This document shows positions 1 to 64,000 of a stretch of DNA of 64,000 bases, in pieces (position 1 is the first letter of the stretch; the number at the start of each line of letters is the position of its first letter). The notes under the pieces are model-generated. The model was not told where the DNA came from. It ran no database searches and saw only the letters and a program-made list of their open reading frames with translations. This DNA is from an uncultured Candidatus Saccharibacteria bacterium (GTDB taxonomy: Bacteria; Patescibacteriota; Dojkabacteria; CAZCSM01), in contig CAZCSM010000006.1 of NCBI GenBank assembly GCA_964501355.1, forward strand, positions 2,347 through 66,346. Reading direction: 5' to 3'. The position numbers were made by a program, and so were the translations under genes.

Positions 1-504
1 CAGACTTTAATCAAGATAGGTGACGATCCATACGAGTTTCCTTATTTGCAGGTAATGGATAAATTTTCTCAAAAATCAAAAAGTAAGGATGCTATGAGAA
101 AGCCGGGCGTTGTTATCGCCGGAAGCGGAATGTGTACAGGTGGCAGAGTAGTTGGCCACATCAAGAGGAGAATAACAGACCCAAACTCTTCAATCGTTTT
201 TGTTGGATATCAAGCAAAGGATACACTAGGACGACAGATTCAGGAGAATATGGGAACTGTCACTATTGAGGATGTCGAATATATTGTTCGCGCAAAGATT
301 ATAACAATTTCCGGTTTCTCTGCACATGCCGATCAAAATGATCTTGTAAAATGGATTACGCGATTTGACAAGGACAGACTTAAGAAACTTTTTTTAGTTC
401 ATGGAGAAGAAGATTCATTGAATAATCTTGAAAAATTGGTTGAGAGCGAACTCGATACAGATATTTATATTCCAAAGATGGGGGAATCTTTTACTTTAGA
501 TTAA
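1..504 (+). CDS. C-terminal part of a metallo-beta-lactamase-fold (beta-CASP-like) RNA-metabolising hydrolase. The gene begins upstream of the window.
   Basis: The reading frame is open from base 1. The tail contains ISGFSAHADQNDL and LVHGEEDS, typical of the beta-CASP/RNase J-CPSF family C-terminus. Confidence 0.5.
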   Translation, partial: QTLIKIGDDPYEFPYLQVMDKFSQKSKSKDAMRKPGVVIAGSGMCTGGRVVGHIKRRITDPNSSIVFVGYQAKDTLGRQIQENMGTVTIEDVEYIVRAKIITISGFSAHADQNDLVKWITRFDKDRLKKLFLVHGEEDSLNNLEKLVESELDTDIYIPKMGESFTLD

Positions 505-510
505 ATACAT

Positions 511-1437
511 ATGAATCAGGTAGAGCGGATTATAGAAGATATAAAAAGTTTAAAAGTTCAAGGTGCAACTAATGTTGCGAAAGCTTGTTTGGAAGGTGTA
601 AAGGTTTTTGCAAACATGTACGAGGGTACAAACTCCGATGAGTTTTTAAATGAACTGAAAGTTGTCGCTTGGAAACTTGCAAGCTCAAGGCCAACTGAGC
701 CGTTGGCACGAAACCTGATTCGGTATGTTTTATCAAACATAACCGCTGATGATATAAACCAAATTCGTGATGTACAACTTGACGATTTGATAATGTCTGC
801 ATATCAAATGATAGAAAGTGCAAAGGTCGAGATAGTACAAAATGGTACAGATTTACTTCGAAACGTTGATGCAATATTGACGCATTGTCATTCTTCCACC
901 GCGACCAATATTATCAAGGGAGTTCATTCAAACTTCCCAGAGCTGAAGGTTTTTGCAACAGAAACGCGCCCTAGATATCAGGGTCGAATTACAGCGAAAG
1001 AGCTTTTAAGTGCGGGGATAGATACAACACTCGTTGTAGATTCTGCTTCATCAATGTTCATCACCTCAACCAAGCAGCCTGATGTTGATGCAATCATTAT
1101 TGGTTGCGATGAAATAACAAAAAGAGGTTCCGCAATAAATAAAATAGGTTCTCTAGATATTGCTCTTGCTGCGAAGTATGCTGGAAAACCCTTATATGTT
1201 GCTTCTTCTTTATTGAAGCTGGATCTTTCAACTGAAGATTTTGAGCCGACAATCGAGCTTCGTGATGCTCATGAAGTTTGGCCGGAAGCACCAGAAGGAT
1301 TGGAAATCGTAAATCCTGCATTTGAGATGGTTCCGCATTCACTCGTTACAGGATTCATTACTGAAGTCGGTGTTGTTATCCCTCAGGAATTACTTATTCG
1401 GGCCGAGGAAAAATACCCTTGGATGAAAGGTTATTAA
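511..1437 (+). CDS. eIF-2B alpha/beta/delta family protein, likely ribose-1,5-bisphosphate isomerase
   Basis: 308 aa with the IF-2B-like fold motifs GATNVAKACLEG, IIGCDEI and GSAINKIGS. It sits directly upstream of an AMP-phosphorylase-like gene. Confidence 0.6.
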   Translation: MNQVERIIEDIKSLKVQGATNVAKACLEGVKVFANMYEGTNSDEFLNELKVVAWKLASSRPTEPLARNLIRYVLSNITADDINQIRDVQLDDLIMSAYQMIESAKVEIVQNGTDLLRNVDAILTHCHSSTATNIIKGVHSNFPELKVFATETRPRYQGRITAKELLSAGIDTTLVVDSASSMFITSTKQPDVDAIIIGCDEITKRGSAINKIGSLDIALAAKYAGKPLYVASSLLKLDLSTEDFEPTIELRDAHEVWPEAPEGLEIVNPAFEMVPHSLVTGFITEVGVVIPQELLIRAEEKYPWMKGY

Positions 1438-1510
1438 TTTTGGCTTGTGATTTATTAACTTTTCTGTACTATATTGTTCTGGGAGTTTTAATTTAGGGAA
1501 TTTTGTTACT

Positions 1511-3013
1511 ATGGTTTTTTATCTTCGTGCAAAAAAGTTGGATGTGACTACTGGTGACATCTTAATCGCTACAATTAATGAAAAAGATGCTGAATTGCAT
1601 GGAGTTCGTGCCGGACAGAGTGTTCAGATTGGTTGGGGGCGAAATACCATGGTTGCAACAATTAATGTTACCGATACAGAAGTACAACCGGGAGAAGTTG
1701 GATTTTTCGAAGATGCTTGGGATCGATTTGAGGCAACTGAGGGAGATCCTTACGAAATTGTTCAAATACAAATATTACAATCTCCGGAATCTGTTAAGCA
1801 TATAATTAAGAAGCTAAAGGGTGGGAAACTCAATTTTGAGGAGATGTACGAAATAATGAAAGATATCTCGACTCATCGTTTAGGTACAATTGAAACAACA
1901 TACTTTGCCGCATGCGGATATAACCCAGGGTTTGACGAGGAAGAAATCTACTTTGCTACAAAAGCAATGGCGGAAACCGGCGACATGTTACGATTTGAAG
2001 GGATTGTTGCTGATAAGCATTCGGTTGGTGGTGTTCCTGGAAAAGGAGTAACCCCGATTGTTGTTCCAATCATAGCTACGGCTGGATTGATTGTTCCGAA
2101 CACTTCAACTCGAGCAATTACTTCTGCTAGTGCAACAACAGATATGTTGGAGGTGATTATGCCAATGGTTTTCACAAAAGAGCAAATTGAGGCTATGGTA
2201 ATGAAAACTGGTGCTTGTATGGTATGGGGTGGGGGACTTGAACTTGCACCTGCAGATGATGAGATGATTCGCGTTGAGAAACCTCTGAAGATTGAATCTT
2301 TCGATAAATTTGTGATTAGTATTTTGGCAAAGAAAGTTGCTCCAGGTATCCAATATCAACTTATCGATCTTCCATATGGTCCGGGAACAAAAATAAAAAA
2401 TCCTGACGATATTGAATATGTTGAGAAGTTGTTTAAGGAAATATCGGCCAAATTCGGTATCAAATTGGAGGTTTATAAAAGAAAACCTGTTGGTCCTGAT
2501 GGAAATGCAATTGGTCCAACATTAGAATGTCGAGAATTTCTACGAGTCCTTGAGCAAGATCCTGCACGAAGTCTTCAGCTCGAAAAGGTGTCTTTGGATA
2601 TGGCGGGAATGATTTTGGAAATGACGGGAAGAGCTGAGTCTGGAAAAGGCTTTGATATGGCCAAGGAAATATTAATTTCTGGAAAGGCACTGCAAAAATT
2701 TAAAGAGATTATTGAGGTTCAGGGCGGGAATCCCAACGTCGTATCTTCTGATTTGAGATTTGGTCCTTTGTCATACGATATAATTTCTCAAAAGACGGGA
2801 ACGATCCAGTTCATTGATAACAAGCGGGCGATGGATGTTTGTCGAGGATTGGGGAATCCGTATATTAAAGAATCCGGAATCTATTTCTATAAATCTCCTG
2901 GCCAGACGGTAAGTGTTGGTGAAAAGGTTGCGACGATTTATGCAACGACCCAGACGCGCTTGGAAATTGGAAAGGGCGTGTGGATGGAAAATGAGATTAT
3001 TAAGATAGTTTAA
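1511..3013 (+). CDS. AMP phosphorylase (thymidine phosphorylase family with an N-terminal extension)
   Basis: 500 aa. Pyrimidine-nucleoside phosphorylase motifs HSVGGVPGKGVTP and TSTRAITSASATTDMLE. The roughly 90-aa N-terminal extension is typical of archaeal-type AMPpase. Confidence 0.65.
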   Translation: MVFYLRAKKLDVTTGDILIATINEKDAELHGVRAGQSVQIGWGRNTMVATINVTDTEVQPGEVGFFEDAWDRFEATEGDPYEIVQIQILQSPESVKHIIKKLKGGKLNFEEMYEIMKDISTHRLGTIETTYFAACGYNPGFDEEEIYFATKAMAETGDMLRFEGIVADKHSVGGVPGKGVTPIVVPIIATAGLIVPNTSTRAITSASATTDMLEVIMPMVFTKEQIEAMVMKTGACMVWGGGLELAPADDEMIRVEKPLKIESFDKFVISILAKKVAPGIQYQLIDLPYGPGTKIKNPDDIEYVEKLFKEISAKFGIKLEVYKRKPVGPDGNAIGPTLECREFLRVLEQDPARSLQLEKVSLDMAGMILEMTGRAESGKGFDMAKEILISGKALQKFKEIIEVQGGNPNVVSSDLRFGPLSYDIISQKTGTIQFIDNKRAMDVCRGLGNPYIKESGIYFYKSPGQTVSVGEKVATIYATTQTRLEIGKGVWMENEIIKIV

Positions 3014-3036
3014 TAATCATAAATATTATATAATGC

Positions 3037-3063
3037 AGAAGAACCTTTAATTAGGTTCTTTTG
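3037..3063 (+). terminator. Rho-independent terminator after the AMPpase gene
   Basis: Hairpin agaacct-ttaatt-aggttct followed by TTTT. A second 9-bp hairpin, gttcctttt/aaaaggaac, lies at 3083-3106. Confidence 0.5.
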
Positions 3064-3230
3064 TTTGAAGAATAAAAGTTATGTTCCTTTTGACACCAAA
3101 AGGAACCAAAAGTGCTGAAACAACCCAAATCCAACAAATAGCAACCTTTTACACATAGCTACCGGAATGGGTTGTTCCAGACCTCGGCGGCTAACAACAA
3201 AAAGCAAATAACAAAGGGGATAAGAACAAT

Positions 3231-4160
3231 ATGAAAGTAAATTTTAGCTGGAACAATTTAAAAAAAGGATTTATTGCGCTTGCTCCTATGGCGGGGATCA
3301 CGGATTCTCCGTTTAGGGAGGTCTGTCGTTCCTATGGGGCGGATGTTGTGTTTACAGAATTTGTACATGTTCGCGGTGTTGCGGCTAGAAATGAGAAAAC
3401 TTTAAAACTTTTAAACTATAAAGATGAAGAGCGACCTGTAATTGCCCAGATATTCGGAAAAGAACCAGAGTATTTTCATAAAGCGGCAAAGGTTATTGAG
3501 GAACTTGGTTTTGATGGCGTTGATATCAATATGGGTTGTCCGGCTAGGAAAGTTAAAGAACATGGTTCCGGCTCAGCACTGCTTAAAGATTTGAACCTAG
3601 CAAAAGAGATTGTCATCGCAACAAAAGAAGCGGTTTCGCTCCCTGTTAGCGTAAAAACACGCTTGGGTACAAATGAATACGAAGGATTGGCTTTCACACA
3701 AGGTTTGGTTGAAGCCGGTGCGGATCTACTAACAATCCATGGGCGAACTGTTGGTCAACAATTTGGGGGCATCGCAGATCTTGACGCCATCGCTGATATT
3801 GCGAAGTCGGTCAACATTCCTGTAATCGGAAATGGTGATGTTGTGGATTATTCTTCATATCGTAAAATGATGGAAACTGGGTGTTTTGGTGTAATGATTG
3901 GTCGTGGAGCGTATGGAAATCCTTGGATTTTCAAATCGATTAAAGACAGGAAGGACTATGCGCCATCGATTGAAGAGTTAAAGAAAGAAATCTTGCACCA
4001 TGCATCTTTAGTTGAGAATTTTTTAGATGGGGATTTTCTGCCATTTCGAAAACACCTTGCATGGTATGTCAAGGGCTTACAAAATGCACGGAGCATTCGT
4101 GCAGAGCTAGTACAAATAAATAATTATTCTGATATACTGAAAATAATAGAGAAACTTTAA
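3231..4160 (+). CDS. dus: tRNA-dihydrouridine synthase
   Basis: DUS family TIM-barrel with flavin-binding motifs LAPMAGITDSPFR, NMGCP and IHGRT. Confidence 0.8.
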   Translation: MKVNFSWNNLKKGFIALAPMAGITDSPFREVCRSYGADVVFTEFVHVRGVAARNEKTLKLLNYKDEERPVIAQIFGKEPEYFHKAAKVIEELGFDGVDINMGCPARKVKEHGSGSALLKDLNLAKEIVIATKEAVSLPVSVKTRLGTNEYEGLAFTQGLVEAGADLLTIHGRTVGQQFGGIADLDAIADIAKSVNIPVIGNGDVVDYSSYRKMMETGCFGVMIGRGAYGNPWIFKSIKDRKDYAPSIEELKKEILHHASLVENFLDGDFLPFRKHLAWYVKGLQNARSIRAELVQINNYSDILKIIEKL

Positions 4161-4172
4161 AAATTTATCAAT

Positions 4173-5294
4173 ATGAGTAATCAAAAACGTGGATTTGGTA
4201 GGGGACATAACTTAAGTATCGGTATTGTTGGACTTCCTAATGTCGGAAAATCGACCTTGTTCAATGCTCTTACAAATATTAACGTCCCAGCAGAGAATTA
4301 TCCGTTTTGTACAATTGATCCTAACATAGGTATCGTTCAAGTTCCTGACGAACGACTTAATGTTCTGGCAAAGATTGTTGAGCCGGATAAAATAGTAAAT
4401 GCCGTTGTTAAATTTGTCGATATTGCCGGTCTTGTAAAAGGTGCGTCAAAAGGGGAGGGTCTTGGAAATCAATTCTTATCAAATATTCGTGAAGTTGATG
4501 CAATTGCTCATGTTATTCGATTCTTCAAAGACGATAATGTGATTCATGTTAGTAATAAAGTCGACCCGAAGGACGATGTCGAGGTCATAGAAACGGAGCT
4601 GGCCTTAAAAGATCTTGAAACTGTTGAAAAAAGATTTTCCGGATTGCAAAAAGTTCTAAAGACAGCAAAGGATGATTCTCTCGAAGCAACTGAATTTCGT
4701 GCACTGGAAAAAATAAAAGTTGTGTTGGAAGATGGCGCTTGTGCAAGAGATGTTGATTTGACCGATGATGAATATAATGTTCTCCGAAATCTCGGTTTGC
4801 TTACACTCAAGCCGATTATTTATGTTTTTAATACAAATGATTTGACAGTGGATATCGAGGAGATGAAAAAAACTGCCGGCATCGGAGAAAGTGAGTTGGC
4901 GATTAAACTTGATATCAAAATGGAATCTGATCTTACCGAAATGACTGATGATGAACGTGAGCTTTTTATGGAAGAACTCGGAATGGAAGAATCGGGATTA
5001 GAATCTCTCGCAAGAGCTTGCTACAATCTCTTGGGTCTACAGTCTTACTTTACCGCTGGAAAGATGGAAGTAAAGGCCTGGACTATTAATTCGGGAGAAA
5101 CCGCTCCACAGGCTGCCGGTAGAATTCATGGCGACTTTGAGAAAAAGTTTATTTGTGCAGAAGTCGTTGGATATAATGATTTTGTAGAATTTAACGGTTG
5201 GAACGGGGCAAGAGAAAAAGGAAAGTTGCGGATGGAGGGTAAGGACTACATTGTGAAAGACGGTGACATTATGGTGTTCAGACATGGTGCATAG
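4173..5294 (+). CDS. ychF: Ribosome-binding ATPase YchF (Obg-family GTPase)
   Basis: P-loop GIVGLPNVGKSTLFNALT and a C-terminal TGS-like domain, in a 373-aa protein. Confidence 0.85.
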   Translation: MSNQKRGFGRGHNLSIGIVGLPNVGKSTLFNALTNINVPAENYPFCTIDPNIGIVQVPDERLNVLAKIVEPDKIVNAVVKFVDIAGLVKGASKGEGLGNQFLSNIREVDAIAHVIRFFKDDNVIHVSNKVDPKDDVEVIETELALKDLETVEKRFSGLQKVLKTAKDDSLEATEFRALEKIKVVLEDGACARDVDLTDDEYNVLRNLGLLTLKPIIYVFNTNDLTVDIEEMKKTAGIGESELAIKLDIKMESDLTEMTDDERELFMEELGMEESGLESLARACYNLLGLQSYFTAGKMEVKAWTINSGETAPQAAGRIHGDFEKKFICAEVVGYNDFVEFNGWNGAREKGKLRMEGKDYIVKDGDIMVFRHGA

Positions 5295-5393
5295 TTTCTT
5301 TTTGGGTATTGTGAAATCTATTTTCATGTGGTAAACTACGCGAAGTTATGAAGTTATTTATAATAATCTATTTTTAGTTTGAGACGAGGGTAA

Positions 5394-5702
5394 ATGAACA
5401 AGTACGAAGTAATGGCAGTTTTAAAACCTCTTTTGCCAGATGATATTCGCAGAGGTACAATGGAAAAGATTGAGAAAACGGTAAAATCTCTAAAAGGTAA
5501 AGTCGTTGCATCCGAAGTTTGGGGCAAAAGACATTTAGCATATGAAATCTCCGGTCACTCTGATGGTTATTATGTTTTGTGGGGTATTGAACTTCCTGCA
5601 GAAGGTGTTGCAAAATTGGATAATGATATTAGACTTAATTCAGAAATCTTAAGACATATTATCTTGAGAACTGAAGAGTTTAATTTGACAGAGATTAAAT
5701 AA
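5394..5702 (+). CDS. rpsF: 30S ribosomal protein S6
   Basis: MNKYEVMAVLKP start, about 100 aa, first gene of the conserved rpsF-ssb-rpsR cluster. Confidence 0.85.
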   Translation: MNKYEVMAVLKPLLPDDIRRGTMEKIEKTVKSLKGKVVASEVWGKRHLAYEISGHSDGYYVLWGIELPAEGVAKLDNDIRLNSEILRHIILRTEEFNLTEIK

Positions 5703-5745
5703 GAATCTTTATTATCGTTTAAATTGATTTATTTAGTAAAAAGAG

Positions 5746-6195
5746 ATGATGTCAGCAAGATCGTTAAACAAAGTGATGCTAATCGGAAATCTTACAAGAG
5801 ATCCGGAAATGAGACAAACACCAAGTGGTGCAGCCGTTTGTACGTTCGGACTAGCTACAAATAGTGTTTGGAAAACTTCTGATGGAGTTGTTGAAGAATC
5901 TACGGAATTTCACAATATAGTTTGCTGGAATAAATTGGCTGAGATTTGCAATCAGCTTCTTAGGAAGGGTATGAAAGTTTATGTTGAAGGAGAACTTCGA
6001 ACAAGAACTTGGGAAGATGAGACGGGCGTCAAGAAATGGAAAACAGAAATTAAGATCTCTGATATGATTCTTCTTGATAACAAAGGCAAGATATCAGATG
6101 CCGTTGTTGATGAAGTTGAAGAAGAGGATGAAGATGTTAAGGAAACTAATGATTCAGGTGAAGATGAAGTAAAACCTGAAGACGTATTATTTTAA
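5746..6195 (+). CDS. ssb: Single-stranded DNA-binding protein
   Basis: OB-fold start MLIGNLTRDPEMR.TPSG and an acidic C-terminal tail ending DVLF. Confidence 0.85.
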   Translation: MMSARSLNKVMLIGNLTRDPEMRQTPSGAAVCTFGLATNSVWKTSDGVVEESTEFHNIVCWNKLAEICNQLLRKGMKVYVEGELRTRTWEDETGVKKWKTEIKISDMILLDNKGKISDAVVDEVEEEDEDVKETNDSGEDEVKPEDVLF

Positions 6196-6212
6196 GTGAT
6201 TTGATAAGGTAA

Positions 6213-6464
6213 ATGGTCAAGAAGAAATTTAACAAAAAAAGAAATTCCTACATGTATAAAAACTTGAAATGCTCGCTTTGTGAAAGCGGTATTGATGGTT
6301 TGTCATACAAAGATGTATACAGATTGAAAAAGTTTGTGACATCAAGAGGAAGAATTCTTCCTAGAAAGAGAACTGGAACCTGCGCAAAACATCAAAAGCA
6401 AGTGACGGAAGCTGTAAAGTTAGCAAGACACGTTGCACTTCTTCCTTTCTCTGATGCAGAATAA
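6213..6464 (+). CDS. rpsR: 30S ribosomal protein S18
   Basis: [19 protein letters not shown]...ARHVALLPF is a canonical bS18 sequence. Confidence 0.9.
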
Positions 6465-6466
6465 AG

Positions 6467-7249
6467 TTGCATAACAACGACACTGTTTTTAAAATGAAAG
6501 TTAATCTGCCCTTAGCTTTTCCTGTTAAAATTAGGTTTATAATATACAGAGATTCTCTCTGTATATTTTTGTTTTCCCCAAAAAGCTTTTTCAAAAGAGA
6601 ATTTAACTTTCGGCTAACTTCCGATTTCTGGTTTAACCCGGATTCTCAGATTGAATACATTCTACAATTCATCAAATTGATTGAAAAGGATCTCGACTTT
6701 CAGATTCTTCTCAACGGGAAGCTGATTCCGTCCGAGTTATCTCCTGAAATCGATTCTTACAAACTGATTGTTAGAAAAGATAAACTTCTTGTGCAGGATA
6801 TTCTTCCATTTTTTGATTCTGTGGTTGAGCGAAACTTCCAAGGGTTTTCTCCGTATCTTGAAAACTTCGACGATGATAACTATTTGTATATAGATTACGA
6901 TGTGGATTTTTTTGGTGTTTTTGCAAGCAACGATTCAAGAAAGATCGGGGGGTATTGGAATCTGGGATACTTGTTTTACGAAAAGCTCGGGCTTGGATCT
7001 TTTTTAGAGCAGAGCGTCTTTGATCTAGATGTTCGTTCCTCGAAAAAAGTCTTCTCGGCTATCACCAATCAAATTAACGATATTCTCGGAAAGCAAAATC
7101 TGAACTTTTCTGATTTCTCAAGATTGTATCTGGGGGGTATTACTTCTGAGTATTTAGATGTTAAGAATAGTGATCTGCGGGTGGAGAATGACTTAGTGAT
7201 AATAGAAGATCAACATTTCGAATTACTGTTAAATCCTGAAAAGAAATGA
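6467..7249 (+). CDS. Hypothetical protein. The real start is probably an internal Met.
   Basis: 260-aa ORF with no recognisable motif. Translationally coupled to the next ORF. Confidence 0.3.
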   Translation: MHNNDTVFKMKVNLPLAFPVKIRFIIYRDSLCIFLFSPKSFFKREFNFRLTSDFWFNPDSQIEYILQFIKLIEKDLDFQILLNGKLIPSELSPEIDSYKLIVRKDKLLVQDILPFFDSVVERNFQGFSPYLENFDDDNYLYIDYDVDFFGVFASNDSRKIGGYWNLGYLFYEKLGLGSFLEQSVFDLDVRSSKKVFSAITNQINDILGKQNLNFSDFSRLYLGGITSEYLDVKNSDLRVENDLVIIEDQHFELLLNPEKK

Positions 7250-8196
7250 TAGAAAGTCTTGTCCCATACAATTCAAATTTAATTCCGATAATAGATAAAT
7301 TGTTTTCTATTCAACTTCCTGTTAAATCAGATATTTTAGTTACTCCTGGAGATAAACTGACACTCAAAGATCCATTGGCAAGCCACGAATACTCACCGAT
7401 TCTAGCATCATTCGATCTGGAAGATGAGTTGTGGAATCTCAAAGTTCTACATGGTGAGCTTGTTGAAAACGGCGCTGTCTTGGCAAAGAAACGTGGTATT
7501 TTTAAATATGATAACGAAGTTATAAAAAGTAATTCGAGCGGAGTTATTGATTTATCAGTTAAAGGAAAATTGTTGATTCGTGAGGATTACAAAGATGAAT
7601 TTATCCCCGCAGGATTTGCGGCTGTGGTTTCAAGCGTTGATAGGCTGAATTTTCGTGTTGAAGTGAATTTATCCGGTGCAGGAATTTCTCCATTATTCGT
7701 TCACAATTTACCAATATCCTTATCTTGTTTGGTCGGAAAAATGGATTCCGAAGTAAAGATCTTATTTCATAAAGAAGATTCATTATTTGATATAAAACTT
7801 GAGACATCATTTGATAAATTAATTATTATTGATTATCTAAAGAAGGATGAGTTCAAATGGGTAATGGAAAATTTGAGCCGATTCACAAATGGCCTGTGTG
7901 TGATTACCAGTGCAACAAATAAACCAAGAATTGAATTAGTCCAAAGACTTTTTGAAAAAGTTGATGGAAATCGTCTATTTCTTGATAATGGAGTTCTGTT
8001 TTCAACTCTCTGGAAATCAAGATTGAAAAGCTATAAATATGCGAAAGTTAGAAAAGGAAGTCTTGTTGTTATAAATCACTTTAATAAAGCTCCGATTTCA
8101 GGTAAAATAATCTCGTTCAAGGGGCTTTATATTCTTGTTGAAACTGAAGATAAAAAGCAAAGATATGCACATTATTTGAATGTATTTAAGGAATGA
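7246..8196 (+). CDS. Hypothetical protein
   Basis: 316-aa ORF overlapping its neighbours by 4 bp on each side (operon-like). No recognisable domain. Confidence 0.3.
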   Translation: MIESLVPYNSNLIPIIDKLFSIQLPVKSDILVTPGDKLTLKDPLASHEYSPILASFDLEDELWNLKVLHGELVENGAVLAKKRGIFKYDNEVIKSNSSGVIDLSVKGKLLIREDYKDEFIPAGFAAVVSSVDRLNFRVEVNLSGAGISPLFVHNLPISLSCLVGKMDSEVKILFHKEDSLFDIKLETSFDKLIIIDYLKKDEFKWVMENLSRFTNGLCVITSATNKPRIELVQRLFEKVDGNRLFLDNGVLFSTLWKSRLKSYKYAKVRKGSLVVINHFNKAPISGKIISFKGLYILVETEDKKQRYAHYLNVFKE

Positions 8197-9431
8197 GAAA
8201 AGAAGATTCAAAGACGCTATATTCGGTTGCAGGTGTTGTAATTGTTTCCCTGGCTACATTTATTTTCGGCTTGTCGCTGGGATTAAAACAAAGTAACGGT
8301 GCAGATACGATAACAAATTACAGGTTAACGGGGCTTCTTCAACCGGAAGAAAAAACGGAAGATTTGGATTTTACACTATTCTGGAACGTTTGGGATATTC
8401 TTGAAAATCATTATGTAGATAGTAATGTCGATGAGAAGCAGATGTTCGAGGGTGCAATAAAGGGTATGGTGTCTTCTCTTGAAGATCCTGCAACCTTATT
8501 TTACTCTTCTGAAGAAACTTCCGAATATGACAGAATAACTGCCGGTAATTTCGAAGGAATCGGTGCAGAACTAGGATATAGAAACAATCAGGTAATAATA
8601 AATTCTCCAATAAAAGGTTTTCCTGCCTTTGATGCTGGTGTAAGAGCAGGGGATTTAATAGTTGAGATTGATGGCGTAAGTACCGAGGGAATGGATATTT
8701 TGGAGGCAGTTATGAAAATTCGTGGAGAGAAAGGCACTGATGTCGTTCTTAAACTTTTGTCGTTAGGAGAAAGTGAACCACACTATACAACAATTACTCG
8801 AGGAACTATTCATGTTGACAGTGTTGCATGGTCGATGAAAGAAAACAACGTTGCTGTAATTGAACTTAGTCGTTTTACTGAAGATACATTGGCAAACTGG
8901 ATGTCACTTTGGGATAAAACTGTGGATGAAGTTGTTGCTCAAAATCCTGATAAATTAATTCTTGATTTAAGAGGGAATACCGGTGGCTACTTTGATGCAG
9001 CAATCTGGGCAGCAAGCGACTTCCTACCAAAGGGATCTGTCGTTTCCTATCAAAAGGATCGGGATGGAAATAATGAGGTTTTCTCTGTGAAGCGAGATGG
9101 AAAATTGTTAGATATCCCAATGATAATTTTAATTGATCAAGGAAGCGCTTCGGCATCGGAGATATTAGCAGGTGCATTGAAACATTATTCAAGAGGAACC
9201 ATTATTGGTGAGGAGTCATATGGAAAAGGTACGGCTCAGCAAATCTTAAACTTAGAGGATGGTTCTACTTTACACATCACAACTCAAAAGTGGTTGCTTC
9301 CAGATCAATCCTGGATTAATCATGAAAATAAGATAACACCTGACATCAAAGTCGAATTCCCACGAGAAGACTTTGAGAAGGGTCTAGATCCTCAAATGGA
9401 TAAAGCACTTGAGGAGATAAAGTCAAAATAA
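8193..9431 (+). CDS. ctpA: Carboxyl-terminal processing (S41) peptidase with PDZ domain
   Basis: N-terminal TM segment, PDZ segment GDLIVEIDGVSTEGM, and the S41 core LILDLRGNTGGY plus ASASEI. Confidence 0.8.
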   Translation: MRKEDSKTLYSVAGVVIVSLATFIFGLSLGLKQSNGADTITNYRLTGLLQPEEKTEDLDFTLFWNVWDILENHYVDSNVDEKQMFEGAIKGMVSSLEDPATLFYSSEETSEYDRITAGNFEGIGAELGYRNNQVIINSPIKGFPAFDAGVRAGDLIVEIDGVSTEGMDILEAVMKIRGEKGTDVVLKLLSLGESEPHYTTITRGTIHVDSVAWSMKENNVAVIELSRFTEDTLANWMSLWDKTVDEVVAQNPDKLILDLRGNTGGYFDAAIWAASDFLPKGSVVSYQKDRDGNNEVFSVKRDGKLLDIPMIILIDQGSASASEILAGALKHYSRGTIIGEESYGKGTAQQILNLEDGSTLHITTQKWLLPDQSWINHENKITPDIKVEFPREDFEKGLDPQMDKALEEIKSK

Positions 9432-9470
9432 GATATATCTTTTGTTGCAATTAATTTAGTTTCTTTCAAC

Positions 9471-10634
9471 ATGAAGATTAAAAAAATATCGCCTACATTT
9501 TTAACTTTTCTTGCGGGTTCTGCGACAACGTTTCTCTTAATTATTTCAATCTTCGGATCAAGTGTCTTTATCTTATCTCGAGGAGATAATTGGAATAAGT
9601 TTCTAGAACTGTTAAATTTACATGATAGTGTTACTGGTTCATTATCACAAACTCAAACTATATTAAATGAGGAATCCTCTATAATAGATGTCGTTTCAAA
9701 CGCAAGTTCAGCCGTCGTTAGCATTGCGGTTGAGCAGGTTGAATTCAGTCCTGTTTTGGGGCCACAGAATTCAGAGGATAATATTGGAACAGGATTTATA
9801 GTTACAGCTGAGGGTTTGATTGTAACCAATCAACATGTTGTTTCAGATCAAAAAGCTACTTACTCTGTAACGACTCAAGACAAAAAGACCTATGATGTTA
9901 CGAACATTTATCGTGATGAGGTCAATGATATTGCTTTAGTTAAGATTGATACTGCAGGAGATGAACTTCCATTTGTTGAGCTTGGAGATTCTGATGCGTT
10001 GAAAGTTGGTCAAATGGTTGTTGCAATCGGAACCCCTCTTGGAGATTATCCGGGTTCTGTAACAACAGGAATTGTAAGCGGTCTTGAAAGAACTGTTGAA
10101 ATCGGGTCCGGCTTCTGGTCGTCGTCAAAGGAATATGAAGGAGTAATTCAGACTGATGCTGCAATCAATCCTGGGAATTCCGGCGGTCCATTACTGAACT
10201 CAGCTGGTCAAGCAGTCGGAATCAATTTCGCAACGACATCCGGCGCAGATAATATTTCTTTTGCGATTCCAATTAACATTCTGAAGCAGAGGCTGGATGA
10301 CTTTGAAGCTCGTGGTGGTAAATTTGTCAAACCTTATTTAGGTGTTTCATATCAGCTTGTTGACGAATATGATGCTCTTCGTTTTCGTGTTCCGACGGGG
10401 GCTTTCATCGAAGATCTTGAAGAAGATGGTCCTGCTGAAAAGGGTGGAATTAGAGCTGGTGATATTGTTGTCGAGATGAATGGGAAAGATGTTTCAGGTG
10501 GATTACAAAATGTGATAATGACTTTTAATCCAGGAGAATCTGTTGAAATAAAGGTTTGGAGAAAAACAGGTGAAGACTACAGCGAAGGTGAATATATCGA
10601 TTTGAATGTCGAACTGGGTGAGGTAGAAGGCTAG
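9471..10634 (+). CDS. htrA: HtrA/DegP-family trypsin-like serine protease with C-terminal PDZ
   Basis: TM anchor, catalytic motifs TNQHVV, DIALVKI and GNSGGPLLN, and a C-terminal PDZ (GDIVVEMNG). Confidence 0.8.
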   Translation: MKIKKISPTFLTFLAGSATTFLLIISIFGSSVFILSRGDNWNKFLELLNLHDSVTGSLSQTQTILNEESSIIDVVSNASSAVVSIAVEQVEFSPVLGPQNSEDNIGTGFIVTAEGLIVTNQHVVSDQKATYSVTTQDKKTYDVTNIYRDEVNDIALVKIDTAGDELPFVELGDSDALKVGQMVVAIGTPLGDYPGSVTTGIVSGLERTVEIGSGFWSSSKEYEGVIQTDAAINPGNSGGPLLNSAGQAVGINFATTSGADNISFAIPINILKQRLDDFEARGGKFVKPYLGVSYQLVDEYDALRFRVPTGAFIEDLEEDGPAEKGGIRAGDIVVEMNGKDVSGGLQNVIMTFNPGESVEIKVWRKTGEDYSEGEYIDLNVELGEVEG

Positions 10635-11548
10635 TTGTTTTCAATTCTTATGAATCTATCAAAATTGGCGTAATCTTTGATTACGTCAATTTTACTTTTA
10701 GGAAAGTACTTTTTCGCTATCTCAGCAACAGATTCTCCTTGATCATGATTAATCTCAAGCAGGATTAACGACCTCTCTTTCATCTTATTTAATGCTTGTT
10801 TCAGAAGCCTTTCAATCAGTTCATAACCATTATTCCCACCGACAAGTGCTTGTTTTGGTTCAAATTTAACAACATTTTTTTCGAGAGTCAAATATTCCCT
10901 TTGTGGAATGTAGGGGAGATTTGATACCAATAGATCAATCTTAGTATCTATTTTTTCAAGTAGATGGCTTTCAACAAATTCAATCTTTATTTCCCTTTTC
11001 GGAAAATTAGATTCGTAATTCTGTTTTGCTATTTTCAATGCCTCTTTTGAAATATCCGTAGCAAGAAGTTGTCTATTACCCTCAGCTTCTTGTTTTTGCA
11101 ACTCCTTTGCAATTGTAATGATAATACATCCGCTTCCCGTCCCAACATCTACAATTGAATTTACTTGGTTTTTTTGAATATATTTTAGTGCTTCTTCAAC
11201 CAACAATTCAGTTTCTGGCCGAGGTATTAGAACATAGTTGTTTACAATAAAGTTGTAATCATAAAAAGTTTTATTTCCGATAATGTATGCAATCGGCTCC
11301 TGTTTACTTCTTCTGTCAATGAGTTTCTCAAATTCGTTCACATCTCGCTCCGATAATTGGTAATCAGGATTTGCAGAAATAAAGACTCTATCTTTTCCAA
11401 TTATATGTGAGAGTAAGATTTCAAGATCCAATAATGGAGTGGGGGACCAATCAACTTTTGGGAGAGATTGTTTAATTGCGTTACTTATTGTTGTCATCAA
11501 GTCTTTGCTTTCGAGCTTTTTCCTTGGCAACTTGTTTAAGTTCCTCAA
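10631..11548 (-). CDS. prmC: Release-factor glutamine N5-methyltransferase PrmC/HemK
   Basis: SAM motif [10 protein letters not shown] and substrate motif NLPYIP (an NPPY variant). It overlaps the prfA end, the classic prfA-prmC arrangement. Confidence 0.8.
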
Positions 11549-12578
11549 TAATCGGTTCTATTTCGCCTTCCATTATCTTTGGTAAGTTGTGCCAACTGAC
11601 TTTAATCCTATGATCAGTAACCCGATCTTGTGGGTAATTGTATGTTCGAATTTTCTCTGATCTATCACCTGTTCCAATTTGTGCACGTCTTGCATCTCCG
11701 CGTTCTTTGAACAATTTCTCCTGTTCGAGTTCGTATAGTCGGCTTTGCAGAACCTTCATTGCAGCAATCTTGTTTTTAAGTTGGGATTTTCGATCCTGAC
11801 AACTTACGACAAGTCCTGTTGGTAAGTGAGTGATTCGAACGGCAGAGTCTGTTGTGTTAACGCACTGTCCACCGGCACCGGTTGCTCTGTACACATCGAT
11901 TTTTAAATCCGAAGGATTAATTTCGACTTCAACATCTTCCTGTTCAGCAAGAACCGCGACCGTTGCTGTCGAAGTGTGAATTCTTCCAGCACTTTCCGTT
12001 GAAGGGACTCTTTGTACTCTATGTACACCGCTCTCGTACTTCAATGCTCCGTATGCACCATCGCCTTCTATCATCATTGAAACTTCCTTAAAACCTCCAG
12101 TTTCAGTCTTATTCGAATTCAAAAGCTCAACTGTCCAGTTTTGCATTTCTGCATATTTTGTAAACATTCTGAATAAATCTGCAGCAAATAATGCGGCTTC
12201 TTCACCACCGGTTCCCGCACGAATTTCCATGATAGCATTGTTGTCCTCATTCGGATCTTTTTCCTCAGTCAAATCTTCAATCTTTTTCTCAGCGAGTTTT
12301 AAATTTGCTTGTAGCTCTGCAGATTCTTCCTGTGCAAGAAGACGCATTTCCTCATCATCAGTTTCTGATAACAATAACTGAGAGTTCTCAAGATCTTTTG
12401 TGTATTTTTGGTAAAGATTACAAGCATCTATTATCTCCTGGTTTTTGGAAACCTCTTTGCTTAGTTTTTTTATAAGCTTCGGATTCGAAAGAACTTCTTG
12501 TGAAGCTAGTTGCTCATTCAATTTTCTGTTTTTTTCAATGTACTCTTGTACGTCGATATCCATATGATTATCTCTCAA
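11481..12578 (-). CDS. prfA: Peptide chain release factor 1
   Basis: GGQ motif in [25 protein letters not shown] and the RF1-type PxT region. Confidence 0.9.
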
Positions 12579-12594
12579 TATTCTTCATTATAAC

Positions 12595-12630
12595 AAAAAG
12601 CTCACATAATAAATATGTGAGCCTTGAAAA
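12595..12630 (-). terminator. Rho-independent terminator downstream of rpmE (minus strand)
   Basis: Perfect 9-bp stem gctcacata/tatgtgagc with a T-run on the minus strand. Confidence 0.5.
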
Positions 12631-12644
12631 TCGTAAAAGTGAAA

Positions 12645-12968
12645 CTAAGACATTTGTGCAAGCATATCTTTTAGTGTAACTTCCTTCTGTCCGTTACTGG
12701 AAGAAATTGCACTTTTTTGAGATCTCTTTGCTGCTCTTTTATCTCGTCTATTAACAACGGTTTCTTTTGCACCTTTCTTTCTCTCTTCAAATTTCTTTAC
12801 TAGAGATGCGGTGTCAACAATTCTAAGTTTTCCTGTATAAAAGGGATGACATTTTGAACAGATTTCAACTTTGATTTCGTCTTTGATTGAACCAGTTGTA
12901 AAAGTGTTTCCACAAACGCAAGTTACCTTGGCATCGGTGTTAAATTTTGGATGGATATTTGCTTTCAT
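12645..12968 (-). CDS. rpmE: 50S ribosomal protein L31 with a Lys-rich C-terminal extension
   Basis: MKANIHPKF start, followed by the zinc-ribbon CxxC...CxxC and HPFYTGK. Confidence 0.85.
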
Positions 12969-13089
12969 AATTCTATAATAAAACCTTAAGTGCTCAATTG
13001 CAAATGGAGTATAGCATATACATTATTAACATACAAGAAGTTAAAACCTACGAATTGCTCTTTTCATTAAATCATTAAATTATAAAAAA

Positions 13090-13119
13090 TTGACATCACT
13101 ATATTACCAAATGTACAAT
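13090..13119 (+). promoter_or_regulatory. Candidate sigma-70 promoter (TTGACA, 18 bp spacer, TACAAT) with an imperfect inverted repeat upstream of the csoR-like gene
   Basis: Consensus -35 and near-consensus -10 hexamers read directly, about 35 bp upstream of the start codon. ACCAaATGTA...TACATgGT pseudo-palindrome and GGTAGGGTAT overlap it. Confidence 0.35.
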
Positions 13120-13151
13120 ACATGGTAGGGTATATTTAAGACAAACAAATC

Positions 13152-13376
13152 ATGACAAACGCTGCCCAGAAACAGATCGTTAACCGCCTCCATCGGATTG
13201 AGGGCCAAGTGAGGGGTATAGAAAAAATGTTAGATGGTGATGAACAGGTAGAGAATGTACTGATGCAACTTGATGCAATAAAAGCAGGTGTTGATTCTCT
13301 GAAGCGTAACTACGTAAAAGAACACGTAAGGTCAACTCTATATGAGGAATTTGAATCGATATTAAAACTTATTTAG
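13152..13376 (+). CDS. CsoR/RcnR/FrmR-family metal-sensing transcriptional repressor
   Basis: 74 aa. The central segment resembles the DUF156 fold (four-helix-bundle repressor). Confidence 0.7.
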   Translation: MTNAAQKQIVNRLHRIEGQVRGIEKMLDGDEQVENVLMQLDAIKAGVDSLKRNYVKEHVRSTLYEEFESILKLI

Positions 13377-13392
13377 AACAAGGATTCGAACA

Positions 13393-14067
13393 ATGAAAGA
13401 AATAATTCCAGAGAAGAAAGCTCGAAAAGCAACTGAGCAGAAAGTTTCTCCTAAAATTAATGTTTCAAAAAAGAAACTTGAGAAGCTCAAACGAATATTA
13501 CCTATTTTAGGATTAATAATCGGTTTGTTTCTCATCATTTATCCGTTTCTACCGGGAATAATCTTCTTTTTTCAGGGTACCAAAGACAAGCCTTTGGAAT
13601 TACCATACAAATCGGTAATCGCAGAGAAGGTTGGTTCCGGGGATGATTTCTTGGAAGTTGATAAACCAATTCCTCTTGATAATACATTGGTTATACCGAA
13701 AATTGGAGTTGATGTTCAAATTGTTGAGGGAAGCACAGAAGATGCCTTACTTCGTGGTGCTTGGCATAGACCCGGAACGGGTAATCCTGTATCTGGTGGG
13801 AACTATGTTGTTACTGGGCATCGTTTCAGATACGTACCTCCAAACAATACAACCTTCTATAGTCTAGATAAACTTGAGGCTGGCGATTTGATAATTGTTT
13901 ATTATGAGGGACAAGAATTCGATTATAAAGTTGAGGAAATACTTATAGTCGAGCCGGAGGATTTGCAAGTTGAAGATGATTTAGGGTATGATGTTCTTAC
14001 CCTATACACCTGCACACCTCTTTGGACTAGTTCCAAGCGACTTGTGATTCGTGCACTGCCAATATAG
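13393..14067 (+). CDS. Sortase-family transpeptidase
   Basis: N-terminal TM anchor, a conserved His in VVTGHRF, and the catalytic-Cys motif TLYTCTP (TLxTC). Confidence 0.7.
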   Translation: MKEIIPEKKARKATEQKVSPKINVSKKKLEKLKRILPILGLIIGLFLIIYPFLPGIIFFFQGTKDKPLELPYKSVIAEKVGSGDDFLEVDKPIPLDNTLVIPKIGVDVQIVEGSTEDALLRGAWHRPGTGNPVSGGNYVVTGHRFRYVPPNNTTFYSLDKLEAGDLIIVYYEGQEFDYKVEEILIVEPEDLQVEDDLGYDVLTLYTCTPLWTSSKRLVIRALPI

Positions 14068-14094
14068 TTTTTATTATTTTTTCTATTCGTTACT

Positions 14095-14760
14095 ATGAAT
14101 ATTACATATTTGGGTCATTTATCCGTGGCAATCAAATCTAAAAATGCTTCGGTCGTTTTTAATCCATTTGATAAATCTGCAATCGGGTTTAATTGTAAAA
14201 AAACAGAATCAGACATAGTTTTGTCATCGGATGATTCTCCTGCATGTATGGATTATTCAAAGGTGTCCGAAAATAGTTACATTGTCAATGGTCCCGGGGA
14301 ATATGAGGTAAAGGGCGTTATGATTCTTGGTTTTCCAATGATGGAAAAAGAATCCGCAGAATCAGAAAAAATGGTAAATAGAAATACAATTTATCGACTT
14401 GAAATCGCTGGCGTTAATGTGTGTCATCTTGGTTCTCTTAAAAGAAAGTTGACAGATGATGAGATTGATGAACTCGGATCTATCGACGTTCTAATTCTAC
14501 CTGTTGGTAATGACAAATTTGTTGATAGTAAGGTTGCAGCCGATGTCGTAAATAAAATAGAGCCTGCTATTGTAATTCCTGTTGCGTATCAAGATCCTGA
14601 ATATTCGAAAGAATACTCAGAACTATCAACATCTGATAAGTTTCTTGAAGCAATGGGGGCATCGAAACCAGAGACTGAATCATATCTGAAAATTAAAAAG
14701 GGAGATATTGATACCGAAGGTGAGGGAACTCGGGTTGTTATTTTAGAACGAAAATCATAA
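14095..14760 (+). CDS. MBL-fold metal-dependent hydrolase (UPF0173-like)
   Basis: N-terminal region is beta-lactamase-fold-like (Lactamase_B_3-like). 221 aa. Confidence 0.45.
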   Translation: MNITYLGHLSVAIKSKNASVVFNPFDKSAIGFNCKKTESDIVLSSDDSPACMDYSKVSENSYIVNGPGEYEVKGVMILGFPMMEKESAESEKMVNRNTIYRLEIAGVNVCHLGSLKRKLTDDEIDELGSIDVLILPVGNDKFVDSKVAADVVNKIEPAIVIPVAYQDPEYSKEYSELSTSDKFLEAMGASKPETESYLKIKKGDIDTEGEGTRVVILERKS

Positions 14761-14769
14761 ATATTCACT

Positions 14770-16092
14770 ATGTCAGCAAAAGTTCCTCCAAATGATTTAG
14801 AGGCAGAGCAGTCGTTAATCGGTTCAATCTTTTTGGATCAAAATAGCATAATTAAGGTTGCTGATATTGTTCATCCGGAACTCTTCTATAATCCTGCGCA
14901 CAGAGAAATTTTTTCGGTTATTGTTGAACTTTTTGAAGAGCGCAAGCCTCTTGATATTGTTACGGTCTCAAATGCCTTAAAGAAAAAAAAGTTATTAGCA
15001 AAAACTGGTGGTTCAGCATACCTTACAAAACTTGTTAACAGTGTTCCAACGGCATCTCATGTTGAGGAATATGCTTCGATTGTAAAAGAAGCTGGTCTTC
15101 GACGAAGGCTAATTGAAACGGCTGCATTGATAAACGAGGAGGCCTTCAATGAAGATGAATCGATTGGTACCGTTCTTGATACGGCGGAAAAATCTCTATT
15201 CGACATCTCTCGAGGCAGTTTGAAGAAGGGCTTCGTTTCTGCAAGGTCTCTGCTCAAGGAAACATATGAAAGGGCTGCTGATGCGGATAAAAGCAAAGAA
15301 CTATTAGGGATTCCAAGTGGTTTTCGTGATTTGGATAAATTGTTAGGTGGTTTCCAACCTTCCGATTTAATTATTCTTGCGGCAAGACCTTCTGTCGGTA
15401 AAACTGCATTGTCACTAGATATTGCTCTAAATGCCGCAGTTCATGCGAAGAAGAAAGTTGGTTATTTCTCTCTTGAAATGTCTGACCAGCAGTTGATGGA
15501 GCGCTTGTTATCAATGCAAGCGAAGGTAAGTTTCTGGGATTTAAGAACGGGGCAGCTTCGTGATGATGCGTTTGAACGACTCGCAGATGCGATGGGACTT
15601 CTTTCAGAAGCCGAGCTCTTTATCGACGATACTCCAGGTCAGCATATCATGGAAATTCGTACTAAAGCTCGTCGTCTCCAGATGGAACATGGTGTTGATT
15701 TCATAGTTATCGATTATATGCAGCTTATTCACGGTAGTAGAACAGAAAATCGCGTTCTAGAAGTTTCTGAGATTTCCATGTCTCTTAAGAATATTGCGAG
15801 GGAACTAAATATCCCTGTTCTTGCATTGTCACAGTTATCTCGTGCTGTAGAAAGCCGTGATGGGAGAAGACCTCAGCTTTCTGATTTGAGAGATTCAGGT
15901 TCAATCGAACAGGATGCTGATGTTGTTATGTTTATTCATCGAGAAGATCGATATAATCCTGATACGGATCGAAAAGGCATTGCAGACGTTTTGGTTGCAA
16001 AGCATAGAAATGGTCCTGTCGGAGATATTGAACTTTCCTTTGTTCAGGAACAAGCGCGTTTCGCCAACTTGGAGAAGAGGCGATCTGAATAG
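14770..16092 (+). CDS. dnaB: Replicative DNA helicase DnaB
   Basis: N-terminal DnaB domain, Walker A ARPSVGKTALSLDIA and SQLSR/RDSGSIEQDAD motifs. 440 aa with no intein. Confidence 0.9.
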   Translation: MSAKVPPNDLEAEQSLIGSIFLDQNSIIKVADIVHPELFYNPAHREIFSVIVELFEERKPLDIVTVSNALKKKKLLAKTGGSAYLTKLVNSVPTASHVEEYASIVKEAGLRRRLIETAALINEEAFNEDESIGTVLDTAEKSLFDISRGSLKKGFVSARSLLKETYERAADADKSKELLGIPSGFRDLDKLLGGFQPSDLIILAARPSVGKTALSLDIALNAAVHAKKKVGYFSLEMSDQQLMERLLSMQAKVSFWDLRTGQLRDDAFERLADAMGLLSEAELFIDDTPGQHIMEIRTKARRLQMEHGVDFIVIDYMQLIHGSRTENRVLEVSEISMSLKNIARELNIPVLALSQLSRAVESRDGRRPQLSDLRDSGSIEQDADVVMFIHREDRYNPDTDRKGIADVLVAKHRNGPVGDIELSFVQEQARFANLEKRRSE

Positions 16093-16140
16093 TTATTGAT
16101 TGCCGGTCTTTTTTAAGGTAAAATACGTGCAATCTCCAAT

Positions 16141-16230
16141 GCCGGAGTGATGGAACTGGTAGACATGCGGGACTCAAAATCCCGTGGGACTTATACTCCC
16201 GTGAGGGTTCGATTCCCTCCTTCGGCACCA
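16141..16230 (+). tRNA. tRNA-Leu (anticodon CAA), class II with long variable arm, CCA encoded
   Basis: GCCGGAG acceptor, anticodon loop ACTCAAAAT, long extra arm GTGGGACTTATACTCCCGTG, T-arm GGTTCGATTCC and a CCA 3-prime end. Confidence 0.85.
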
Positions 16231-16340
16231 AAAATCTCAAATAGAAATCTCCAGATGAATTGCTACTTTTATTTAGTTTTGGATTGGCTTTTACCGCTAT
16301 TTATTGGTAAAATCCCAGTATTGATATTTTATTTTATGTT

Positions 16341-16916
16341 TTGATAATCATCATGGCAGTATTATCTAATACAGAATTGCGAAACGGTGTGGTTTATACG
16401 GAAGGTGGAGAAACCTTTATTGTTTTAAAATATGAGCACAATAAACAGGGAAGGGGAAGTGCAACTGTAAAGGTAAAAGTAAAAAATATTAAAACAGGAG
16501 CAATTACTATTAAGTCATATAAAGGTGGAGATAAAGTAGAGTCTGCTGATGTTACCGCTGAGAATGCACAGTACCTATATGATGACGGAACGGATGCTTA
16601 TTTCATGAATGAGGAAACATTCGATCAGTATACTATTCCTCTTGATATGATTGAAGAGGAATCAGGTTTTCTGAAAGAAGGTCAAAAGGTCTTCGTAAAG
16701 AAATTAGAAGATGAACCAATTTCATTAGAGCTGCCGAAGAAGATTGAACTTGTTGTAGAGTATACCGAGCCAGCAGTGGCTGGAAATACTTCAAGTGGTG
16801 CAATGAAAGTTGCTAAGTTGGAAACAGGCAAGGAGATTAATGTTCCTTTGTTCGTTTCTATTGGAGATACAATCATTGTAAATACTGAAACAAAAGAATA
16901 TGTTGGTAGAAAATAA
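16341..16916 (+). CDS. efp: Elongation factor P
   Basis: KOW-like N-terminal domain with the KxGKG loop region (KQGRGSATVKVKVKNIKTG) followed by two OB domains. About 190 aa. Confidence 0.85.
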   Translation: MIIIMAVLSNTELRNGVVYTEGGETFIVLKYEHNKQGRGSATVKVKVKNIKTGAITIKSYKGGDKVESADVTAENAQYLYDDGTDAYFMNEETFDQYTIPLDMIEEESGFLKEGQKVFVKKLEDEPISLELPKKIELVVEYTEPAVAGNTSSGAMKVAKLETGKEINVPLFVSIGDTIIVNTETKEYVGRK

Positions 16917-17509
16917 TGAATTTGTTAATAGATCTAATAGAGTTTAATATGGAAATCCCTTATCTGCTCGTTTTCGCAATACTTGCTATGGGTGTCGTTT
17001 TCCTATGGATATCTCTTGTGATTTGGGTTTGGTTTGATTCAAATAAATATTTCCAATCATTTGTCTTTCGATTCTTTTTCGCATTTACAACCTTGGTTTT
17101 TGGATTCATCGGTCTGATTGTTTACCTTTTGTTTCGGTATAGCAGATTGGAGAACAATGGAGCTATTCAAGGTGAATCTGAACTAGAGAGTCTCGGAATT
17201 CACCTTTGTTCAAGATGCAACGCCGCCAATTCTATTGAAAATCATTTCTGTCGCAAATGTGGTTTTCGTTTACAAAAAAAATGTAAGGGTTGTAATAGCT
17301 ATGTCGGCGTCGAGGATTCATTCTGTTTTGAATGTGGTGCTGCACTAAAAAAGGAAGTTTATAGTCCAGTCCAAAAAAATAAGGTAGAAAATTTTGCACA
17401 ATTAGGATATATTAGAGATGTGTTTTCTAAGACTTTTGCATCTTTGATCTCTTTCTTCAAAGCGAAGAAAAGCAAGAACCACAAGAACAAAAAAGCACAA
17501 AACTCGTAG
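16916..17509 (+). CDS. Membrane protein with a cytoplasmic double zinc-ribbon
   Basis: Two TM helices, then CSRCN..CRKCG and CKGCN..CFECG. Confidence 0.4.
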   Translation: MNLLIDLIEFNMEIPYLLVFAILAMGVVFLWISLVIWVWFDSNKYFQSFVFRFFFAFTTLVFGFIGLIVYLLFRYSRLENNGAIQGESELESLGIHLCSRCNAANSIENHFCRKCGFRLQKKCKGCNSYVGVEDSFCFECGAALKKEVYSPVQKNKVENFAQLGYIRDVFSKTFASLISFFKAKKSKNHKNKKAQNS

Positions 17510-17530
17510 ATATTCTTTATTGTGTGAAGT

Positions 17531-18817
17531 ATGAAAATTATTGAAAGATCCCTTAAGGGTGGTACTAAGCTTATCCTCGTTGATTTACCCGATTCGACTT
17601 CTATTACTGCTGCAATATTTGTGAAGGTAGGTTCTAGAATTGAGTCAAATTCTGAATCTGGAATCTCACATTTAATTGAGCATTGTATCTTCAAAGGCAG
17701 CAGAAAATTCCCGACACCGCAAATAATCTCCTTTAGTCTAGAAGGTTTAGGTGCGAGCATTGATGCCGGTACAAGTAAGGAATACACATATTATATGGTA
17801 AAGTCTGTTCGGGAGAATTTCCCCGCAGTTTTAGATATATTGTTGGATATTTACACAAATCCTTTGATGGAAGAGGATTCAGTTCAAAGAGAGAAGGGGG
17901 TTGTTCTTGAAGAAATTCGTATGTATCGAGATGATCCAACGGATGAAGTTTCGAAATTATTTACCCAAACTCTTTGGAAGAACCAGAGCTTAGGAAGAGA
18001 AATTTCCGGGAATATCACTACAGTAAAGTCATTGGGAGCGAAGGATTTGATGGAATTTATCCGCAAGAACTATACTCGCAAGAATACTCAAATTGTAATT
18101 TCCGGGAACTTAGATAATCTGGAAAATGTCTCTAGATCAATCGCCCAAAAACTTTCCGATTTGTCAGAAGAGCCAATTGGGTCTTTTACCGCCGCTGAAG
18201 AATCTCTTCTCCAAGATACGGTGGTTTATAAAAAGGATAAAGTAGAACAAACGCATTTGATTCTGGGAACGTACGGTGTTGGGTTAAATAATCCTGGCAA
18301 ATTTGCTGCTGCTGTTGGCAACACAATTTTAGGGCAGGGGATGGGATCGAAACTTTATCGGTCGATTCGTCATGAGCATGGTCTCGCATATTATATTAAC
18401 TCCGGAAATTTAAGCTATACGGATTCCGGTGCTTTATACATTCGAGCCGGAGTAGATCAAAAACGAATTTATCGGGCATTAGAGTCTATTGTACTTGAGA
18501 TAAATAGCATGATGTCGGGAGATTTCTCTGATGAAGAACTTCATCGTGCAAAACAAATGCTGAAGAGTGCTTTAACATTGGAATTAGATGGAAGTGATAG
18601 CATGGGACTCTATGTCGGTATTCAAAACTTGCTAGTCAAGGAGCCAATGAATATTGATGAAGTAAAAGCTGCGGTTGATGCTGTGAATAAATCAGACATT
18701 GTTCAGATCTTTCGATCAATTTTTTCTAAACCAATGTTACTCTCAATAATCTCCTCGAAGGATATTGAAGAGACAAAATTGCGAGATATTTTATCTCAAA
18801 TTGGTGATAATCAGTAA
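17531..18817 (+). CDS. M16-family (pitrilysin/insulinase-like) zinc peptidase
   Basis: Inverted zinc motif HLIEH (HxxEH) and a downstream Glu-rich region. 428 aa. Confidence 0.75.
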   Translation: MKIIERSLKGGTKLILVDLPDSTSITAAIFVKVGSRIESNSESGISHLIEHCIFKGSRKFPTPQIISFSLEGLGASIDAGTSKEYTYYMVKSVRENFPAVLDILLDIYTNPLMEEDSVQREKGVVLEEIRMYRDDPTDEVSKLFTQTLWKNQSLGREISGNITTVKSLGAKDLMEFIRKNYTRKNTQIVISGNLDNLENVSRSIAQKLSDLSEEPIGSFTAAEESLLQDTVVYKKDKVEQTHLILGTYGVGLNNPGKFAAAVGNTILGQGMGSKLYRSIRHEHGLAYYINSGNLSYTDSGALYIRAGVDQKRIYRALESIVLEINSMMSGDFSDEELHRAKQMLKSALTLELDGSDSMGLYVGIQNLLVKEPMNIDEVKAAVDAVNKSDIVQIFRSIFSKPMLLSIISSKDIEETKLRDILSQIGDNQ

Positions 18818-19692
18818 TGTCGGTTTTGACTTTTCTACAAGAAAATTCTTTTTTTTGGTTGCTATCTTCTTGGGCGATTATCTCATATTTGCTTTGGGAT
18901 ACTTACCGAAGGAACTTTGCTGGAAAGAACAGTTTCGATATTACGATAATCGGTTCTTTGTTAATCCTCTTTCTCCACAGAATATCTCACATTTTCGTTT
19001 TTGCGAAAGAATACCGGTCGAATTATTGGTCGTGGAATCCTATTGCTTGGGTAAATGGTGAAAAAATGTTCTTCGGCTCAAAGCCTTGGGTTATCTTTTC
19101 TTTCTGGTACAAAGGTTTCGACTTTAGGATCTTGCTCATCTGTGGTCTTTTGATTATATTCATTATTTCCAAACTCCAACAGATTTCTTTTTGGAAAATA
19201 ATAAATAGCTTGGCCAATACATTTTTCATATATTCTCCCGTTTTTTTTGTCTTATCATATTTCCAAAATTTAATTATTGGTTACAATACCGACAAGTTTT
19301 ATGGAGTTCCTTTTTGGGGTACGGAAGGTATGCGACATCCTGTACAAATTTACCTGTTAATAATTTGGTTCACCGTCCTACTTATATGGATATGGCTGAA
19401 TAGAAAATACAAATTGCTTGAAAATGTTGGCGGCTTAATACAGTTGGCAATCCTTCTCGTATGTTCATCATTTGTTCTTCAGTTCTTTGCTTATAATATT
19501 TCGCCTTTTGTGATAGATTGGTTAAGAATAGTGTCTGCACTTTCTGTTTTATTCGGAATTATTAGCATCTTTTTTGAAAGAGCTAACATTAAAGAGGATG
19601 CTCCTAAAGCACCAAATACAATAAATAGATTTACACCATTCAATAGTTCTAATTTAAATAAAAATCAAAACCGATGGACAAAGAAAAGATAA
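18817..19692 (+). CDS. lgt: Polytopic membrane protein, probable prolipoprotein diacylglyceryl transferase
   Basis: Multi-TM protein with GTEGMRHPVQIYLL, which resembles the Lgt signature G.RHP.QLYE. lspA lies downstream. Confidence 0.5.
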   Translation: MSVLTFLQENSFFWLLSSWAIISYLLWDTYRRNFAGKNSFDITIIGSLLILFLHRISHIFVFAKEYRSNYWSWNPIAWVNGEKMFFGSKPWVIFSFWYKGFDFRILLICGLLIIFIISKLQQISFWKIINSLANTFFIYSPVFFVLSYFQNLIIGYNTDKFYGVPFWGTEGMRHPVQIYLLIIWFTVLLIWIWLNRKYKLLENVGGLIQLAILLVCSSFVLQFFAYNISPFVIDWLRIVSALSVLFGIISIFFERANIKEDAPKAPNTINRFTPFNSSNLNKNQNRWTKKR

Positions 19693-20024
19693 TGAAAATT
19701 CTCATCACTAAGAAGTCTGAATTAGAATCGCTTATCAACAGGGTTTCTTCTGAAGAGATGGTTGAGTCGGATAGTTGGAAAATGGTGAATGAAATCGGTG
19801 ACGAGGCAATGGAAGGGCAGGAGCTACTTTCAAAACAAGAGAAATTGGATAATCTGCAAAATATGTTGCGACGAACAGAACAGGCTATGGAAGATTTGAA
19901 TAGCGGTCGATATGGTATTTGTAACCGATGTGAGGAAGAAATCGATGAGGATCGATTAACTGCTCATCCGCATGCACAGTATTGTTTTAAGTGTCAAAGT
20001 CTTGTTGACGATCAAGAGGAATAA
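19674..20024 (+). CDS. DksA/TraR-family C4 zinc-finger protein
   Basis: C-terminal CNRCEEEI...CFKCQ zinc finger after a coiled-coil. Confidence 0.7.
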   Translation: MDKEKIMKILITKKSELESLINRVSSEEMVESDSWKMVNEIGDEAMEGQELLSKQEKLDNLQNMLRRTEQAMEDLNSGRYGICNRCEEEIDEDRLTAHPHAQYCFKCQSLVDDQEE

Positions 20025-20451
20025 ATTAATAAAATTATTGCTATTGTTAGTTTCGTTATCATTAGCAGTGTTCTTCTTATCAACTGTCATATCATCAAGT
20101 AGTGTTATTACTTTTAACAATGGTTTTTCTTTCGGAATTGGGAATTTTTTCTTTGCAACACTATTTTCTCTGATATCGTTGACAGTGATTTTTTACTTCA
20201 TAATAAGAAGCGAAGATCAGATTAAAAGAATACTTTTATCATTTATTTTTATCGGTGGACTTGCGAATTTGATAGAAAGACTCTTTTATGGGGTTGTTCA
20301 TGATTATTGGAATTTTGTAGGGCTTTGGTATTTTAATCTTGCCGATCTCATAATAAATCTTGGCGCGATCTCTTTAATTTTGTTTATAATATTCAGCCTT
20401 GGCCAACCTAAAACTAAACTACAACGAGACAGTCAGGCGGAGATTAGATGA
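19972..20451 (+). CDS. lspA: Lipoprotein signal peptidase II. The real start is probably downstream of the ORF start.
   Basis: Motifs NNGFSFGIGN and FNLADLIINLG. Four TM segments. Confidence 0.7.
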   Translation: MHSIVLSVKVLLTIKRNKLIKLLLLLVSLSLAVFFLSTVISSSSVITFNNGFSFGIGNFFFATLFSLISLTVIFYFIIRSEDQIKRILLSFIFIGGLANLIERLFYGVVHDYWNFVGLWYFNLADLIINLGAISLILFIIFSLGQPKTKLQRDSQAEIR

Positions 20452-21352
20452 ATTCTTAGTTAAACAAGAAGGTATTCATAGCAGGTCATTTGCGTCAAAA
20501 CTTATTAAGAACGGCAACGTAAAAATAAATGGATCTATTGAAGTTCGTCCGTCATATAAATTATCTGCAGGTGACCTCGTTGAGGCTATTATTGAAGACT
20601 TAATGCCGGAGATAAAAGTTCTACCGGAAGAGGTCCCTTTCAAGGTACTCTATGAAGATGATTATATTCTCATTTTAGATAAACCAGCTGGGGTAGTTGT
20701 GCATCCTGGAGCCGGTAATTGGAATGGTACGCTTGTATCGGGACTTGTTAATCATTGGGGGAAGATTCCTGAAGGCCTAGACAAGAATCGTCCGGGGATA
20801 GTCCATCGATTGGATAAGGATACTTCTGGTCTCATGCTTATTGCAAAGAATGCTCGTGCTGTGGCATATTATTCTGATCTGTTTAAACAGCATAAAATTC
20901 AAAAGAAATATATTGCACTGGTTTATGGGAAAGTTCCGGAGAGGATTGGTGATATTTCGAGCAATATTGCAAGACACCCTGTTGATAGAAAGAAAATGAC
21001 GGTTGTTGATCCTCAAGAGGGGCGATATGCAGAGACTCATTACAAAGTTATTGGATATTATGTTAATCCAAAAGATCCAAAGAATACATATACGCTGGTT
21101 GAGGTCCTTTTAAAAACAGGTCGTACTCACCAGATTCGGGTTCATTTTAAACACCTCGGTTATCCACTCGTTGGAGATCGGGTATATTCCGGAAGGCGGC
21201 TGCGAGGCCTCTATCCTGAAGCTAGTAGGCAGTTACTTCATGCGTACTCTCTAAAGTTTGAAGATATTAAAGGGGATCATCTTCACTTCAAGGCGCTGCC
21301 CCCATCTGATTTTAACAATTACCTGAAATCTTTAGTTAAAATTGACGATTAG
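20399..21352 (+). CDS. rluD: RluA-family 23S rRNA pseudouridine synthase (RluD-like) with N-terminal S4 domain
   Basis: S4 domain RLDEFL, catalytic motif HRLDKDTSGLMLIAKN, and RTHQIRVH. Confidence 0.8.
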   Translation: MANLKLNYNETVRRRLDEFLVKQEGIHSRSFASKLIKNGNVKINGSIEVRPSYKLSAGDLVEAIIEDLMPEIKVLPEEVPFKVLYEDDYILILDKPAGVVVHPGAGNWNGTLVSGLVNHWGKIPEGLDKNRPGIVHRLDKDTSGLMLIAKNARAVAYYSDLFKQHKIQKKYIALVYGKVPERIGDISSNIARHPVDRKKMTVVDPQEGRYAETHYKVIGYYVNPKDPKNTYTLVEVLLKTGRTHQIRVHFKHLGYPLVGDRVYSGRRLRGLYPEASRQLLHAYSLKFEDIKGDHLHFKALPPSDFNNYLKSLVKIDD

Positions 21353-21668
21353 TATGAATCTGGCAGTCAAGCGTTTTATAAAAAAAGATGAATTTTTTAT
21401 ATGTGGAAATTGTGGCGTGGAAGTTGATCCTTCTTCTGAGGGGAGCTGTCGAAACCACTGTCCGGTGTGTTTATATTCAAAACATTTAGATATAAATCCT
21501 GGTGATCGTTTGGCAAATTGTGGAGGGTTGATGTTGCCAATTGATATTGAACAGAAGTCCGGGAAATTCCGAATACTTCATAAATGCGTTAAATGTGGGT
21601 TCAAACGTTGGAATAAAGCTGCTGCTGAAGATGATTTAATTGGATATTATGAGAAGAAAAATTCATAA
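21342..21668 (+). CDS. RNHCP-domain zinc-ribbon protein
   Basis: Literal RNHCPVC plus CGNCG and CVKCG cysteine pairs. Confidence 0.5.
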   Translation: MTISMNLAVKRFIKKDEFFICGNCGVEVDPSSEGSCRNHCPVCLYSKHLDINPGDRLANCGGLMLPIDIEQKSGKFRILHKCVKCGFKRWNKAAAEDDLIGYYEKKNS

Positions 21669-22962
21669 CACAAAAGGAATAAAGACCCATATCAAAATGG
21701 TGAATAGGCGAGAGAAAAAGACTCCGTTTAAAATAAACATGAAGCTTTTGCGTTTAGGCGGTATCATTTTTTTTGTTCTTCTTCTCATAGGAGGCGTGTA
21801 TATGTGGTATAAAAGACGTTACAGCGGCTTCATTGAGTTTTATAACAATTATCAACCCGCCTTAGCGCCGGGAGATACTCTCTCTGAAATCGTCGAGTTG
21901 TCAGAAAATAAATCATTTAACGTTTTGTTGCTTGGGTTAGATCAACGGGAAAGCGGTCATATAAAAGCAGATGCTGTGTTTATCATCCATTTTGATTCGA
22001 TTTCAAAACATTTTCAGGTGTTTGAATTGCCGAGCAAAGCAAAATATTACTGGTCAAAGAAGGATGAATATATAGAGCTTGCAAATATATATGCACTTGG
22101 GCAATTACAATCTCCTGAAGCAGGCTACTCAATAATCCAGGATGTTCTGGAAAGTAACTTGGCGATAAAGATTGATGCATACGTAGCCTCTGATATCGCA
22201 GGATTTAAGCAGGTTATCAAGGATATGGGTAACCTTAGTATCCAGAATGATGAATCTTTTACAGACAATGATCTGGAAAGTTTTGATCTAAGGCCCGACT
22301 TCCCATCTGGTCCATTACACCTTTCTGCAAATGAAACCGTCGCATTTGTTCGTGCCGATGAGAATGGGTTTTACTCGAAAAGTTTTCGTCATTATGCCGT
22401 AATGAGATCTCTGATTGAATCGGTGAATGTGTCGTCCTTATATTCTCCACTCGGAACTTTTGAAGATATTGACGAGCATATTTACTCCAATATTCAAGGC
22501 GCAAGTATCCGCCATTTTATTAAACTATTTGCGAATGAAAATACATTTACATTTGATTTCTACCAAGTGGGTATTGTTTTATCAAAATCTCCGGAGGTTG
22601 AGGGAGAAGTCTTTGATCCTTTAAAGTTTGATGATTTTGTATCCTCTACCTTTGATAATGGGGAAGTTGTACGAGAGCAAGCCAGAATCGAAGTCTATAA
22701 TTCAACAAGTATACCCGGTCTCGCTTCACGGTACACTCGTGTTTTGCAAAACATGGGTTGTGACATCATTCGAAAATCCAATACTGGAACGGATGTCTCC
22801 AAAACAATGATTTTTGCTGAAAATCCAGAACTCTTTCCTCTTACAATTGCTCAAATCAAAAATGCGTTCGAAGTGGATGTGGAGGTGATAAATGATTCAC
22901 TCGATTTCGTTACAACTGGTGATTTGATAATTGTACTCGCGGATGATGTAGAAACCATTTAA
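21640..22962 (+). CDS. LytR-CpsA-Psr (LCP) family cell-envelope polymer ligase
   Basis: TM anchor, then FNVLLLGLDQRESGHIKADAVFIIHFD (LCP catalytic core) and a C-terminal LytR_C-like domain. Confidence 0.7.
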   Translation: MDIMRRKIHNTKGIKTHIKMVNRREKKTPFKINMKLLRLGGIIFFVLLLIGGVYMWYKRRYSGFIEFYNNYQPALAPGDTLSEIVELSENKSFNVLLLGLDQRESGHIKADAVFIIHFDSISKHFQVFELPSKAKYYWSKKDEYIELANIYALGQLQSPEAGYSIIQDVLESNLAIKIDAYVASDIAGFKQVIKDMGNLSIQNDESFTDNDLESFDLRPDFPSGPLHLSANETVAFVRADENGFYSKSFRHYAVMRSLIESVNVSSLYSPLGTFEDIDEHIYSNIQGASIRHFIKLFANENTFTFDFYQVGIVLSKSPEVEGEVFDPLKFDDFVSSTFDNGEVVREQARIEVYNSTSIPGLASRYTRVLQNMGCDIIRKSNTGTDVSKTMIFAENPELFPLTIAQIKNAFEVDVEVINDSLDFVTTGDLIIVLADDVETI

Positions 22963-23019
22963 CTATTTCCTCCATTATGATAATCTAAATATAAGATATT
23001 TTTACTGCCCAATATCACC

Positions 23020-24729
23020 ATGGCTATTAGCGTTGCCGAACTACAAAAAGCCCTTGTTGAGTCAAAAAAACTGAGTGCTGAGGATTTTGATAAAATTAAC
23101 GAAACCGCGAATCGGTTGAATTCTACCGTAGAGCAGGTTCTTCTCGGAAAGGGTTTCTTCTCAGAAGCCGAATTGGGAGCATTACTTGCGAAACGCTATG
23201 GTGTTGATTTTGTTGAATTAGGTAAGCAGGAAATCACTCCTGACATATTGTTCTCCATTCCAAAGGAAATTGCCAGTCGAAAGAAGGTTATTGTATTCGC
23301 TAAGGACCGCGGAATAATGAGTGTGGCAATGTCAAATCCCTTAGATTTGGAAACACTCGATTACATAAAGAAGAGTACAGGATATAACGTAAAGGTATAT
23401 TACGCATTTGAAGAAAGTATTAATGATGCTCTGCGTGCCTATCAAAAGGATATCAAGTTAGCTTTTGTAAATTTAATTGAGGAACAGGCCGAGAAGACAA
23501 AAAAAGAGAAGGGGGCTATTGAGGATGTTGCGAAAAAGATTCCTATTGTTAAGTTGGTTGACACGCTTATCGAATATGCTGTTAATGAGGGGGCCAGTGA
23601 TATTCACATTGAGCCTTTAGAAGAAGAGGTTTTGATTAGATACCGAATAGATGGACAGCTTAGAGATATAACTACGCTTCCAAAAGAAATTCTTCCCATT
23701 CTGATTGCAAGAATTAAAATCATTGCCAATTTACAAATAGATGAGCATCGTTTACCACAGGACGGAAGAATAAACACTATAGTTAACAATAGTAAAGTTG
23801 CTCTTCGAGTCTCTGTTCTTCCTCTATTCTACGGTGAGAAGATAGTGATGAGAGTTTTAGAAGAAACTGCACGGCGTTTCAGTTTGGAGGATCTAGGTGT
23901 TTTAAACCACAACCTCGAGGTTATGAAGAGAAATATCTCGAAGCCCCATGGAATGGTTTTGGTGACCGGGCCGACAGGTAGCGGAAAAACAACCACTCTT
24001 TACACGGTGCTTAGCATTCTCAATACAACTGATGTTAATATTAATACAATTGAAGATCCGATTGAATACAGTATGCCTCGAATCAACCAGACTCAGGTTA
24101 ATGCGAAAATCGGTTTTACATTTAGCGTTGGGTTGAGATCTCTTCTACGGCAGGACCCTGACATAATCATGGTCGGTGAAATTCGTGACAAGGAAACTGT
24201 ACAAATGGCTGTCAATGCTGCAATGACGGGCCACCTTGTTCTGTCCACATTACATACAAATAATGCAGCAGCATCTATCCCGCGTCTTTTGGATATGGGT
24301 GTTGAACCATTTCTTGTAGCTTCAACGCTAAATGCTGTAATGGCTCAGCGATTAACTCGGAAACTTTGTAACGAATGTAAGGAAAAGTATGAGATTCCCG
24401 AGAAGCTGCTAGCGAGCCTTAAAACAGATCTTGAAAAACAAGGATTAACTGCTGCACAGATAAAAGAGGCTGTGGGAGACGGTCATTTCTACAAACCCAT
24501 TGGTTGCAAAAAATGCGGCAATAAAGGTTACAAGGGACGACTTGGTATCTACGAGGTCTTAGAGATGTCCCCAAAGATTATGGAATTAGCTGTATCTGAT
24601 GTCGTTACATATGAGCTTCAAAAGACCGCTATTAAGGAAGGTATGACTACAATGTTATATGATGGAATTACAAAGGCTCGCGAAGGTTTGACCACTTTAG
24701 AAGAAGTATTAGCCGCAACTAGAGAATAA
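23020..24729 (+). CDS. pilB: Type IV pilus assembly ATPase PilB (GspE family), locus 1
   Basis: N-terminal GSPII_E_N domain, Walker A VTGPTGSGKTTTLY, Asp/His boxes, and a tetracysteine CNEC...CKKCG. Confidence 0.85.
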   Translation: MAISVAELQKALVESKKLSAEDFDKINETANRLNSTVEQVLLGKGFFSEAELGALLAKRYGVDFVELGKQEITPDILFSIPKEIASRKKVIVFAKDRGIMSVAMSNPLDLETLDYIKKSTGYNVKVYYAFEESINDALRAYQKDIKLAFVNLIEEQAEKTKKEKGAIEDVAKKIPIVKLVDTLIEYAVNEGASDIHIEPLEEEVLIRYRIDGQLRDITTLPKEILPILIARIKIIANLQIDEHRLPQDGRINTIVNNSKVALRVSVLPLFYGEKIVMRVLEETARRFSLEDLGVLNHNLEVMKRNISKPHGMVLVTGPTGSGKTTTLYTVLSILNTTDVNINTIEDPIEYSMPRINQTQVNAKIGFTFSVGLRSLLRQDPDIIMVGEIRDKETVQMAVNAAMTGHLVLSTLHTNNAAASIPRLLDMGVEPFLVASTLNAVMAQRLTRKLCNECKEKYEIPEKLLASLKTDLEKQGLTAAQIKEAVGDGHFYKPIGCKKCGNKGYKGRLGIYEVLEMSPKIMELAVSDVVTYELQKTAIKEGMTTMLYDGITKAREGLTTLEEVLAATRE

Positions 24730-25952
24730 TGAAATTTAAATATACAGTTACAGACAAAAAGGGGCAGGTTGTAAAAGGCGAGATGGTTGCTCGAACACAG
24801 TCAGAGATTGAATCCAATCTTCTGGAGGATGGTTATACTGTTTTGGCGATTGAGCCGGAAAAGGAATCGTCGGAATCTTCAAAAAAACAATCCGCACTTT
24901 TTCAAAAGAAAATTTCGTTACAGGAAAAGATTCTTCTTTTCACAAACTTGGCGGCAATGCTTAAGGCTGGATTGCCTGTTGTTGATGCGATTGATGTCCT
25001 AAAGGAAGGTCAAAAGAATCAGAGATTGATAGAAATACTAGATGTAGCAAGTTATGACATCCAGGGTGGTATGACCTTTCATTCCGCATTGAGCAAGTTT
25101 CCCGATGTTTTTACGACAATGGACCTTAGTATGTTTGAAGTCGGAGAAGTAGGAGGTATGTTAGAAGAGAATATCAGAACGCTGGCAACAGAATTAAAGA
25201 ATCAAAAAGATCTTCAGTCGAAAGTAAAAGGTGCAATGATGTACCCTATGGTGATTTCAATTGCTTTGGTGGCAATCGTAATATTGCTTATTATTTTCGT
25301 AATACCGCAGATTGCAGGCTTTTTCAAAGACGCTGATTTGGAGTTGCCAATTACAACAAGAATGTTAATCGGATTAAGTGACCTTCTTATAAATTATGGC
25401 ATATATGTTCTCGCGGTTGTAATTGCTGCCATAGTTGCTTTTCGCACAACATATAAGAAAGTAAAGAATTTCAAGCGGATGATTGACGGACTATTATTAA
25501 AGATTCCATTTGTTGGTGTTCAGATTATTAAATTAAATACAGCAAGATTTACAAAAACGTTAGCATCTCTTTTAAAAAGCGGAGTTCCAATTATTCGTTC
25601 TTTGGAAATTACGAAAAATGGCTTTTCTAATTTGATTTATCAAGAGGCTCTTGAAAGTATTGCTCAAGATATTGAATCTGGTCAAGAACTTGCAGATGCG
25701 ATGGCAAAGTTTCCAAACATCTTTTACTCAATGGCTGTTAGGATGGTAAGAGTAGGGGGGCAGACGGGAACTATCGACGAATCTCTACTAAACGTGGCGA
25801 TATATTATCAAGAAGAAGTCACGGAAATTCTCGACAACTTATCCTCTATTATAGAACCTGTTTTATTACTTGTAATGGGTGGTGGAATTGCACTAATTGC
25901 ATTATCTGTACTTGGACCTATTTATCAATTAACCGGGAGTATATCTCAGTAA
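24729..25952 (+). CDS. pilC: Type IV pilus inner-membrane platform protein PilC (GspF family)
   Basis: Two T2SSF repeats and three TM segments. Translationally coupled to pilB. Confidence 0.85.
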   Translation: MKFKYTVTDKKGQVVKGEMVARTQSEIESNLLEDGYTVLAIEPEKESSESSKKQSALFQKKISLQEKILLFTNLAAMLKAGLPVVDAIDVLKEGQKNQRLIEILDVASYDIQGGMTFHSALSKFPDVFTTMDLSMFEVGEVGGMLEENIRTLATELKNQKDLQSKVKGAMMYPMVISIALVAIVILLIIFVIPQIAGFFKDADLELPITTRMLIGLSDLLINYGIYVLAVVIAAIVAFRTTYKKVKNFKRMIDGLLLKIPFVGVQIIKLNTARFTKTLASLLKSGVPIIRSLEITKNGFSNLIYQEALESIAQDIESGQELADAMAKFPNIFYSMAVRMVRVGGQTGTIDESLLNVAIYYQEEVTEILDNLSSIIEPVLLLVMGGGIALIALSVLGPIYQLTGSISQ

Positions 25953-26417
25953 ATGAAAATGCAAAGGGGTTTTACAATGATTGAGATTATCGTTGTTATC
26001 GGCGTCTTAATGCTAATCTCGTCAGGTGCAACAATTCTTTTCCTATCAACTCAGGCAAACAATCAAAGAGAGGTAATAGTGAATGAATTAATCTCCTCTT
26101 TGCGAAAAGCTCAATCCCGAGCCATAAACGGAGAAAATCAATCCGAATTCGGTATATATTTTGAAGAGCACAAATATATCGAATTCCAGGGGGCAAGCTA
26201 TATGGAGGGTAATCCAGATAATATCGTGAACCTGTTGCCAGCTGGTGTCACTATTCGCAATATCAACTTTAATGGCGACGATTTTGTTTATTATGAAAGA
26301 ATGACGGGAGAAGCTAATTATGAGGGGAGCGTTGATATTGCTGTAGTTGGAATTGCTGATGCAAAGAGGATCTCTGTCAATAAATCAGGTATTGTAAATC
26401 TTGAGATTGTTGAATAA
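25953..26417 (+). CDS. Prepilin-type N-terminal cleavage/methylation-domain minor pilin
   Basis: RGFTMIEIIVVIGVLMLI matches the class III signal G/FTxxE. Confidence 0.7.
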   Translation: MKMQRGFTMIEIIVVIGVLMLISSGATILFLSTQANNQREVIVNELISSLRKAQSRAINGENQSEFGIYFEEHKYIEFQGASYMEGNPDNIVNLLPAGVTIRNINFNGDDFVYYERMTGEANYEGSVDIAVVGIADAKRISVNKSGIVNLEIVE

Positions 26418-26910
26418 CCCAAAATTGATGTTTAAGAATCAGCAAGGTGCTCTACTAATAGAGTTTTTAATTGTTCTTGCCCTGATTTCGATATTACTAA
26501 CTTCTGGTTTAGACATTCTAGGACCTAGCTTAAAGATTGTTTATCAGAGTGAGGAACGTGAATTTGTATCTTCTTTGATCCAGGAACAATTTGAGGTTGT
26601 TCGAAGCATTCGCGATGAAGATTGGAATGCTTTGTCAATAAATGGCACATATCATTATGAAGACATTGAGGGTGAAGAGGAAGGTTTGCGTCTGGTTGAG
26701 GATCCGATTACGTATTATGATAAATATGAAGTAGGTATTACACTCTCAGATGTTTATCGAGATTCAAACGGGGAGATTCTTGAGACTGGAGATTTAGATC
26801 AAATTGATACATATACTCGCATGATTTCAGTGTCTGTTTCTTGGGACTCATATGGCGTTTTAAAAAATGAAGTTCAAAGTATTTATCTAACAAATTGGGG
26901 TGATTTTTAG
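26401..26910 (+). CDS. Minor pilin-like protein
   Basis: QGALLIEFLIVLALISILL is a prepilin-like hydrophobic N-terminus with Glu at +5. Confidence 0.55.
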   Translation: MRLLNNPKLMFKNQQGALLIEFLIVLALISILLTSGLDILGPSLKIVYQSEEREFVSSLIQEQFEVVRSIRDEDWNALSINGTYHYEDIEGEEEGLRLVEDPITYYDKYEVGITLSDVYRDSNGEILETGDLDQIDTYTRMISVSVSWDSYGVLKNEVQSIYLTNWGDF

Positions 26911-27415
26911 AAAAGATTTAAAAAGTAATAATGATCAGGCAGGATTTACCCTTGTCGAGGTAATTATCTACATTGCCGTGTCCTCGGTAATGCTCATTAT
27001 TGTAGTTTCGTTCGTGCGCCATATCTTATTGGTAAGAAATAAAGTGACCATTTTATCCAAGGTGCAACAGAATGCTCGATATGCAATGACAAGGATGGTA
27101 AAAGAGGTGCGATATGCGGATGATTTGGAAGTTGTAGATCAGAATACTTTGAGACTTTCCGTAGGAGATCCACTTAGAAATCCATTGTATTTTGATTTAC
27201 AGGGAGGGGTTCTATATATGAAAGAGGGTCTTGGCGATTTCGTCGCAATAACAGGGAATGATGTGAAGGTTGGCGATGTGCTTTTTGAAGACCGTACAAC
27301 TCCAAATTCTGCAGACATTGTAAAAATAACTCTAACCATCTCACATCCTGACGCGAGTGTCTCTCCTGACAGTCAGGCAACTATTAATCTAGATACATAT
27401 GTGGCAAAAAGGTAA
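26900..27415 (+). CDS. Minor pilin (PulJ/PilW-like)
   Basis: AGFTLVEVIIYIAVSSVML prepilin signal. Confidence 0.65.
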   Translation: MIFRKDLKSNNDQAGFTLVEVIIYIAVSSVMLIIVVSFVRHILLVRNKVTILSKVQQNARYAMTRMVKEVRYADDLEVVDQNTLRLSVGDPLRNPLYFDLQGGVLYMKEGLGDFVAITGNDVKVGDVLFEDRTTPNSADIVKITLTISHPDASVSPDSQATINLDTYVAKR

Positions 27416-28715
27416 GTATTCACAATTTAATAAAGAGAAAGGGCAGGTCGCAATTATTGCCGTGTTAGTAGTTTCTCTAATTATGGTTTCCGTTGTTTTT
27501 GCAATCTCGAAAATGTCTCTGGATAATTATGAGATGGCTGACCTAAGTCTCTCATCCACTCAGGCATATTTTTTAGCAGAATCTGGAATAGAGGAGGGGA
27601 TTTACAGACTGAAAGATGATTTGAACTATACAGGAGGGAATTACGATACTCCTATTGGGAATTATGTAATCGAAGTCACCGATAATACGACATATTACAC
27701 AGTTCGTGCAGAAGGACATGTTGGTGGTGTGGTTCGTGCAATTACAGCAAATCTTTCAATATCCGTTGAGAGTGCAAAGATAACTGGCTATTCAGCTTTT
27801 GCAGGAGATGACGTATGGATGTTTTGGTCTAATGCAATTGTTAATGGTGACGTATGGGCGAATGACGATGTCGATTTTTCTAGTAATTCTACCGTATATG
27901 GTGATGTCATTTCTGCTGGGCGTGGAAGTTATTTTACAAGCTGGGTTTCTGATCATGCAAGTATTCTTGATAACCCGGCAACCGCAGATCGAGTTGAAGG
28001 TAACTTCTGGTCGGTAAATCAGATAAGGGTTATTTTAGAAGGGCGGGTTGCGGGAGATGCTTACAGTGAGAATGAAATAATTACTTTGCTTGGTGGTCAT
28101 ATTGATGGAACAGAATATCCGGATCAGGATTTAACGGCAGAAACAGAGCGCATAGAGGTTCCGATGTTTGATTTTTCAACGTATGAGGCACAAGCACAAG
28201 CGGGAGGAACTTTCTATGCAACGGCAACTCAATTCGAAAACTACGTTAATAGTAGGAATGATGGGAGCACTCGCACTCTTCCTGATGGAGTATATTACAT
28301 TAGAAACGGTAATGTGTTTTTTAATCCAGGGCCCCCAATTGTACTTAATGGAAGCATTATTACAGAAGGTGAGATCCGATTCTACTGTGGAGTTCAAATA
28401 AATGCTCAAAATAATTTGCCGGCGCTTGCGGCTGCAAAAGACGCAGAATTCAGAGATTACGGATGGCCAACATATGGTGGTGACTTTGTAACAATAAATG
28501 GTGTATTATATTCTGAGAGAGATATAATCTTAAGACACGATAGCAGCGGAAAGCTAATTGAGGTTAATGGTGCTGCTTGGGCTGGTGACGATTTGCGAAT
28601 CGAAAACTCCAGTACAGTGAATTTTTTGCCGGAAGTAACACAGAATGTCATCGGCTTTGGTTTTACAGTAGAGCCAGGACAGGTTTCAATAGATAATTGG
28701 CAAGAAACATTATAA
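27399..28715 (+). CDS. PilX/PilY-like large pilus-associated protein
   Basis: N-terminal EKGQVAIIAVLVVSLIMV pilin-like anchor, then a 400-aa Asp/Gly-rich beta domain. Confidence 0.4.
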   Translation: MWQKGKYSQFNKEKGQVAIIAVLVVSLIMVSVVFAISKMSLDNYEMADLSLSSTQAYFLAESGIEEGIYRLKDDLNYTGGNYDTPIGNYVIEVTDNTTYYTVRAEGHVGGVVRAITANLSISVESAKITGYSAFAGDDVWMFWSNAIVNGDVWANDDVDFSSNSTVYGDVISAGRGSYFTSWVSDHASILDNPATADRVEGNFWSVNQIRVILEGRVAGDAYSENEIITLLGGHIDGTEYPDQDLTAETERIEVPMFDFSTYEAQAQAGGTFYATATQFENYVNSRNDGSTRTLPDGVYYIRNGNVFFNPGPPIVLNGSIITEGEIRFYCGVQINAQNNLPALAAAKDAEFRDYGWPTYGGDFVTINGVLYSERDIILRHDSSGKLIEVNGAAWAGDDLRIENSSTVNFLPEVTQNVIGFGFTVEPGQVSIDNWQETL

Positions 28716-28725
28716 AATAAAATCT

Positions 28726-30465
28726 ATGACTGCCCTAGATTTTGACAAGTTAATAGAAGGTGAAGATACTTTCGGTTTGGACATTTCCAATACGAGAGTA
28801 AAAGCTATGTGGGTCACGAAATCCGGGAGAAGCAATTTACATCTTCAGAGTTTTGGTGAAGAAACAATTCCTGCAAGTGCTGTCGTAGGTGGAATAATTC
28901 GTCGTCCTGAAGTCGTTGCAGAGGCAATTAAAAAAATACTCAAAAATTCATATCCGAAACCAATTCGGACGAAATATGCCATCTGCTCAATCTCTCAAGA
29001 AAAGGTTTACCTAAAGATTGAGGATTTTCCAAATATTGAAAAGGAGAAACTTCGAGAAGCTGTCACTTGGAAAGCAAACAAGGTTCTTGCAATGCCTTTG
29101 GAAAAGATTTACTGGGATTGGCACAGACTTAATCCAAAGGAAGATGAAAGTACGGTGAGTATTCAGTTTGCAGCCGTGGAAAAGGAAGTTGTCGACTCAT
29201 ATGTCCATGCAATTCGCCTTGCCGGAATTATTCCTCTCGCATTTGAAATGGAGTCAAGTGCTGCAGGACGAGTTCTTCTAGCATCAAATGAAGAGCTTAA
29301 AGAGTCTCCATTGTTATTTGTTGATATCGGAAATAGCAATACAAATCTCTCGATTTATCATCAAGGTGGTTTTCGTTTTAATTCTTCAGTAAATGTCGGA
29401 GGAAATCAAGTAACAAAGATCATTGGTACAGAAAAAGGATTATCTCCCGTCGAGGCGGAGGAGTATCAGCGCACAACAGGACTAAAAACTAAAACAGAAA
29501 CTCTTCAATCCGCGCTTTCTGCTTCTCTCACACCAATAATCTCCGAGATGATGGGTGCAATGCGCTTCTATGATAAAACACCGGGAAAAGAAGATGACAT
29601 TAAATTGGCGAAAGTTTATGGGGATGGTGCATCGCTTAAGGGCGTCGATAAATACCTTGATGAACAGATTCCGGATCTGAAAGTGGGGTATGCAAACCCA
29701 AGTATTGGGATGATTCCGATTCCTCAATTTATTTCCCATGAGAAAATATTTCCGCATCTGGTTGTTACGGGGCTAGCGCTGAAGGGCCTCGGCAAATATC
29801 ATGAATTTGGAGATGTTAACTTCCTTCCTGCGGACGTCCAGAAAGCTTATGTAAATGAGCAGCTTAAAAAGAAAGTTGGAAATATCGTTAAGATTTTATC
29901 AATAAATATAATTGCGATTTGTGGATTCTTGTTGGGTGGACTATTTCTTCTTACTGAGGAATCGAGTCAAATCCAAGCAACAATTAATTCGAAAAAGGCG
30001 ATTCTGCAAGGTTCAAGTATTCAAACAAAGTCATTGGAGATTAGCAAATTCAATGAATCCCTTGCATCGATAAGCTCTATAATAAATTCCGAATTTGATT
30101 GGATAAAAATCTTCGATAAGATCCTTTCTGTAACTCCGGGAAATGTCGTGTTGGATAATATTGATATATATGTAGATGAGTCTTTGGCTCCGAAATCAGA
30201 ACCTATCTGGATTATTAGTCTATATGGTAGAACTGATAATAGACAAACTGTAATTGATTACAGTACAAATCTAATTTCAACGGAAGTTTTCTCAAATGTA
30301 CAAATTCCCGTTTCGGCTTTTTCTTCCGGTGAAGAGGTTGAATTTCGTATTAACATGGATCTGAGCTTTACGAATTTATTGGCAAATCCAGAAAACTTTG
30401 CTAAGAAATCTACAACACAAACAACTGGAGAATTAGAACTTAAACCTTTCACGCCTGCAAAATGA
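28726..30465 (+). CDS. pilMN: PilM-PilN fusion protein
   Basis: N-terminal FGLDISNTRVKAMWV actin-like PilM fold. One TM segment at about aa 390. A PilN-like periplasmic C-terminus. Confidence 0.65.
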   Translation: MTALDFDKLIEGEDTFGLDISNTRVKAMWVTKSGRSNLHLQSFGEETIPASAVVGGIIRRPEVVAEAIKKILKNSYPKPIRTKYAICSISQEKVYLKIEDFPNIEKEKLREAVTWKANKVLAMPLEKIYWDWHRLNPKEDESTVSIQFAAVEKEVVDSYVHAIRLAGIIPLAFEMESSAAGRVLLASNEELKESPLLFVDIGNSNTNLSIYHQGGFRFNSSVNVGGNQVTKIIGTEKGLSPVEAEEYQRTTGLKTKTETLQSALSASLTPIISEMMGAMRFYDKTPGKEDDIKLAKVYGDGASLKGVDKYLDEQIPDLKVGYANPSIGMIPIPQFISHEKIFPHLVVTGLALKGLGKYHEFGDVNFLPADVQKAYVNEQLKKKVGNIVKILSINIIAICGFLLGGLFLLTEESSQIQATINSKKAILQGSSIQTKSLEISKFNESLASISSIINSEFDWIKIFDKILSVTPGNVVLDNIDIYVDESLAPKSEPIWIISLYGRTDNRQTVIDYSTNLISTEVFSNVQIPVSAFSSGEEVEFRINMDLSFTNLLANPENFAKKSTTQTTGELELKPFTPAK

Positions 30466-31103
30466 AACAAGAAGAAGTAAAACAAATAAAAAAGCAAAAT
30501 CCAAACCAATATTATATTGTGGTAGGGTTATTTGTAGTTTCTCTCGTAGGATTATTAATCTTTAGCTATTCGCAGTTGAAGAAATCCGCGACAAAAGTCT
30601 CCGATCAACTTGCTCTGTTGAATCAGTATGCCCTGGAAGAGGCTAAGATTAATAAGCTTTTAAGTGATCATGGTGAGGTTGAGGAACAGTCATTACTTCT
30701 TACAGAAGCAATCCCAGATAAGGGGAAATTGGTGAGCTTCATTGAGAACATAGAGAAGATTGGAGAAATGCTAAATCTGGATTTAGATGTAAGACTAAAA
30801 GAGGGCGTTGTTGACGAAGATGGTGTGGTTGTTGATGTCGAATCTGAGGCAACAAAACGCGTAACTGCATATGCAGGAATATCCTCAGTGGAAGTATTGG
30901 AGGTCGGAGTTTCTGTGCGTACAGATCCGGATGAGTTTGACAAGATAATAAACTTTATCGGTATGCTCGAAGATCTTAAATATTATTCGAGAATTGTTGA
31001 TATGAAATTTATTTCTGGGTTAGACGATCGAGATGGGAGATATTATCTCGATAGTATTTTCACATTAAATTTATATGTTAAAGCCGGTACAGAATCAAAG
31101 TGA
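30462..31103 (+). CDS. pilO: PilO-like bitopic inner-membrane pilus alignment protein
   Basis: Single N-terminal TM, coiled-coil and a C-terminal alpha/beta domain. Sits after pilMN in the locus. Confidence 0.45.
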   Translation: MKQEEVKQIKKQNPNQYYIVVGLFVVSLVGLLIFSYSQLKKSATKVSDQLALLNQYALEEAKINKLLSDHGEVEEQSLLLTEAIPDKGKLVSFIENIEKIGEMLNLDLDVRLKEGVVDEDGVVVDVESEATKRVTAYAGISSVEVLEVGVSVRTDPDEFDKIINFIGMLEDLKYYSRIVDMKFISGLDDRDGRYYLDSIFTLNLYVKAGTESK

Positions 31104-31402
31104 AAGAATTATCAGATAAAATACAAAAGAATATAGTAATTTACATAGAAGTGTTTATTTATGCCGTAATGCTTGCTGTAAACATTTTCTTCGCCTTTGA
31201 AATATATGCGAAGGTCATAGAGAAAGTTGCTCCCAGTGCAAAGACGGTTGAGCTGGAAATCTCAAGTCTAAATTCTCTCAATGAAGACTTGCTAAATGTT
31301 TTCAAGGAAGATCATCAGGAAAGAAAGACCTATATTGAGAGTGGTGATGGTACGTTTGAGAATAAATGGCAAACTCTCTCAAATCCACGCTCTCCATTCT
31401 AA
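31100..31402 (+). CDS. Small membrane protein of the pilus locus
   Basis: 100 aa with one TM segment. Coupled to pilO. Confidence 0.3.
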   Translation: MKELSDKIQKNIVIYIEVFIYAVMLAVNIFFAFEIYAKVIEKVAPSAKTVELEISSLNSLNEDLLNVFKEDHQERKTYIESGDGTFENKWQTLSNPRSPF

Positions 31403-31484
31403 CTTCCCCCTGAACTCAAGATTTCTACATTTAACTTGTTAAGATTCGTGTGCGTTCGCTGTATTGTCTTTTTTTCTGCAATAG

Positions 31485-31515
31485 AAAAATCCCCTATAGA
31501 ATAGGGGATTTTTCA
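31485..31515. terminator. Bidirectional rho-independent terminator between pilus locus 1 and the convergent pilA
   Basis: Perfect palindrome AAAAATCCCCTATAGAATAGGGGATTTTT with A and T runs on both sides. Confidence 0.6.
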
Positions 31516-31536
31516 TGCTTACCTTGGAAATAGATC

Positions 31537-31998
31537 TTAGTATGTCAAGTAGAACTTTGTTTCTTCTTGATCTGCATTCACTTCCATATTGTTTGTTGCA
31601 ACAATGATGTGTTGAGGTGATGCTGTACTATCTACACCGATTAGATACTCTGTAGTTCCATCTGGGTCTACAGGTAGTTCACTTAGATAAGTTGTAAGTC
31701 CATCAAGGTCACTTACGTTACATGCGCCTGCTGTTCCACAAGTAGGTGCTCCAGATACTGTTAATGAATCAAGTGCTGCTCCGCCGATTGTTGGGAAGGC
31801 ACCATTATTATCAATAGTATAAACACTTACTGCTTGAAGAACTGCATTCACATCTTCTCTTCGTCTCGAGTTTCTTGCATCTTGGAATCTTTTCACAGGA
31901 TTTAATGCAACAAGTGTTACAACTGCGAGAATACCAAGAATAGCGATGACTACAAGGATTTCAATTAAGGTAAAACCTTTTTGATTAAGCTTTCTCAT
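31537..31998 (-). CDS. pilA: Type IV major pilin (PilA-like)
   Basis: KGFTLIEILVVIAILGILA prepilin signal and a strong AGGAGGTG ribosome-binding site. 153 aa. Confidence 0.8.
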   Translation of the reverse strand: MRKLNQKGFTLIEILVVIAILGILAVVTLVALNPVKRFQDARNSRRREDVNAVLQAVSVYTIDNNGAFPTIGGAALDSLTVSGAPTCGTAGACNVSDLDGLTTYLSELPVDPDGTTEYLIGVDSTASPQHIIVATNNMEVNADQEETKFYLTY

Positions 31999-32201
31999 TT
32001 GATATACTCACCTCCTTGTGATTTTAGACAGTTTAAGTTTTCACAATATTCGTTTATCAGTTGAATATCGTTCATTACCAATCTACATTATTGTGTTCTT
32101 CCTTGTCAAGAAGACACTTTTTTTGTTTCAAAAACATAGTAAATGCAAAGTTTTGCAATTTGTTGTAGAATGTAAAAGATTAGTTAAATGGAACTTTCAG
32201 T

Positions 32202-32987
32202 ATGTCAGGACATTCCAAATGGTCAACTATTAAAAGGAAAAAGGGTGCTCTAGATGCTAAGCGAGGTCAAGTCTTCACGAAGATCTCAAAGATGATAACT
32301 ATCGCTGCACAAGAAGGCGGTGGTGATCCAGATATGAACTTCTCTTTGCGTATTGCTATAGAGAAGGCAAAAGAGGCAAACATGCCAAAAGACAACATCG
32401 ACAGAGCTGTTAAAAAAGGATTGGGAGAGGGTGGTGGTGAAGCGTTAGTTGAAATGTCATATGAGGGCTATGGTCCTGAGGGAGTTGCTGTTATTGTTGA
32501 TGCAATGACAGATAATAGAAATCGTACTGCAGCCGAGGTTCGCCATATTTTTGAGGGTTGCGGCGGATCATTGGGATCGGATGGCGCCGTTTCTTGGCAG
32601 TTTGAAACAAAAGGTTTGATTACGATTAAATGTAAAAAGATTCAAAAATCAGAGAAATTTGGTAAAGAGGACGAAGAGGTTTCTATCGATAAGGACGAAT
32701 GCATGTTAGAGATTATGGAGGTTGAGGGTGTAGAAGACGTTCGGGAAATAGATCTGGAAGAAGAAGGCTTGGGTCTAGAAATTTATTCTGATAAAAAGGA
32801 CTTTGCTCCAGTACGGGGACAGGTTGAGCAGTTAGGTTATGTAATTGTTTCCTCTGAAATCATCAAGGTTCCGACCAATCCTACGAAAGTCAGTGCTGAA
32901 GTAGTTGAGAAAGTCCATCACTTTATAGAGTCTATGGAGGAAAATGAGGATGTCCAAAATGTTTGGGTTAATATAGACTTAGAATAA
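32202..32987 (+). CDS. yebC: YebC/PmpR-family transcriptional regulator
   Basis: MSGHSKWSTIKRKKGALDAKRG is the canonical N-terminus. Carries an acidic insert. Confidence 0.85.
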   Translation: MSGHSKWSTIKRKKGALDAKRGQVFTKISKMITIAAQEGGGDPDMNFSLRIAIEKAKEANMPKDNIDRAVKKGLGEGGGEALVEMSYEGYGPEGVAVIVDAMTDNRNRTAAEVRHIFEGCGGSLGSDGAVSWQFETKGLITIKCKKIQKSEKFGKEDEEVSIDKDECMLEIMEVEGVEDVREIDLEEEGLGLEIYSDKKDFAPVRGQVEQLGYVIVSSEIIKVPTNPTKVSAEVVEKVHHFIESMEENEDVQNVWVNIDLE

Positions 32988-33497
32988 TTGATGTCAAAGA
33001 AATCATCTATTCGTATATTGGGGATTGATCCCGGGATTGCAATAACAGGGTGGGGGATTGTAGATTTTGACGGAAACCAGTGTAAAGTAATTTCATATGG
33101 TGCAATTATTACTAACTCTGACCAACTGATTGAAGATCGTTTGAATATTCTTTTTGATGATTTGGATGAAGTCGTAGCAGAATTCTCTCCTTCCGTTATG
33201 GCAATAGAGCAATTGTTTTTTTTCAAAAATGCAAAAACGATAATTACCGTTGGGGAGGCGAGGGGGGTTACACTGCTTGCCGCGAAGAGATGCAATCTTG
33301 GAATATTTGAGTATACGCCCTTGCAAATAAAGCAGGCTGTGACAGGCTATGGGCGTGCTGCCAAAGCTCAGATGCAGCAGATGATAACGGAATTGCTAAA
33401 ACTTGAGGAAACGCCAAAGCCTGATGATGTTGCTGATGCATTGGCAGTAGCCTATACTCACAGTGTATATAATAATCACTTTAAATTCGAAAAATGA
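32988..33497 (+). CDS. ruvC: Holliday junction resolvase RuvC
   Basis: ILGIDPGIAITGWGIV and an acidic catalytic tetrad region. Confidence 0.85.
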   Translation: MMSKKSSIRILGIDPGIAITGWGIVDFDGNQCKVISYGAIITNSDQLIEDRLNILFDDLDEVVAEFSPSVMAIEQLFFFKNAKTIITVGEARGVTLLAAKRCNLGIFEYTPLQIKQAVTGYGRAAKAQMQQMITELLKLEETPKPDDVADALAVAYTHSVYNNHFKFEK

Positions 33498-34081
33498 TAG
33501 GATATCTAAAAGGTACTGTAATTGAAACCGATGCAGAGACTCTAATTTTAAATGTTAGTGGAGTAGGGTACCTAGTTCATGCTAATACCTCTGTCATACG
33601 CAAGGATGAAGATAAGGAGTTTTATATCTATACACATGTTCGCGAAGATCAGCTAAATTTGTATGGATTTCCCACTCAAGAAGAACTGACCCTATTTAAA
33701 ATTTTGATTTCCGTTAAAGGAGTTGGACCAAAAGTGGCGATGAGTATTCTTTCCAATCTCAGTGTGGAAGAGCTTGCTCAGGCTGTTCTACTTGATGACG
33801 CGAAAACAATTCAGTCTGTTCCAGGAATTGGGAAAAAAGGTGCTGAGCGGATTGTTCTTGAAATAAGAGGACAGATTGAGAACTTAGGATATTCTGCAAA
33901 GGGTGGAGTAGAAAGAAACACAACGAAGATAGCGAGTAACTTGAAAAAGGAAGTTCTTGGTGCCCTGCAAAACCTCGGTTATAATAAAGGGGAAGCAGAA
34001 GATAGACTGGATGCTGTGATGCAGGACTATTCTGGCGAAATGAAGGTCGAAACTCTGATTAAACTATGTTTGAGCACATAA
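33494..34081 (+). CDS. ruvA: Holliday junction DNA helicase RuvA
   Basis: MIGYLKG start, OB-fold, and a paired helix-hairpin-helix ([17 protein letters not shown]). Confidence 0.85.
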
Positions 34082-34085
34082 AATT

Positions 34086-35087
34086 GTGATAGAAAAGAGA
34101 ATTGTTTCTCCCACTGCGGATAAACAGGATGTTAAAATAGAAAAAACATTAAGACCTCGAACTTTAAAGGAATTAATCGGGAGGGAGCAGGAAAAGGAAA
34201 GCTTCAACATATTAATTGATGCCGCGAAGAAACGTGGTGCTTCTATCGACCATGTCTTATTATATGGTCCGCCGGGGCTTGGCAAAACTACTCTTGCTCA
34301 TATTTTGGCAAATGAGATGAACGTTGGAATCAAGGTCACATCGGGGCCGGCCATTGAGCGCGCTGGTGATTTGGCTGCAATTCTAACGAACCTTCAAAAA
34401 CACGACATCTTGTTTATTGATGAGATACATAGATTGAACAAGGTTGTCGAGGAAATCTTATACCCTGCTATGGAAGATTCTTCCTTAGATATAATTATTG
34501 GGAAGGGACCTTCTGCAAGAACTGTCAAATTAGACTTGCCGCCATTCACCTTGATCGGTGCTACGACTAAGATTGGTATGCTCAGTTCTCCGTTGCGTGA
34601 TCGTTTCGGAGTCATTCACAGACTTAATTATTATAGTGAGGAGGAGCTTGCGCAGATAATTATTCGGTCTGCAGATGTGCTCGGTGTATCCATATCACAA
34701 GAGTATGCAAAGGAAATTGCGGAAAGATCTCGCGGGACAGCCAGAATTGCAAATAGACTGCTGAAACGTGTTCGAGACTATGCGGAAGTAAAAAATGATA
34801 GTGTTATCGATAGTAATGTCGTTGCAGAATCACTGAATATAATAGGCGTTGATAAAAATGGTTTGGATAACTTGGATAGAATGGTTCTCTCGGTAATATT
34901 AGAAAATTATAGTGGCGGGCCTGTCGGTCTTAAGGCTATTGCTGCCGTAATATCTGAGGATGTGGATACCCTTGCTGATGTTTGCGAGCCATACCTCCTG
35001 CAAAACGGTTATATCCTGAGAACGCCACGAGGAAGGGTTGCAACTAAAAAAGCCTATGATTTACTTGGTTTAGAATATAAATTTTAA
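34086..35087 (+). CDS. ruvB: Holliday junction DNA helicase RuvB
   Basis: AAA+ Walker [12 protein letters not shown], Walker [11 protein letters not shown], and a winged-helix C-terminus. Confidence 0.9.
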
Positions 35088-35089
35088 AG

Positions 35090-35854
35090 ATGCAAAAACG
35101 AACAAGAATTGGTGTGCTAAGTGTTCTTATGGGAGTACTCTTGTTACTCAGTCCTTCGTTTCACATCGGCAACCCGGCACTGTTTGCTGTTCTGGTGGCT
35201 TCTGTAATGTATTTTGGTCTTTATTGGGTTTTGGAATTTAACGTCATTGGGCTGCGCTTGATTTTTGTTTTTCTTCTACCAATAATTTTTACATTCTTAT
35301 TCGTTCAAAGATTACTAAGTGCATGGGGTAGTGGCGCAATCAGCTTCCCGATCGCTGTGTTTTTTGCCATCCTTACTTACGTTCTAATACTAACTGCAAA
35401 TATCTTGAATGTTGCATCGGTTAAGAAAATCCCGCTGCTTCAGGTCGCTCAGACGTCATTGTATTTCTTCTCTACAGTTACCGTTTTCTTTGCTTTCGAC
35501 GCCATTCAGGGCCTGGAAATGGGTACTATACTTGATGTTTTAATTATTGCTTTAGTGGGATTTATAATCACATACCAGCTGATGTGGTTTATTTTGGAGT
35601 CAAGAGCAGACCTCTTTAATGCCGCCTTGATGATCGATCTGGCTTTGGTGATGATTTACTTTGCTTTGTCCTTCTTTCCAATACCATATATGCTCTATAA
35701 CCTAGTTCTCGCGACTGTCTTCTACATCCTTTCTGGGTTATTCATGCATTCAGCAAAGAAGAGTCTTACCGTCGGTATTATTATCGAGTATGTTGTTGTT
35801 ATTGCTGTAATATCTACAATATCAATCCTATCACTTAATTGGGGAAGCTTCTAA
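35090..35854 (+). CDS. Polytopic membrane protein of unknown function
   Basis: 254 aa with about 7 predicted TM helices. No motif recognised. Confidence 0.35.
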   Translation: MQKRTRIGVLSVLMGVLLLLSPSFHIGNPALFAVLVASVMYFGLYWVLEFNVIGLRLIFVFLLPIIFTFLFVQRLLSAWGSGAISFPIAVFFAILTYVLILTANILNVASVKKIPLLQVAQTSLYFFSTVTVFFAFDAIQGLEMGTILDVLIIALVGFIITYQLMWFILESRADLFNAALMIDLALVMIYFALSFFPIPYMLYNLVLATVFYILSGLFMHSAKKSLTVGIIIEYVVVIAVISTISILSLNWGSF

Positions 35855-36570
35855 GAAGCTTTGGGTATATCAATCCAAGAACGAGAATCTATTCAGCCTG
35901 TTTTCCCGTCTTTATAATAAGAATCCTCTATGAGGATTCTCTCACTTTTGTTTATTAATACGGCGGATTGTAATCATGCAAAACTTTAAGAGGCATTAGT
36001 AAAGAGTGGGGGAGTAGGGGCCTCAAGATTAGAGATTGATAATTATTATCCCATAATTATAAAACTATAGGACCTGGAGTTAATAAAGTTTTAATAATTC
36101 AAAATAGGGTGAAACGGACAGTGAAACAGGAATACGCGTAACATTCATAGCTTACTGTGGATAAGTACCCCTGTGACCATATCCTCGGGGGAGACCCGGT
36201 TTAACACAAATAATGTATAAATAATAATTGTATTTATCTTATAAACGTTGATGGTGGAGGATTAAATAGATGAATATTATTCTAATTATTCCCCATTAGG
36301 GCGCGTTGATCTAAAATGTTTGCAAATCGACAATCTGAGTGCTAATATAAGAGCATAAACTATTTCGTATAATCACCCTTATGCGAAGTACTGTGTCGAC
36401 AGGGAGCGACGGGGCAGTCCCCTGTTCTATTTTCAATATTTGCTGATTTATCTCTTTGCTTCTATAATTAATTTGAATTATTAATCATTTATTTTTATAA
36501 ACAATTCTTTTATTTACCTTTCGGTCTTGTATTCGTTCTATTACTATTAACTTTCATTGAAAATACGCTT

Positions 36571-37686
36571 ATGGTTGCTTTAGATCCCCTATCGATTGAA
36601 ATTCCTTATAAAGAGGACTTTTTGATTGATTTGACAAACAATAATTACTCTATTGAAACTGTTTATAACTACGGTAGGGATCTTACGGTCTTTGAAAGGT
36701 TTCTACAATCACGTAAAGTTCCATTTGAGAAGTTGGATAAAAGGACGATTAGTTTGTACAAAGGATTTTTACGCTCAGGGAAACATTTGGAAATAATAAA
36801 TGAGCTTCGAGATAGAGAAGAATTTTTGAAAATTACGGGACATGCTTCAATTAACATTGGTGATACGGCAGAATCTCGTGTGACGAATTCTAAGGGGGTT
36901 CTAAGCGACGATAAGGTTGCAGGTGCTACACGAGGTGCTTTGCAAAATACAAGTTTGAATAAACTCTCGGCTCGATCTGTGAATCGGATGCTTTCTGCTC
37001 TCAGATCTTACCTCGGATATTTGCTCGACTATGATTATGTATGTCCGATTGCTCCCGAAGTTATTAAACTTATAAAAACGGAACGTAAAGAATCTCAAGT
37101 TGCTGATCTTGATGAATTAATTCAAATTATCGAAGCTTCAGAATTATATGAGGAAGATGACTTTGTTAAACTTCGAAATCGTGCAATGCTTGAAGTTCTT
37201 TTTTCAACTGGGATGAGAATCTCTGAACTTGTTAGTTTAGGAACTGCGGATATTAATGCGGAAGGTAAGATCTATATTATGGGTAAAGGAAAGAAGCAGC
37301 GTATGGTTTATTTGACCGAAAGGGCTAGGGGGCATTTGAATGAGTATATGAAGAGAAGAGGGACTTCTGAATTTTCTACCTCCCCTGCTCTATTTTTATC
37401 TTCTCGCGGTCAGGGGAAAAATACGAGAAAAAGTCGAATAACTCCACGTTATGTTCAGATGAAAATTCAACAATATCGCAAACTTTTGGGGATTGTGGTT
37501 CCGGTGACGCCACATGGTTTGAGGCACGGTTTCGCAACTTATTTGGCTGAAGAAGGCGCAAATCCGGCGGCGATCCAGAGGCTTCTCGGTCATGAATCTC
37601 TTCAAACTACGACAAGATATGTGCATGCGTCGGATAAATTTGCAGAGGAAACACATAAGAAATATCATCCGCTGGCGGTGGGATAA
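36571..37686 (+). CDS. Tyrosine site-specific recombinase/integrase (XerC/D-phage integrase family) with an enlarged N-terminal SAM-like domain
   Basis: C-terminal catalytic motifs HGLRH and LLGHESLQTTTRYVH, with R...K...H.R..Y placement. It follows a 716-bp non-coding region. Confidence 0.8.
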   Translation: MVALDPLSIEIPYKEDFLIDLTNNNYSIETVYNYGRDLTVFERFLQSRKVPFEKLDKRTISLYKGFLRSGKHLEIINELRDREEFLKITGHASINIGDTAESRVTNSKGVLSDDKVAGATRGALQNTSLNKLSARSVNRMLSALRSYLGYLLDYDYVCPIAPEVIKLIKTERKESQVADLDELIQIIEASELYEEDDFVKLRNRAMLEVLFSTGMRISELVSLGTADINAEGKIYIMGKGKKQRMVYLTERARGHLNEYMKRRGTSEFSTSPALFLSSRGQGKNTRKSRITPRYVQMKIQQYRKLLGIVVPVTPHGLRHGFATYLAEEGANPAAIQRLLGHESLQTTTRYVHASDKFAEETHKKYHPLAVG

Positions 37687-37890
37687 GAAAATTAAAAATT
37701 AAAAATTAAAAAGTAAAAAAGAAATTTTACGGTTTCAGTGGCAGGGACAGGATGAGGGTTTTTGTAGTCTGGAAAGTGCAATGCACTGTTACTCGTCACT
37801 GAATTTGTGTAAAAAATCTCTTGCAATCAGGCGGATTTTTGATAATATATGTCATATACTTATAAATATTTATAGTTTTGTGTCACAAAC

Positions 37891-38514
37891 ATGCGTTTTT
37901 TAGATTTTAAACAAAAGCTTGAAGGTTTTGTAGTATTTTCTTTGGATGATATTGGGGCTTTTGATCCGAATTTTAATATGGTTCAATTGTCGCAGTGGCA
38001 AAAGAAAAATTACATTAGGAAAATTATAAAGGGAAAGTATATTTTCTCTGATTCAGATTTAAATGAAAAACATCTTTTCTTAATCAGTAATGAGCTTTTG
38101 TCGCCGTCATATATTTCATTAGAAACGGCACTTTCGTGGTATGGAATAATACCCGAAGGTGTTTATACGATAACGGCGGTTTCACCTATTCGAACTATGG
38201 ATTATCAAGTTTCAATTGGTAATTTTTCTTACAATAAGATAAAGAAGTCGGCTTTCTTCGGAGATGTTGTGAATGAGATTCCCGGAACTAAGAGAAAATA
38301 TAGGATTGCTTCAATAGAAAAAGCCATTATTGATTATTTGTATTACCACAAAGAAATAGTATCTTCTGATGATATCGATGCTTTGCGATTTAATAGTACT
38401 GTCATAAAAAACGGTTTAGACTTTAATCTCTTCATTTCATATGCGAAGGTTATTGAAAACGCAGAGTTATTGAAAAGAGCCAATATTTTTGTAAAGTATT
38501 TTGAGAATGCTTAA
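37891..38514 (+). CDS. AbiEi-family type IV toxin-antitoxin antitoxin/transcriptional regulator
   Basis: N-terminal winged-helix segment FSLDDIGAFDPNFNMVQLSQWQKKNYIRKIIKGKY is typical of the AbiEi_4 domain. It overlaps the downstream toxin by 14 bp. Confidence 0.65.
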   Translation: MRFLDFKQKLEGFVVFSLDDIGAFDPNFNMVQLSQWQKKNYIRKIIKGKYIFSDSDLNEKHLFLISNELLSPSYISLETALSWYGIIPEGVYTITAVSPIRTMDYQVSIGNFSYNKIKKSAFFGDVVNEIPGTKRKYRIASIEKAIIDYLYYHKEIVSSDDIDALRFNSTVIKNGLDFNLFISYAKVIENAELLKRANIFVKYFENA

Positions 38515-39280
38515 ATTAAGTGAAATTAAAGAGAATTATTCTCCTAAATTACAGGTTTTCTCAAGAGGAATTCTGAGAGAATATATTCAATACAAGATTC
38601 TTGAGGTTATTTATAGTTCCAAATTTGCTTCGAAGTTGGTTTTCATGGGCGGAACAGCTCTTCGAATTGTTTATGATAATCAGAGGTTTTCTGAAGATTT
38701 AGACTTTGATAATTTTTCTTTAACAGTTGATGATTTTGAGAATCTTACCAATTTAATAGAGAATTCTTTGGAGAATGAGGGTTATGAAATAGAGATTAGG
38801 AATGTCTACAAAGGTGCTTTTCATTGTTATATCAAAATTCCGAAAGTATTGCAGCTTGAGGGTTTATCTGATATTTCGAACGAAAAGATTACGATTCGAA
38901 TTGATACAACTCCTCAAAATTATGATTATAAGAAGGGTTTATTTTTGATTGATAAATTTGGTGTGTATCAGAATATTTCTGTTGTCCCAATAGAGCTTTT
39001 GATGGCACAGAAGTTTGCTGCGATTTTAGGCAGGAAACGTGCAAAGGGTCGAGATTATTTTGATTTGTCGTATTTGTTTGGTTTGGGTGTTGAACCTGAT
39101 ATGTTATATATTGAAAAGAAATTAGGGTTTTCAAATTTGTCTGAACTTCGGATTGCTGTTCTCGATCATCTTAAGAATGTAAATTTGGAGGATATGGTTA
39201 AAGATGTGGAAAAGTTCTTGTTTAATCCTAGTCACACTGACAGAATAAGAAATTTTCCGCAAATGATAGAAAAGCTTTGA
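38501..39280 (+). CDS. AbiEii/AbiGii-family nucleotidyltransferase toxin (DUF1814)
   Basis: Motifs FMGGTALRIVY and RFSEDLDFD match the nucleotidyltransferase-fold abortive-infection toxin. Confidence 0.75.
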   Translation: MRMLKLSEIKENYSPKLQVFSRGILREYIQYKILEVIYSSKFASKLVFMGGTALRIVYDNQRFSEDLDFDNFSLTVDDFENLTNLIENSLENEGYEIEIRNVYKGAFHCYIKIPKVLQLEGLSDISNEKITIRIDTTPQNYDYKKGLFLIDKFGVYQNISVVPIELLMAQKFAAILGRKRAKGRDYFDLSYLFGLGVEPDMLYIEKKLGFSNLSELRIAVLDHLKNVNLEDMVKDVEKFLFNPSHTDRIRNFPQMIEKL

Positions 39281-39303
39281 AAGAAGCTTCCCCTACTTTC
39301 TTT

Positions 39304-39372
39304 GTGTACATGCTTCGGATAAATTCGCAGAGGAAACGCATAAGAAATATCATCCGCTGGCGGTGGGATAAG
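39304..39372 (+). pseudogene. Orphan duplicate of the integrase 3-prime terminus (last 22 codons plus stop)
   Basis: The 69-bp copy of 37618-37686 has 5 mismatches that are all synonymous, so it still encodes VHASDKFAEETHKKYHPLAVG followed by a stop. The last 33 bp are identical. Confidence 0.6.
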
Positions 39373-39605
39373 ATAAGGAAAAAGTAAAAAGGAAAAATAT
39401 GTGGTGAGCTTGTCCCTCCTTAGCGGGACGAAGTAAAACTAGGGGAAAAAAGATGCTTTTTCCTCAAATTTTTGGTAAAATGTTATCTTATATCTATATA
39501 TTATATCATTTTTATTTATTTATTTTATTTGTAGAATAAAATGCTGACACTAACAGGAGACCAACAATAGAATCTATTCTTGGAGATGAAGTTTTAGATC
39601 GTGCT

Positions 39606-40697
39606 TTGAAGATAGTAACAATGGAAGATTTTGATGCCACAGCACCTAATTATGCTGCTGCTGCATTGGGAACTACTGTTTCTGAAGCTCAGGCAGATCC
39701 GGATCAAGCTGTACAAAAACTTATCGAACTTCAAGCTAGATTAATGTCAACAAGTGCTTTGGCACCTGATTTTGCTAATAAAGTTCTTTTAGGTTTGAGT
39801 GATCTTCATACTGGCTTAGCTTTGATATTACCGCCAGACTTTAATGAAAAGGTTACTGCAAGAGCTGTAGAATTAGGATATGTTCCTAATAAACAGGAAG
39901 ATACTGAAGGAGCGCGAGAAGATAATGATGATTTTGATCCTTCCCAAGTAATTGTTAATTTAGCAGATACAGATGGTCTTGGTGATGTTGGAGATGATTT
40001 TTCACCAGAGCAAGCCGAGCAAGCTATGAGAGCTTTCGGATTGGTAAAGGAAGATGGGGTATCTTGGGCAGATCTTTATAAGCAATGGAAAGAAGAAAGG
40101 CATCCTGCAGTTCGTAATTTTCTAAACGGTGCACGGGGTTCTTTCAACGAAGCAGATTATAATGCATTGAGCACTAGGCTTCAGAGGGCTTGGGGAATTC
40201 TCGGTGAAACTTTAAGTTCTGGTTCAGAAAATGGAAATCTTTTGAGGGTGGCTTTAAATACAAGATTTGCTAGAAATGATTCAAAACAATCTTCTGCACA
40301 AGGTCAACAAAGACCTGTTGTAGAAGAAGTTGTCCGATCTCATGTAGCAACTCCTGTTGCTGTTAAAGCAAAGGCAGAGGTTGCTCCTACTGCCCTTTCT
40401 GAAGAAGAGAGATTGGTTATGGAGAAAATGGGATCAAGTATTGATAATCTTAGAAATATGGGAGCTGAAGCAGCATACAAGCTTGCTTGGAGTAAGTTTA
40501 ATAGAGAATGGCAAGATGCTGGTCGTGAAGCTATCGATAGAGACCTTAGCACAGGAAATGCCGGTCTGCAATTTAGACAGGAACAAACAACTGAAATTCG
40601 TACTGCAATTCGATATTTGAGAGATAAAGTCTTTGGAGAGGCTGAATGGCAGAAATTAGATGATAAATACACATTGACACAAAGACAGAGATGGTAA
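39606..40697 (+). CDS. Acidic soluble protein of unknown function, with a probable TTG or internal ATG start
   Basis: 363 aa, Ala/Asp/Glu-rich, no TM segment. Visibly higher GC and different codon usage from the flanking genes. Confidence 0.35.
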   Translation: MKIVTMEDFDATAPNYAAAALGTTVSEAQADPDQAVQKLIELQARLMSTSALAPDFANKVLLGLSDLHTGLALILPPDFNEKVTARAVELGYVPNKQEDTEGAREDNDDFDPSQVIVNLADTDGLGDVGDDFSPEQAEQAMRAFGLVKEDGVSWADLYKQWKEERHPAVRNFLNGARGSFNEADYNALSTRLQRAWGILGETLSSGSENGNLLRVALNTRFARNDSKQSSAQGQQRPVVEEVVRSHVATPVAVKAKAEVAPTALSEEERLVMEKMGSSIDNLRNMGAEAAYKLAWSKFNREWQDAGREAIDRDLSTGNAGLQFRQEQTTEIRTAIRYLRDKVFGEAEWQKLDDKYTLTQRQRW

Positions 40698-40715
40698 ATT
40701 TTTATTAGATTTTTT

Positions 40716-40748
40716 AAAAAGAGGTCTTAAAGGCGACCTCTTTTTTTA
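40716..40748. terminator. Bidirectional rho-independent terminator
   Basis: AAAAAGAGGTC-ttaaaggc-GACCTCTTTTTTT, lying between convergent genes. Confidence 0.6.
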
Positions 40749-42707
40749 CTCCCCCACTCCAACTAAATATGTTGCTGGGACTGCCACATAACTTGAATGT
40801 AGCGTATATTTATCTTCTCGTCCGTCTGTGAATGTCACCGTTCTGAAGTAATCGGTTTGAAATCCTGCGATTGCAGATTTTGTTAACTTCCGTTCTCCTG
40901 GTGCTAAATCTGCAGATGGAATTTCATAAGAAGTTGATGCCCAGTATTTCCCATATATTTCAGGACCTGAGACTTCAACTTTTCTTCCATCGTCCGTTCC
41001 ATAAATCCAAACTCTTGCTCGTTTAGTTTCGGTATTAACATCTTGCTGAATAAGAATGTGTCCGGGGGAATCATTTCTAAACTGCATACTTGCAGATGGA
41101 ATGTAAACTGAAGCATCAAGCCCGGGTTGTGGCCATCTATAATATTCCACATCATAACTGTGCGGATGTCGTTCAACAATCGGAAACCCTCCATAAAATG
41201 CTGCCCGAAAAAGTGTTGTGGATGTTTGACAAATTCCTCCACCATATTCTAATGCAGTTTGTGTTCTGTTTTTTATCACCCAACCAGGCATGAAACCATG
41301 TGCGGCATCAATTGGTCCAATGTATTGAGCATAATTGAAAATTTCTCCCGGACCAATTATTACATTTTGAAACCTTGATAAGCCGACCTTTATGTTGGTT
41401 TCCCGACTGTCTGTAGAATGACCGAAATCTGATTCCCCGTAAGCTATTAACTCTTTAATTCCTAGATTAAGCTCCGTTTCATCGTATATTTGCCCCTCCT
41501 GTACAGATATAGGAAGTTCGGTTTCATAGATACTATTTTTGAAGTTTTCTACAATTAATTCAACAGCCTGTTCTTTTTCAAGAGCATATCCATCTTTTAG
41601 CGTTCCTTCAACAATAACTGTTTCATTAGCATCAAGACTTAATTTGATGTGTTCAGCGTGATTATCAAGTTGACTTACAATATTAGTATTTACATATTTA
41701 TCAATTTCCTCCGGATTTAAAAGAATGCTAAAGTTCACAGGTACTGTATCTTCACCTGCAACAATTCCTGTTCCAAACTTGTAATAAATTGGTTTTGAGA
41801 ACAGTGCATTTGCAAAGGTCTTTGAGGAAATGTCGAAAAGCAACCACTCTGGGTGATCAGCAAGTTTTTCAGTGACATTAACATTGCCGGCTTTAAATTT
41901 AAGCTCTTGTTCAATAATCTCATTTGCAGCATCTGCGATAACAGCAACTTCTCCATATGAAAGTGTCGGAGTACTTTGTGTCGTTTGGAGACTGTATGAT
42001 TCTCTATACAAATATTCAAATGCAGTCTTAACATTATTAACACTTTCTGGGGTTAGTGATGTTCCCGATTTCCCCTCAACGACAACAAATCTTCCCTCCT
42101 GATGAATCACCTCCGGTTCCTTGAACGGACTAATGTTTTCGAAATTCGCATAAATTGTGTTAAGAATATTTGCCTCTTTTACATTTACACTAAGCGCTCT
42201 GTCGTATTTCTTAAAATTATTTCCAATTGAATAAACATATTCAGAAAACGTATCAGGATATGCAGGATGTTGAGCTGTGTAAATGTTTTGGAGAACCTCA
42301 TTTGCGTTAATTTCTGCATTAAAGTCTGTAATATCGATTGTTTCTTTTTCACCGTTAATTTCAACTTCTACTGTATTTACTTGAAAATCTTCAATTGCTC
42401 CAGCAAGTATTTCTCTTGCTTCTGCAAGAGTCATTCCTCCAACATAGTAATCCCCTACTCTCGTTTGAATGTAAAATCTGTTATGGAAATAAATGTAATT
42501 TGCCAACAAAATTAATGAAATTAATAGTGTTGAAAATATGAATGCATACGAAGTTGCCGTCAAAACTTGTCGACGTTTTGATGGTGCATTATAGCTAACT
42601 AGCTTCTCTTTTTGATTCGTTGGTTTCGTTCCCATAGCAGTTTTTTGCGTTTTGGCAATATTATCAAATTTATAATAACGTTTTTTCCGGTTCTTAACAA
42701 TATTCAA
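40746..42707 (-). CDS. VanW-like domain membrane-anchored protein
   Basis: N-terminal TM. The C-terminal YGGGICQTSTTLFRAAFYGG matches the VanW-domain signature GGGVCQ.STTL. 653 aa. Confidence 0.5.
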   Translation of the reverse strand: MNIVKNRKKRYYKFDNIAKTQKTAMGTKPTNQKEKLVSYNAPSKRRQVLTATSYAFIFSTLLISLILLANYIYFHNRFYIQTRVGDYYVGGMTLAEAREILAGAIEDFQVNTVEVEINGEKETIDITDFNAEINANEVLQNIYTAQHPAYPDTFSEYVYSIGNNFKKYDRALSVNVKEANILNTIYANFENISPFKEPEVIHQEGRFVVVEGKSGTSLTPESVNNVKTAFEYLYRESYSLQTTQSTPTLSYGEVAVIADAANEIIEQELKFKAGNVNVTEKLADHPEWLLFDISSKTFANALFSKPIYYKFGTGIVAGEDTVPVNFSILLNPEEIDKYVNTNIVSQLDNHAEHIKLSLDANETVIVEGTLKDGYALEKEQAVELIVENFKNSIYETELPISVQEGQIYDETELNLGIKELIAYGESDFGHSTDSRETNIKVGLSRFQNVIIGPGEIFNYAQYIGPIDAAHGFMPGWVIKNRTQTALEYGGGICQTSTTLFRAAFYGGFPIVERHPHSYDVEYYRWPQPGLDASVYIPSASMQFRNDSPGHILIQQDVNTETKRARVWIYGTDDGRKVEVSGPEIYGKYWASTSYEIPSADLAPGERKLTKSAIAGFQTDYFRTVTFTDGREDKYTLHSSYVAVPATYLVGVGE

Positions 42708-42745
42708 CGGATAAGTTGAGGAAAAGTAACACTTTCATTAATAAT

Positions 42746-42774
42746 GTAGGGACAGGTTTAAAACCTGTCCCTAC
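42746..42774. repeat. Palindromic element GTAGGGACAGGTTT-A-AAACCTGTCCCTAC (REP-like), copy 1
   Basis: Perfect 14-bp arms. The same core recurs twice at 55.5 kb. Confidence 0.6.
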
Positions 42775-42799
42775 CAATTGATTGAACTAATAATTAATC

Positions 42800-45463
42800 T
42801 TACACTACCGCCATAGAAGCTACTTCATCATCACCTTTTACATTCATCAATTTCACACCAGTTGTTTGTCTATGCTGTGTTGGAATTCCTTCTTTCAAAG
42901 GAAGCATTATCGCAATGCCTTTCTTTGAAATTATTAACAAATCTTTATTAGGATGATCAAGAATTCTTGCGGAAATAAGTTTCCCTGTTTTACTCGTTAC
43001 CTTAAATGTAAATACACCCTGTCCGCCACGTCCCTGTACGGCATATTCTTCAAGTTTAGTCATTTTTCCATATCCCTTTTCAGAAACGAGAAGTAAACTC
43101 ACTTCACCTTCTCTGACAACATCCATTACTACAACACCATCGTCTTCTTTCTTAAACTTAATCCCGAAGACTCCCATTGAAGCTCTTCCCATCGGTCTAA
43201 CATCACTTTCTTTGAATCTGATACTTTTACCATATTTTGTAACAAGCATTACTTCATTATCTCCGGTTGTAGGTCGAACCCATGCGAGTTCATCTCCATC
43301 TTTTAGCTTGATTGCGATAAGCCCGGATGATCTGATATTACTGAATTCAGAAAGTTCAGTCTTTTTTACAATACCTGCGGTTGTTGCCATAAACAGATAT
43401 TTATATTTCTTTCCTGATTTTTCCGATTTCTCCTCTCCTTCTTGAATAACATCTTCTTCAAAGAAGCCATCTTCTGTTCGTGTTAGAACGCTGCTTACAA
43501 GCTCATTTTGGTCAACATCAATTAGATTAATAATCGGCTGTCCCTTTGCTGTTCGTCCAAAATCCGGAATTTCATGTGCCTTTAACTGGAATACCCTGCC
43601 CTTATTCGTAAAGAATAAAATATCATCATGAGTATTGCATTTAAGCACGTGTTCAACAAAGTCGCCTTCTTTTGTAGTCATTCCTTTTTTCCCGGTTCCA
43701 CCCCTGTGTTGTGGCGCATATGTACTCTCAGGCATTCTCTTAATGTATCCTTCGTGCGATATTGTAATAAACACATCTTCCGGTTTGACAAGGTCTTCTT
43801 CTGAAATCTCCCCCACTTTGCCTTTGATAACCTTTGTTCGTCTTGCATCTCCAAACTTTTCCTTAACTTCGAGAAGTTCATTCTTCACTTCATTTAAGAT
43901 TGCAATTGGATCGGCAAGAAGAATTTCTAAGTCAGCAATGAACTTTTTGATTTCCTTGTATTCTTCTTCGATTTTCTGTCTTTCAAGAGCGGCAAGTCTT
44001 CGAAGTTGCATATCTAGAATTGCTTGTGCTTGGATCTCCGAAAGCTTAAATCTCTTTATCAAATTATCTTTCGCTGTTTCCTGCGTCTTCGATTCACGAA
44101 TTGTTTTGATAACTTCATCCAGATTATCAAGTGCAATCTTCAACCCTTCCAAAATGTGTGCTCTGTACTTTGCTTTCGCCAGGTCATATTCATTCTTTCG
44201 AATAACAACTTCTTGTCTATGACTAATGAATAATTCTAATATTCTCTTTAGTGACAGGACATGAGGTTCATTCTCAACAAGTGCAAGCATATTGGCATTA
44301 AATGCCTTTTGCATCTCCGTGTACTTGAAGATTTTATTCAAAATCGTCTTTGGTTTTGCATCTTTCTTCAGTTCAACTACAACACGTATTCCTTCTCTAT
44401 TTGACTCATCCCGAAGATCTTTAATTCCATCAAGCTTCTTCTCTTTATATAAGTCTGCAATTTTAGCGACCAAATGTGCTTTGTTAACCTGGAAAGGAAG
44501 TTCTGTAATAATAATTTGGAATCTGTCTGCTTTGCTTTCTTCAATCTTTGCAACACCTCTCATCACAATTCTTCCCTTGCCGGTTGAGTATGCTTCAAGA
44601 ACAGATTCTCTGTCATAAATTACTCCGCCCGTTGGGAAATCAGGACCTTTTACAAATTCAATAAGTTCGTCAGCGGTTGCTTCAGATTGGAATTTCGGAT
44701 AAAGTGATTCTCCTTCTGCAAATGTAACGTCTTGATAAATTTCGTCAGGATTTGCGACTTCGGGAACTTTTTGAGTTTTTTCTCTTTCAATTCTTAATTC
44801 GTTATATTTTGATTTTCCTTCCCATTCATTTCCCTTATCGATCATATGGGCAAGCGCATCTACAATCTCTCCCAGATTATGAGGTGGGATTTTTGTTGCC
44901 ATACCGACAGCGATTCCGTCAACGCCATTAAGAAGAAGCATCGGAAGTTTCGACGGTAAAACGGTCGGTTCTGTATGATTTCCGTCGTAGTTTAATTCAT
45001 ATTTGACAGTATTCTTATCAATATCGGCTAAAAGATCGGCTGTGATTTTTCCCATTCTCGATTCGGTGTAACGCATCGCAGCTGCACTATCACCATCAAT
45101 AGATCCGAAGTTTCCTTGTCCGTCAACCATTAAGTATCTTGAACTGAAATCCTGTGCCATTCGAACCATTGTCTGATAAATAGCCTGATCACCATGAGGG
45201 TGATATTTTGCCATAACTTCACCAACCGTATTTGCAGATTTTCGATATGCAGAAGTTGGAGTGATCCCCAATTTATCCATGGCAAAAAGAATCCTTCTCT
45301 GCACAGGTTTCAATCCGTCTCGAACATCCGGAAGAGCTCTTGCTACAATAACACTCATCGAATAGTTAATGTACGACTTTTTCATTTCATCCGATATTCT
45401 AATCGGCTTAATGTTTTTATCAATTTGCTCTAGTTCAAGATTCTCAGTATTGTTGTCGTTCAT
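42800..45463 (-). CDS. gyrA: DNA gyrase subunit A
   Basis: AAMRYTE catalytic-Tyr region, QRR-region motifs and a C-terminal beta-pinwheel with GyrA-box-like QGRGG. 887 aa. Confidence 0.95.
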
Positions 45464-45486
45464 TTCTTAATAATTTGACCTAATAT

Positions 45487-47415
<1,929 letters not shown>

Positions 47416-47577
47416 CTAAAATCTACTAATATACCAAATAAAGGATTATTTCTGCTCTCCCATCTCTCTAGGAATTCTAAAGATAATAGAATTAGCTTAA
47501 TTGATAATAAAATAAAGCGTTTTATTACGTAGAGTCAATAATGCAAAAGTTATTCTAGCACAAAAACTTTTTGCGTT

Positions 47578-48066
47578 CTACTTTTTAGGCGAAGGTCTCA
47601 TTTCTGAAACCTTGGGGGCAGTACTTGCATGATGTTCTTTATGCGCGGGTTTCCCGTCTGATTCATATTTTAGACAGCACATTAATTTCCCACAGTATCC
47701 GGTATATTTTTGCGGACTACATGGGAGATTTTGTTCTTTAATCAATTTAACCGAGACTGAATCGAAGCTCTTCAAGAATCTCTTGCAGCAACATATCTCT
47801 CCACAAGGACCAATACCGCCAACTTCTTTTGCTTTATCTCTTGGTCCAACTTGTCTTAGCTCAATTTTGACAGAAAGTTCATTTTGAAGGACTTTCAATA
47901 ATTCTCTAAAGTCGATTCTTTTTGCAGATTCGAATTTGAAGATAATTTTTCTCTCCCTTGCAAGATAGTCCGTGCCGATAATTTGCATAGGAAGCTTCAA
48001 TTTCTGAACGTAATTCTTACAAAGTTCCGTTGCTTTATCTAAATTTTTTGTTTCGCCTTTTGCCAT
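47578..48066 (-). CDS. PSP1 C-terminal domain protein (RicT/YaaT-like)
   Basis: Cys-rich core GPCGEICCC...YTGYCGKLMCCLKYE. Located downstream of holB, as in Firmicutes. Confidence 0.7.
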   Translation of the reverse strand: MAKGETKNLDKATELCKNYVQKLKLPMQIIGTDYLARERKIIFKFESAKRIDFRELLKVLQNELSVKIELRQVGPRDKAKEVGGIGPCGEICCCKRFLKSFDSVSVKLIKEQNLPCSPQKYTGYCGKLMCCLKYESDGKPAHKEHHASTAPKVSEMRPSPKK

Positions 48067-48076
48067 ATCAGTTATT

Positions 48077-48865
48077 TCAACTCTTACAATTTTTATATAC
48101 CTCTTTATCTAATGTTTGTAACATCAGATTTTCTAAAACCAGTAATTTATTTGTATTATAAAGGATTTTCACTCTATCTGCCAGTACTTTGTTTAAGTCT
48201 TTTACTGCGGTCTTTCTCAATATTTCATTTCCTAAATTCATTTTTAAAATTGCTCTGATTCCCCCGATTATCTTATCGATAAATTCTAAAGTGTAAAATG
48301 CATCTTTACGTTCCTCTTTTTTATCCTTATCAGTAACCTCTTTCACTAATTGAAACCTTTGTGGTAAATCCAGGTTAACAATTCCCATAATTAATGCGCG
48401 GTCTGAGACGGTTTCATCCCCGACCTGGTTAATTTTCAAAATCTGACTTCTCGATTGAATCGTATCCAGAAGATGTGATGCATTATCAACCGTCAAAATA
48501 ATTCTTACATACGATGGAGGTTCCTCTAGTGTTTTCAACAAAGCATTTTGTGCACCAATGCTTAAGGTTTGTGCATTCTTTATTATCACTACACAGACCT
48601 TAGAAACAAGTGGTTTAGAATTAATCTTTTGAATAATCTTTTCACGCACAAAATCAACGGAAATGTTTTTCTTATCCTCTGGCTTTTCAACCAATATAAA
48701 ATCCGGATGGTTGCTATTTTCAAAACTAACACAGCTCTGACAATTATCGCAACCCTCATCTCCTTCTGTATCAAGACAAAGATTTGACTTAGCCAACGAT
48801 AAGGCTTTTACAAAACCCTGTTCAATATTTGCTGATTCTATTATTAATGTTTGTGGTAGTTTCAT
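48077..48865 (-). CDS. holB: DNA polymerase III delta-prime subunit
   Basis: Zinc module CDNCQSC and the AQNALLKTLEEPP motif, with a degenerate Walker A. Confidence 0.7.
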   Translation of the reverse strand: MKLPQTLIIESANIEQGFVKALSLAKSNLCLDTEGDEGCDNCQSCVSFENSNHPDFILVEKPEDKKNISVDFVREKIIQKINSKPLVSKVCVVIIKNAQTLSIGAQNALLKTLEEPPSYVRIILTVDNASHLLDTIQSRSQILKINQVGDETVSDRALIMGIVNLDLPQRFQLVKEVTDKDKKEERKDAFYTLEFIDKIIGGIRAILKMNLGNEILRKTAVKDLNKVLADRVKILYNTNKLLVLENLMLQTLDKEVYKNCKS

Positions 48866-48914
48866 AGCAGAACAAGTGTATCACAGGAGAGACTGTTATT
48901 GAAACAAAAAATGA

Positions 48915-50195
48915 TCAAGGATTTTTTGCACCGTACGTTCTTGAGTTTGCAAGTCGACTTCGAAAATCCGCAGATGATTCGGCCCAATATTGTGATCGAT
49001 ATGCTCCTATGACTTCAGCTCCTGCATATTTTAAAGTTTGAGGTAGCCGATATCGTATATTGGGGATTAATACAGATACAGTTATATCATCCGTTGCCCG
49101 TTCTCGTGTCGGTTCTTCTGGGTTGTAATTTTCGACCTGCTCCTCTTGAATTAGATAAAGGTATTGTGTAACTTCTTCTTCCGTCGTCAATGTTAAAAGT
49201 TTCCCAATTCTATGAACCAACCTCTCTTTGTCGAGTTCTTTTGTAAGATCTAAGTCATAAATGAAGCCGTCACTTGCAAGTAGGACTCCGTACACCTTTT
49301 CGACAGGGATTTGGTATAACTCGCTATTTTGCAAATGCGCAGTGTATATATCAGGCAAACCTCTTAGTACCGGAACTATGTGACGTTTGTTCACATATGA
49401 GTCCTCATAGTACCCCCTGCTACGAAGCATTCTCGAGGCATCCTCCGCACTTGAAGCCTGTCCGGATGATATTAGTTCATTTATGCGAACTGTCGTTTGT
49501 TGGTCGAAATATTTATTGGAATCTATATATGCAGGAACGATTCGACCGTCTCTCAAAATTACAAATATGGGTGCATCTCCTATTGAAGTAACTTCTACAT
49601 GTTTATACTGGTGAATACAGAACGCTGCTGTCGCACCAGGGACTTTATCCGGCGTCAATGTTGTTTCAAGGAAACCGCTAAATAGAGAATATCCTGTCGG
49701 AGGAATATGGTACATCCTTTGAAGATGTTCATTAATCTCAAATATTAATCGGGGACTTTCTACTGCTGGAAAATTATGATTTGTGAAATCTCTATGCAAT
49801 CGAGTGTTAATATAAGCGGTATCCATTCTTATGAGGAATTCTTTTATGATCCTTGGGGCAATCGTGTCAGTTCCGCCCTCGTTAACTTGGTATCTATCTG
49901 GAATTCCAATCAGTTCCAATGCTTCTGATAATGGATTGATTGGTGTGACACCATCAATAACCGCTGATATCTCAAGCATTCCATGGACTCTTTTATAAAC
50001 AGGCAGATCTCCGGAGACGGGCTTCCCCATTGCGGGTATTCCGGCTGATAGATGGGCGCTTATATATCGCTCTCCTTTTTCTGTCCAGTTCCAAGTAGAT
50101 AGCTCTGTTCCGGATGGATCTATTTCTGTGCCCATTAATACTCTTGATACACGATTACCGCCCTGCATTATACTGGATATATATGTGTGGTTCAA
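48915..50195 (-). CDS. Hypothetical protein with weak PPM/PP2C-like C-terminal motifs
   Basis: IGDAPIFVILRDG and LLASDGF resemble PP2C motifs 8 and 11. The N-terminal metal-binding DGxGG motif is not evident. Confidence 0.3.
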   Translation of the reverse strand: MNHTYISSIMQGGNRVSRVLMGTEIDPSGTELSTWNWTEKGERYISAHLSAGIPAMGKPVSGDLPVYKRVHGMLEISAVIDGVTPINPLSEALELIGIPDRYQVNEGGTDTIAPRIIKEFLIRMDTAYINTRLHRDFTNHNFPAVESPRLIFEINEHLQRMYHIPPTGYSLFSGFLETTLTPDKVPGATAAFCIHQYKHVEVTSIGDAPIFVILRDGRIVPAYIDSNKYFDQQTTVRINELISSGQASSAEDASRMLRSRGYYEDSYVNKRHIVPVLRGLPDIYTAHLQNSELYQIPVEKVYGVLLASDGFIYDLDLTKELDKERLVHRIGKLLTLTTEEEVTQYLYLIQEEQVENYNPEEPTRERATDDITVSVLIPNIRYRLPQTLKYAGAEVIGAYRSQYWAESSADFRSRLANSRTYGAKNP

Positions 50196-50288
50196 CTCTG
50201 ATTTGAATTAATCTGTTCGTAATTGACGTCGTCGTTTACTTATAATAGTATATCTATGTGATTATTGTTAAATTAACTCAACTGCCTT

Positions 50289-52088
50289 ATGTACGCGTCT
50301 CAAAGCGTTGCTGAAAAATTACTCGAAAAAGGTACTATTAACGCGGATCAATTCTCTGCGGCTCGTTCAGAATCATTGCGAAAAGGCGTTGCGGTAGAAG
50401 ATGTCTTACAAAGCGATGGTGTTGTAAGTGGTGTTGATATTGCAAAAGCAAAGTCTGAAATTTATGATATCCCGTTTGTTGATCTCCTTGAATTATCCTT
50501 TGATAAAGATGTAATAAGCAAAATCTCAGCTGATGTTGCTCGTCGTCAGAACGCTATTCCATTCAAAGCAACCGAAACCGCTCTTGAAATTGCCATGAAA
50601 GATCCTTTGGATATTCAGGCTGTAAACTATCTCTCAAAATTAATCGGACAAAGGATAATTCCTTATTATGCCGATCCGGCTGCGATTGAGAAAGTGATTG
50701 ATTCTCAGTATAAAGAAGAGTTTGCTGGTGAAGTTACGGAAGCTATTGAAGAAGTTTCAGAGGATAAACCAAAGGAAATTGAAGAGCAGATTTCTGATGT
50801 TGGAAAAGTTGAAGAAGAGATTCAGCGTGCACCTGTCGCTCGTATTATCAATATGATGCTTGAGTACGCTGTTAAATCAAAGGCTTCTGATATTCATATT
50901 GAGCCAAGTGAAACGAAGCTTCGAGTTCGGATGAGAATACATGGTGTTCTAGTTCAAAAACTTGAAATGCCAATGAGTGTTCATCCTGCACTTGTTTCTA
51001 GAATCAAAATTTTGGCGAAACTGAAAATTGATGAAAAGAGAGTTCCTCAGGATGGTCGTTTTGGTATAAAACTGAAGGGGAAAGAAGTTGACCTTCGTGT
51101 CTCTACGTTACCTACAATTGACGGTGAAAAAGTTGTTATTCGTTTGCTTGATCGTTCAAGCGGAATTTTTAGTTTAGAGGAAACGGGGCTTAGAGGAAGT
51201 GCATATAAATCATTTTTAGAAGCCTTAACCTTAACGACAGGAATTGTGCTTGTGACGGGTCCGACCGGTAGTGGTAAAACACAAACTCTTGCAAGTTCAC
51301 TTGATAGGATTAATACAGAGAAAATAAATATTATCACACTTGAGAATCCTGTTGAAATTAAGATTCCCGGTGTTAACCAGGTTAATGTTAATCCTGATGC
51401 TGGGCTAACTTTTGCCTCAGGTCTTCGCTCTATTCTTCGTCAGGACCCTGATGTTGTGATGGTCGGTGAAATTCGTGATGGAGAAACGGCAAGACTTGCA
51501 ATGCAGGCTTCTTTGACTGGTCATTTGGTGTTTTCTACACTTCACACGAATAGTGCGGCGGGAGCACTTCCTAGGCTTATTGATATGGGAATTGAGCCAT
51601 ACCTTATTGCTTCCACCGTTCATTTGGTTGCAGCACAAAGACTTCCTCGAAAAATTTGTCCTTTTTGCATGGAGAGCTATGTGGCTACCCCCGAGGTCGC
51701 AAAAGATATTGTCGATGTACTGGGTAACTTAAAGATTGATATTGTCTCTCACTCGAAACAATATTGCCCAGTTTGCAAAGCAGGACAACCCTGCCCTCAT
51801 ACAGAAATTGAAAAGGATGATATTCCTGACATTGATCAATTAATTCTTTTCCGAGGGAAAGGATGCGAAAAGTGTGAAGGAAGCGGTTATTCAGGAAGAA
51901 TTGGAATTTATGAAGTATTGAATGTTACTGACAAGATTGGTAAATTAGTAATGGAACAAAGCTCTACAAGTCAGATTGACGATTTGGCCAGAGCGGAAGG
52001 CATGATTTCAATGACACAGGATGGGTACTTGAAAGCTTTGGAGGGAATAACTACGATTGAAGAAGTTTTAAGAGTTTCAAAAGCATAA
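50289..52088 (+). CDS. pilB: Type IV pilus/T2SS assembly ATPase (PilB/GspE), locus 2
   Basis: GSPII_E_N-like N-terminus, Walker A VTGPTGSGKTQTLA and an extended Cys cluster CPFC..CPVC..C..C. Confidence 0.85.
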   Translation: MYASQSVAEKLLEKGTINADQFSAARSESLRKGVAVEDVLQSDGVVSGVDIAKAKSEIYDIPFVDLLELSFDKDVISKISADVARRQNAIPFKATETALEIAMKDPLDIQAVNYLSKLIGQRIIPYYADPAAIEKVIDSQYKEEFAGEVTEAIEEVSEDKPKEIEEQISDVGKVEEEIQRAPVARIINMMLEYAVKSKASDIHIEPSETKLRVRMRIHGVLVQKLEMPMSVHPALVSRIKILAKLKIDEKRVPQDGRFGIKLKGKEVDLRVSTLPTIDGEKVVIRLLDRSSGIFSLEETGLRGSAYKSFLEALTLTTGIVLVTGPTGSGKTQTLASSLDRINTEKINIITLENPVEIKIPGVNQVNVNPDAGLTFASGLRSILRQDPDVVMVGEIRDGETARLAMQASLTGHLVFSTLHTNSAAGALPRLIDMGIEPYLIASTVHLVAAQRLPRKICPFCMESYVATPEVAKDIVDVLGNLKIDIVSHSKQYCPVCKAGQPCPHTEIEKDDIPDIDQLILFRGKGCEKCEGSGYSGRIGIYEVLNVTDKIGKLVMEQSSTSQIDDLARAEGMISMTQDGYLKALEGITTIEEVLRVSKA

Positions 52089-52116
52089 ATTAAATTACTT
52101 ATTAATAAATATCAAA

Positions 52117-53244
52117 ATGCCCGAAGATACAACACAAACAAGCGCAAGTGTTACTGCAGTACCTACTCAAGCATTGAAACCTTCAGGACCTTTGACTATG
52201 GCGAAGCTTTTGCAGCTCGTTGTTGATAGAGATGCTTCGGATCTTCATCTTACTGCCGGTTATCCTCCTATTCTTCGAATTGACGGAAAGCTTGTTTCTT
52301 ACGGAGTTAAACCTTTGGAAGCGGAAGATGTAAAAAAGCTTGTTTTGCAGACATTACCGGATGAACAAAAGGAACTACTTGAGGTGAACAAAGAAGTTGA
52401 TTTGTCATATGCTTTCGAAGAAAAAGCAAGATTTAGAATCAACGCCTATAACGAGAGAGGAAATGTTGCTGCTGCATATCGTTTGATTCCACAGGAGATA
52501 AGGTCTATGGAAACGTTGGGACTTCCGCAAATCTTTCATGAATTCACAAAACTTCCACAGGGTCTGGTTTTGCTTACAGGTCCTACCGGACATGGAAAAA
52601 GTACTACGCTTGCTGCTCTATTGAATGAAATTAATATGACCCAGGCAAGACATATTGTTACGATCGAAGACCCTATTGAATACCTTTACCCTGTTGGAAA
52701 ATCTCTTGTTGATCAAAGAGAGCTTCACAGAGATACTCATTCTTGGGAGATTGCTCTTCGAAGTGTTCTTCGTCAGGACCCTGATGTTGTTCTTCTCGGT
52801 GAGATGCGAGATTACGAAACAATTTCAGCGGCAATAACAGTTGCTGAAACGGGTCATTTGGTATTTGCGACTTTGCATACAAATAGTGCATCTCAATCAA
52901 TCGATAGAATAATCGATGTTTTTCCTGAACATCAACAGGCTCAGACACGAACACAGCTTGCAAATATTCTTGAAGGGGTTGTTTCTCAGCGACTTGTCCC
53001 CGTAATAGGTGGTGGTCGAAAAGCTGTTGTTGAAGTAATGCTTGCAACATCTGCCGTCAGGAATACAATTAGAGAAGGTAAAACATACCAAATTGATAAT
53101 ATTATTGCAACCAGTGGTGATGTGGGGATGATAAGTTTAGAGAAGTCACTTGTGAATCTTGTTCGCGAAGGAAAGCTAACGCTTGAAGAAGCTCAAGCCC
53201 ACTCTCTCAAACCAGAGGAGATTGTAAGATTGGTTCGGGGATAA
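52117..53244 (+). CDS. pilT: Twitching-motility retraction ATPase PilT
   Basis: Walker A LTGPTGHGKSTTLAAL plus the PilT-specific motifs GEMRD and AHSLKPEE. Confidence 0.85.
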   Translation: MPEDTTQTSASVTAVPTQALKPSGPLTMAKLLQLVVDRDASDLHLTAGYPPILRIDGKLVSYGVKPLEAEDVKKLVLQTLPDEQKELLEVNKEVDLSYAFEEKARFRINAYNERGNVAAAYRLIPQEIRSMETLGLPQIFHEFTKLPQGLVLLTGPTGHGKSTTLAALLNEINMTQARHIVTIEDPIEYLYPVGKSLVDQRELHRDTHSWEIALRSVLRQDPDVVLLGEMRDYETISAAITVAETGHLVFATLHTNSASQSIDRIIDVFPEHQQAQTRTQLANILEGVVSQRLVPVIGGGRKAVVEVMLATSAVRNTIREGKTYQIDNIIATSGDVGMISLEKSLVNLVREGKLTLEEAQAHSLKPEEIVRLVRG

Positions 53245-53264
53245 AGGAAAATTTAAAATTAAAA

Positions 53265-53633
53265 ATGAAAAATTTTAAAAAAGAGGAGAAAATTCAGTAT
53301 AGGGCTTATGCTTTTTCTCTTAATGTTATAAATCTTTTAAAGAGAAGTAAGAAACATGATTATATAAACGAGGTTCTTTTCAAGCAAATACTTCGTTCTG
53401 TAACTTCGATTGGAGCAAACATTATTGAGGGTCAAGCGGGAATTAGTCGTAAGGAGTTTCGAAATTATATGAGTATTGCACTCAAAAGTGCAAATGAAAC
53501 AAAATATTGGTTAGCACTAATACGAGATTTAAGGATATTTGTGAAAGATGATGTTGACTCGTTAATAGAAGAGTCAATAGAGATTGCAAATATATTAGGA
53601 GCGATTGTCTTCAAGTTAAGGAAAAATGACTAA
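53265..53633 (+). CDS. Four-helix-bundle protein (23S rRNA intervening-sequence protein family)
   Basis: 122 aa. SIGANIIEGQ...SANETKYWL matches the TIGR02436-type four-helix bundle. It is flanked by inverted A/T-rich repeats. Confidence 0.7.
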   Translation: MKNFKKEEKIQYRAYAFSLNVINLLKRSKKHDYINEVLFKQILRSVTSIGANIIEGQAGISRKEFRNYMSIALKSANETKYWLALIRDLRIFVKDDVDSLIEESIEIANILGAIVFKLRKND

Positions 53634-53680
53634 TGTGGAATGTTTTTGAATTTTTAACTTTTAATTTTTAATTTTCTTTT

Positions 53681-54895
53681 ATGCCGAAATTTTACTATAC
53701 AGCTAGAACTAAAACGGGAGAAGAACGAAAAGGAGATGTCGAGAGCAATTCAAAAGGTCAAGTTGCCGACTTGCTTCGCTCAAAAGGACTCGTTCCTATT
53801 GAAATTGATGAACAGAGAGGCTTCAACTTTGAGAAGCTTTCTGAAACGAATGTCGGCGGAGTGCCCATGAACGAGAAGGTTGTCTTTATGAGGCAGCTTG
53901 CGACCATGGTCGGTGCAGGATTACCACTTGTTCAAAGTATCGAAATTCTACAAGCTCAAGCTCAGAATAAGGCTTTTCAGGTTGCTCTAAAGAATATTGT
54001 AGATGCAATTCGTGGAGGTAGTAATCTTGCAGATTCAATGGATAAACAAACGGGAGTGTTTGATGAAATTACTGTTAATCTTGTCCGTGTTGGTGAGGAA
54101 ACAGGAAAGTTGGAGGAGATATTCAATCGTCTTGCGGATGATATGGAAGATCAGCGAACTTTTAGAAGCAAAGTTCAAAGTGCAATGGTCTACCCAATAA
54201 TCATAATTCTAGTTATGGTTGCGGTCGTTGGGATTCTTCTTGTCACAATGGTGCCTCAAATGACTGAAATGTATCAGGAATTTGATGCTGAACTTCCTCT
54301 TCCCACGAGGATGATGGTTTGGTTGAGTGATGTTTTAATTAATTATTGGTGGTTGGTAGGACTTCTTGTTGCTATTGTTGTAGGAAGTTTCGTTGCTTAT
54401 CGTAGATCTCCCGCCGGTCGAGAAATTACTGATAGTCTAATGTTAAAGATTCCGGTTTTTGGGAAATTGATGAGAGATGTTCAGGTCGCCGATTTCACAA
54501 GAACTTTTGAGTTGATGATGGCTAGCGGTATTGATATTACAAAGGCACTTGAAGTAACAGCTGCATCCCTCAGCAATATCATGTTTCGAAAAACAGTTGA
54601 GGCGACGATTAAGAAAGTAGAAAAAGGTGTTCCTCTCGCTGTGCCGATTTCTGAAGATCCCAACTTTCCTGTGATTGTCAGCCAGATGATTGCTGTCGGT
54701 GAAGAAACCGGGAAAGTCGATGTAATCCTGGGCAAATTAAATGAGTATTACACGGAAGAAGTTAACCATACAGTAAATAACTTGACAGCTTTATTGGAAC
54801 CAATTATCTTAGTAGTGATGGGTACTGTTGTAGGATTTATTGCTATAGCAATTTACCTTCCAATATTCCAAATTGGAGAAACAATGGGCGTTTAA
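53681..54895 (+). CDS. pilC: Type IV pilus platform protein PilC/GspF, locus 2
   Basis: Two T2SSF repeats and three TM helices. 404 aa. Confidence 0.85.
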   Translation: MPKFYYTARTKTGEERKGDVESNSKGQVADLLRSKGLVPIEIDEQRGFNFEKLSETNVGGVPMNEKVVFMRQLATMVGAGLPLVQSIEILQAQAQNKAFQVALKNIVDAIRGGSNLADSMDKQTGVFDEITVNLVRVGEETGKLEEIFNRLADDMEDQRTFRSKVQSAMVYPIIIILVMVAVVGILLVTMVPQMTEMYQEFDAELPLPTRMMVWLSDVLINYWWLVGLLVAIVVGSFVAYRRSPAGREITDSLMLKIPVFGKLMRDVQVADFTRTFELMMASGIDITKALEVTAASLSNIMFRKTVEATIKKVEKGVPLAVPISEDPNFPVIVSQMIAVGEETGKVDVILGKLNEYYTEEVNHTVNNLTALLEPIILVVMGTVVGFIAIAIYLPIFQIGETMGV

Positions 54896-54973
54896 TTTAT
54901 GTTATCCTGAATTTATTTCAGGATTTCATAAAGAAATATATGTTTACACTTTTTAATTAATAAAATTTCAAGA

Positions 54974-55390
54974 ATGGAGCAAAAACAAAAAGGTTTCACA
55001 ATCATTGAACTTCTCGTAGCTATGGCAATCTTGGGTCTGCTTATTGCTGTTATGATTCCTGGTATTGCCGTTGTTAGAAGAGGTGCTAGAAACACGGCAA
55101 GAAGAACTAGTTTGCAGGCTATCCAAGCCGCAATTGAAGATTATTATGGTACGGCTAGAAAATATCCGACCGTCACAAACAATGCTCCATCAGGGATTAC
55201 AATTAACTATACCGGTGCTGATGCGGAAGTTGATTCTCAGTTTACAGATACAGCTGCCACTGCTGCTTGTGGTAGTGCAATTAGTGATGTACAGTTTCGC
55301 TATAAATATGAATTAGTTACAGGTGGATACAAGCTAACTGCTTGTATGGAACCGGACGGTGAATCTTATATTCTGGATGGCACAAACTAG
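54974..55390 (+). CDS. Type IV pilin with C-terminal disulfide loop
   Basis: KGFTIIELLVAMAILGLLIAV prepilin signal. C-terminal Cys pair CGSAIS...KLTAC. Confidence 0.7.
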   Translation: MEQKQKGFTIIELLVAMAILGLLIAVMIPGIAVVRRGARNTARRTSLQAIQAAIEDYYGTARKYPTVTNNAPSGITINYTGADAEVDSQFTDTAATAACGSAISDVQFRYKYELVTGGYKLTACMEPDGESYILDGTN

Positions 55391-55416
55391 TTAATAAAGT
55401 TTTGTGGATTAGTTAT

Positions 55417-55446
55417 TAAAAGAGAACCTTCGGGTTCTCTTTTGTT
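55417..55446 (+). terminator. Rho-independent terminator after the pilin gene
   Basis: AAAAGAGAACC-ttcg-GGTTCTCTTTTGTT. Confidence 0.6.
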
Positions 55447-55474
55447 ATGGGATGGATACCGTGAATAATATTTT

Positions 55475-55552
55475 GTAGGGAACAGATATACCTGTTCCCT
55501 ACAGGATGTAGAATTATGGAATTCGTAGGGACAGGTCGCGACCTGTACCTAC
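55475..55552. repeat. Two adjacent REP-like palindromes with a GTAGGGA(A)CAGG core, copies 2 and 3
   Basis: GTAGGGAACAG-atatac-CTGTTCCCTAC at 55475-55502. GTAGGGACAGGTCG/CGACCTGTACCTAC, with one mismatch, at 55525-55552. Confidence 0.55.
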
Positions 55553-55591
55553 ATTGTGCTATGATGGTTTTATAAAATTAATTTTAATCAC

Positions 55592-56446
55592 ATGCTTTAT
55601 ATTCTTCTCCCTACTCTATTCATCTTCGGTCTTGCATTCGGTAGTTTTCTGAACGCTTTTGAATATCGATTATTTACGAAAAAAGACTGGGTGAAGGCAA
55701 GATCTCACTGTCCGAATTGCAAACATGAATTGTCTGCTCTGGATTTAGTTCCGGTTTTTTCCTGGTTATTTCTTGGTGGAAAGTGTAGATATTGCAGCAA
55801 GAAGATTTCTTGGCAGTATCCGGTTGTTGAGTTGGTTCTGGGAGTTTTGTTTGTAGTATATGGCTGGGTTGCTTTTGGTGGGATTTTGGGGGAACAGATA
55901 TATCAGTTCCCTACGATTGTCGATTTTACAAATTTGATTTTTGGGCTGATTGTTATTTGGTCTCTTGTTTTCTTTACAGTTTACGATTTGAAATATGGTT
56001 TGATTCCGGACAAGGTTTTGTTCCCATTGATTTGTCTGACACTTGTTAGAAATATTATTTTTTATGTATTGCGAATTCAAAATAGTCTTTCTCCATTTCT
56101 TGCTGATTTCAACTTCTGGAATCATATTCTGGCAGCGGTTTTGGCTGGCGGTTTCTTTTTCTTGGTTATCTATTTCACCAAAGGTCGTGGTATGGGTGGT
56201 GGTGATATGAAGCTTGTTTTTTGGTTTGGTTTGCTTTTGGGAGGCGCCCCTACTCTGGTTTCTCTTTATATTGGATTTATTGTTGGCGGAATTTATGGTG
56301 CAGTTGTTTTGTTAATTGGAAAAAAGAAATTTGGACAAACAGTTCCTTTTGGTCCATTTTTATGTTTGGGGGCAATTATTGTTCTTCTTGCACAGGATTA
56401 TCTTGTGGACTGGGCAAATCAGACTTTCTTTGGGGGAATCCTCTAA
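55592..56446 (+). CDS. pilD: Prepilin peptidase/N-methyltransferase (A24 family)
   Basis: N-terminal zinc ribbon CPNCKHEL...CRYCSKKI, polytopic body and a conserved Asp region (GGGDMKL). Confidence 0.85.
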   Translation: MLYILLPTLFIFGLAFGSFLNAFEYRLFTKKDWVKARSHCPNCKHELSALDLVPVFSWLFLGGKCRYCSKKISWQYPVVELVLGVLFVVYGWVAFGGILGEQIYQFPTIVDFTNLIFGLIVIWSLVFFTVYDLKYGLIPDKVLFPLICLTLVRNIIFYVLRIQNSLSPFLADFNFWNHILAAVLAGGFFFLVIYFTKGRGMGGGDMKLVFWFGLLLGGAPTLVSLYIGFIVGGIYGAVVLLIGKKKFGQTVPFGPFLCLGAIIVLLAQDYLVDWANQTFFGGIL

Positions 56447-56752
56447 TCGGTTATAGGTTTTAGTTTCTAGGTGTTAGTAGTGACAAATCAAGCTAATTTT
56501 TTGAACTAAACTCGTTTTTTGAATTTGAAGTTTTGACAAGTTTCTCTTGATAATTGGGAAACTTAGAGAAGTAATAATGAGAATGATTTTACGAAATATT
56601 CTTCTTCCATGGCAAACCTGACGATTGCAACAGAAATAGAACTTATTGTTTCTGAAACCTATAAACTAGAACCTAAAACCTATTCCCTGTTTTCATTGCT
56701 TTCTCCCCCTACTCTTTGCTATTCTGGTATGTAGAAATTTATCAAAAATTTA

Positions 56753-57295
56753 ATGTCTAATAAGTACTGCTCGAGAAACGGTTTTACAATAATTGAGCTG
56801 ATGATTGTGATGGCTATCATCGGTGTTCTTATGCCACTTGGTATCAATGCCTTTGTGAGTACGCGCCGATCAAGGGAAGTCGCAGAAGCTGCTGCAAACG
56901 CTCGCGATGTAATTAAAAGTGCTCGTGCAATGGCGCTTTCTGTCTCTTCGCCAATAACCGAGACTGATTGGCCCGTTGCGTATGAAGTGGTTTTCTCAAG
57001 TGGTAATAATACCGTGACAACAAATACTAGAGCCGTATCTGGTGATGAGCAATATTCGGACTGGGTTGCGGCTCCGGGATACTCAACGACGCAAGTCTCT
57101 TCATTGAATTTTGCGCCAGCATCTGTTTCAACACCTTCTTGTGATCGTGTTGTGTTTTCAAGCGTAAATGGGGAGATGTTCATCTATGATTCAATCTATG
57201 GAGTAAAGAGTAGTTGTACGATAACATTCACTTCGGGTAATAAAACTAGAACATTAGTCCTAAATTCTGCGCTTAAGCAGTTTGATATAGAATAG
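56753..57295 (+). CDS. Minor pilin (prepilin-type)
   Basis: NGFTIIELMIVMAIIGVL prepilin signal. Confidence 0.65.
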   Translation: MSNKYCSRNGFTIIELMIVMAIIGVLMPLGINAFVSTRRSREVAEAAANARDVIKSARAMALSVSSPITETDWPVAYEVVFSSGNNTVTTNTRAVSGDEQYSDWVAAPGYSTTQVSSLNFAPASVSTPSCDRVVFSSVNGEMFIYDSIYGVKSSCTITFTSGNKTRTLVLNSALKQFDIE

Positions 57296-57298
57296 AAA

Positions 57299-57715
57299 AT
57301 GAATTTTCTTAAAAAGCAAATTAAAGATCAAAAAGGCGCAAGCATTATCGAAACGCTTGTGGCATTAGCATTCATTGCGATTGTTTCATCATCATTTATC
57401 AATCTTGCAATTGTTGCAAGAAAGATTTCATTTCGGAATCGAGTGCAAAATGATCTTGGAAGATATGCGGGGATGATAGCAGAGGAAGTTGTGAAGGATT
57501 ATACATTAGAAGGGAATTCTATTATTAGTAGTAATCGATATTGTATAACTAATGTTAATAGTGAGGTTGGGGCTTTGGTTGAAGGTTTCCTTGAAACCTT
57601 TGATTCGTATACTTGCACTTTCCCTACAATAGCAGAAGGGAATTATCAAATTAAATTAACGGTAGATGTCTTTGGCAAAACGTTAGAAGCAAAAAGATTT
57701 GTGATATTAAAATGA
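57299..57715 (+). CDS. Minor pilin-like protein
   Basis: KGASIIETLVALAFIAIV N-terminus. Confidence 0.55.
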   Translation: MNFLKKQIKDQKGASIIETLVALAFIAIVSSSFINLAIVARKISFRNRVQNDLGRYAGMIAEEVVKDYTLEGNSIISSNRYCITNVNSEVGALVEGFLETFDSYTCTFPTIAEGNYQIKLTVDVFGKTLEAKRFVILK

Positions 57716-58263
57716 AGAAATTTCTTAAAAAACCGAATACTCAAGAATCCGGCTTTACGTTAATAGAATTGATGATCTCCATGGGGCTTCTTACTTTCGT
57801 CATGGGGATTTCTATGAATATTCTTTCCATTGTCCTGGAACTTACCAATGATGCTGATTATTCAGCTGTTATTACGCAGGAATCAAATTACGCATCGGAA
57901 AGAGTGAAGAGAATGGTCCGAAGTGCGGAAAAGTTTACAGTATCAGATAATGGGACACCCGAAATTGGAGATGATTCTCTGGAAATTGTTTTGGATGGTC
58001 GAACACATCAGTTGACTCTGCAACTCGTACCGGGTTTTACAGATAGGTTTACTTTGAAAGAGCAGATAAGTGGAAATCCCTCTTCCTCTATTCTTTCTTC
58101 TGAGGTATATATTAAACAATTTGGTTCAGAGCCTGTTTTTACAGATGTAAATGGAATTGGGGTTAGGATGGCCTTTGAGATATACCATGAGAGGGATGAT
58201 AATTCTAGTGCTGGTGCGTTTGTTTATACTCAGGCAATTGGTAGAAACGAGATTTTGAATTAA
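57712..58263 (+). CDS. Minor pilin (PulJ/PilW-like)
   Basis: SGFTLIELMISMGLLTFV prepilin signal. Confidence 0.65.
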   Translation: MKKFLKKPNTQESGFTLIELMISMGLLTFVMGISMNILSIVLELTNDADYSAVITQESNYASERVKRMVRSAEKFTVSDNGTPEIGDDSLEIVLDGRTHQLTLQLVPGFTDRFTLKEQISGNPSSSILSSEVYIKQFGSEPVFTDVNGIGVRMAFEIYHERDDNSSAGAFVYTQAIGRNEILN

Positions 58264-58307
58264 CAGAAAAGATTTTGATATAAGTCAGTTTTGTGTAATA
58301 CTGGTTT

Positions 58308-58342
58308 AAAAGATAAAAGATAAAAGATAAAAGATAAAAGAT
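58308..58342 (+). repeat. Heptanucleotide tandem repeat (AAAAGAT)x5 running into the ATG of the downstream gene
   Basis: Five perfect units read directly, ending ...AAAAG-ATG at 58341. Confidence 0.8.
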
Positions 58343-59096
58343 GAAAATCTGTGGTTATAGCAAAAATGAAAAAGGTCAGGTTTTATTGATGGTTATTATT
58401 ACCAGCACTATTGCTCTGCTTATAGTCACAGGTGTTTTTATGAGAGTTATGAAGTTAACACGTCAGGGTGTTGAGATGGAAACACACGATGCTGCATTTA
58501 GTGCTGCAGAAAAATACGCTAGACAGATCTTAGATCAACTAGAGTTAGGAAATACTGTGTCAGATACAACTTTGCAACAATGGGTTACTAATTACGATGA
58601 TTTAATTGCTGCAAGCAGAAATGAAATCAATAATATAAATGGATATTCTTTGGAAGATGGTAGTTCTTTTGAGATGGTTGGGGAAATGACCGGTTCTACA
58701 ACCTTCAAAATAGGTTCAGGATCTTGGGGAGATGTACGTATTCTTTTCACCTCCGTTGTTTATTCAGGGGGGCAATATTCAGTTCAAAAAAGAATATTTA
58801 AAACATGTAGTAATACTGATGGTGATTTGACAGCAGTTACATGTGCTTCTGCTTTGGATGTAGATACTTTTACTTATACACATCAGCCAGGCGAGGTTAC
58901 AGTACGAATGAAGCCAATCGGCGGAAAGGTCTCTTTAAATATAAATTCTTCTGCTAATCTATTTAATGAGTTTTCGTTTACAACTCGTGAAGAAGGCACT
59001 TTGTCCGAAGCCACATTATCAGTTCCTGTCTCAAAATCAATGCCTTCCCTATTCGATCATGTTTTGTATAATGGAAAAAGTCAAATTAATAAATGA
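58341..59096 (+). CDS. PilX-like pilus-associated protein. Paralog of the 27399-28715 gene.
   Basis: N-terminal EKGQVLLMVIITSTIALLIV shares the EKGQV-plus-hydrophobic anchor with the locus-1 PilX-like protein. Confidence 0.4.
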   Translation: MKICGYSKNEKGQVLLMVIITSTIALLIVTGVFMRVMKLTRQGVEMETHDAAFSAAEKYARQILDQLELGNTVSDTTLQQWVTNYDDLIAASRNEINNINGYSLEDGSSFEMVGEMTGSTTFKIGSGSWGDVRILFTSVVYSGGQYSVQKRIFKTCSNTDGDLTAVTCASALDVDTFTYTHQPGEVTVRMKPIGGKVSLNINSSANLFNEFSFTTREEGTLSEATLSVPVSKSMPSLFDHVLYNGKSQINK

Positions 59097-61081
59097 ATGT
59101 GTTTTTAGGAAAATCTATGGGAAAAATTTTGTTTAAAACTTTACTGATTGCTATTTCACTGATTATATTTGGGGGAATCTATTTCTTTTCCGGAAAGCCC
59201 ATTTTTGCAGCATGTGGAGATACTTGTTGTGTCTATTATTGGAAAGATGGTGCTGGAAACGATGTGTGCGGGGATTGGGATACTATTAGATGCGATGGGT
59301 GTTCTCAGAATCCTCCAGTATGTTGCGGACATTGTGGACCTTGTGCGCCAGCACCTTCTGCCGTTTGTGGAAATGGAAGTAAAGAAGGTTCTGAGCAGTG
59401 CGATGATGGTAATACAACAAGTGGGGACGGGTGTAGTAGCTCATGTATAACTGAGTTTTGCGGTGATGGGACGACACAGAACTGGCCTGGGCATACGGAA
59501 GAGTGTGACGATCATAATACAACAAGTGGGGACGGGTGTAGTAGTTTATGTATAACTGAGTTTTGCGGTGATGGTATCATACAGAATTGGCCGGGACATA
59601 CCGAGCAGTGTGATGATTGGGGTACTGCGCCTAATGATGGTTGTAGCGCAACTTGTCAAAAAGAGGTTTGGCCAATAGCAAAAATAGAGGCAATGGATAT
59701 CAACAATAATTTAATAGAGCATAACGCTCCTGGAGGTATACCTGATCTTAATCAGTATAAGGAGCTTAATCGTAGTACAAGTGATGATTATTTGAGACTT
59801 TCTACTGAGGGTCAAATTCCATTTGGATATAACATAGATCGAATAGAAATGTATTTTCGTAAAAGATATAACTTTGATGGAGCAGTTCCTTCATTAGCGG
59901 AGGCTCAGGCTGAATGTACCAACGGCTGGAGTACACCTCCTTCAAATCCCAGCTCCGCTTGGTGTGTTTATCAGACACCTCTATCATGTACATCTGGAAC
60001 ATGTTCTTCTTCAAGTGATTTTGCAACCTGGGACCCAGGCAATTACTCTTCAGGTTATTATGAATTCGTTATCAATGCTTTTGCGGATGGTGGTAATTGT
60101 ACGGGAAACCGAGATCATGATGGATATAATGCTGCGTTAGGTGTTCAAACCATAGCTCCTTGGTATGATTGTGATCCATATACGACGGAGGATGAAAGTA
60201 ACACGGTTTTCCCCAATCCTTGGTCCGGGGTAAATGAAGAAAGTGACTCTTTACAGATTGCATTGCTAGATAGCTGCGGAAATGGTATTAAAGAGGAATC
60301 TGAAGAATGTGACGATGCAAATGCTAGCAATTTTGATTCTTGTCGAGATAATTGTCTCTGGAACGTTTGTGGTGATGAGTATCCAAATACTGATGGAGAT
60401 CTTACAGATGCAACACAGACCCCACCGGCAAATAGCTATGTTGAAGAATGTGATCAAGGTGGTAATAATGGAACGGGACATGGTTGTGCACTTGATTGTT
60501 CTTTCGAAAATGGTGCTTGGTTTAGAACCTGGGATGGCGATATTTACTCAAGTGAGGGTGTCACTCAACGTGTCTCTGCAGACGTCCCCCTAGATCCTGT
60601 ATTCTCAACATATATGTGTTATGACAGTTATGGTATTTTCACAGTTGGGTTAGGATGTTTCAATACAAATATACTTGATGACGAGCCTAATTCGCCTTTT
60701 TATGTTGACTTGGATTTGAGTACAAGCGAGATTTCTCCTGTGGAAATAAAGACAAACGAAGAGTTTGTGAAAATACAAGCAAAATTATCTGGATTTACAA
60801 ATGAACAGAATTTTAGCAATAATGGAGTTGAAGTTACATTTTATAATGTTGCGGGAGGAGTCCGTACTATGCCGGAAAGAATAGAAGATAATAGAATCGT
60901 TTACTTGTCTGATAATCTAGAAATTGGGGAGAATATTGAATATAGTGAATCTTGCGCTGATGAGAAATCGTGTTCTTTATTAATTGTTGTAGATGGTAGT
61001 GTTACAATTACAAAAGATGTTGAGCATATAGACGCCTTCATTATTGCAAGTGGTAGAATTATAGTTGAGAGTGGGTATTAA
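59093..61081 (+). CDS. Secreted/membrane-anchored protein with Myxococcus-type cysteine-rich repeats
   Basis: Signal anchor, then tandem CG(N/D)G...E(Q/E)CDDGNTTSGDGCSS.C repeats (the TIGR02232-type pattern) and a large Cys-rich beta domain. Confidence 0.6.
   Translation: MNVFLGKSMGKILFKTLLIAISLIIFGGIYFFSGKPIFAACGDTCCVYYWKDGAGNDVCGDWDTIRCDGCSQNPPVCCGHCGPCAPAPSAVCGNGSKEGSEQCDDGNTTSGDGCSSSCITEFCGDGTTQNWPGHTEECDDHNTTSGDGCSSLCITEFCGDGIIQNWPGHTEQCDDWGTAPNDGCSATCQKEVWPIAKIEAMDINNNLIEHNAPGGIPDLNQYKELNRSTSDDYLRLSTEGQIPFGYNIDRIEMYFRKRYNFDGAVPSLAEAQAECTNGWSTPPSNPSSAWCVYQTPLSCTSGTCSSSSDFATWDPGNYSSGYYEFVINAFADGGNCTGNRDHDGYNAALGVQTIAPWYDCDPYTTEDESNTVFPNPWSGVNEESDSLQIALLDSCGNGIKEESEECDDANASNFDSCRDNCLWNVCGDEYPNTDGDLTDATQTPPANSYVEECDQGGNNGTGHGCALDCSFENGAWFRTWDGDIYSSEGVTQRVSADVPLDPVFSTYMCYDSYGIFTVGLGCFNTNILDDEPNSPFYVDLDLSTSEISPVEIKTNEEFVKIQAKLSGFTNEQNFSNNGVEVTFYNVAGGVRTMPERIEDNRIVYLSDNLEIGENIEYSESCADEKSCSLLIVVDGSVTITKDVEHIDAFIIASGRIIVESGY
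59402..59650 (+). repeat. 108-bp tandem DNA repeat, about 2.3 copies, encoding the 36-aa Cys-rich repeat
   Basis: gatggtaatacaacaagtggggacgggtgtagtag...gagtgtgac repeats at 59510 with roughly 90% identity. Confidence 0.7.
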
Positions 61082-61174
61082 GTTGAAATGAATATGTTGG
61101 TTTTGGAGTAAAACCATTTACGTCTTCGGTATGGGAGAAGAAGTGATAATGAAATCTTTTTAGAAAATTCTGAT

Positions 61175-62320
61175 ATGATAATGGAAAGGAAAACACGGAA
61201 AATATTAATTGAGGGAGTACTGATTCTTTTTGCAGTAAGTGTTAGTATTTCTATTTGGGGAGACAGAGAACTGGCCGAAGCTGCAACAACCTGTGTTGAT
61301 GATACATTATCTGCTTCAGTAAATAATTCTACCAAAATAAATGCAACTTCAATATGCAACGCTCCCAGTGTATCTGTTGTTAGTCCTACTCAGATAGATA
61401 TCCGATTTGAAAGGGCTGGACAACCATCCCCAGCTCTTTGCCGAAATTCTTACCCGGTAGTATATACTAGTGGAGTGGGTTGGCAGTTAACTGCTTGTTA
61501 TACAGGAACTTGTGAGACACGAACTTTGCAGGTTGCATATGAGGGATCCTTTTGGACAGGAGGCCTTGAGGATACCGATGAAGGAACGGGTGATGGACAA
61601 CCAGATTATGATATTCAAATTTCTGCGAGTATAGTACATATACCATGTTGTGGTGATGGTTCGGTGGACGCTGATGAATTATGTGATAACATAGCTCCTT
61701 ATAACTATAAAGATGATTGTGGTTATGGAGAGACAAATTGCTGTTACACTCCAGCTGTAGGAACATCTTTAATGTGTACAACATACCTCGGTCCACATTG
61801 TGGTGATGGAATTCCCAACGGGTCGGAAGACTGCGATGATGGGAATACAGTTGATGGTGATGGTTGCAATACATACACTTCTAATTGTCAACATATTTGT
61901 GGTGATGGCTCGTTAGATGAGGATGAAGAATGTGAATCTAATGGCATATGGTATGGAGGAACCGGCTTGCCTATTGGCTCCTGTACGGTTACTGACCCAC
62001 CGGGTACGTGTAAATATTGTAATGCGGCCGATTGTACCGTTCAATCTGTTGCAGACGGTGCAGATGTTCCACTTGTTGTTACAGGGGGATTGGTTGCACT
62101 TGGTCAAAATCAAAGTGATTCTGCGATTGAATTGCAGCGAAATATTATATTCTACTCCCCCATTGATGGTGAACTATATTTCGGTGATAGTACAGAAGAT
62201 TTTAACAACAATATGAGTCCCGCGGAAGCTCTTTACTATGATCCTCGTTATTTAGATATTTATAGAAATATTTTAGGCGATTTCGGAAATATACAATTTA
62301 GAGAGTCAGGTGTTCAATAA
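61175..62320 (+). CDS. Second secreted protein with Myxococcus-type cysteine-rich repeats
   Basis: Signal peptide, then CCGDGSVDADELCDN, HCGDGIPNGSEDCDDGNTVDGDGC and ICGDGSLDEDEEC repeats. Confidence 0.6.
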   Translation: MIMERKTRKILIEGVLILFAVSVSISIWGDRELAEAATTCVDDTLSASVNNSTKINATSICNAPSVSVVSPTQIDIRFERAGQPSPALCRNSYPVVYTSGVGWQLTACYTGTCETRTLQVAYEGSFWTGGLEDTDEGTGDGQPDYDIQISASIVHIPCCGDGSVDADELCDNIAPYNYKDDCGYGETNCCYTPAVGTSLMCTTYLGPHCGDGIPNGSEDCDDGNTVDGDGCNTYTSNCQHICGDGSLDEDEECESNGIWYGGTGLPIGSCTVTDPPGTCKYCNAADCTVQSVADGADVPLVVTGGLVALGQNQSDSAIELQRNIIFYSPIDGELYFGDSTEDFNNNMSPAEALYYDPRYLDIYRNILGDFGNIQFRESGVQ

Positions 62321-62346
62321 TTTTTAGATAAATTAATTAACAGAAA

Positions 62347-62718
62347 ATGGCAAATATACTTGTAGTAGAAGATGAAAAAGATTTATTAGATATCTATCAG
62401 GAAGTCCTGGAAGGTGCTGGTTATAAGGTTGTAACAGCAGAAAATGGTAAGGTTGCTCTCGAGAAGTTGAGCGAAAGTCCCTTTGACTTGGTACTTCTTG
62501 ACCTTATGATGCCCGAGGTAGATGGTATGGAAGTTTTGAAGGTTATTCGTGCAGATAAAGATGGGAAATATAAAAATCTGAAAGTCATTGTTCTTACAAA
62601 CCTTTCAAGCGATGTCGTGATAAAGGAAAGTTTTGATGCAAAGGCTGATGGATATTTAATGAAAACAGAGTTAACTCCAAGTCAGGTGGTCGAAGAAGTT
62701 CGAGGGTTCTTAAATTAA
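62347..62718 (+). CDS. Stand-alone CheY-like response-regulator receiver domain
   Basis: ILVVEDE...DLVLLDLMMP...K receiver signature. There is no output domain. Confidence 0.8.
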   Translation: MANILVVEDEKDLLDIYQEVLEGAGYKVVTAENGKVALEKLSESPFDLVLLDLMMPEVDGMEVLKVIRADKDGKYKNLKVIVLTNLSSDVVIKESFDAKADGYLMKTELTPSQVVEEVRGFLN

Positions 62719-62780
62719 AGAATTGACTCGGGTATAAACACCTGTTATCTTAAATACTGATAATTTGTTATATCAAAAAA

Positions 62781-63812
62781 ATGTCACTGCCTAATTTTTT
62801 TGGATTGGATTTTGGAAATCATACTGTAAAAATTGTTCAATTAAAAGGCCAGCAAGGAAAGCCTTCTCTTGTCAGTTACGGTGGCACCTCTACCCCATTC
62901 GGCGTCATTAGAAGTGAAAATGAAGAACACCAAAAAGGTCTTGCCGATGTGACAAAAGCCCTCGTTAAAACACTAAATATCAAGACAAATAATTGTGTTG
63001 TTGCATTGCCGGAGTCATCAATATTTACGAGACTCATTACAATTCCCGGAATGAAACCACAGGAAGTTGAAAATGCCGTATATTGGGAGGCAAAACAATA
63101 TATTCCTGTCGATTTGGAAGCTGTCCAATTGGATTGGATGGAAGTCGGCGAAACTGTAGTTGGCGAGACCGTACAAAAGAAAATACTTCTTGTCGCGGCT
63201 CCAAAGACATTGGTTGAATTATATGTAAAGGTCGTTCAGATGGCAGGTTTAGAGCCGATTGCTTTGGAAACAGAAGCAATTGCGAATGTACGAGCAATGA
63301 GCAACTCAACTCAAAATTCTAATGCTATTATCCTCGATTTTGGGGCTCAGTCTACAGATCTCGTTGTAATGAGCAAAGGAAACTTGCTTTTCTCTCAAAC
63401 TTTAAGTACCGGTTCAGATGCTTTAACAAAGGCTATTATGCAGGATTACGCGCTGAATGAAGAACAGGCGGAACAGTACAAGAGAACATACGGTGTTGAT
63501 GAAACTCAGCTTGAGGGCAAGTTAGTACAAACACTTGCACCCGTCATGAATTCCATCGTTGATGAGACGAGGAGAGCTTTGGGCTTTTATCGAACACACG
63601 CAGCTGAAGAAGCCCCGGACAAGGTTTTTCTCGTTGGCGATGGAGCAAGGCTTCCTGGATTGTCTTCATTTATGACGAAATCTTTAGGCGTTGAGTCTTC
63701 AGTAGGAAATCCTTGGAACAATATTGATTTAGGAGATCGCTTTGCTCAGGAGTTAGCTTCGGGCTCTCCTGGTTACTCTGTTGCAGTTGGTCTAGCATTA
63801 AAGTCAAAATAG
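62781..63812 (+). CDS. pilM: Type IV pilus assembly protein PilM, locus 2
   Basis: FFGLDFGNHTVKIVQL actin-like ATPase fold. 343 aa. Confidence 0.8.
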   Translation: MSLPNFFGLDFGNHTVKIVQLKGQQGKPSLVSYGGTSTPFGVIRSENEEHQKGLADVTKALVKTLNIKTNNCVVALPESSIFTRLITIPGMKPQEVENAVYWEAKQYIPVDLEAVQLDWMEVGETVVGETVQKKILLVAAPKTLVELYVKVVQMAGLEPIALETEAIANVRAMSNSTQNSNAIILDFGAQSTDLVVMSKGNLLFSQTLSTGSDALTKAIMQDYALNEEQAEQYKRTYGVDETQLEGKLVQTLAPVMNSIVDETRRALGFYRTHAAEEAPDKVFLVGDGARLPGLSSFMTKSLGVESSVGNPWNNIDLGDRFAQELASGSPGYSVAVGLALKSK

Positions 63813-63815
63813 ATA

Positions 63816-64000
63816 TGGCAGAAAAAGGACAGGGCGTAAATCTATTACCCTCCCTCACAAAAGGTGAGATGAAAAAAGAACGTCAAAAAGGGCAGCTAAT
63901 TCTTGGTACAACAGGTGTGACCTTCCTTGTCGCTTTGATAACGGCGGGTCTTTTGTTCTATAACTTATATCTTCAGTACAAAGTTCAGGGTGCCCCTTTC
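63816..64000 (+). CDS. pilN: PilN-like protein. The 5-prime part only, running off the window end.
   Basis: N-terminal VNLLPS motif followed by a TM segment (TTGVTFLVALITAGLLF), immediately after pilM. Confidence 0.55.

Follow-up and report, generated by a model that had tools for sequence, protein, structure and literature searches.

The 3′ end of a core gene for an Xer-like tyrosine recombinase (xer) is duplicated in the 64-kb stretch of DNA analyzed here as a whole (the window), and the two copies bracket a small AbiE toxin-antitoxin operon for phage defence; the host is a Dojkabacteria-like bacterium. The arrangement is a real insertion scar, and nothing indicates a new kind of mobile element. 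It is best explained, with a probability of about one half, by insertion-duplication in a hotspot for accessory genes, either of the Campbell type or facilitated by homology, followed by upkeep through general recombination. The features of the locus are as follows.

36362-36389, plus strand: 28-bp dif-like palindrome (11-6-11), ATTTCGTATAA TCACCC TTATGCGAAGT
36571-37686, plus strand: xer, Xer-like tyrosine recombinase of 371 aa with Pfam Phage_integrase and SAM_1 domains
37620-37686, plus strand: copy 1, the functional last 22 codons of xer, beginning directly past the catalytic-Tyr codon
37654-37688 (= 39339-39373), plus strand: 35-nt tract identical in the two copies on comparison of their sequences
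37687-37724, plus strand: 3′ tail of copy 1, an AAAATT-repeat tract and then AAAAAGTAAAAAAGAAA, the latter duplicated after copy 2
37825-37890, plus strand: putative abiE promoter/operator region, where homology to other AbiE cassettes starts
37891-38514, plus strand: abiEi, antitoxin/regulator of 207 aa (PADLOC AbiEi, E = 3.7e-54)
38507-39280, plus strand: abiEii, nucleotidyltransferase toxin of 257 aa (PADLOC E = 1e-87; Pfam PF08843, E = 7e-23)
39281-39304, plus strand: spacer that separates the orphan from the abiEii stop, 44% identical between two alleles
39305-39371, plus strand: copy 2, the orphan xer 3′ end, with reading frame and stop intact and no start codon
39372-39398, plus strand: 3′ tail of copy 2, GATAAGG AAAAAGTAAAAAGGAAA, homologous to the copy 1 tail
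39442-39465, plus strand: terminator-like hairpin and T-run downstream of copy 2 (consensus scan only)
39621-40697, plus strand: ORFan of 358 aa, the next accessory gene in the slot, with only itself as a hit among 5.8 billion proteins

The repeated gene end and the cassette between its copies

The two copies constitute a direct repeat of 67 nt at an offset of 1685 nt, the sole repeat of such type in the window, and the homology runs ∼30 nt beyond the stop codon; by BLAST in the homologous contig region, the match covers 93 ungapped nt at 89% identity (E = 9e-28). A reading of the sequence alone had described a 69-bp duplication of the gene end, which is real, although copy 2 was placed one base off and the repeat in fact spans 37620-37686 and 39305-39371. 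Between the Val codon and the stop (66 coding nt), the copies differ at positions 37623, 37629, 37641 and 37653. All four mismatches are third-position and synonymous (p = 0.012 for third-position placement), and each copy specifies VHASDKFAEETHKKYHPLAVG and then a stop. Five synonymous mismatches had been counted originally, but the fifth, at 37619, is a second-position change from Tyr to Cys, located in the catalytic-Tyr codon at the edge of the homology. Alignment of the copies places the identity in the coding 3′ end, as had been supposed, and the downstream tail indeed recurs without its intervening tract: AAAAAGTAAAAAAGAAA (37708-37724) reappears as AAAAAGTAAAAAGGAAA (39382-39398), with a score matched in 1 of 500 shuffles, and the AAAATT-repeat tract of ∼20 nt is missing from the copy 2 tail.

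Within the window allele, the identical stretch at 37654-37688 appears to be the only plausible zone for crossover or conversion. Logan contig L116 begins inside this tract, at 37659, which would fit a k=31 graph break at the repeat. The consensus scan that detected the hairpin downstream of copy 2 gave no counterpart downstream of copy 1, and the hairpin is possibly the original xer terminator. Translation of the orphan copy was ruled out, there being no in-frame start and just 12 open codons upstream, as was read-through from abiEii, relative to which the orphan frame is +1. Since the third positions of the sense strand are first positions of the antisense strand, an antisense ORF of the orphan is unconstrained. 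No Rfam match was obtained in 35500-39700, nor in the two independent contigs described below.

The interval of ∼1.6 kb between the copies was rightly identified as exactly the AbiEi/AbiEii operon. The two genes are adjacent, overlap by 8 nt and form one operon, in line with the definition of an AbiE type IV toxin-antitoxin (abortive infection) system; the database gene call likewise gives abiEii 257 aa. No recombinase gene was found in the 1.6-kb insert, abiEi and abiEii alone being located between the repeats, and the GC content of the cassette is ∼30% versus 37-42% in the flanks. Upstream of abiEi, a block of the form TTxACAA ... ACTTATAAAT ... ATG is conserved in an alignment with two other AbiE loci, L089 and L091, and the ACTTATAAATATTTA block common to the same loci may represent an operator. 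The nearest AbiE relatives (59-67% identity) are located elsewhere, without xer. Flanking repeats were not found around related AbiE cassettes in other genomes, so that the cassette itself would be without att-like ends. Searches of the cassette against plasmids and phages gave no match, AbiEii and Xer had only remote relatives or none in IMG/VR, and the degenerate DKFAEETHKKYHP DNA pattern had no match in the latter collection.

The recombinase gene and its variable slot

On sequence grounds, xer is a core chromosomal (housekeeping) gene for an Xer-like recombinase and no element integrase. Its product has 4701 homologues at E < 1e-20, and its top NCBIfam matches are XerC, XerD and XerA, all under the equivalog cut-offs. 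Residues R216, H315, R318, H341 and Y350 are invariant across the Xer alignment, together with the Lys cluster K239/K241/K242, of which one member would be the catalytic Lys. The gene carries what appears to be the complete R-K-H-R-H-Y catalytic set; it is core and syntenic and seems to be single-copy. The conserved gene order comprises ruvCAB, DUF5656, a noncoding region, xer, a variable slot and vanW/gyrA, and the synteny of xer is kept in five relatives (L003-L006 and L115).

The sequence-only reading had taken the gene for an element-borne integrase, a view that fails because the recombinase is Xer-like and core and its synteny is conserved. Since xer is a fixed chromosomal gene, the suggestion of a tandem array of integrative elements falls as well. 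An integron or cassette array finds no better footing: Xer scores 75 and 49 bits with the integron-integrase models, whose cut-offs are 265 and 435, and in the slot of six relatives, where other cargo between the same repeats had been anticipated, no xer-end repeats were found around any cargo.

Empty sites, on the other hand, had been predicted and were seen in L114 and L006, the two closest relatives with usable flanks. Other relatives contain unrelated cargo between xer and vanW/gyrA, without orphan ends. Since every relative has different cargo or none at this position, the slot is a hotspot. No orphan xer ends were detected in 80 GTDB loci, 19 JGI loci and 6 close loci; in 115 related loci, the orphan-end structure was represented by the AbiE arrangement of the window and one second allele, and no other. 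A donor arrangement, in which xer would be followed directly by AbiE without an orphan, was not found among related loci. The 358-aa ORFan that follows in the slot is surrounded by neither repeats nor a further orphan end, and a search for empty sites via this gene was fruitless because it is an ORFan. The differing left flank of contig L001 was considered as a sign that xer and AbiE are mobile together, and this was rejected since it fits conserved synteny; in relatives, the DNA left of xer is noncoding and poorly conserved over 720-940 nt. PilM and pilin genes are annotated in syntenic relatives, so that DNA uptake is plausible.

A second allele and the origin of the orphan end

The integrated arrangement also occurs in two Logan contigs from other samples, L001 and L002, both of which cross the junction of xer with AbiE and that of AbiE with the orphan and flank. 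In their allele, the copies of the xer end have at most 14 identical bases in a row and no 31-mer in common, so that an assembly artefact through repeat collapse is impossible there. The window itself is a metagenome-assembled contig, its exact 35-nt repeat can mislead short-k assemblers, and L116 breaks exactly there. It is nevertheless scarcely credible that the assembly joined the xer ends of two strain variants one behind the other, or threaded a free circle into the chromosome via the repeat, as L001 and L002 span both junctions independently and the copies are too diverged for k=31 ambiguity.

Over 2965 nt (36215-39180), the window and the second allele (variant B) do not differ (100% identity), and beyond these limits the flanks are ∼75% identical and then unalignable. 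Recent homologous exchange at the xer-AbiE locus is directly visible in these sequences, and the right-hand break in identity, at 39180, lies inside abiEii. Between the alleles, the orphan ends differ by seven synonymous and two terminal nonsynonymous codon differences, with third positions accounting for 8 of the 11 base changes (p = 0.009; two alleles being known, each such statistic is built on 4-11 substitutions), whereas the adjacent spacer is unalignable at 44% identity. The left edge of the orphan differs in position by at most 3 nt between the alleles and lies directly past the catalytic-Tyr codon. At the other end, inter-allele homology stops exactly at the orphan stop codon, with different genes beyond, as would be the case were the orphan used as a homology anchor.

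The earlier proposal that both copies descend from functional genes is borne out by the synonymous signature and strengthened by the second allele. An orphan that has no start codon and yet evolves like coding sequence must be renewed through recombination with the ends of functional xer genes; its coding-type divergence, beside a spacer of 44% identity, argues that it was derived repeatedly from functional xer alleles. Descent from a functional gene would also be expected of a tandem paralogue remnant, left when an ancestor that had xer, AbiE and xer2 lost all of xer2 except its final 22 codons. Indeed, a second Xer-type gene occurs within 1-2 kb in five distant relatives (L054, L058, L075, L080 and L107). 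These neighbouring paralogues, however, are of another Xer subfamily (C-terminus MLGH..TTQIYTHV), while in the orphan the EETHKKYHPLAV signature is exactly that of the resident gene, and the homology of the 3′-UTR tails argues for a duplicated resident end. Moreover, no relative has xer, AbiE and xer2 together, and a one-off deletion followed by drift cannot give codon-type divergence beside an unalignable spacer. A paralogous origin is thus very improbable.

Under insertion-duplication, a foreign AbiE operon of ∼30% GC would have entered the fast-turnover accessory slot behind the core xer. In a Campbell-type route, circular or looped DNA with ∼100 bp of the xer end of a related strain would undergo a single recombination with the resident end. 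In the other route, homology-facilitated illegitimate recombination (HFIR), transforming DNA of a relative, carrying xer, AbiE and more, would be anchored in xer, and an illegitimate join would form just past the catalytic-Tyr codon of the resident gene. Either route would leave an intact xer, then the cassette and then a displaced orthologous 3′ end, with no need for a dedicated recombinase. The untranslated orphan would be kept codon-clean by repeated recombination with functional xer ends, through gene conversion from copy 1 or through incoming DNA with an xer end, cargo and vanW-gyrA, for which the orphan would act as left homology anchor during swaps of the slot cargo. HFIR is documented in transformable bacteria (de Vries and Wackernagel 2002, as cited in PMC6382021). 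Both types of insertion place foreign DNA beside a homologous anchor by one illegitimate or single-crossover join, and part of the anchor gene may be duplicated as a result; they are known from laboratory transformations, whereas here we infer the route from the end product alone.

General recombination would account for the recombinase-free cassette, the poor junction match to the dif-like site (12-13/22) and the AbiE-only orphan end. Conversely, the fixed left boundary of the orphan is what a site-specific crossover would give, and under general recombination it would require a single event from which both alleles descend. Recombination between direct repeats of 67-100 nt should also delete the cassette, so that its persistence needs toxin-antitoxin addiction or selection.

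A site-specific origin is possible, though rather unlikely. According to this alternative, a 1.69-kb unit (tail, AbiE, spacer and an xer-like P arm) would be an integrase-less cassette served by a recombinase in trans, possibly Xer, and thus a small mobilisable element akin to a CIME, an SCC-type cassette or an integrative mobile element exploiting Xer (IMEX). Its attachment site would mimic the last ∼100 bp of xer. Integration into the xer 3′ end would supply a replacement gene end and leave the native host end as attR, like phage 21/e14 at icd, and cycles of excision and integration would keep the element-borne end coding. Such an origin is consistent with the intact gene, the insert bracketed by direct repeats of the target 3′ end, the empty sites in relatives and the foreign GC content. 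The shared left boundary, combined with different orphans, tails and downstream genes, is expected of independent integrations into two host xer alleles. Against a site-specific origin stands the position of the identity break, at 39180 within abiEii and away from the repeat. All mismatches between the window copies lie left of the 35-nt identical stretch, which contains a weak minus-strand pseudo-dif, CCAGCGGATGA TATTTC TTATGCGTTTC (13/22), with TTATGCG, its seven inner bases, the same as in the cognate right arm; degenerate arms are on record for some IMEXs (PMC5357621; PMC9765430). This pseudo-site is marginal, however, since scores of at least 12-13/22 occur at roughly 0.15-0.5% of window positions, and the match also arises from conserved Thr-His-Lys codons. 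In variant B, the putative central regions differ (GAAATA in copy 1 versus AAAGTA in copy 2), so that exchange by a tyrosine recombinase would be blocked there. Furthermore, the cognate Xer site upstream of the gene is uninserted, no more cassettes with xer ends were found in 115 loci, and plasmids, phages and IMG/VR yielded no related sequence. The most specific form of this alternative is improbable: a 1.7-kb integrase-less defence cassette would use host Xer at a pseudo-dif in the coding end of xer, and its synonymous replacement end would keep Xer intact, as a self-targeting IMEX-like system in Patescibacteria.

Related systems and the upstream palindrome

Phage 21 and e14 carry a substitute gene end at icd, and the ssrA genomic islands of Dehalococcoides are likewise integrative elements that target gene 3′ ends. 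CIMEs and ccr-less SCC elements have att repeats without an integrase and are excised by a recombinase in trans, and the anatomy of the AbiE unit appears compatible with theirs. The site of lambdoid phage 21 and e14 is icd of E. coli (cited in PMC12803456). As in the icd and ssrA systems, the window has an intact target gene whose 3′ end recurs, displaced, beyond the insert; relatives have empty sites, and the copies differ mostly at synonymous sites. Elements of the phage 21/e14 type, in contrast, measure 10-60 kb, carry their own integrase beside att and recur at one site in many strains, whereas the AbiE insert is 1.6 kb long, encodes no integrase, is limited to one lineage (two alleles) and targets a recombinase gene itself. 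Occupation of the site thus amounts to empty sites in L114 and L006 and two alleles of one cassette, with no other cargo having such ends.

The IMEXs, which include CTXphi, TLCphi, GGI and LME-1 (PMC5357621; PMC9765430), resemble the AbiE unit as small or integrase-less elements beside the Xer machinery, and can be flanked by one good and one degenerate site. They integrate at the host dif, however, and are flanked by dif and a mimic, whereas the AbiE repeats are the xer coding end, and the dif-like site of the window is unoccupied. Mobile integron cassettes (intI, attI, attC) also place small repeat-bounded cargo next to a tyrosine recombinase gene, but these occupy attI, on the upstream side of intI, most have no promoter, and they are arranged in arrays and terminated by attC inverted repeats. 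The AbiE cassette lies past the 3′ end of the gene as a single unit, with a putative promoter/operator of its own and no attC-like structure; neither IntI with attI nor attC arrays were found, arrays being absent from the 115 loci.

If the conservative reading of insertion-duplication is right, the locus is a clean natural example of the acquisition of defence genes by CPR bacteria with tiny genomes. The 3′ end of a core gene would have been duplicated at insertion, and the resulting stub would be a homology landing pad, codon-clean though unexpressed. Its use would lie in the annotation of such stubs and in models of hotspot turnover, the mechanism not being new. Were the site-specific reading true, this would be the first integrase-less cassette to target the very recombinase gene that it exploits.

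The dif-like palindrome is context for the finding and is situated outside the duplication, 180 nt upstream of xer and away from its 3′ end. It is presumed to be the cognate site of the Xer recombinase, and the repeated xer 3′ end agrees with it at merely 12-13 of 22 arm positions. The element is unchanged in 8 close relatives, in which the noncoding DNA around it is scrambled, and it is single-copy in the window with up to three mismatches allowed (chance expectation 0). In the upstream noncoding region, RNAalifold recovered the palindrome and one hairpin, and nothing else. GC skew shows no sign switch at the palindrome and tracks gene orientation in the window. The xer 3′ end was also considered as a replication terminus or dif and rejected, since the cumulative-skew maximum at 40.7 kb mirrors a 9.5-kb block of minus-strand genes; the skew is positive again from 50 kb. 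An AT-rich 11-6-11 pseudo-palindrome in the copy 1 tail (37708-37735) was discarded as a dif candidate, having no counterpart after copy 2 and a match of 12/22 to the cognate site.

As in the single-recombinase XerS/difSL modules (PMC5357621; PMC2731167), the palindrome suggests a recombinase gene linked to its site; the candidate site has the canonical 11-6-11 form and not that of the 31-bp difSL. No description of an Xer-linked 28-bp dif-like palindrome was found in the searchable literature. Homologous palindromes lie upstream of xer in ∼47 loci from Patescibacteria and Dehalococcoidia, with symmetrical covariation of the arms across these loci. A conserved palindrome tied to an Xer family in these two groups may outweigh the main finding in worth.

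The duplicated end of xer and the operon between its copies

As the sequence-only reading had claimed, the last part of the tyrosine recombinase gene xer is present twice; the copies form a direct repeat, 1685 nt from one start to the next. Exactly one operon, abiEi/abiEii, fills the interval, also in line with that reading; both genes are recognized by PADLOC and Pfam.

Features of the xer region (window positions)
36362-36389, 28-bp dif-like palindrome
36571-37686, xer
37620-37686, c1, the functional 3' end of xer
37687-40745, variable slot between xer and vanW/gyrA
37891-38514, abiEi
38507-39280, abiEii
39305-39371, c2, the orphan xer 3' end
39621-40697, next gene behind the orphan, an acidic ORFan of 358 aa

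From the Val codon to the stop codon, the copies differ at four positions (37623, 37629, 37641 and 37653), all of them third-position and synonymous (p = 0.012), and their last 35 nt are identical. Five synonymous mismatches had been counted earlier; the fifth, at 37619, falls at the homology edge and alters the second position of the catalytic-Tyr codon, and the interval then assigned to the second copy was one base out of register. Homology picks up again past the stop codon as AAAAAGTAAAAA[A/G]GAAA (1 of 500 shuffles scored as high), so that the duplicated unit amounts to ~100 nt; BLAST reports an ungapped 93-nt match (E = 9e-28). The tract described as absent from the second tail is indeed an extra ~20 nt of AAAATT repeats in c1. 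The A-rich AAAATTAAAAATTAAAAA-type tract following xer (37685-37720) has more copies in another intergenic region 16 kb away (53236-53280 and 53643-53678; 78% in direct orientation, 92% over 36 nt inverted), and such tracts may recur genome-wide as intergenic or terminator-like motifs.

The cassette has a GC content of ~30%, versus 37-42% in its flanks, and a predicted promoter and operator of its own, conserved with other AbiE cassettes. Its closest relatives (59-67% identical) occur in unrelated contexts in other Dojkabacteria, with neither xer nor bracketing repeats, and nothing related was found in plasmid, phage and IMG/VR collections. The ORFan located behind the orphan in the hotspot is matched by neither Pfam nor PADLOC and has no homologue among 5.8 billion proteins, and no further xer end follows it in the window. 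Apart from the real site, the best dif-like match of the window lies within abiEii on the minus strand: CCTTCTTATAA TCATAA TTTTGAGGAGT (38909-38936), a pseudo-site with 17 of 22 arm positions, versus 15 for the runner-up in 64 kb. Chance or the coding sequence may account for it.

The xer neighbourhood and its upstream palindrome

The xer product (371 aa) combines SAM-like and catalytic domains as in Xer-type recombinases, its top NCBIfam matches being XerC, XerD and XerA. Thousands of homologues at ~50% identity occur in Dojkabacteria, other Patescibacteria and Dehalococcoidia. Where the protein is 66-79% identical, relatives share the gene order pilM, yebC, ruvC, ruvA, ruvB, DUF5656, a noncoding stretch (720-940 nt), xer, the variable slot, and vanW, gyrA and gyrB on the opposite strand. 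Since this neighbourhood is shared, xer is a core chromosomal gene and no island integrase, and the earlier notion of an element-borne integrase falls. Several distant relatives possess another Xer gene, belonging to a different subfamily (C-terminus MLGH..TTQIYTHV), at a distance of 1-2 kb from the present one (L054:5290, L058:10564, L075:7302, L080:6872 and L107:8235), so that some lineages may use two recombinases and others only one.

The cargo of the slot is different in every relative, and the slot is a small defence/accessory hotspot behind a core gene.

Slot contents in six relatives (locus handles with positions)
L114, empty, gyrA following 16 nt on
L006, empty ahead of vanW
L113:1548-2643, a 368-aa gene of unknown function
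L115:8078-9266, a 275-aa gene
L003:8111-9340, two small genes
L005:8108-10082, HEPN_Cthe2314, DUF6941 and one further gene

Empty sites, for which a search had been proposed, thus exist in two relatives, with nothing between xer and gyrA (L114) or vanW (L006). The other expectation, different cargo between the same repeats, was not borne out: none of these six slots contains a second xer end at the peptide or DNA level, and the orphan was found in 0 of 80 GTDB loci and 0 of 19 JGI loci. Together with the unbracketed AbiE relatives and the empty-handed searches of mobile collections, this argues against the integron-like or array system that had been suggested, and equally against a cassette with att ends of its own.

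Between relatives, the noncoding region upstream of xer is scrambled, with only a few blocks invariant; among these, the palindrome ATTTCGTATAA TCACCC TTATGCGAAGT (11-6-11), a single copy in the window, stands out most. Its family form, ACTGAGTATAA-N6-TTAYACTCAGT, precedes xer in ~47 loci of Patescibacteria and Dehalococcoidia (L003:6791, L006:6795, L115:6781, L020:6576, L101:5937 and others) at a distance of 2-400 nt, occasionally up to 2 kb, and its arms change symmetrically across these loci. In architecture and inner arms (ATAA/TTAT) the palindrome looks like a dif site tied to its recombinase, a linkage of gene and site like that of XerS/difSL (PMC5357621). The TATAAT it contains could also place it over the -10 box of xer, as an operator. 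The searchable literature yielded no description of such a palindrome linked to this Xer family. GC skew in the window simply tracks gene orientation and so gives no terminus signal at the palindrome. The presumed cognate site of Xer is thus likely upstream of the gene and not in the duplicated 3' end, which matches the dif-like site at only 12-13 of 22 arm positions.

In the genus, the whole noncoding region that separates DUF5656 from xer (35855-36570) is syntenic, at 720-940 nt. Its invariant islands (ACTATAGG, GTGAAAC, CGTAAC, a DnaA-box-like TGTGGATAAG, the palindrome and the GGGGCAGTCCCC hairpin at 36408-36426) are separated by hypervariable stretches; it has no Rfam match, and the RNAalifold consensus is limited to the two hairpins.

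A second allele and the upkeep of the orphan

Two Logan contigs from sister samples (L001 and L002, 99.96% identical in their overlap) encode Xer and AbiEi proteins identical to those of the window, and there too AbiE is followed by an orphan. Between the alleles, 2965 nt (36215-39180) are 100% identical, a block that takes in the dif-like site, all of xer and abiEi, and 90% of abiEii; ~160 nt to its left, beyond which the alignment is lost, and the last 100 nt of abiEii are ~75% identical. Identity is 44% in the 25-nt spacer and 86% in the orphan; past the orphan stop codon, the alleles are unalignable and a different gene follows. This pattern is the mark of a recent homologous exchange in which two rather divergent lineages took part, each with AbiE and an orphan. 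The identical block indicates either that it was imported very recently, by homologous recombination across a large divergence, or that two alleles recombine in one population.

The orphan of the variant codes for LHASDKFAEETHKKYHPLAVD, ends in TGA, and differs from that of the window by seven synonymous and two nonsynonymous codons (one at the boundary, one at the last residue) and in its stop codon (TAA to TGA). Third positions account for 8 of the 11 base changes (p = 0.009), and both orphans keep the EETHKKY signature of the species group, versus ED..KKF in all other relatives. The orphan has no start codon, is preceded by only 12 open codons and is out of frame with abiEii; an untranslated stub with coding-type conservation is both unusual and instructive. 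Neutral drift since a common insertion would have left it resembling the neighbouring spacer, which it does not, and this argues that functional xer ends must repeatedly have given rise to the orphan or overwritten it. That it is what remains of a deleted tandem paralogue appears improbable.

An assembly artefact is less credible still: c1 and c2 of the second allele have no more than 14 identical bases in common, which rules out a k-mer artefact for the integrated structure. A third sample (SRR8925812) yields a Logan contig of 1018 nt with 100% identity to the window. It starts at 37659, five bases into the 35-nt repeat, where a k=31 graph would be expected to break, and that sample probably has the same two-copy allele.

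Routes to the arrangement

In the end product, xer is intact and the insert stands between it and a displaced orthologous 3' end. We give roughly even odds (about 50%) to general recombination, either of the Campbell type or by homology-facilitated illegitimate recombination (HFIR), with later refreshment of the orphan; a smaller share of the probability is kept for some route outside those considered here. A circle carrying ~100 bp of the xer end would yield this order by a single crossover, and HFIR of transforming DNA from a relative, a route documented in transformable bacteria (PMC6382021), would yield the same. The orphan could then be refreshed by gene conversion from c1, or could itself serve as the left homology anchor, at which incoming DNA with an xer end, cargo and vanW/gyrA would swap the slot cargo. 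Such anchoring would explain why the homology of the alleles ends exactly at the orphan stop codon, with different genes downstream.

Site-specific insertion, in which a small cassette mobilised in trans would carry an attP mimicking the xer end, is a tentative and less probable explanation. The attP of phage 21 and of e14 mimics the end of the target gene in this way; both elements use icd (PMC12803456). The constant left boundary, directly behind the catalytic-Tyr codon, speaks for such a process here, as do the window mismatches, all left of the 35-nt identical stretch, and a weak pseudo-dif within that stretch, with TTATGCG as its inner heptamer, the same as in the cognate arm. However, this pseudo-site is marginal and a product of conserved Thr-His-Lys codons, its putative central region is unequal between the copies of the second allele, the inter-allele identity breaks within abiEii and not at the repeat, and no other cassettes are known.

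The arrangement works like gene-3'-end-targeting islands but differs from them on the element-borne integrase; as to recurrence at the site, two alleles of one cassette and two relatives with empty sites are what the loci show. It departs outright from both integrons and integrative mobile elements exploiting Xer (IMEX). It fits best among insertion-duplication scars, as a new example from an accessory-gene hotspot. Elsewhere in the window, a 105-nt unit occurs twice in tandem (59397-59606, 85% identical) within a 662-aa ORF (59093-61081).

Follow-up and report, generated by a model that had tools for sequence, protein, structure and literature searches.

Why does a gene of the 23S-rRNA-IVS (S23p) family stand inside a pilus operon? 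Proteins of the S23p/IVS family are labelled 'four helix bundle protein' in many genome annotations and have no known role. In the window, the whole 64,000-nt stretch of DNA analysed here, such a four-helix-bundle (4HB) gene lies on the coding strand in a space that runs exactly from the stop codon of pilT to the start codon of pilC, among neighbours that comprise gyrB, holB, pilB, pilT, pilC, pilins, prepilin peptidase and pilM (Table 1). Rfam detected no rRNA anywhere in the window, and the gene is thus placed outside any 23S/16S helix, between pilT and pilC. The initial annotation had reported a 122-aa gene of 4HB type in the pilT-pilC gap, and its coordinates and sequences hold, the gap being 53245-53680 (436 nt). 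We consider it likely that this segment is an IVS-type cassette, in which a promoterless S23p/23S-IVS 4HB gene is held between two imperfect inverted arrays of about four to five heptamers and has been inserted between pilT and pilC, probably with read-through expression and a long-range RNA stem.

Table 1. Features of the pilT-4HB-pilC locus and of the integrase side of the window
Feature	Position	Strand	Basis or remark
Tyrosine recombinase ORF	36571-37686		PF00589 + PF02899
Solo AAAATTA array (x4.6)	37688-37719	+	Adjoins the 3' end of the tyrosine recombinase ORF; the shared 18-mer originates here
pilT (retraction ATPase)	52117-53244	+	PF00437, E=4.7e-45; stop codon 53242-53244 at the foot of the predicted stem
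5' arm	53238-53280	+	Tandem heptamers AAAATTT/AAAATTA/AAAATGA/AAAATTT; array 53248-53274 (x3.9); lag-7 self-match 17/21
Whole inserted cassette (5' arm + 4HB ORF + 3' arm)	53245-53680	+	Equals the 436-nt pilT-pilC spacer
4HB / 23S-rRNA-IVS (S23p) family gene, 122 aa	53265-53633	+	PF05635, TIGR02436
3' arm	53643-53685	+	AAAATTN heptamers in reverse complement; array 53644-53675 (x4.6); lag-7 self-match 18/21
pilC (platform protein)	53681-54895	+	PF00482, E=1.5e-59

The family assignment is clear from both profiles (PF05635, E=1.5e-23, 83.4 bits, cut-off 33.8; TIGR02436, E=1e-25, 90.1 bits, cut-off 24) and from a match to PDB 2RLD (E=2.6e-17). The AlphaFold2 monomer model (pLDDT 92) has helices at residues 10-26, 33-57, 62-88 and 94-120, with low confidence at the N-terminal residues 1-7, and Foldseek retrieved 2RLD (TM 0.79-0.89) and 2GSC (TM 0.8), two deposits that each contain five chains, as well as bAvd (4DWL/8UB7). 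S23p proteins share the conserved motif GxxRxxxSxxxNxxE (PMC3936711). In the protein of the window, R44, S48, N52 and E55 fit the R/S/N/E spacing of this motif, with F38 in place of the leading G, and 41 homologues all retain S48, N52 and E55, with R44 kept in at least 90% of them. The family evolves under purifying selection (dN/dS 0.05-0.18). The gene had no match in PADLOC or PHROGs, and a scan of viral contigs returned a single distant locus. Since the nearest other homologue is only 55% identical and no near-identical second copy of the cassette was found, no case is made for recent transposition of this particular cassette.

Comparison with relatives bears directly on whether the gene was inserted. 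The order pilB-pilT-pilC with abutting pilT and pilC occurs in about 65 of 80 related (Patescibacteria) loci, and a 4HB gene was found at the pilT-pilC junction in none of the relatives examined, the closest included. The three closest, with PilC 93%, 81% and 65% identical to that of the window, have spacers of 434, 249 and 227 nt whose contents are non-homologous and include no 4HB gene; no 4HB remnant was detected in the relatives' pilT-pilC spacers either. In the nearest relative (L167, PilC 93%), homology to the window extends to the pilT stop, is lost beyond it and returns only at approximately the pilC start or at most a few bases before it, and the sequence of the cassette has no counterpart in L167. 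When the spacers of L167 and L170 were folded as hairpins lacking an ORF, the scores were weak (z ~ -1.5), and no claim is built on them. For pilT itself, the best relative among GTDB species genomes is 66% identical. At the level of sequence comparison, 53245-53680 is thus shown to be an insertion relative to all relatives examined. Occurrence of the gene at the same place in all relatives had been named as evidence against insertion; the gene is absent from that place, which favours insertion. Together with the related cassettes in unrelated contexts described below, its absence bears out the claim of the initial annotation that the gene and its inverted repeats form a discrete inserted module. 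The comparison that it drew with locus 1 stands in part: pilB (23020-24729) and a pilC-like gene (24729-25952) are directly coupled there, but pilT is missing, so that locus 1 provides no like-for-like control for pilT-pilC spacing.

The inverted arms, each 43 nt long, are 84% complementary, and align to one another with a local-alignment score of 54 versus 16.3 in shuffled flanks (z=17). The A/T inverted repeats reported initially are present, but they are not generic A/T sequence: both arms are tandem arrays of a 7-nt unit, a family-wide hallmark that was overlooked. The ATG of the 4HB gene and its first 5 codons fall inside the 5' arm, and the 3' arm extends into the pilC start codon. On the + strand of the cassette, no promoter- or terminator-like site was detected.

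The same architecture recurs in 71 unique related metagenome 4HB loci. Period 7 is the best repeat lag in 65/71 upstream and 67/71 downstream flanks, and the inverted-repeat z exceeds 3 at 94% of the loci. The median arm score is 39 against the arm's own partner versus 26 against the arms of other loci, and the own arm outscores all 20 random partners in 23 of the 71 (about 3.4 expected). Around 4HB genes, furthermore, the density of stringent period-7 arrays is raised 21-fold, with other periods nearly absent. The unit itself varies, with a different heptamer, sometimes containing GC, at almost every locus. The outer ends of the arms lie a median of 1 nt from the upstream stop and 5 nt from the downstream start; indeed, the packages of Patescibacteria are fitted stop codon to start codon. 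The genes reside in many unrelated operons and are co-oriented with their neighbours in 85 of 88 determinable cases. Contigs from different samples that encode identical proteins (L081-083, L084-086, L167-168) were 100% identical and are therefore uninformative on variation in array copy number.

Predicted RNA structures suggest how an operon could accommodate such a package. The MFE and centroid structures both contain the long-range stem between the arms, the hairpin of the arms by themselves has a free energy of -26.9 kcal/mol (z=-4.5), and in the predicted stem the U of the pilT stop codon is the partner of the A in the pilC AUG. The stem is nearly all A-U, and this composition, along with the 84% complementarity of the arms, counts against the IVS-type reading. 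Read-through from the pilus operon would transcribe the cassette, and the RNA arms could then pair into an A-U stem of ~31 bp, looping out the ORF and bringing the pilT stop beside the pilC start. By melting the 5' strand at the foot of the stem, a ribosome that terminates on pilT would uncover the pilC start, and pilT-pilC coupling would thereby survive the insertion in this organism, which is nearly devoid of Shine-Dalgarno sequences. In the window such motifs precede just 2 of 42 genes, and for this reason the reading of AAGGA (53245-53249) as a Shine-Dalgarno sequence delivered to pilC by the stem was rejected. RNase III hairpins are found between the cistrons of phage T7 early mRNA, and long-range pairing mediates translational coupling in MS2 and in E. 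coli infC-rpmI-rplT. As in these systems, a stem between cistrons, here a predicted one, sets an upstream stop beside a downstream start; unlike in them, the predicted stem encloses an entire foreign ORF.

The closest published parallel is the 23S rRNA IVS of Coxiella, which consists of an S23p ORF, a 28-bp stem of terminal inverted repeats that RNase III cleaves, and, ahead of the ATG, 3-4 heptameric repeats (PMC4990558). Cleavage of rRNA IVSs by RNase III is experimental in Coxiella and is stated in the same work to be established for Leptospira and Salmonella too (PMC4990558). The cassette resembles the rRNA IVSs of Coxiella burnetii and Leptospira (PMC4990558) in protein family, in an element size of ~430 nt and in terminal inverted repeats with a predicted stem around the ORF, and it shares with the Coxiella IVS in particular the tandem heptamers just before the S23p ATG (here 3.9 units at 53248-53274) and a weak or absent ribosome-binding site. 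By analogy with the rRNA IVSs, RNase III probably acts on the arm stem, and insertions of this kind would then be tolerable. However, rRNA IVSs occupy helix 25 or 45 of 23S rRNA and not an operon spacer such as pilT|pilC, and, in contrast to the decaying ORF of Coxiella, purifying selection acts on the ORF family here. Within the open-access literature, the Coxiella 23S rRNA IVS alone matches the gene-plus-heptamer layout, and no paper there links 4HB genes in general to heptamer arrays, although a description may exist elsewhere.

The arms could instead act at the DNA level, as the terminal inverted repeats of a transposon that is not autonomous and is moved either in trans or by the 4HB protein itself; the RNA stem would then be a mere by-product. 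We regard this as unlikely. Mismatches between arms across the 71 loci comprise 99 G.U and 91 A.C, and, with no G.U preference, arm complementarity resembles a decaying DNA-level inverted duplication and not a stem under sense-RNA selection. The arms also form part of the moving unit: 4HB coding sequences with 77-85% identity have flanks that are unrelated, homology breaking off at the outer ends of the arrays. In cyanobacteria either orientation of the cassette occurs, and arrays on the same contig tend toward the unit of the local arms (9/21 at rank ≤13%, about 2.8 expected). Against a transposon of IS or MITE type, the cassette ends carry no conserved sequence, the arm unit changing from locus to locus; no direct repeat or target-site duplication is evident at the boundaries when the sequence is read by eye; no transposase-like ORF was found among the ORFs inside the cassette of the window; and neither a transposase, in or near 4HB cassettes, nor a tyrosine recombinase near them was detected. 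Furthermore, a transposon leaves unexplained the near-constant sense orientation of the CPR copies and their fit from stop to start. The transposon and the IVS-type cassette are compatible and not mutually exclusive. On the IVS-type explanation, our working guess is that movement may proceed by recombination or slippage at the heptamer arrays, perhaps aided by a putatively pentameric, nucleic-acid-binding 4HB protein.

The initial annotation had linked the module to the integrase through an exact 18-mer, GAAAATTAAAAATTAAAA, which occurs at 37687-37704 (+) and 53659-53676 (-). From this an integron-like origin can be drawn up, in which the tyrosine recombinase put the module in place by way of the AAAATTA motif, which it recognises; we hold this to be very improbable. 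The 18-mer does exceed what base composition would give: with up to 2 mismatches it has 7 matches versus 0.11 expected from whole-window shuffles, and a shared 18-mer arises in 2% of simulations when the null is built from intergenic segments only (67.5% A+T), a P of about 0.02 that speaks for the link. However, the 18-mer is just (AAAATTA)2.5 and a by-product of two (AAAATTA)n arrays, and membership of 37688-37719 in the cassette is unsupported. The integrase-side array is solo, with no inverted partner found, and no 4HB remnant was detected beside the integrase (37687-37890). The recombinase itself is XerC/D-like, adjoins an AbiE-type module and lies 15.5 kb upstream of the cassette, and 316 kb around 80+ other 4HB cassettes contained 0 homologues of it. 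Integron cassettes (attC) are alike in being promoterless single ORFs, co-oriented with host transcription, whose flank is conserved in symmetry and not in sequence. They differ in that the 4HB ORF has a heptamer array on both sides, unlike a single attC, that IntI and attI are missing, and that 4HB cassettes occur singly within ordinary operons. The integron-like origin is largely refuted, the proposed link to the integrase is not supported, and we take the integrase to play no part.

That the 4HB gene belongs to the pilus operon as a normal resident accessory gene, its A/T-rich flanks being the usual leader and spacer of an AT-rich genome without Shine-Dalgarno motifs, has hardly any claim on our belief. 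The composition of the genome would suit it, as would the A-rich heptamer runs ahead of the pilin genes in relative L057, but comparative data already contradict it: the gene is missing from all related pil operons, that of the 93% relative included, 4HB genes are scattered over many unrelated operons, and arm complementarity is locus-specific, with GC-containing units elsewhere. Least probable of all is an Avd accessory gene, or its remnant, from a diversity-generating retroelement (DGR), for although the four-helix-bundle fold is like that of bAvd and the DGR ribonucleoprotein (4DWL, 8UB7), and Avd forms a homopentamer that binds RNA and the reverse transcriptase, the protein is only 11-14% identical to bAvd, it comes nearest in structure to 2RLD and 2GSC, two stand-alone S23p proteins, and no reverse transcriptase was found within about 8 kb either side by Pfam on the neighbours.

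Beyond Patescibacteria, inverted heptamer arrays with other units bracket 4HB genes in Aulosira, Nostoc, Euhalothece, Planktothrix, Dolichospermum, Gloeocapsa, Bernardetia and Treponema, and bracketed genes are carried on plasmids of Cyanobacteria, Bacteroidota and Spirochaetota. Plasmids of Nostoc/Anabaena offer both a filled and an empty cas2|cas1 site. The multi-copy matches in Nostoc flagelliforme were rejected as cassette mobility, being segmental duplications of the plasmid backbone. Several cyanobacterial plasmid cassettes are antisense to their neighbours, so that read-through expression is not universal. It is thereby shown that the ORF and its inverted heptamer arrays recur together, as one unit, in contexts that are unrelated and in different phyla, the heptamer differing per locus. 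These observations indicate that 4HB genes travel packaged with inverted heptamer arrays, and that the packages slot between the genes of tightly coupled operons (pilT|pilC, cas2|cas1, hsdS|hsdR, RND adaptor|permease). Their recurrence across distant phyla points to a widespread mobile cassette. A 2013 study took 4HB genes within cas operons as a functional association (PMC3936711); on our reading, such operon 'associations' become insertions and not functional links.

Tandem heptamers also occur independently of 4HB genes. Cyanobacterial STRR heptamer repeats were reportedly described by Mazel and colleagues in 1990, and we know of no explanation for them since. TAACTGA heptamers form direct repeats in Beggiatoaceae (PMC4679880). 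Like the arms, STRR and Beggiatoaceae repeats are intergenic tandem 7-nt units that often end at a start codon and have a lineage-specific unit; unlike them, they are free-standing, with a suggested regulatory role, whereas the arrays here form inverted pairs around a 4HB ORF, including on plasmids of Nostoc, Aulosira and Planktothrix. The cassette arrays are STRR-like by form only, their unit differing from published STRR consensus sequences. We tentatively propose, as a possibility that we would not yet favour, that S23p/4HB genes and inverted heptamer arrays make up one unrecognised, transposase-less class of mobile cassette in Patescibacteria, Cyanobacteria, Bacteroidota, Spirochaetota and Proteobacteria. 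The rRNA IVSs would then be merely its best-known landing site, and its footprints or landing pads would be the free-standing arrays (STRRs, hairpins without an ORF, short IVSs); a pentameric 4HB protein might act directly on arrays of about five units, to which it would bind and whose copying it might prime together with a polymerase or reverse transcriptase, as Avd does in DGRs. The data on the 4HB packages by themselves already connect two old puzzles, the S23p/IVS proteins without a known role and the STRR heptamer repeats, and they yield a testable system, with a defined RNA stem, protein and repeat units, in which to study by what means a gene lacking a transposase can spread and why its hosts put up with it. 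Heptamer arrays also stand alone in the same genomes as the cassettes, and relative L057 has A-rich heptamer runs similar to the arms ahead of its pilin genes.

The 122-aa ORF lies in a type IV pilus operon within a window of densely packed genes (G+C 38%), whose PilT is at most 66% identical to its best relatives, which come from uncultured Patescibacteria/CPR genomes. It belongs to the 23S-rRNA-intervening-sequence (IVS)/S23p "four helix bundle" (4HB) family (PF05635, E=1.5e-23; TIGR02436, E=1e-25; PDB 2RLD, E=2.6e-17). The AlphaFold2 model (pLDDT 92) comprises four helices, with low confidence for the seven N-terminal residues; BT_0352 (2RLD) and Xcc0516 (2GSC) resemble it most closely, the DGR protein bAvd more distantly. 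The inverted repeats reported around the gene in the initial annotation are real: the arms are 43 nt each and 84% complementary (z=17 versus shuffled flanks). That both are built of tandem AAAATTN heptamers had escaped the initial annotation.

Positions of the features discussed, in window coordinates
Feature	Position	Remarks
A/T-rich region	35855-36570	716 nt; several inverted repeats
XerC/D-like tyrosine recombinase (integrase)	36571-37686	followed by a 207-aa ORF
AAAATTN-type array	37688-37719	directly after integrase stop
AbiEii-family toxin	38501-39280	after the 207-aa ORF
gyrB, holB	upstream of pilus operon	opposite strand
pilB	50289-52088	type IV pilus operon
pilT	52117-53244	type IV pilus operon
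5′ arm	53238-53280	AAAATTN, x3.9
4HB ORF	53265-53633	between pilT and pilC
3′ arm	53643-53685	AAAATTN, x4.6
pilC	53681-54895	type IV pilus operon
Pilin, then prepilin peptidase, pseudopilins, pilM	3′ of pilC	same operon
(AAAAGAT) solo array	58304-58348	x5.7; last unit gives ATG of next ORF
ORF	58341-59096	251 aa; no Pfam match
DUF4215 repeat protein gene	59093-61081	662 aa

The gene had also been read as an insertion, and comparison of pilT-pilC spacing in relatives, the check proposed with that reading, bears this out, with no 4HB gene at the junction in any of them. A PilT query against one genome per GTDB species gave 80 loci, of which ~65 keep the order pilB-pilT-pilC; there, pilT either overlaps pilC or is separated from it by at most ~20 nt, except for four with gaps of ~90-200 nt, and none of the ~65 has a 4HB gene between them. 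One locus, L043, carries a 4HB gene one junction downstream, 3′ of pilC. Nearer relatives were retrieved via PilC. In the closest, L167 (PilC 93% identical), no 4HB gene was found in the 434-nt pilT-pilC spacer with HMMER filters off, and DNA homology to the window ends exactly at the pilT stop codon, returning only around the pilC start, at most a few bases upstream. Relatives with PilC identities of 81% and 65% have non-homologous spacers of 249 and 227 nt, rich in other heptamer runs. In this set of relatives, the cassette (ORF plus arms) is specific to the window's genome, and the differing spacers mark the pilT-pilC junction as a turnover hot spot in this lineage. The L167 spacer (2619-3052) itself holds several heptamer runs (AAAGGAA, ACAGTAA and reverse-complemented AAATTCG) and a palindrome, GTCATGCTGAGCTTGTCGAAGC...CTTCGACAGCTCGGGATGA.

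Cassettes of this type recur in unrelated contexts, which, with the absence of the gene from the relatives' junctions, supports the description of the window's copy as an insertion-prone module. The first three other 4HB loci inspected lie between MFS and rsmA, Wzy and pilin, and pilC and peptidase genes, all flanked by inverted heptamer arrays with a different unit at each locus (AAAATTN, AGTGAAW and GTGTCAA). A profile of 41 4HB homologues yielded 80 metagenome loci; of these, 67 had flanks of 110 nt or more and, together with the window and the first three loci, made up a set of 71 non-redundant loci. Lag 7 is the best self-match in 65/71 upstream and 67/71 downstream flanks, and in 94% the upstream sequence aligns with the reverse-complemented downstream flank at z>3. 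This arm-to-arm match is locus-specific: with its own partner an arm scores a median of 39, with arms from other loci 26, and in 23 of the 71 loci the true partner outscores each of 20 random ones (~3.4 expected). Under a strict criterion over 1.3 Mb, period-7 arrays are 21x denser around 4HB genes than elsewhere, and periods 5, 6, 8, 9, 10 and 11 are almost absent. The outer arm ends lie a median of 1 nt from the upstream gene's stop and 5 nt from the downstream gene's start, the neighbours are co-oriented in 85/88 determinable cases, and the 5′ arm typically extends into the first few 4HB codons (e.g., ATGCAAA-ATAACAA-TTCAAAA). At locus L090, an ORF-less mini-hairpin (2877-2960, starting with AUGCAAAAC; -20 kcal/mol, z=-2.8) directly follows a complete cassette. 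It resembles a cassette that has undergone internal deletion, and parallels the short rRNA IVSs that lack an ORF.

The initial annotation had further tied the cassette to the integrase through an exact 18-mer shared by the 3′ arm and the integrase flank. The match does exceed intergenic composition (arising in 2% of simulations under an intergenic-only null), but it is shared because both places carry an array of the same heptamer unit. The link to the integrase itself is not supported: 316 kb around other 4HB cassettes contained no homologue of it. The recombinase/AbiEii stretch (36571-39280) may be a small islet, mobile or defensive, without relation to the cassette; in the A/T-rich region before it, no ORF reaches 100 aa and Rfam gave no match at its gathering threshold. 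Solo arrays, which lack an inverted partner, have the same unit as the arms on their contig more often than by chance (9/21 at rank ≤13%, ~2.8 expected), the integrase-side array being among those counted as sharing; this is compatible with arrays as recombination substrates, with base composition as a confounder.

Many cassette pairs have ORFs with 77-85% nucleotide identity and flanks without detectable similarity; in one such pair, homology spans the ORF and both arms and ends at the arrays' outer ends. The ORF is under strong purifying selection (dN/dS 0.05-0.18 in syntenic pairs), and the arrays differ markedly even where ORFs are 95% identical. Plasmid 4HB genes served as an independent sample, with inverted arrays of (AATTCAA)n in Aulosira and Nostoc, (CCAGTGA)n in Euhalothece, (CCCCAAT)n and (CGTAAAT)n in Planktothrix, (TAATTCG)n and (GAATTTG)n in Dolichospermum, (ATTTTAG)n in Gloeocapsa, (AGTGATT)n in Bernardetia and (GGAGAGC)n in Treponema. 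The gene pairs split include cas2/cas1, drmD/MmeI, hsdS/hsdR (4HB ORF frameshifted), RND adaptor/permease and helicase/methyltransferase, among others (loci including L171, L173, L176, L180, L182 and L183). Both states of the cas2/cas1 site were found: Nostoc TCL26-01 and Anabaena PCC 7122 (L171, L173) carry a cassette there, and Nostoc UHCC 0870 with N. edaphicum (L184, L185) represent the empty site, their two genes overlapping or lying 2 nt apart. At the filled site the cassette is antisense, meets the start codon of cas2 at its left junction and takes the place of ~65 nt at the 3′ end of cas1. The presence of 4HB genes within cas operons, interpreted as functional association (PMC3936711), may reflect insertion, not function. 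Neither a transposase nor conserved ends were found at the cassettes, and no target duplication was evident at their boundaries.

In RNA 53225-53705, a long-range stem of 13+10+8 bp is predicted between 53241-53275 and 53645-53682 (MFE and centroid), the arms alone giving -26.9 kcal/mol (z=-4.5). Its predicted base joins the pilT stop (U53242-A-A) to 53679-53681, a stretch that takes in the A of the pilC AUG. A Shine-Dalgarno (SD)-like motif precedes only 2/42 window gene starts; initiation in this organism appears to proceed largely without SD pairing, and start-site accessibility should therefore govern it. Inside the cassette, the + strand showed no site like a promoter or terminator, and the cassette would be co-transcribed with the pilus operon. 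On reaching the end of pilT, a ribosome would melt the basal helix along its 5′ strand and so free the start of pilC and, in part, that of the 4HB gene; coupling would thereby be preserved. By analogy to rRNA IVSs, the stem may be an RNase III substrate. G.U pairs are not favoured among the arm mismatches, and the complementarity of the arms may originate at the DNA level, then simply decay. Some cyanobacterial cassettes are antisense to their neighbours.

The Coxiella burnetii 23S rRNA IVS combines an S23p ORF with terminal inverted repeats that form a 28-bp stem, which RNase III cleaves; right before the ATG it has GACAGAT heptamers, three to four depending on the strain (PMC4990558). The window cassette is alike in ORF, inverted arms and heptamers but differs in location, and is best classed as an IVS-type S23p cassette at a non-rRNA site. 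Open-access full texts yielded no other description of this architecture; 23S_rRNA_IVP ORFs are reported to be scattered in CPR rRNA insertions (bioRxiv 10.1101/2024.02.27.582315), and heptamer direct repeats near start codons in Beggiatoaceae and cyanobacteria were described without a link to 4HB genes (PMC4679880). The broader pattern exposed here, that 4HB genes travel with inverted heptamer arrays across phyla, was likewise not found in that literature, which is not proof of novelty.

Heptamer arrays also occur elsewhere near pilus genes. In L030 (12005-12040, 12475-12557) and L057 (8279-8311, 11305-11338), both Patescibacteria, AAAATCC/AAAATTC/AAAATTA arrays fall within, or directly border, the part of type IV pilin genes that encodes the leader peptide (e.g., MMKNPKSKIQ...GFTL); since slippage by one 7-nt unit within a coding leader would shift the frame, these pilins are candidates for phase variation. 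Arrays near pilT in non-CPR genomes (Acidobacteriota-like, Riflebacteria) were seen in L070 (3062-3100), L068, L077 and L073, the last with an inverted pair, (CGGATTT)n/(AAATCCG)n, 1.8 kb apart (1187-1226 and 3036-3082). In the window, no inverted partner was seen for the (AAAAGAT) array, and the DUF4215 gene has an internal 105-nt tandem repeat at 59396-59617 (x2.1, 84% identity).

Follow-up and report, generated by a model that had tools for sequence, protein, structure and literature searches.

The 64-kb stretch of DNA that we analysed, referred to here as the window, holds two type IV pilus clusters (23020-31400 and 50289-63812), each with pilB, pilC, pilins and a pilM-like gene. This two-cluster layout recalls the two pilus systems described for Saccharibacteria. 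In the first cluster the pilin genes follow one another without intergenic spacers. The second cluster (Table 1) runs from pilB to pilM and includes three canonical minor pilin genes, the third of which encodes a protein that matches Pfam N_methyl (E=5e-7) and has homologues P0013-P0016. A spacer of 77 nt (58264-58340) separates this gene from the next, the PilX/GspK-like gene that is the subject of this analysis. Its 3' end overlaps, by ATGA, the first of two genes for cysteine-rich DUF4215 proteins. Altered levels of the PilX-like mRNA would probably also affect that gene. The 662-aa DUF4215 protein occupies the place of PilY1-type tip proteins, and gene order suggests that it may act as a tip adhesin.

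Table 1. Coordinates of features in the second pilus cluster and in the spacer upstream of the PilX/GspK-like gene.
Feature	Position	Strand	Description
pilB	50289		start of the second cluster
pilT	52117
Leader of the IVP-family gene	53245-53275		AAAATTT AAAATTA AAAATGA; ATG 53265
23S-rRNA-IVP-family gene	53265-53633		23S rRNA-intervening-sequence protein family (PF05635, E=1.5e-23), between pilT and pilC
Leader of pilC	53634-53683		TTTTGAA TTTTTAA CTTTTAA TTTTTAA; ATG 53681
pilC	53681
Pilin gene	54974
pilD	55592
Canonical minor pilin gene	56753		leader G/FTIIE
Canonical minor pilin gene	57299		leader G/ASIIE
Upstream minor pilin gene, third of three canonical pseudopilins	57712-58263	+	183 aa; leader ends G/FTLIE
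Solitary AAAAGAT unit	58267-58273	+	start of spacer, within local duplication
Sigma-70-type promoter-like element	58275-58302	+	TTGATA 58275-58280, 16-nt spacer, TGT-AATACT 58294-58302 (extended -10)
Heptamer array	58308-58342	+	(AAAAGAT)x5
PilX/GspK-like minor pilin gene	58341-59096	+	251 aa; open reading frame begins at ATG 58341
Cysteine-rich DUF4215-repeat protein gene	59093-61081	+	662 aa; Pfam DUF4215 E=8e-21
Second DUF4215 protein gene	61175		cysteine-rich
Response regulator gene	62347		receiver domain only
pilM	62781		end of the second cluster

The protein encoded at 58341 combines a short charged leader (G12/QVLLM, lacking Glu at +5) with a long N-terminal helix and a beta-sandwich domain; its N-terminus reads MKICGYSKNEKG/QVLLMVIITSTIALL. 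PilX/GspK proteins are marked by a short charged leader that terminates in Gly, by a hydrophobic helix lacking Glu5 and by a place after three canonical minor pilins, and all of these are present here. Like PilX1 of Nanosynbacter lyticus TM7x and like GspK/PilX of type II secretion systems and type IVa pili, it lacks a canonical PilD signal and is encoded last among the minor pilins. Profile searches gave no match to Pfam, including PilX_N, at E<=5, and an N-terminal match to NCBIfam T2SS_GspK that fell below threshold (E=0.044; 13.3 bits, with a cut-off of 130). The pilin-like fold and the PilB/T/C/D/M cluster around the gene identify it as one for a surface structure, and its product is probably surface-exposed.

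The start of this gene matters here, as the array described below reaches it. Five homologues (42-58% identity) share the N-terminus MK[IF]xxxxK[ND][EN][KQ]GQVLLMVIITSTIAL; M1, K8 and G12-M17 are common to six aligned homologues, with K8 and G12-M17 invariant, and synonymous changes are seen in the DNA upstream of M17. Because of this common N-terminus, and because an in-frame TAA lies at 58335-58337, two codons 5' of the ATG, we take ATG 58341 to be the true start of the PilX-like gene.

The array itself consists of five AAAAGAT units, all of them perfect when read from the sequence. It is preceded by GTGTAATACTGGTTT and followed by G AAA ATC; with the left flank taken in another way, TTTTGTGTAATACTGGTTT stands directly before (AAAAGAT)5G AAA ATC. 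The final AT of the array and G58343 together form the start codon (58341-58343). Tandem Repeats Finder (TRF) reports the array at 58307-58346 with a period of 7, 5.7 copies and 96% matches, and its score of 73 is the highest for any short-period array in the window. The perfect periodic run measures 36 nt (58307-58342) and tops all perfect runs of period 4 to 12 in the window, the runner-up having 25 nt. No run of 36 nt arose in 300 second-order Markov simulations of the whole window (maximum 26) or in 1000 simulations with the composition of its intergenic DNA (maximum 25). The array is therefore confirmed as real and beyond chance, an uninterrupted tandem repeat of the kind expected at a slippage locus. 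Searched without mismatches, the dimer AAAAGATAAAAGAT has no second site in the 64 kb of this genome that the window covers.

An earlier note on this DNA had described a heptamer repeat overlapping the start codon of a PilX-like gene. The repeat, its coordinates and the overlap are borne out by the sequence, by TRF and by the homologue-supported ATG. That note had also named, as a finding that would overturn its proposal, a real start well downstream of the repeat; the homologue alignment and the TAA at 58335 place the start at ATG 58341 instead. The PilX-like identity likewise holds, on the strength of the N-terminus, the fourth place in the minor-pilin operon and the predicted fold.

A TAA recurs with every AAAAGAT unit and, since 7 is not divisible by 3, all three forward frames are closed within the array. 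Consequently there can be no translation from an upstream start, a possibility that we rejected on these grounds, and no frameshift; the repeat lies outside the open reading frame. The mode of initiation was assessed over 65 genes of the window. A GGAG, GAGG or AGGA sequence occurs at -4 to -14 in only about 3-4 of these, and positions -1 to -4 before the starts are 43-52% A; the organism thus starts translation largely without Shine-Dalgarno sites. On the minus strand, the start of the gene at 31537-31998 is preceded, at a distance of about 11 nt, by a perfect AAGGAGGT. As the array runs into the ATG, the gain or loss of a unit keeps the roughly 30 nt before the ATG unchanged.

Upstream of the array, the spacer carries a promoter-like element that scores 9 of 12 matches in a consensus scan, with the TG present. 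In the promoter scan as a whole such sites are no commoner than in shuffled sequence, and on that scan by itself the element would be weak. The case for it becomes much stronger because its boxes, TTTTGA[TA]AT and TGT[GA]TAAT[AG]CT[GA]G, are conserved in four related loci (L010, L011, L012 and L013), although the proteins flanking the element are only 53-62% identical. Between the conserved boxes the sequence varies, and the distance is equal in the window and in L011-L013, with L010 about 2 nt shorter. The array begins 5 nt beyond the -10-like element, at about the predicted transcription start (approximately 58308-58310), and would thus make up almost the whole of a leader of about 32 nt that is A-rich and unstructured. 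In RNA folding no base of the array is paired, and the fold of the region is no more stable than those of its shuffles (z=+0.7). A search of the window against Rfam returned a single tRNA and nothing in the spacer or leader; on these two results a riboswitch or attenuator was rejected. We also rejected a promoter inside the array, where the promoter scan found none. No terminator-like site was found in the 77-nt spacer, and read-through from the upstream pilin genes is therefore also possible, equally so with a start at the internal promoter.

The spacer appears, from its sequence, to have been built by local duplications. The sequence AGATTTTGA has one copy at 58250-58258, where the upstream pilin gene ends, and a second at 58271-58279, 21 nt apart; the second copy overlaps the -35-like TTGATA, and the solitary AAAAGAT unit lies between the two. 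The motif TGTGTAAT, considered as a genome-wide operator, was rejected, as it is not enriched in the window.

These observations bear on the routes by which the earlier note had supposed that the repeat could act as a phase-variation switch. A shift of frame with translation starting upstream is contradicted by the TAA in every frame and by the conserved N-terminus that begins at ATG 58341. A change in the spacing between ribosome-binding site and start fares no better, given how few genes have a Shine-Dalgarno-like 4-mer and that the proximal nucleotides stay the same after a unit change. Promoter spacing survives in part: the array lies after the -10-like element and not between -35 and -10, so that neither of the critical spacings (-35 to -10, or ribosome-binding site to start) is affected, and only the distance from promoter to start, which is the length of the leader, can change. 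The interpretation as a switch accordingly keeps its real repeat and its real start, and loses the frameshift and ribosome-binding-site routes to closed frames and near-absent Shine-Dalgarno sites. That the bacterium is host-associated, in the animal sense, is unsupported; one relative (Ga0172382) comes from a municipal landfill, and the association would at most be episymbiosis on microbes.

Comparison of the same spacer in related loci provides a view of how it evolves. In L002 there is no spacer, and stop and start abut. The spacer is free of simple-sequence repeats (SSRs) in L015 (27 nt), in L010 (57 nt, with the promoter-like element present) and in L003 and L004 (144 nt). In L014 it is long, more GC-rich and has hairpins. 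Relative to L010, which carries 25 unrelated nt at the position, our array is an insertion. In L005, L006 and L008 a (TAA)5.3 repeat overlaps a -10-like TGTAATAAT, and it is identical in these three independent metagenomes. Perfect SSRs are rare in these loci: the one in the spacer is the only one in L001, L005, L006 and L008, and none was found in the loci L004, L007, L009 and L010.

A further relative, represented by L011 and L012 together with L001, carries a heptamer array of another unit, (TAAAGAA)n, after the same promoter-like element. The L011 and L012 contigs (SRR29243436 and SRR29243440) end in TGTGTAATACTGG GCTAG (AAGAATA)n, the array starting 5 nt after TGTGTAATACTGG; contig L001 begins in (TAAAGAA)4.3, and its ATG is 79 nt further on. 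Each of the contig ends that flank this array has 29-30 periodic nt. Because this is the signature of a break in a k=31 graph, the behaviour of the de Bruijn graph points to a (TAAAGAA)n run of at least 38 nt or to heterogeneity in its length. In L013 (SRR34731994) the upstream DNA is as in L011 and the array is absent. The two are identical over 829 nt, including the first 43 nt of the spacer, and split abruptly exactly where the array begins; in its place L013 has ATT AAAAGGA AAAAGTT, which contains two degenerate units resembling AAAAGAT. The site after the promoter-like element is therefore a hotspot at which heptamers expand and strains change. With a different heptamer in a relative, and with presence or absence varying between strains, the site is evolutionarily labile. 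L011 (1-1852) and L013 (1-1047) also form a mosaic, with about 20% mismatch in the first 185 nt or so and then the 829 nt at 100%, and right after TGTGTAATACTGG the two suddenly diverge again, a pattern suggestive of recombination breakpoints within the minor-pilin operon.

Searches for closer relatives and for the placement of the organism gave a sparse return. Exact-protein look-ups with the PilX-like protein led to no other contig, and each window protein tested is alone in its 90% cluster, save the 662-aa protein, which clusters with two 52-aa fragments. The only trace of the organism in SRR8925812 (Logan) is a contig of 1.8 kb that lies 10 kb away from the repeat. A scan of genome contigs for the PilX-like family found nothing, and the same scan with PilB had a sole match, at 42% identity, in a species-representative Paceibacterota MAG. 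The metagenome scan gave one contig, from an already known lineage, and megablast of the region against a phage collection gave no match. We infer an assignment to Patescibacteria from the PilB match, from the two pilus systems and from the PilX-like architecture akin to TM7x PilX1.

We also asked where else in the window heptamer periodicity occurs. When lags 3 to 12 were tested, strongly periodic leaders (at least 0.6 self-match over -35 to +3) were found at lag 7 only, at 3 of 65 genes; one gene reaches exactly 0.60 at lag 8. Besides the PilX-like gene these are the IVP-family gene and pilC (Table 1). The three leaders have different units, some A-rich and one T-rich. The IVP-family gene has a heptamer-periodic AT-rich spacer on either side of it. 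Over all intergenic DNA of the window the lag-7 signal is only marginal, and on this basis we rejected a global heptamer code. Heptamers also occur in a 93-nt direct duplication (37620-37712 and 39305-39397; 89% identity), one copy of which consists of the 3' end of an integrase gene (36571-37686) and A-rich heptamers. The heptamer part is the most diverged stretch of the duplication: one copy has a perfect (AAAATTA)3.6, the other degenerate units. Because periodic leaders occur at the IVP-family gene and at pilC, and diverged heptamers in this duplication, heptamer slippage is taken as a general mutational mode of the AT-rich spacers of this genome, one that extends beyond surface genes. Downstream of the integrase gene, the 93-nt copies bracket an open reading frame without a Pfam match (37891-38514) and an AbiEii toxin gene (38501-39280), and copies and module together resemble an integrated cassette with an att-like duplication. 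The 716 nt upstream of the integrase gene (35855-36570) contain no open reading frame of at least 100 aa, no Rfam match and no tRNA.

Taken together, these findings lead us to favour a reading, to which we give about an even chance of being right, in which the array is a young product of slippage that acts as a passive or tuning leader and not as an on/off switch. The setting is a type IV pilus operon in a bacterium that has not been cultivated, is probably of Patescibacteria type and makes hardly any use of Shine-Dalgarno sites; there, replication slippage would have lengthened the array in the space that separates an internal sigma-70-like promoter from the AUG of the PilX/GspK-like gene. 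Transcription from this promoter would begin at about the first unit, so that essentially the whole leader would be array; being A-rich and unpaired, with stops in all frames, such a leader would suit initiation independent of Shine-Dalgarno sites. Gain or loss of units would alter the length of the leader in 7-nt steps and would keep the frame, the AUG-proximal sequence and the promoter geometry. Because only leader length changes with unit number, we expect unit changes to affect expression little, or at most in a graded way, both for the PilX-like gene and for the DUF4215 gene that overlaps it. The leader role, the size of the expression effect, the transcription start and the taxon are all put forward here as probable readings of the data, and the array as a plausible, still unproven candidate for a leader that tunes expression by slippage. 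Even as a passive leader it would be of use, in that the locus offers a conserved internal promoter-like motif for these operons, as well as evidence for Shine-Dalgarno-independent initiation and for recurrent heptamer slippage in the spacers of the genome.

The main rival is that the array is a true contingency locus, in which frequent slipped-strand changes of unit number alter the length of the leader, or the distance from promoter to start, and so strongly modulate or switch the PilX-like and DUF4215 genes. This would diversify pilus tip or adhesion phenotypes within a population, as at hmw1A/hmw2A of Haemophilus influenzae or at uspA2 of Moraxella catarrhalis. At hmw1A/hmw2A, (TGAAAGA)n tracts of 13-38 units lie about 70-105 bp upstream of the start; variation in unit number and its effect on expression are documented, with tract length inverse to expression (PMC2651432). 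Our array and the hmw tracts share a 7-bp, purine- and A-rich unit (TGAAAGA and TAAAAGA differ by one base) upstream of a surface gene and outside the open reading frame, in a promoter or predicted leader region, and the hmw tract modulates expression rather than shifting the frame (PMC2651432). The unit length of our array and its place after a conserved promoter-like element, with a predicted transcription start, fit that type. Unlike the hmw tracts, however, it has 5 units in place of 13-38 (PMC2651432) and overlaps the ATG, and the organisms are unrelated. Shorter tracts also vary: in H. influenzae a heptamer tract of 1-7 units, 13 bp upstream of a TonB-dependent receptor gene, differs between strains (PMC2651432). 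For uspA2, as cited in PMC4679880, the (AGAT)n repeat of the 5' untranslated region affects expression over 6-23 units, with an optimum at 18. That repeat, too, is a tandem array that separates the start of a surface gene from its promoter, and AAAAGAT contains its AGAT as a core; unlike ours, its unit is a tetranucleotide, its tracts are longer and, according to the same source, its effect was shown experimentally.

Several of our own observations would agree with such a locus. Five units without a substitution imply recent slippage, and the gene encodes a surface pilus component. A second lineage has a heptamer of a different unit at the equivalent position, its presence differs between strains with identical upstream DNA, and such recurrence and strain-level change at the exact site are what selection would produce. 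In two of the four other spacer-bearing lineages the only perfect SSR of the locus is in this spacer. Three or more heptamer units upstream of a surface gene pass the usual bioinformatic threshold (PMC2651432), and known 5'-UTR or promoter-proximal repeats, the heptamers at hmw1A/hmw2A and the AGAT repeat at uspA2, modulate expression (PMC2651432, PMC4679880). Set against this are the lack of any route through frameshift, Shine-Dalgarno or -35/-10 spacing, the constancy of the sequence proximal to the AUG on gain or loss of a unit, and the short tract, as well as the similar arrays that adjoin non-surface genes and the (TAA)5 of a relative, which is invariant in the same spacer across three samples. 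On balance we consider a contingency locus rather unlikely.

A broader version of this idea would hold that Patescibacteria-like episymbionts possess a contingency device in heptamer arrays that expand and collapse just after a conserved TGTGTAATACT-type promoter and act through leader length. We judge this distinctly unlikely. If it were true, how much of the pilus tip module (the PilX-like pilin and the cysteine-rich DUF4215 protein) is made would depend on leader length, and attachment to host cells would become heterogeneous within a population. Patescibacteria would also gain their first described case of SSR-based phase or level variation, one that works through a Shine-Dalgarno-independent leader in place of a frameshift or promoter spacer; full-text searches of a literature library turned up no paper that connects simple-sequence repeats or contingency loci to Patescibacteria.

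A less likely rival, and in our estimation a very improbable one, is that the array serves as a binding platform in mRNA or DNA, each heptamer taken by one OB-fold or other domain (S1, Csp-like or a regulator), for translational control. Its precedent is the TAACTGA arrays found in the Shine-Dalgarno-poor genomes of Beggiatoaceae, cyanobacteria and Bacteroidetes, which have 2-6 forward copies, the largest class ending 1 nt before the start; they have stops in three frames and no Shine-Dalgarno site, and indels between close strains come in steps of 7 nt (PMC4679880). Translational control by protein binding has been proposed for them, and they show no bias towards surface genes (PMC4679880). 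Our array has the same anatomy, a heptamer array of a comparable number of units that ends at the start codon, with stops in all frames and no Shine-Dalgarno site (PMC4679880), and the finding that only lag 7 gives strongly periodic leaders, at three genes, would also agree. Where the two part is in reuse: a single unit recurs at up to about 170 loci in the TAACTGA system, whereas AAAAGATAAAAGAT is confined to one site in 64 kb here, with the AAAAGAT array unit not reused elsewhere in the window, and the three periodic leaders differ in unit. Because the array of the relative has another unit and lies 79 nt from its ATG, a sequence-specific factor is unlikely. Nor do the neighbouring genes include a candidate regulator that binds DNA or RNA, the response regulator at 62347 being a receiver domain only.

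Finally, that the array is a chance low-complexity run or an assembly artefact without biological meaning is scarcely credible: the spacer is AT-rich (GC 0.22) and the contig is metagenome-assembled, but the simulations never produced such a run, the array is shorter than a sequencing read and sits inside a 69.6-kb contig, and independent assemblies of a relative show an equivalent array.

What makes the locus worth following is its position in the pilus. Among the devices by which ultrasmall episymbiotic bacteria bind their hosts, type IV pili, and especially PilX-type tip pilins, have the best support (PMC11623550), and if the array does tune or switch the tip module, its state would be readable by read counts alone in organisms that are hard to culture. 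The DUF4215 gene contains a repeat of its own, a 105-bp tandem repeat at 59396-59617 (2.1 copies, 84% identity) that encodes cysteine-rich CGDG...C modules, and the number of these could vary in frame.

What the first reader, a model, noticed from the sequence alone, without database searches (positions are those of the whole stretch)
59093..62320. Two secreted Myxococcus-type cysteine-rich-repeat proteins are embedded in pilus locus 2, one with a recent 108-bp tandem duplication
The 662-aa and 381-aa proteins carry repeated C.G.G....ECDDGN...GDGC....C modules. This is the cysteine-rich repeat known mainly from Myxococcus surface proteins. They sit between the minor-pilin operon and pilM/pilN. 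The first gene contains a 108-bp DNA-level tandem repeat of about 2.3 copies at roughly 90% identity, so the repeat number is evolving. The placement suggests pilus-tip adhesins or host-contact proteins, which fits an episymbiotic lifestyle.
Basis: partly seen in the sequence, partly recalled or inferred. Interest (0 to 1): 0.65.

Follow-up and report, generated by a model that had tools for sequence, protein, structure and literature searches.

The report
Split pilus-locus surface protein pair
Two fast-evolving, cysteine-rich secreted proteins encoded right after the minor pilins each carry one half of a single beta-solenoid domain that is one piece in related bacteria, so they probably join into a two-armed accessory protein, perhaps an adhesin, at the tip of a type IV pilus.

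Summary
The two ORFs exist exactly as described: 59093-61081 (662 aa) and 61175-62320 (381 aa). Both match the Myxococcus cysteine-rich repeat, p1 strongly and p2 through one canonical module. They lie between a minor-pilin set and a response regulator followed by pilM.

The DNA repeat is real, but it is one 105-bp duplication (2.1 copies, 84-86% identity), not 108 bp x 2.3 at 90%.

The Cys repeats do not define these proteins. Several orthologues lack canonical repeats. The conserved parts are the C-termini. A search of 1.84 billion proteins shows that the p1 C-terminus (aa 472-662) and the p2 C-terminus (aa 295-381) are consecutive halves of one about 244-position domain. That domain is a single chain in related proteins such as P0243, P0245, P0247 and P0249. 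The break sits at the same position in four loci.

Long-form relatives lie in type IV pilus loci in all seven loci with enough flanking sequence. p1 and p2 diverge far faster than PilM (30-55% against 96%).

Best reading: a Sec-exported heterodimer, held together by fold complementation, acting as a PilY1-like tip accessory or adhesin. This is a new variant of a known kind, and all evidence is computational.

The parts
56753..58263 (+). Three minor pilin genes (56753-57295, 57299-57715, 57712-58263) with a prepilin G|xxxxE N-terminus
   Evidence: N_methyl / TIGR02532 and weak GspH/I-type hits. N-terminal motifs GFTIIE, GASIIE and GFTLIE. Orthologues in L001, L006 and L012.
58341..59096 (+). 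p0: 251-aa PilX/GspK-like protein (hydrophobic N-terminal segment after KG|Q, no Glu5); overlaps the p1 start by 4 nt
   Evidence: No family hit. N-terminus read directly. Conserved directly upstream of the C-domain protein in L001, L002, L006 and L012 (36-62% identity). The PilX-like assignment is inferred from position and N-terminus only.
59093..61081 (+). p1: 662-aa Sec-type exported, Cys-rich modular protein
   Evidence: ORF. TIGR02232 E=9.5e-34 and DUF4215 E=8e-21. Orthologues P0001 and P0242.
59093..59212 (+). p1 N-terminal signal-like segment (aa 1-40, ...KPIFA|AC)
   Evidence: Hydrophobicity and AxA-like site read directly. No SignalP run.
59366..59656 (+). p1 tandem Cys modules 1-3 (aa 92-188)
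   Evidence: Motif reading and TIGR02232 stretches.
59402..59611 (+). 105-bp (35-codon) in-frame tandem duplication, two copies 86% identical, out of register with module boundaries; raises the local module number from 2 to 3
   Evidence: TRF: 59396-59617, period 105, 2.1 copies, 84%. Offset scan. Codon analysis. The L001 orthologue has 2 modules here and L002 has none.
59660..60274 (+). p1 middle domain (aa 190-394), beta-rich, variable between lineages
   Evidence: No family hit. 31% identity over 121 aa to P0245 (E=4e-10). AF2 pLDDT 50-84 over roughly aa 195-335 in an otherwise poor model. Replaced by other sequence in L002.
60275..60499 (+). p1 Cys modules 4-5 (aa 395-469), leading directly into the C-domain
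   Evidence: Motif reading. Conserved columns C395-C469.
60506..61078 (+). C-domain part A (p1 aa 472-662; positions 2-173 of the 244-position family HMM)
   Evidence: hmmsearch. 72% and 53-59% identical to the L001 and L002 orthologues. Contiguous with part B in P0243, P0245, P0246, P0247 and P0249.
61175..62320 (+). p2: 381-aa Sec-type exported, Cys-rich modular protein
   Evidence: ORF. TIGR02232 E=1e-10. Orthologues P0121, P0122 and P0241.
61283..61645 (+). p2 N-domain (about aa 37-157)
   Evidence: 52% identical over 165 aa to the N-terminus of the undivided protein P0243 (E=3e-48). Conserved in L002 and replaced in L001. No family hit.
61646..62044 (+). p2 Cys modules (aa 158-290): one canonical (C209-C238), two degenerate
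62057..62317 (+). C-domain part B (p2 aa 295-381; family HMM positions 174-243)
   Evidence: hmmsearch. 76-78% identical to the L001 and L002 orthologues. 48% identical to the C-terminus of P0243.
62347..62718 (+). 123-aa single-domain response regulator, conserved between p2 and pilM in all loci that reach that far
   Evidence: PF00072 E=1.4e-25. L002, L004 and L012. 94/78/66% identity.
62781..63812 (+). pilM
   Evidence: PF11104 E=2.6e-55 and TIGR01175 E=4.7e-63.

Best explanation
p1 and p2 are non-pilin proteins exported by the Sec pathway and rich in disulfides. They belong to the type IV pilus gene set and are encoded where PilY1-type tip proteins sit in classical operons, right after four minor-pilin-like genes.

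Each protein has a variable outward-facing part built from lineage-specific domains strung on Cys-rich repeat modules. Each ends in one half of a conserved beta-solenoid domain: p1 supplies positions 2-173 (the helix and most coils) and p2 supplies positions 174-243 (the last coils and C-terminal cap).

I propose that the two halves assemble into one solenoid by fold complementation, giving an obligate heterodimer. This solenoid would play the role that the ice-binding-like solenoid plays in ComZ and in cyanobacterial PilX, namely docking on or capping the minor-pilin tip complex. The two fast-evolving arms would then contact the target surface.

Shown:
- the gene pair
- its conserved synteny
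- the split at one position
- undivided homologues
- faster divergence than the pilus machinery

Inferred:
- Sec export
- the ice-binding-like fold, from a medium-confidence model
- heterodimerisation
- tip location
- adhesion
For: - Split domain: phmmer with the concatenated p1-C and p2-C against 1.84 billion representatives finds P0243 matching query 1-278 in one stretch (E=3e-37). P0249 (4-278), P0247 (3-265), P0244 (159-277) and about 10 short proteins span the 191|192 junction.
- Same break everywhere: on the family HMM, every p1-type protein covers 2-173 and every p2-type covers 174-243 (window, L001, L002/3, L004/5). Seven other proteins cover 2-243. The break falls in a loop that is continuous in undivided members.
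- Both halves are under constraint: C-domain identity is 53-78%, against 20-47% for the rest of each protein.
- Complementary truncation: p2 is 52% (N-domain) and 48% (part B) identical to P0243, which also has part A. The p1 middle domain matches P0245, which also has part B. p1 and p2 share only Cys modules.
- Published precedent: the ComZ solenoid is ice-binding-like and argued to sit at the tip (PMC6561018). Cyanobacterial PilX solenoids are proposed as a PilY1-replacing tip plug (bioRxiv 10.64898/2026.02.12.705559).
- Pilus linkage of long forms in 7 of 7 informative loci: window, L001, L002, L004, L006, L012, L014.
- Tight coupling: p0 overlaps p1 by 4 nt, and the p1/p2 spacing is -8, 3, 72 and 93 nt in the four loci.
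- Rate contrast between window and L002: PilM 96%, response regulator 94%, p0 about 60%, p2 50-55%, p1 30-40%.
- Sec-type N-termini and no prepilin or LPxTG motifs.
- In Saccharibacteria, large proteins with non-PilD signals encoded with the minor pilins are candidate tip adhesins (PMC11623550).
Against: - There is no experimental evidence, and no complex prediction could be run.
- The fold assignment rests on a medium-confidence model (mean pLDDT 66.5). Foldseek matches are not significant (best E=0.026, TM about 0.3).
- No sequence-level link exists to DUF3494, ComZ or any curated family.
- In ComZ and cyanobacterial PilX the solenoid is inserted into a pilin fold, which explains how it joins the fibre. 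p1 and p2 have no pilin part, so how they would attach to the pilus is unknown.
- Short members of the C-domain family can be solitary genes away from pilus loci (P0252 in L009-L011), so the domain itself is not pilus-specific.
- Signal-peptide cleavage is not established. The N-terminal segments could be membrane anchors.
- Only four split loci and about two dozen family members are known.
- The full-length p1 model is uninformative (pLDDT 44.8).
Confidence: 0.5

Rival explanations
1. p1 and p2 are cell-surface proteins that are not carried by the pilus. They would be adhesins or envelope proteins tethered by an uncleaved N-terminal signal-anchor, or bound to the wall through the solenoid. 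On this view they are merely co-transcribed with pilus genes, and the solenoid is a general surface or adhesive domain.
For: - Short family members with the same C-domain are solitary genes outside pilus loci (P0252).
- The hydrophobic N-terminal segments are long, about 19-20 residues.
- One family member weakly hits pAdhesive_15 (E=0.058) and one hits tapirin (E=2e-5).
- There is no pilin module to insert into a fibre.
Against: - All seven informative long-form loci place the gene inside the minor-pilin to pilM interval, often with overlapping or near-touching reading frames.
- This is the operon position typical of PilY1.
- The only pilus-related structures among the fold matches are tip-associated.
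Confidence: 0.25
2. One reading: two independent Myxococcus-type cysteine-rich-repeat adhesins, whose key property is an evolving repeat number.
For: - Significant TIGR02232 / DUF4215 matches.
- A real 105-bp duplication.
- Repeat content varies among orthologues.
Against: - Canonical repeats are absent from the orthologues P0242, P0121 and P0122 and from P0247, so they are not the conserved functional core.
- The repeat is shared with thousands of unrelated proteins.
- The proteins are not independent. They carry complementary halves of one domain and always occur as a pair.
Confidence: 0.1
3. p1 and p2 are structural parts of the pilus machinery of a cell without an outer membrane. They would form a wall- or S-layer-spanning collar or exit structure that replaces the missing secretin, rather than acting as adhesins.
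For: - No pilP or pilQ follows pilM-N-O in the related locus L012.
- The C-domain is conserved while the rest varies.
- The position between the pilins and pilMNO fits either role.
Against: - Very fast divergence and domain swapping of the N-terminal and middle parts (20-47% identity against 96% for PilM) are typical of exposed ligand-binding proteins, not of machinery.
- Gene number and architecture vary between loci: one fused gene in L006, two full copies plus extra genes in L012.
Confidence: 0.1
4. The pair is a broken gene: a single ancestral gene disrupted by mutation or assembly error and now decaying.
For: Undivided homologues exist.
Against: - The split is at the same HMM position in four independently assembled loci with different intergenic spacing.
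- p2 has its own signal-like N-terminus and its own N-domain.
- Both halves are the best-conserved parts of their proteins.
- p1 and p2 derive from two different full-length types.
Confidence: 0.03

Closest known systems
ComZ, competence-pilus tip pilin of Thermus thermophilus (PDB 6qvi; PMC6561018)
   Different: In ComZ the solenoid (about 380 residues) is inserted into a GspK-like pilin fold with an N-terminal pilin helix, and it is a single chain. Here the solenoid is the C-terminal domain of Sec-type non-pilin proteins and is divided between two polypeptides. No sequence similarity is detectable. ComZ binds DNA; no ligand is known here.
Cyanobacterial PilX family with an apical beta-solenoid (bioRxiv 10.64898/2026.02.12.705559)
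   Same: An ice-binding-like solenoid associated with the core minor-pilin set, proposed as a tip plug in organisms that lack PilY1. Neither window protein matches a PilY1/PilC family either.
   Different: There the solenoid interrupts the pilin fold of PilX itself. Here the PilX-like p0 is small (251 aa) with no C-domain hit, and the solenoid is on separate downstream proteins and is split.
PilY1 / PilC tip-associated proteins of type IVa pili (Pseudomonas, Neisseria, Myxococcus)
   Same: Large non-pilin protein with a Sec-type signal, encoded with the core minor pilins, with a conserved C-terminal domain and a variable N-terminal part. This description rests on established knowledge and on Treuner-Lange et al. 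2020 as cited in PMC11623550.
   Different: The conserved C-terminal domain of PilY1 is a beta-propeller. No PilY1/PilC family hit was found here, and the modelled fold is a solenoid. PilY1 is one chain.
PilX1 and PilX2 of Nanosynbacter lyticus TM7x (PMC11623550)
   Same: In a Patescibacteria organism with two type IV pilus systems, large proteins with non-PilD signals encoded with the minor pilins are candidate tip adhesins. pilX2 deletion lowers host binding. The window also has two pilus loci.
   Different: Their accessory domains are a beta-jelly-roll and a seven-bladed propeller on a pilin-like stalk. They have no Cys-rich repeats, no solenoid and no split.
Myxococcus cysteine-rich acidic repeat proteins (TIGR02232 / Pfam DUF4215)
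   Same: Same repeat module, at scores above the cutoffs.
   Different: The repeat is a widely shared building block found alongside PA14, PPC, FGE-sulfatase and other domains in Myxococcota and many other groups. Those proteins lack the C-domain, and no pilus link was seen or tested for them.
DUF3494 ice-binding proteins and the related adhesive domain pAdhesive_15 / choice-of-anchor A
   Different: No significant sequence match. Nothing suggests ice binding. Those domains are single chains.

Membership tests
TIGR02232 / DUF4215 cysteine-rich acidic repeat | HMM score above the curated cutoff | tested here: met
   p1: 114.9 bits against 20.8 (NCBIfam) and 74.5 against 27 (Pfam). p2: 41.2 against 20.8 (NCBIfam), but 26.5 against 27 (Pfam, marginally below).
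TIGR02232 / DUF4215 cysteine-rich acidic repeat | Repeated ~31-35-residue module with four spaced Cys and an acidic E-x-C-D-D-G-N core | tested here: met
   Read directly: p1 modules at C92, C123, C158, C395 and C426; p2 canonical module at C209 with degenerate modules at C159 and C242.
Type IV pilins / pseudopilins | Prepilin leader ending in Gly, then a hydrophobic helix with Glu5 (N_methyl motif) | tested here: not met
   No N_methyl / TIGR02532 hit for p1 or p2, while the four neighbouring pilins do hit. No G-x-x-x-x-E motif in the N-termini.
ComZ / cyanobacterial PilX-type solenoid-bearing tip pilins | Ice-binding-like triangular beta-solenoid | tested here: inconclusive
ComZ / cyanobacterial PilX-type solenoid-bearing tip pilins | Solenoid inserted into a GspK/PilX-like pilin fold within one chain | tested here: not met
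   The solenoid is C-terminal on Sec-type non-pilin proteins and is split over two genes.
PilY1 / PilC tip adhesins | Conserved C-terminal PilY1/PilC beta-propeller domain | tested here: not met
   No such Pfam or NCBIfam hit at E<=0.01 for the full proteins, nor at E<=10 in Pfam for the C-terminal fragments. The modelled fold is a solenoid.
PilY1 / PilC tip adhesins | Non-pilin, Sec-type protein encoded with the core minor pilins | tested here: met
   Gene order in the window and in six other loci. N-termini.
PilY1 / PilC tip adhesins | Physical association with the minor-pilin tip complex and a role in priming or adhesion | not testable with these tools
   Needs biochemistry, imaging or genetics.
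DUF3494 ice-binding proteins (Pfam Ice_binding) | Sequence match to the family model | tested here: not met
   No hit for the window C-domain at E<=10, and no Ice_binding hit for any of 23 family members at E<=1.
Sortase-anchored (LPXTG) surface proteins | C-terminal LPXTG motif followed by a hydrophobic tail | tested here: not met
   No LPxT[GAS] motif and no C-terminal hydrophobic segment in p1, p2 or any relative.
New C-domain family (uncurated): split form | p1-type protein ending at HMM position ~173, followed by an adjacent p2-type protein carrying positions 174-243 | tested here: met
   Window, L001, L002/L003 and L004/L005.

The most novel reading that the evidence does not exclude
A beta-solenoid pilus-tip module has been split into two genes, so the pilus tip accessory is an obligate heterodimer assembled by fold complementation. 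This lets two independently evolving and exchangeable binding arms (the p1 and p2 N-terminal and middle domains on Cys-repeat stalks) be combined on one conserved docking domain. It would be a previously undescribed way to diversify type IV pilus adhesins in an uncultured, probably monoderm, lineage.
Probability: 0.3. Interest if true: 0.7.

Novelty: new variant of a known kind. Interest (0 to 1): 0.55.

Why it matters
Type IV pili are the main candidates for how ultrasmall and other uncultured bacteria find and hold on to surfaces or host cells. What sits at the pilus tip is known for only a few model organisms.

This locus points to an uncurated protein family that occupies the PilY1 position. 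It carries the same kind of solenoid recently tied to pilus tips in Thermus and cyanobacteria, but on separate secreted proteins. In one clade the solenoid is cut in two, so two variable proteins must pair.

If that is correct, it gives a testable model for how tip adhesins are attached and diversified without a pilin module. It also provides a natural example of a beta-solenoid assembled from two chains.

A practical point for annotation: these genes are currently labelled, if at all, only by the promiscuous DUF4215 repeat. That label hides both their relationship to each other and their link to the pilus.

Tried and rejected
- Full-length homologue searches were swamped by DUF4215 proteins. 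Only P0001, P0121 and P0122 were true relatives.
- A word-index search with the C-domain profile found only one new relative, P0241. The exhaustive HMMER search was what revealed the family.
- Two scans of GTDB species genomes, with the p2 C-terminus and with PilM, found no relative. The metagenome scan with PilM added only short contigs.
- Taxonomy could not be established. Look-ups of encoding contigs for p1 and PilM returned nothing. The window holds no rRNA and only tRNA-Leu.
- Pfam and NCBIfam give nothing significant for the window's own C-domain halves, the p1 middle domain, the p2 N-domain or p0. The strongest hits from other family members are isolated single-member ones: tapirin 2e-5, FwdC 2.7e-4, FapA 7e-4.
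- PDB sequence searches, with a single sequence and with the family profile, gave nothing significant.
- The full-length p1 AlphaFold model was too poor to use (mean pLDDT 44.8). The Cys modules were not modelled, so no fold search was run on it.
- My early impression that the L002 p1 orthologue carries a DUF4114-like domain got no Pfam support and was dropped.
- No paralogue of the C-domain or of the Cys modules exists elsewhere in the window, including the first pilus locus.
- The promoter and terminator scan found nothing above the shuffle expectation and no terminator between p0, p1 and p2.

Full report
**What is in the sequence**

p1 matches the Myxococcus cysteine-rich acidic repeat strongly. 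TIGR02232 gives E=9.5e-34 with four stretches, and Pfam DUF4215 gives E=8e-21. p2 matches through a single canonical module: TIGR02232 E=1e-10, and Pfam 26.5 bits against a cutoff of 27.

Reading the proteins directly gives five modules in p1. Three are in tandem at aa 92-188 and two lie at aa 395-469. p2 has one canonical module flanked by two degenerate ones.

The surrounding genes are a complete type IV pilus locus. The order is pilB, pilT, pilC, a pilin, a prepilin peptidase, three N_methyl minor pilins and a 251-aa PilX-like ORF (p0) lacking Glu5. Then come p1, p2, a 123-aa response regulator and pilM.

**The DNA repeat**

Tandem Repeats Finder reports period 105, 2.1 copies and 84% matches at 59396-59617. 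An offset scan finds 90 of 105 identical bases at offset 105 (59402-59506 against 59507-59611) and no more than 36% at any other offset from 87 to 123.

It is a single in-frame duplication of 35 codons, out of register with the module boundaries, and it turns two modules into three. The copies differ by 8 synonymous and 5 nonsynonymous codons, and the longest identical run is 30 nt. Their third-position identity is 74%. PilM and the response regulator show 55-59% at third positions between the window and its closest relative L002.

So the duplication postdates that split but is not fresh.

**The repeats do not define these proteins**

Full-length searches return thousands of DUF4215 proteins that match only the repeats, and those proteins combine the repeat with many unrelated domains. 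True relatives are very few: P0001 for p1, and P0121, P0122 and later P0241 for p2.

These relatives sit on metagenomic contigs with the same gene order (L001, L002/L003, L004/L005).

Alignments show that the N-terminal and middle parts are poorly conserved or replaced outright, while the C-termini are highly conserved. Canonical TIGR02232 repeats number 4 in the window p1 and 2 in P0001. P0242, P0121, P0122 and P0247 have none.

**The split domain**

I concatenated the conserved p1 C-terminus (aa 472-662) and p2 C-terminus (aa 295-381) and searched 1.84 billion representative proteins with full HMMER.

- P0243 (710 aa) matches the whole 278-residue query in one stretch (E=3e-37).
- P0249, P0247 and P0244 also cross the junction.
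- About ten short proteins of 187-340 aa cross it as well.

On a 244-position HMM built from this family, every p1-type protein covers positions 2-173 and every p2-type protein covers 174-243. This holds in the window, L001, L002/3 and L004/5. Seven other proteins cover 2-243 in one chain. The break lies in a short loop that is continuous in the undivided members.

p1 and p2 are not simply two pieces of one gene.

- p2 shares its N-domain (52% over 165 aa, E=3e-48) and part B (48%) with P0243, which also has part A.
- The p1 middle domain matches P0245 (31% over 121 aa, E=4e-10), which also has part B.
- p1 and p2 resemble each other only in the Cys modules.

So two different full-length types exist elsewhere, and in this clade each has kept a complementary half. 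Both halves are the best-conserved part of their protein: 53-78% identity, against 20-47% for the rest. This argues for function and against decay. The related locus L012 carries two undivided copies in one pilus locus, so tandem full-length copies do exist.

**Fold**

AlphaFold2 on the joined halves, with a 23-row alignment, gives pTM 0.70 and mean pLDDT 66.5. A confident core (pLDDT 73-92) spans residues 80-220, across the junction at 191/192. It consists of one long helix followed by successive beta-strands.

No sequence-level link to any curated family or solved structure was found. The fold assignment is therefore plausible but rests on a medium-quality model.

**Why the fold matters**

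The ComZ paper shows that its solenoid is of the ice-binding type, argues on steric grounds that ComZ must sit at the pilus tip, and shows that it binds the neighbouring pilin PilA2 (PMC6561018).

A 2026 preprint reports that all cyanobacterial PilX homologues carry such a solenoid. It proposes that the solenoid acts as the tip plug in organisms lacking PilY1 (bioRxiv 10.64898/2026.02.12.705559).

In Saccharibacteria, large proteins with non-PilD signals encoded with the minor pilins are candidate tip adhesins, and deleting pilX2 halves host binding (PMC11623550).

**Linkage and evolutionary rate**

Long-form family members lie within pilus loci in all seven loci that have enough flanking sequence:

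- the window
- L001
- L002
- L004
- L006, where the fused P0243 directly follows p0
- L012, where P0245 lies between the minor pilins and the response regulator, pilM, pilN and pilO
- L014, where P0247 follows a prepilin peptidase and N_methyl pseudopilins

L007/8 and L013 are too short to judge. A short member, P0252, is a solitary gene elsewhere, so the domain itself is not restricted to pili.

Between the window and L002, PilM is 96% identical and the response regulator 94%. p0 is about 60%, p2 50-55% and p1 30-40%, with the p1 N-terminal and middle part at only 20-29%. Whole domains are exchanged between lineages. That pattern is typical of exposed, ligand-contacting proteins.

p1, p2 and all relatives have a basic-hydrophobic N-terminus with an AxA-like site. 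None has a prepilin motif, an LPxTG motif or a second hydrophobic segment (heuristic).

**Interpretation**

The best-supported model has three parts.

- p1 and p2 are Sec-exported, disulfide-rich proteins that pair by completing one solenoid from two chains.
- This solenoid plays the docking or capping role that the same fold is thought to play in ComZ and cyanobacterial PilX. Its operon position is that of PilY1.
- The variable arms on Cys-repeat stalks contact the target.

Shown are the gene pair, the split, the undivided homologues, the synteny and the rate contrast. Inferred are export, the fold, heterodimerisation, tip location and adhesion.

The main rival is that they are cell-surface proteins merely co-expressed with the pilus. 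The solitary short family members and the absence of any pilin module support that rival. A machinery role and a broken-gene reading are less likely, for the reasons given under each rival.

**Limits**

The organism could not be identified. The window proteins come from an unnamed 69.6-kb NCBI contig. No relative was found in GTDB species genomes by two motif-seeded scans. All relatives come from metagenome assemblies.

The absence of pilP and pilQ after pilMNO in L012 suggests a cell without an outer membrane.

No multimer prediction or coordinate inspection was possible, and the full-length p1 model was unusable.

**Verdict**

[quoted passage not shown] I rate it a new variant of a known kind of pilus-tip accessory and of moderate interest. 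Every step beyond sequence comparison is still inferred.

Noticed in passing
window 23020-31103: A second, earlier type IV pilus-like locus. It holds a PilB-like ATPase with an MshEN domain, PilC, three pseudopilins, a 438-aa protein (27399-28715) with no family hit, a 579-aa PilM-like protein and a 213-aa ORF. The 438-aa protein occupies the slot that p0/p1/p2 hold in locus 2 but has no C-domain or Cys-module similarity.
   Followed up: partly
window 53265-53633: A gene for a 23S rRNA-intervening-sequence protein (PF05635, E=1.5e-23) sits between pilT and pilC.
   Followed up: no
window 62347-62718; L002 3741-4112; L004 1633-2004; L012 12274-12645: A 123-aa single-domain (CheY-like) response regulator is conserved between the C-domain protein and pilM in every locus that extends that far. 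Identity to the window copy is 94, 78 and 66%. L014 also has a 126-aa response regulator inside its minor-pilin cluster.
   Followed up: partly
window 59093-61081 (protein cluster record): In the 90%-identity protein clustering, p1 is filed under a 52-aa ENA fragment from a 1.19-Mb contig as cluster representative. This hid p1 from the homologue searches. What that fragment is, and why it clusters with p1, was not examined.
   Followed up: no
L012 4915-10004: Between the p0-like gene and P0245, the related locus L012 carries extra genes. These are a 535-aa protein, an 834-aa Cys-rich protein (37 Cys) with a second undivided C-domain, and two small ORFs of 167 and 125 aa with hydrophobic N-termini.
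   Followed up: partly
L012 12729-17188: pilM-pilN-pilO is followed directly by ribosomal protein S16, a KH-domain protein, RNase III and NusB on the other strand, with no pilP or pilQ secretin. This suggests a pilus system of a cell without an outer membrane.
   Followed up: no
L013 541-1653: The undivided family member P0246 lies next to an rve-family transposase gene.
   Followed up: no
L009 / L010 / L011 (P0252 at L009 10001-10819): A short 272-aa member of the C-domain family is a solitary gene. It sits between a MazE/PIN toxin-antitoxin pair and prenyltransferase and mevalonate-pathway genes, near arginine deiminase and arginyl-tRNA synthetase genes, with no pilus genes within 10 kb.
   Followed up: partly
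window 36571-37686 and 48915-50195 (-): A phage-integrase-family recombinase, and a 426-aa protein with a weak PP2C-like phosphatase match immediately upstream of pilB on the opposite strand.
   Followed up: no
window 42800-47412 (-): The GyrA and GyrB sequences as called here are not found verbatim in the protein collection, although neighbouring proteins from the same contig are. Different start-codon calls are the likely reason.
   Followed up: no
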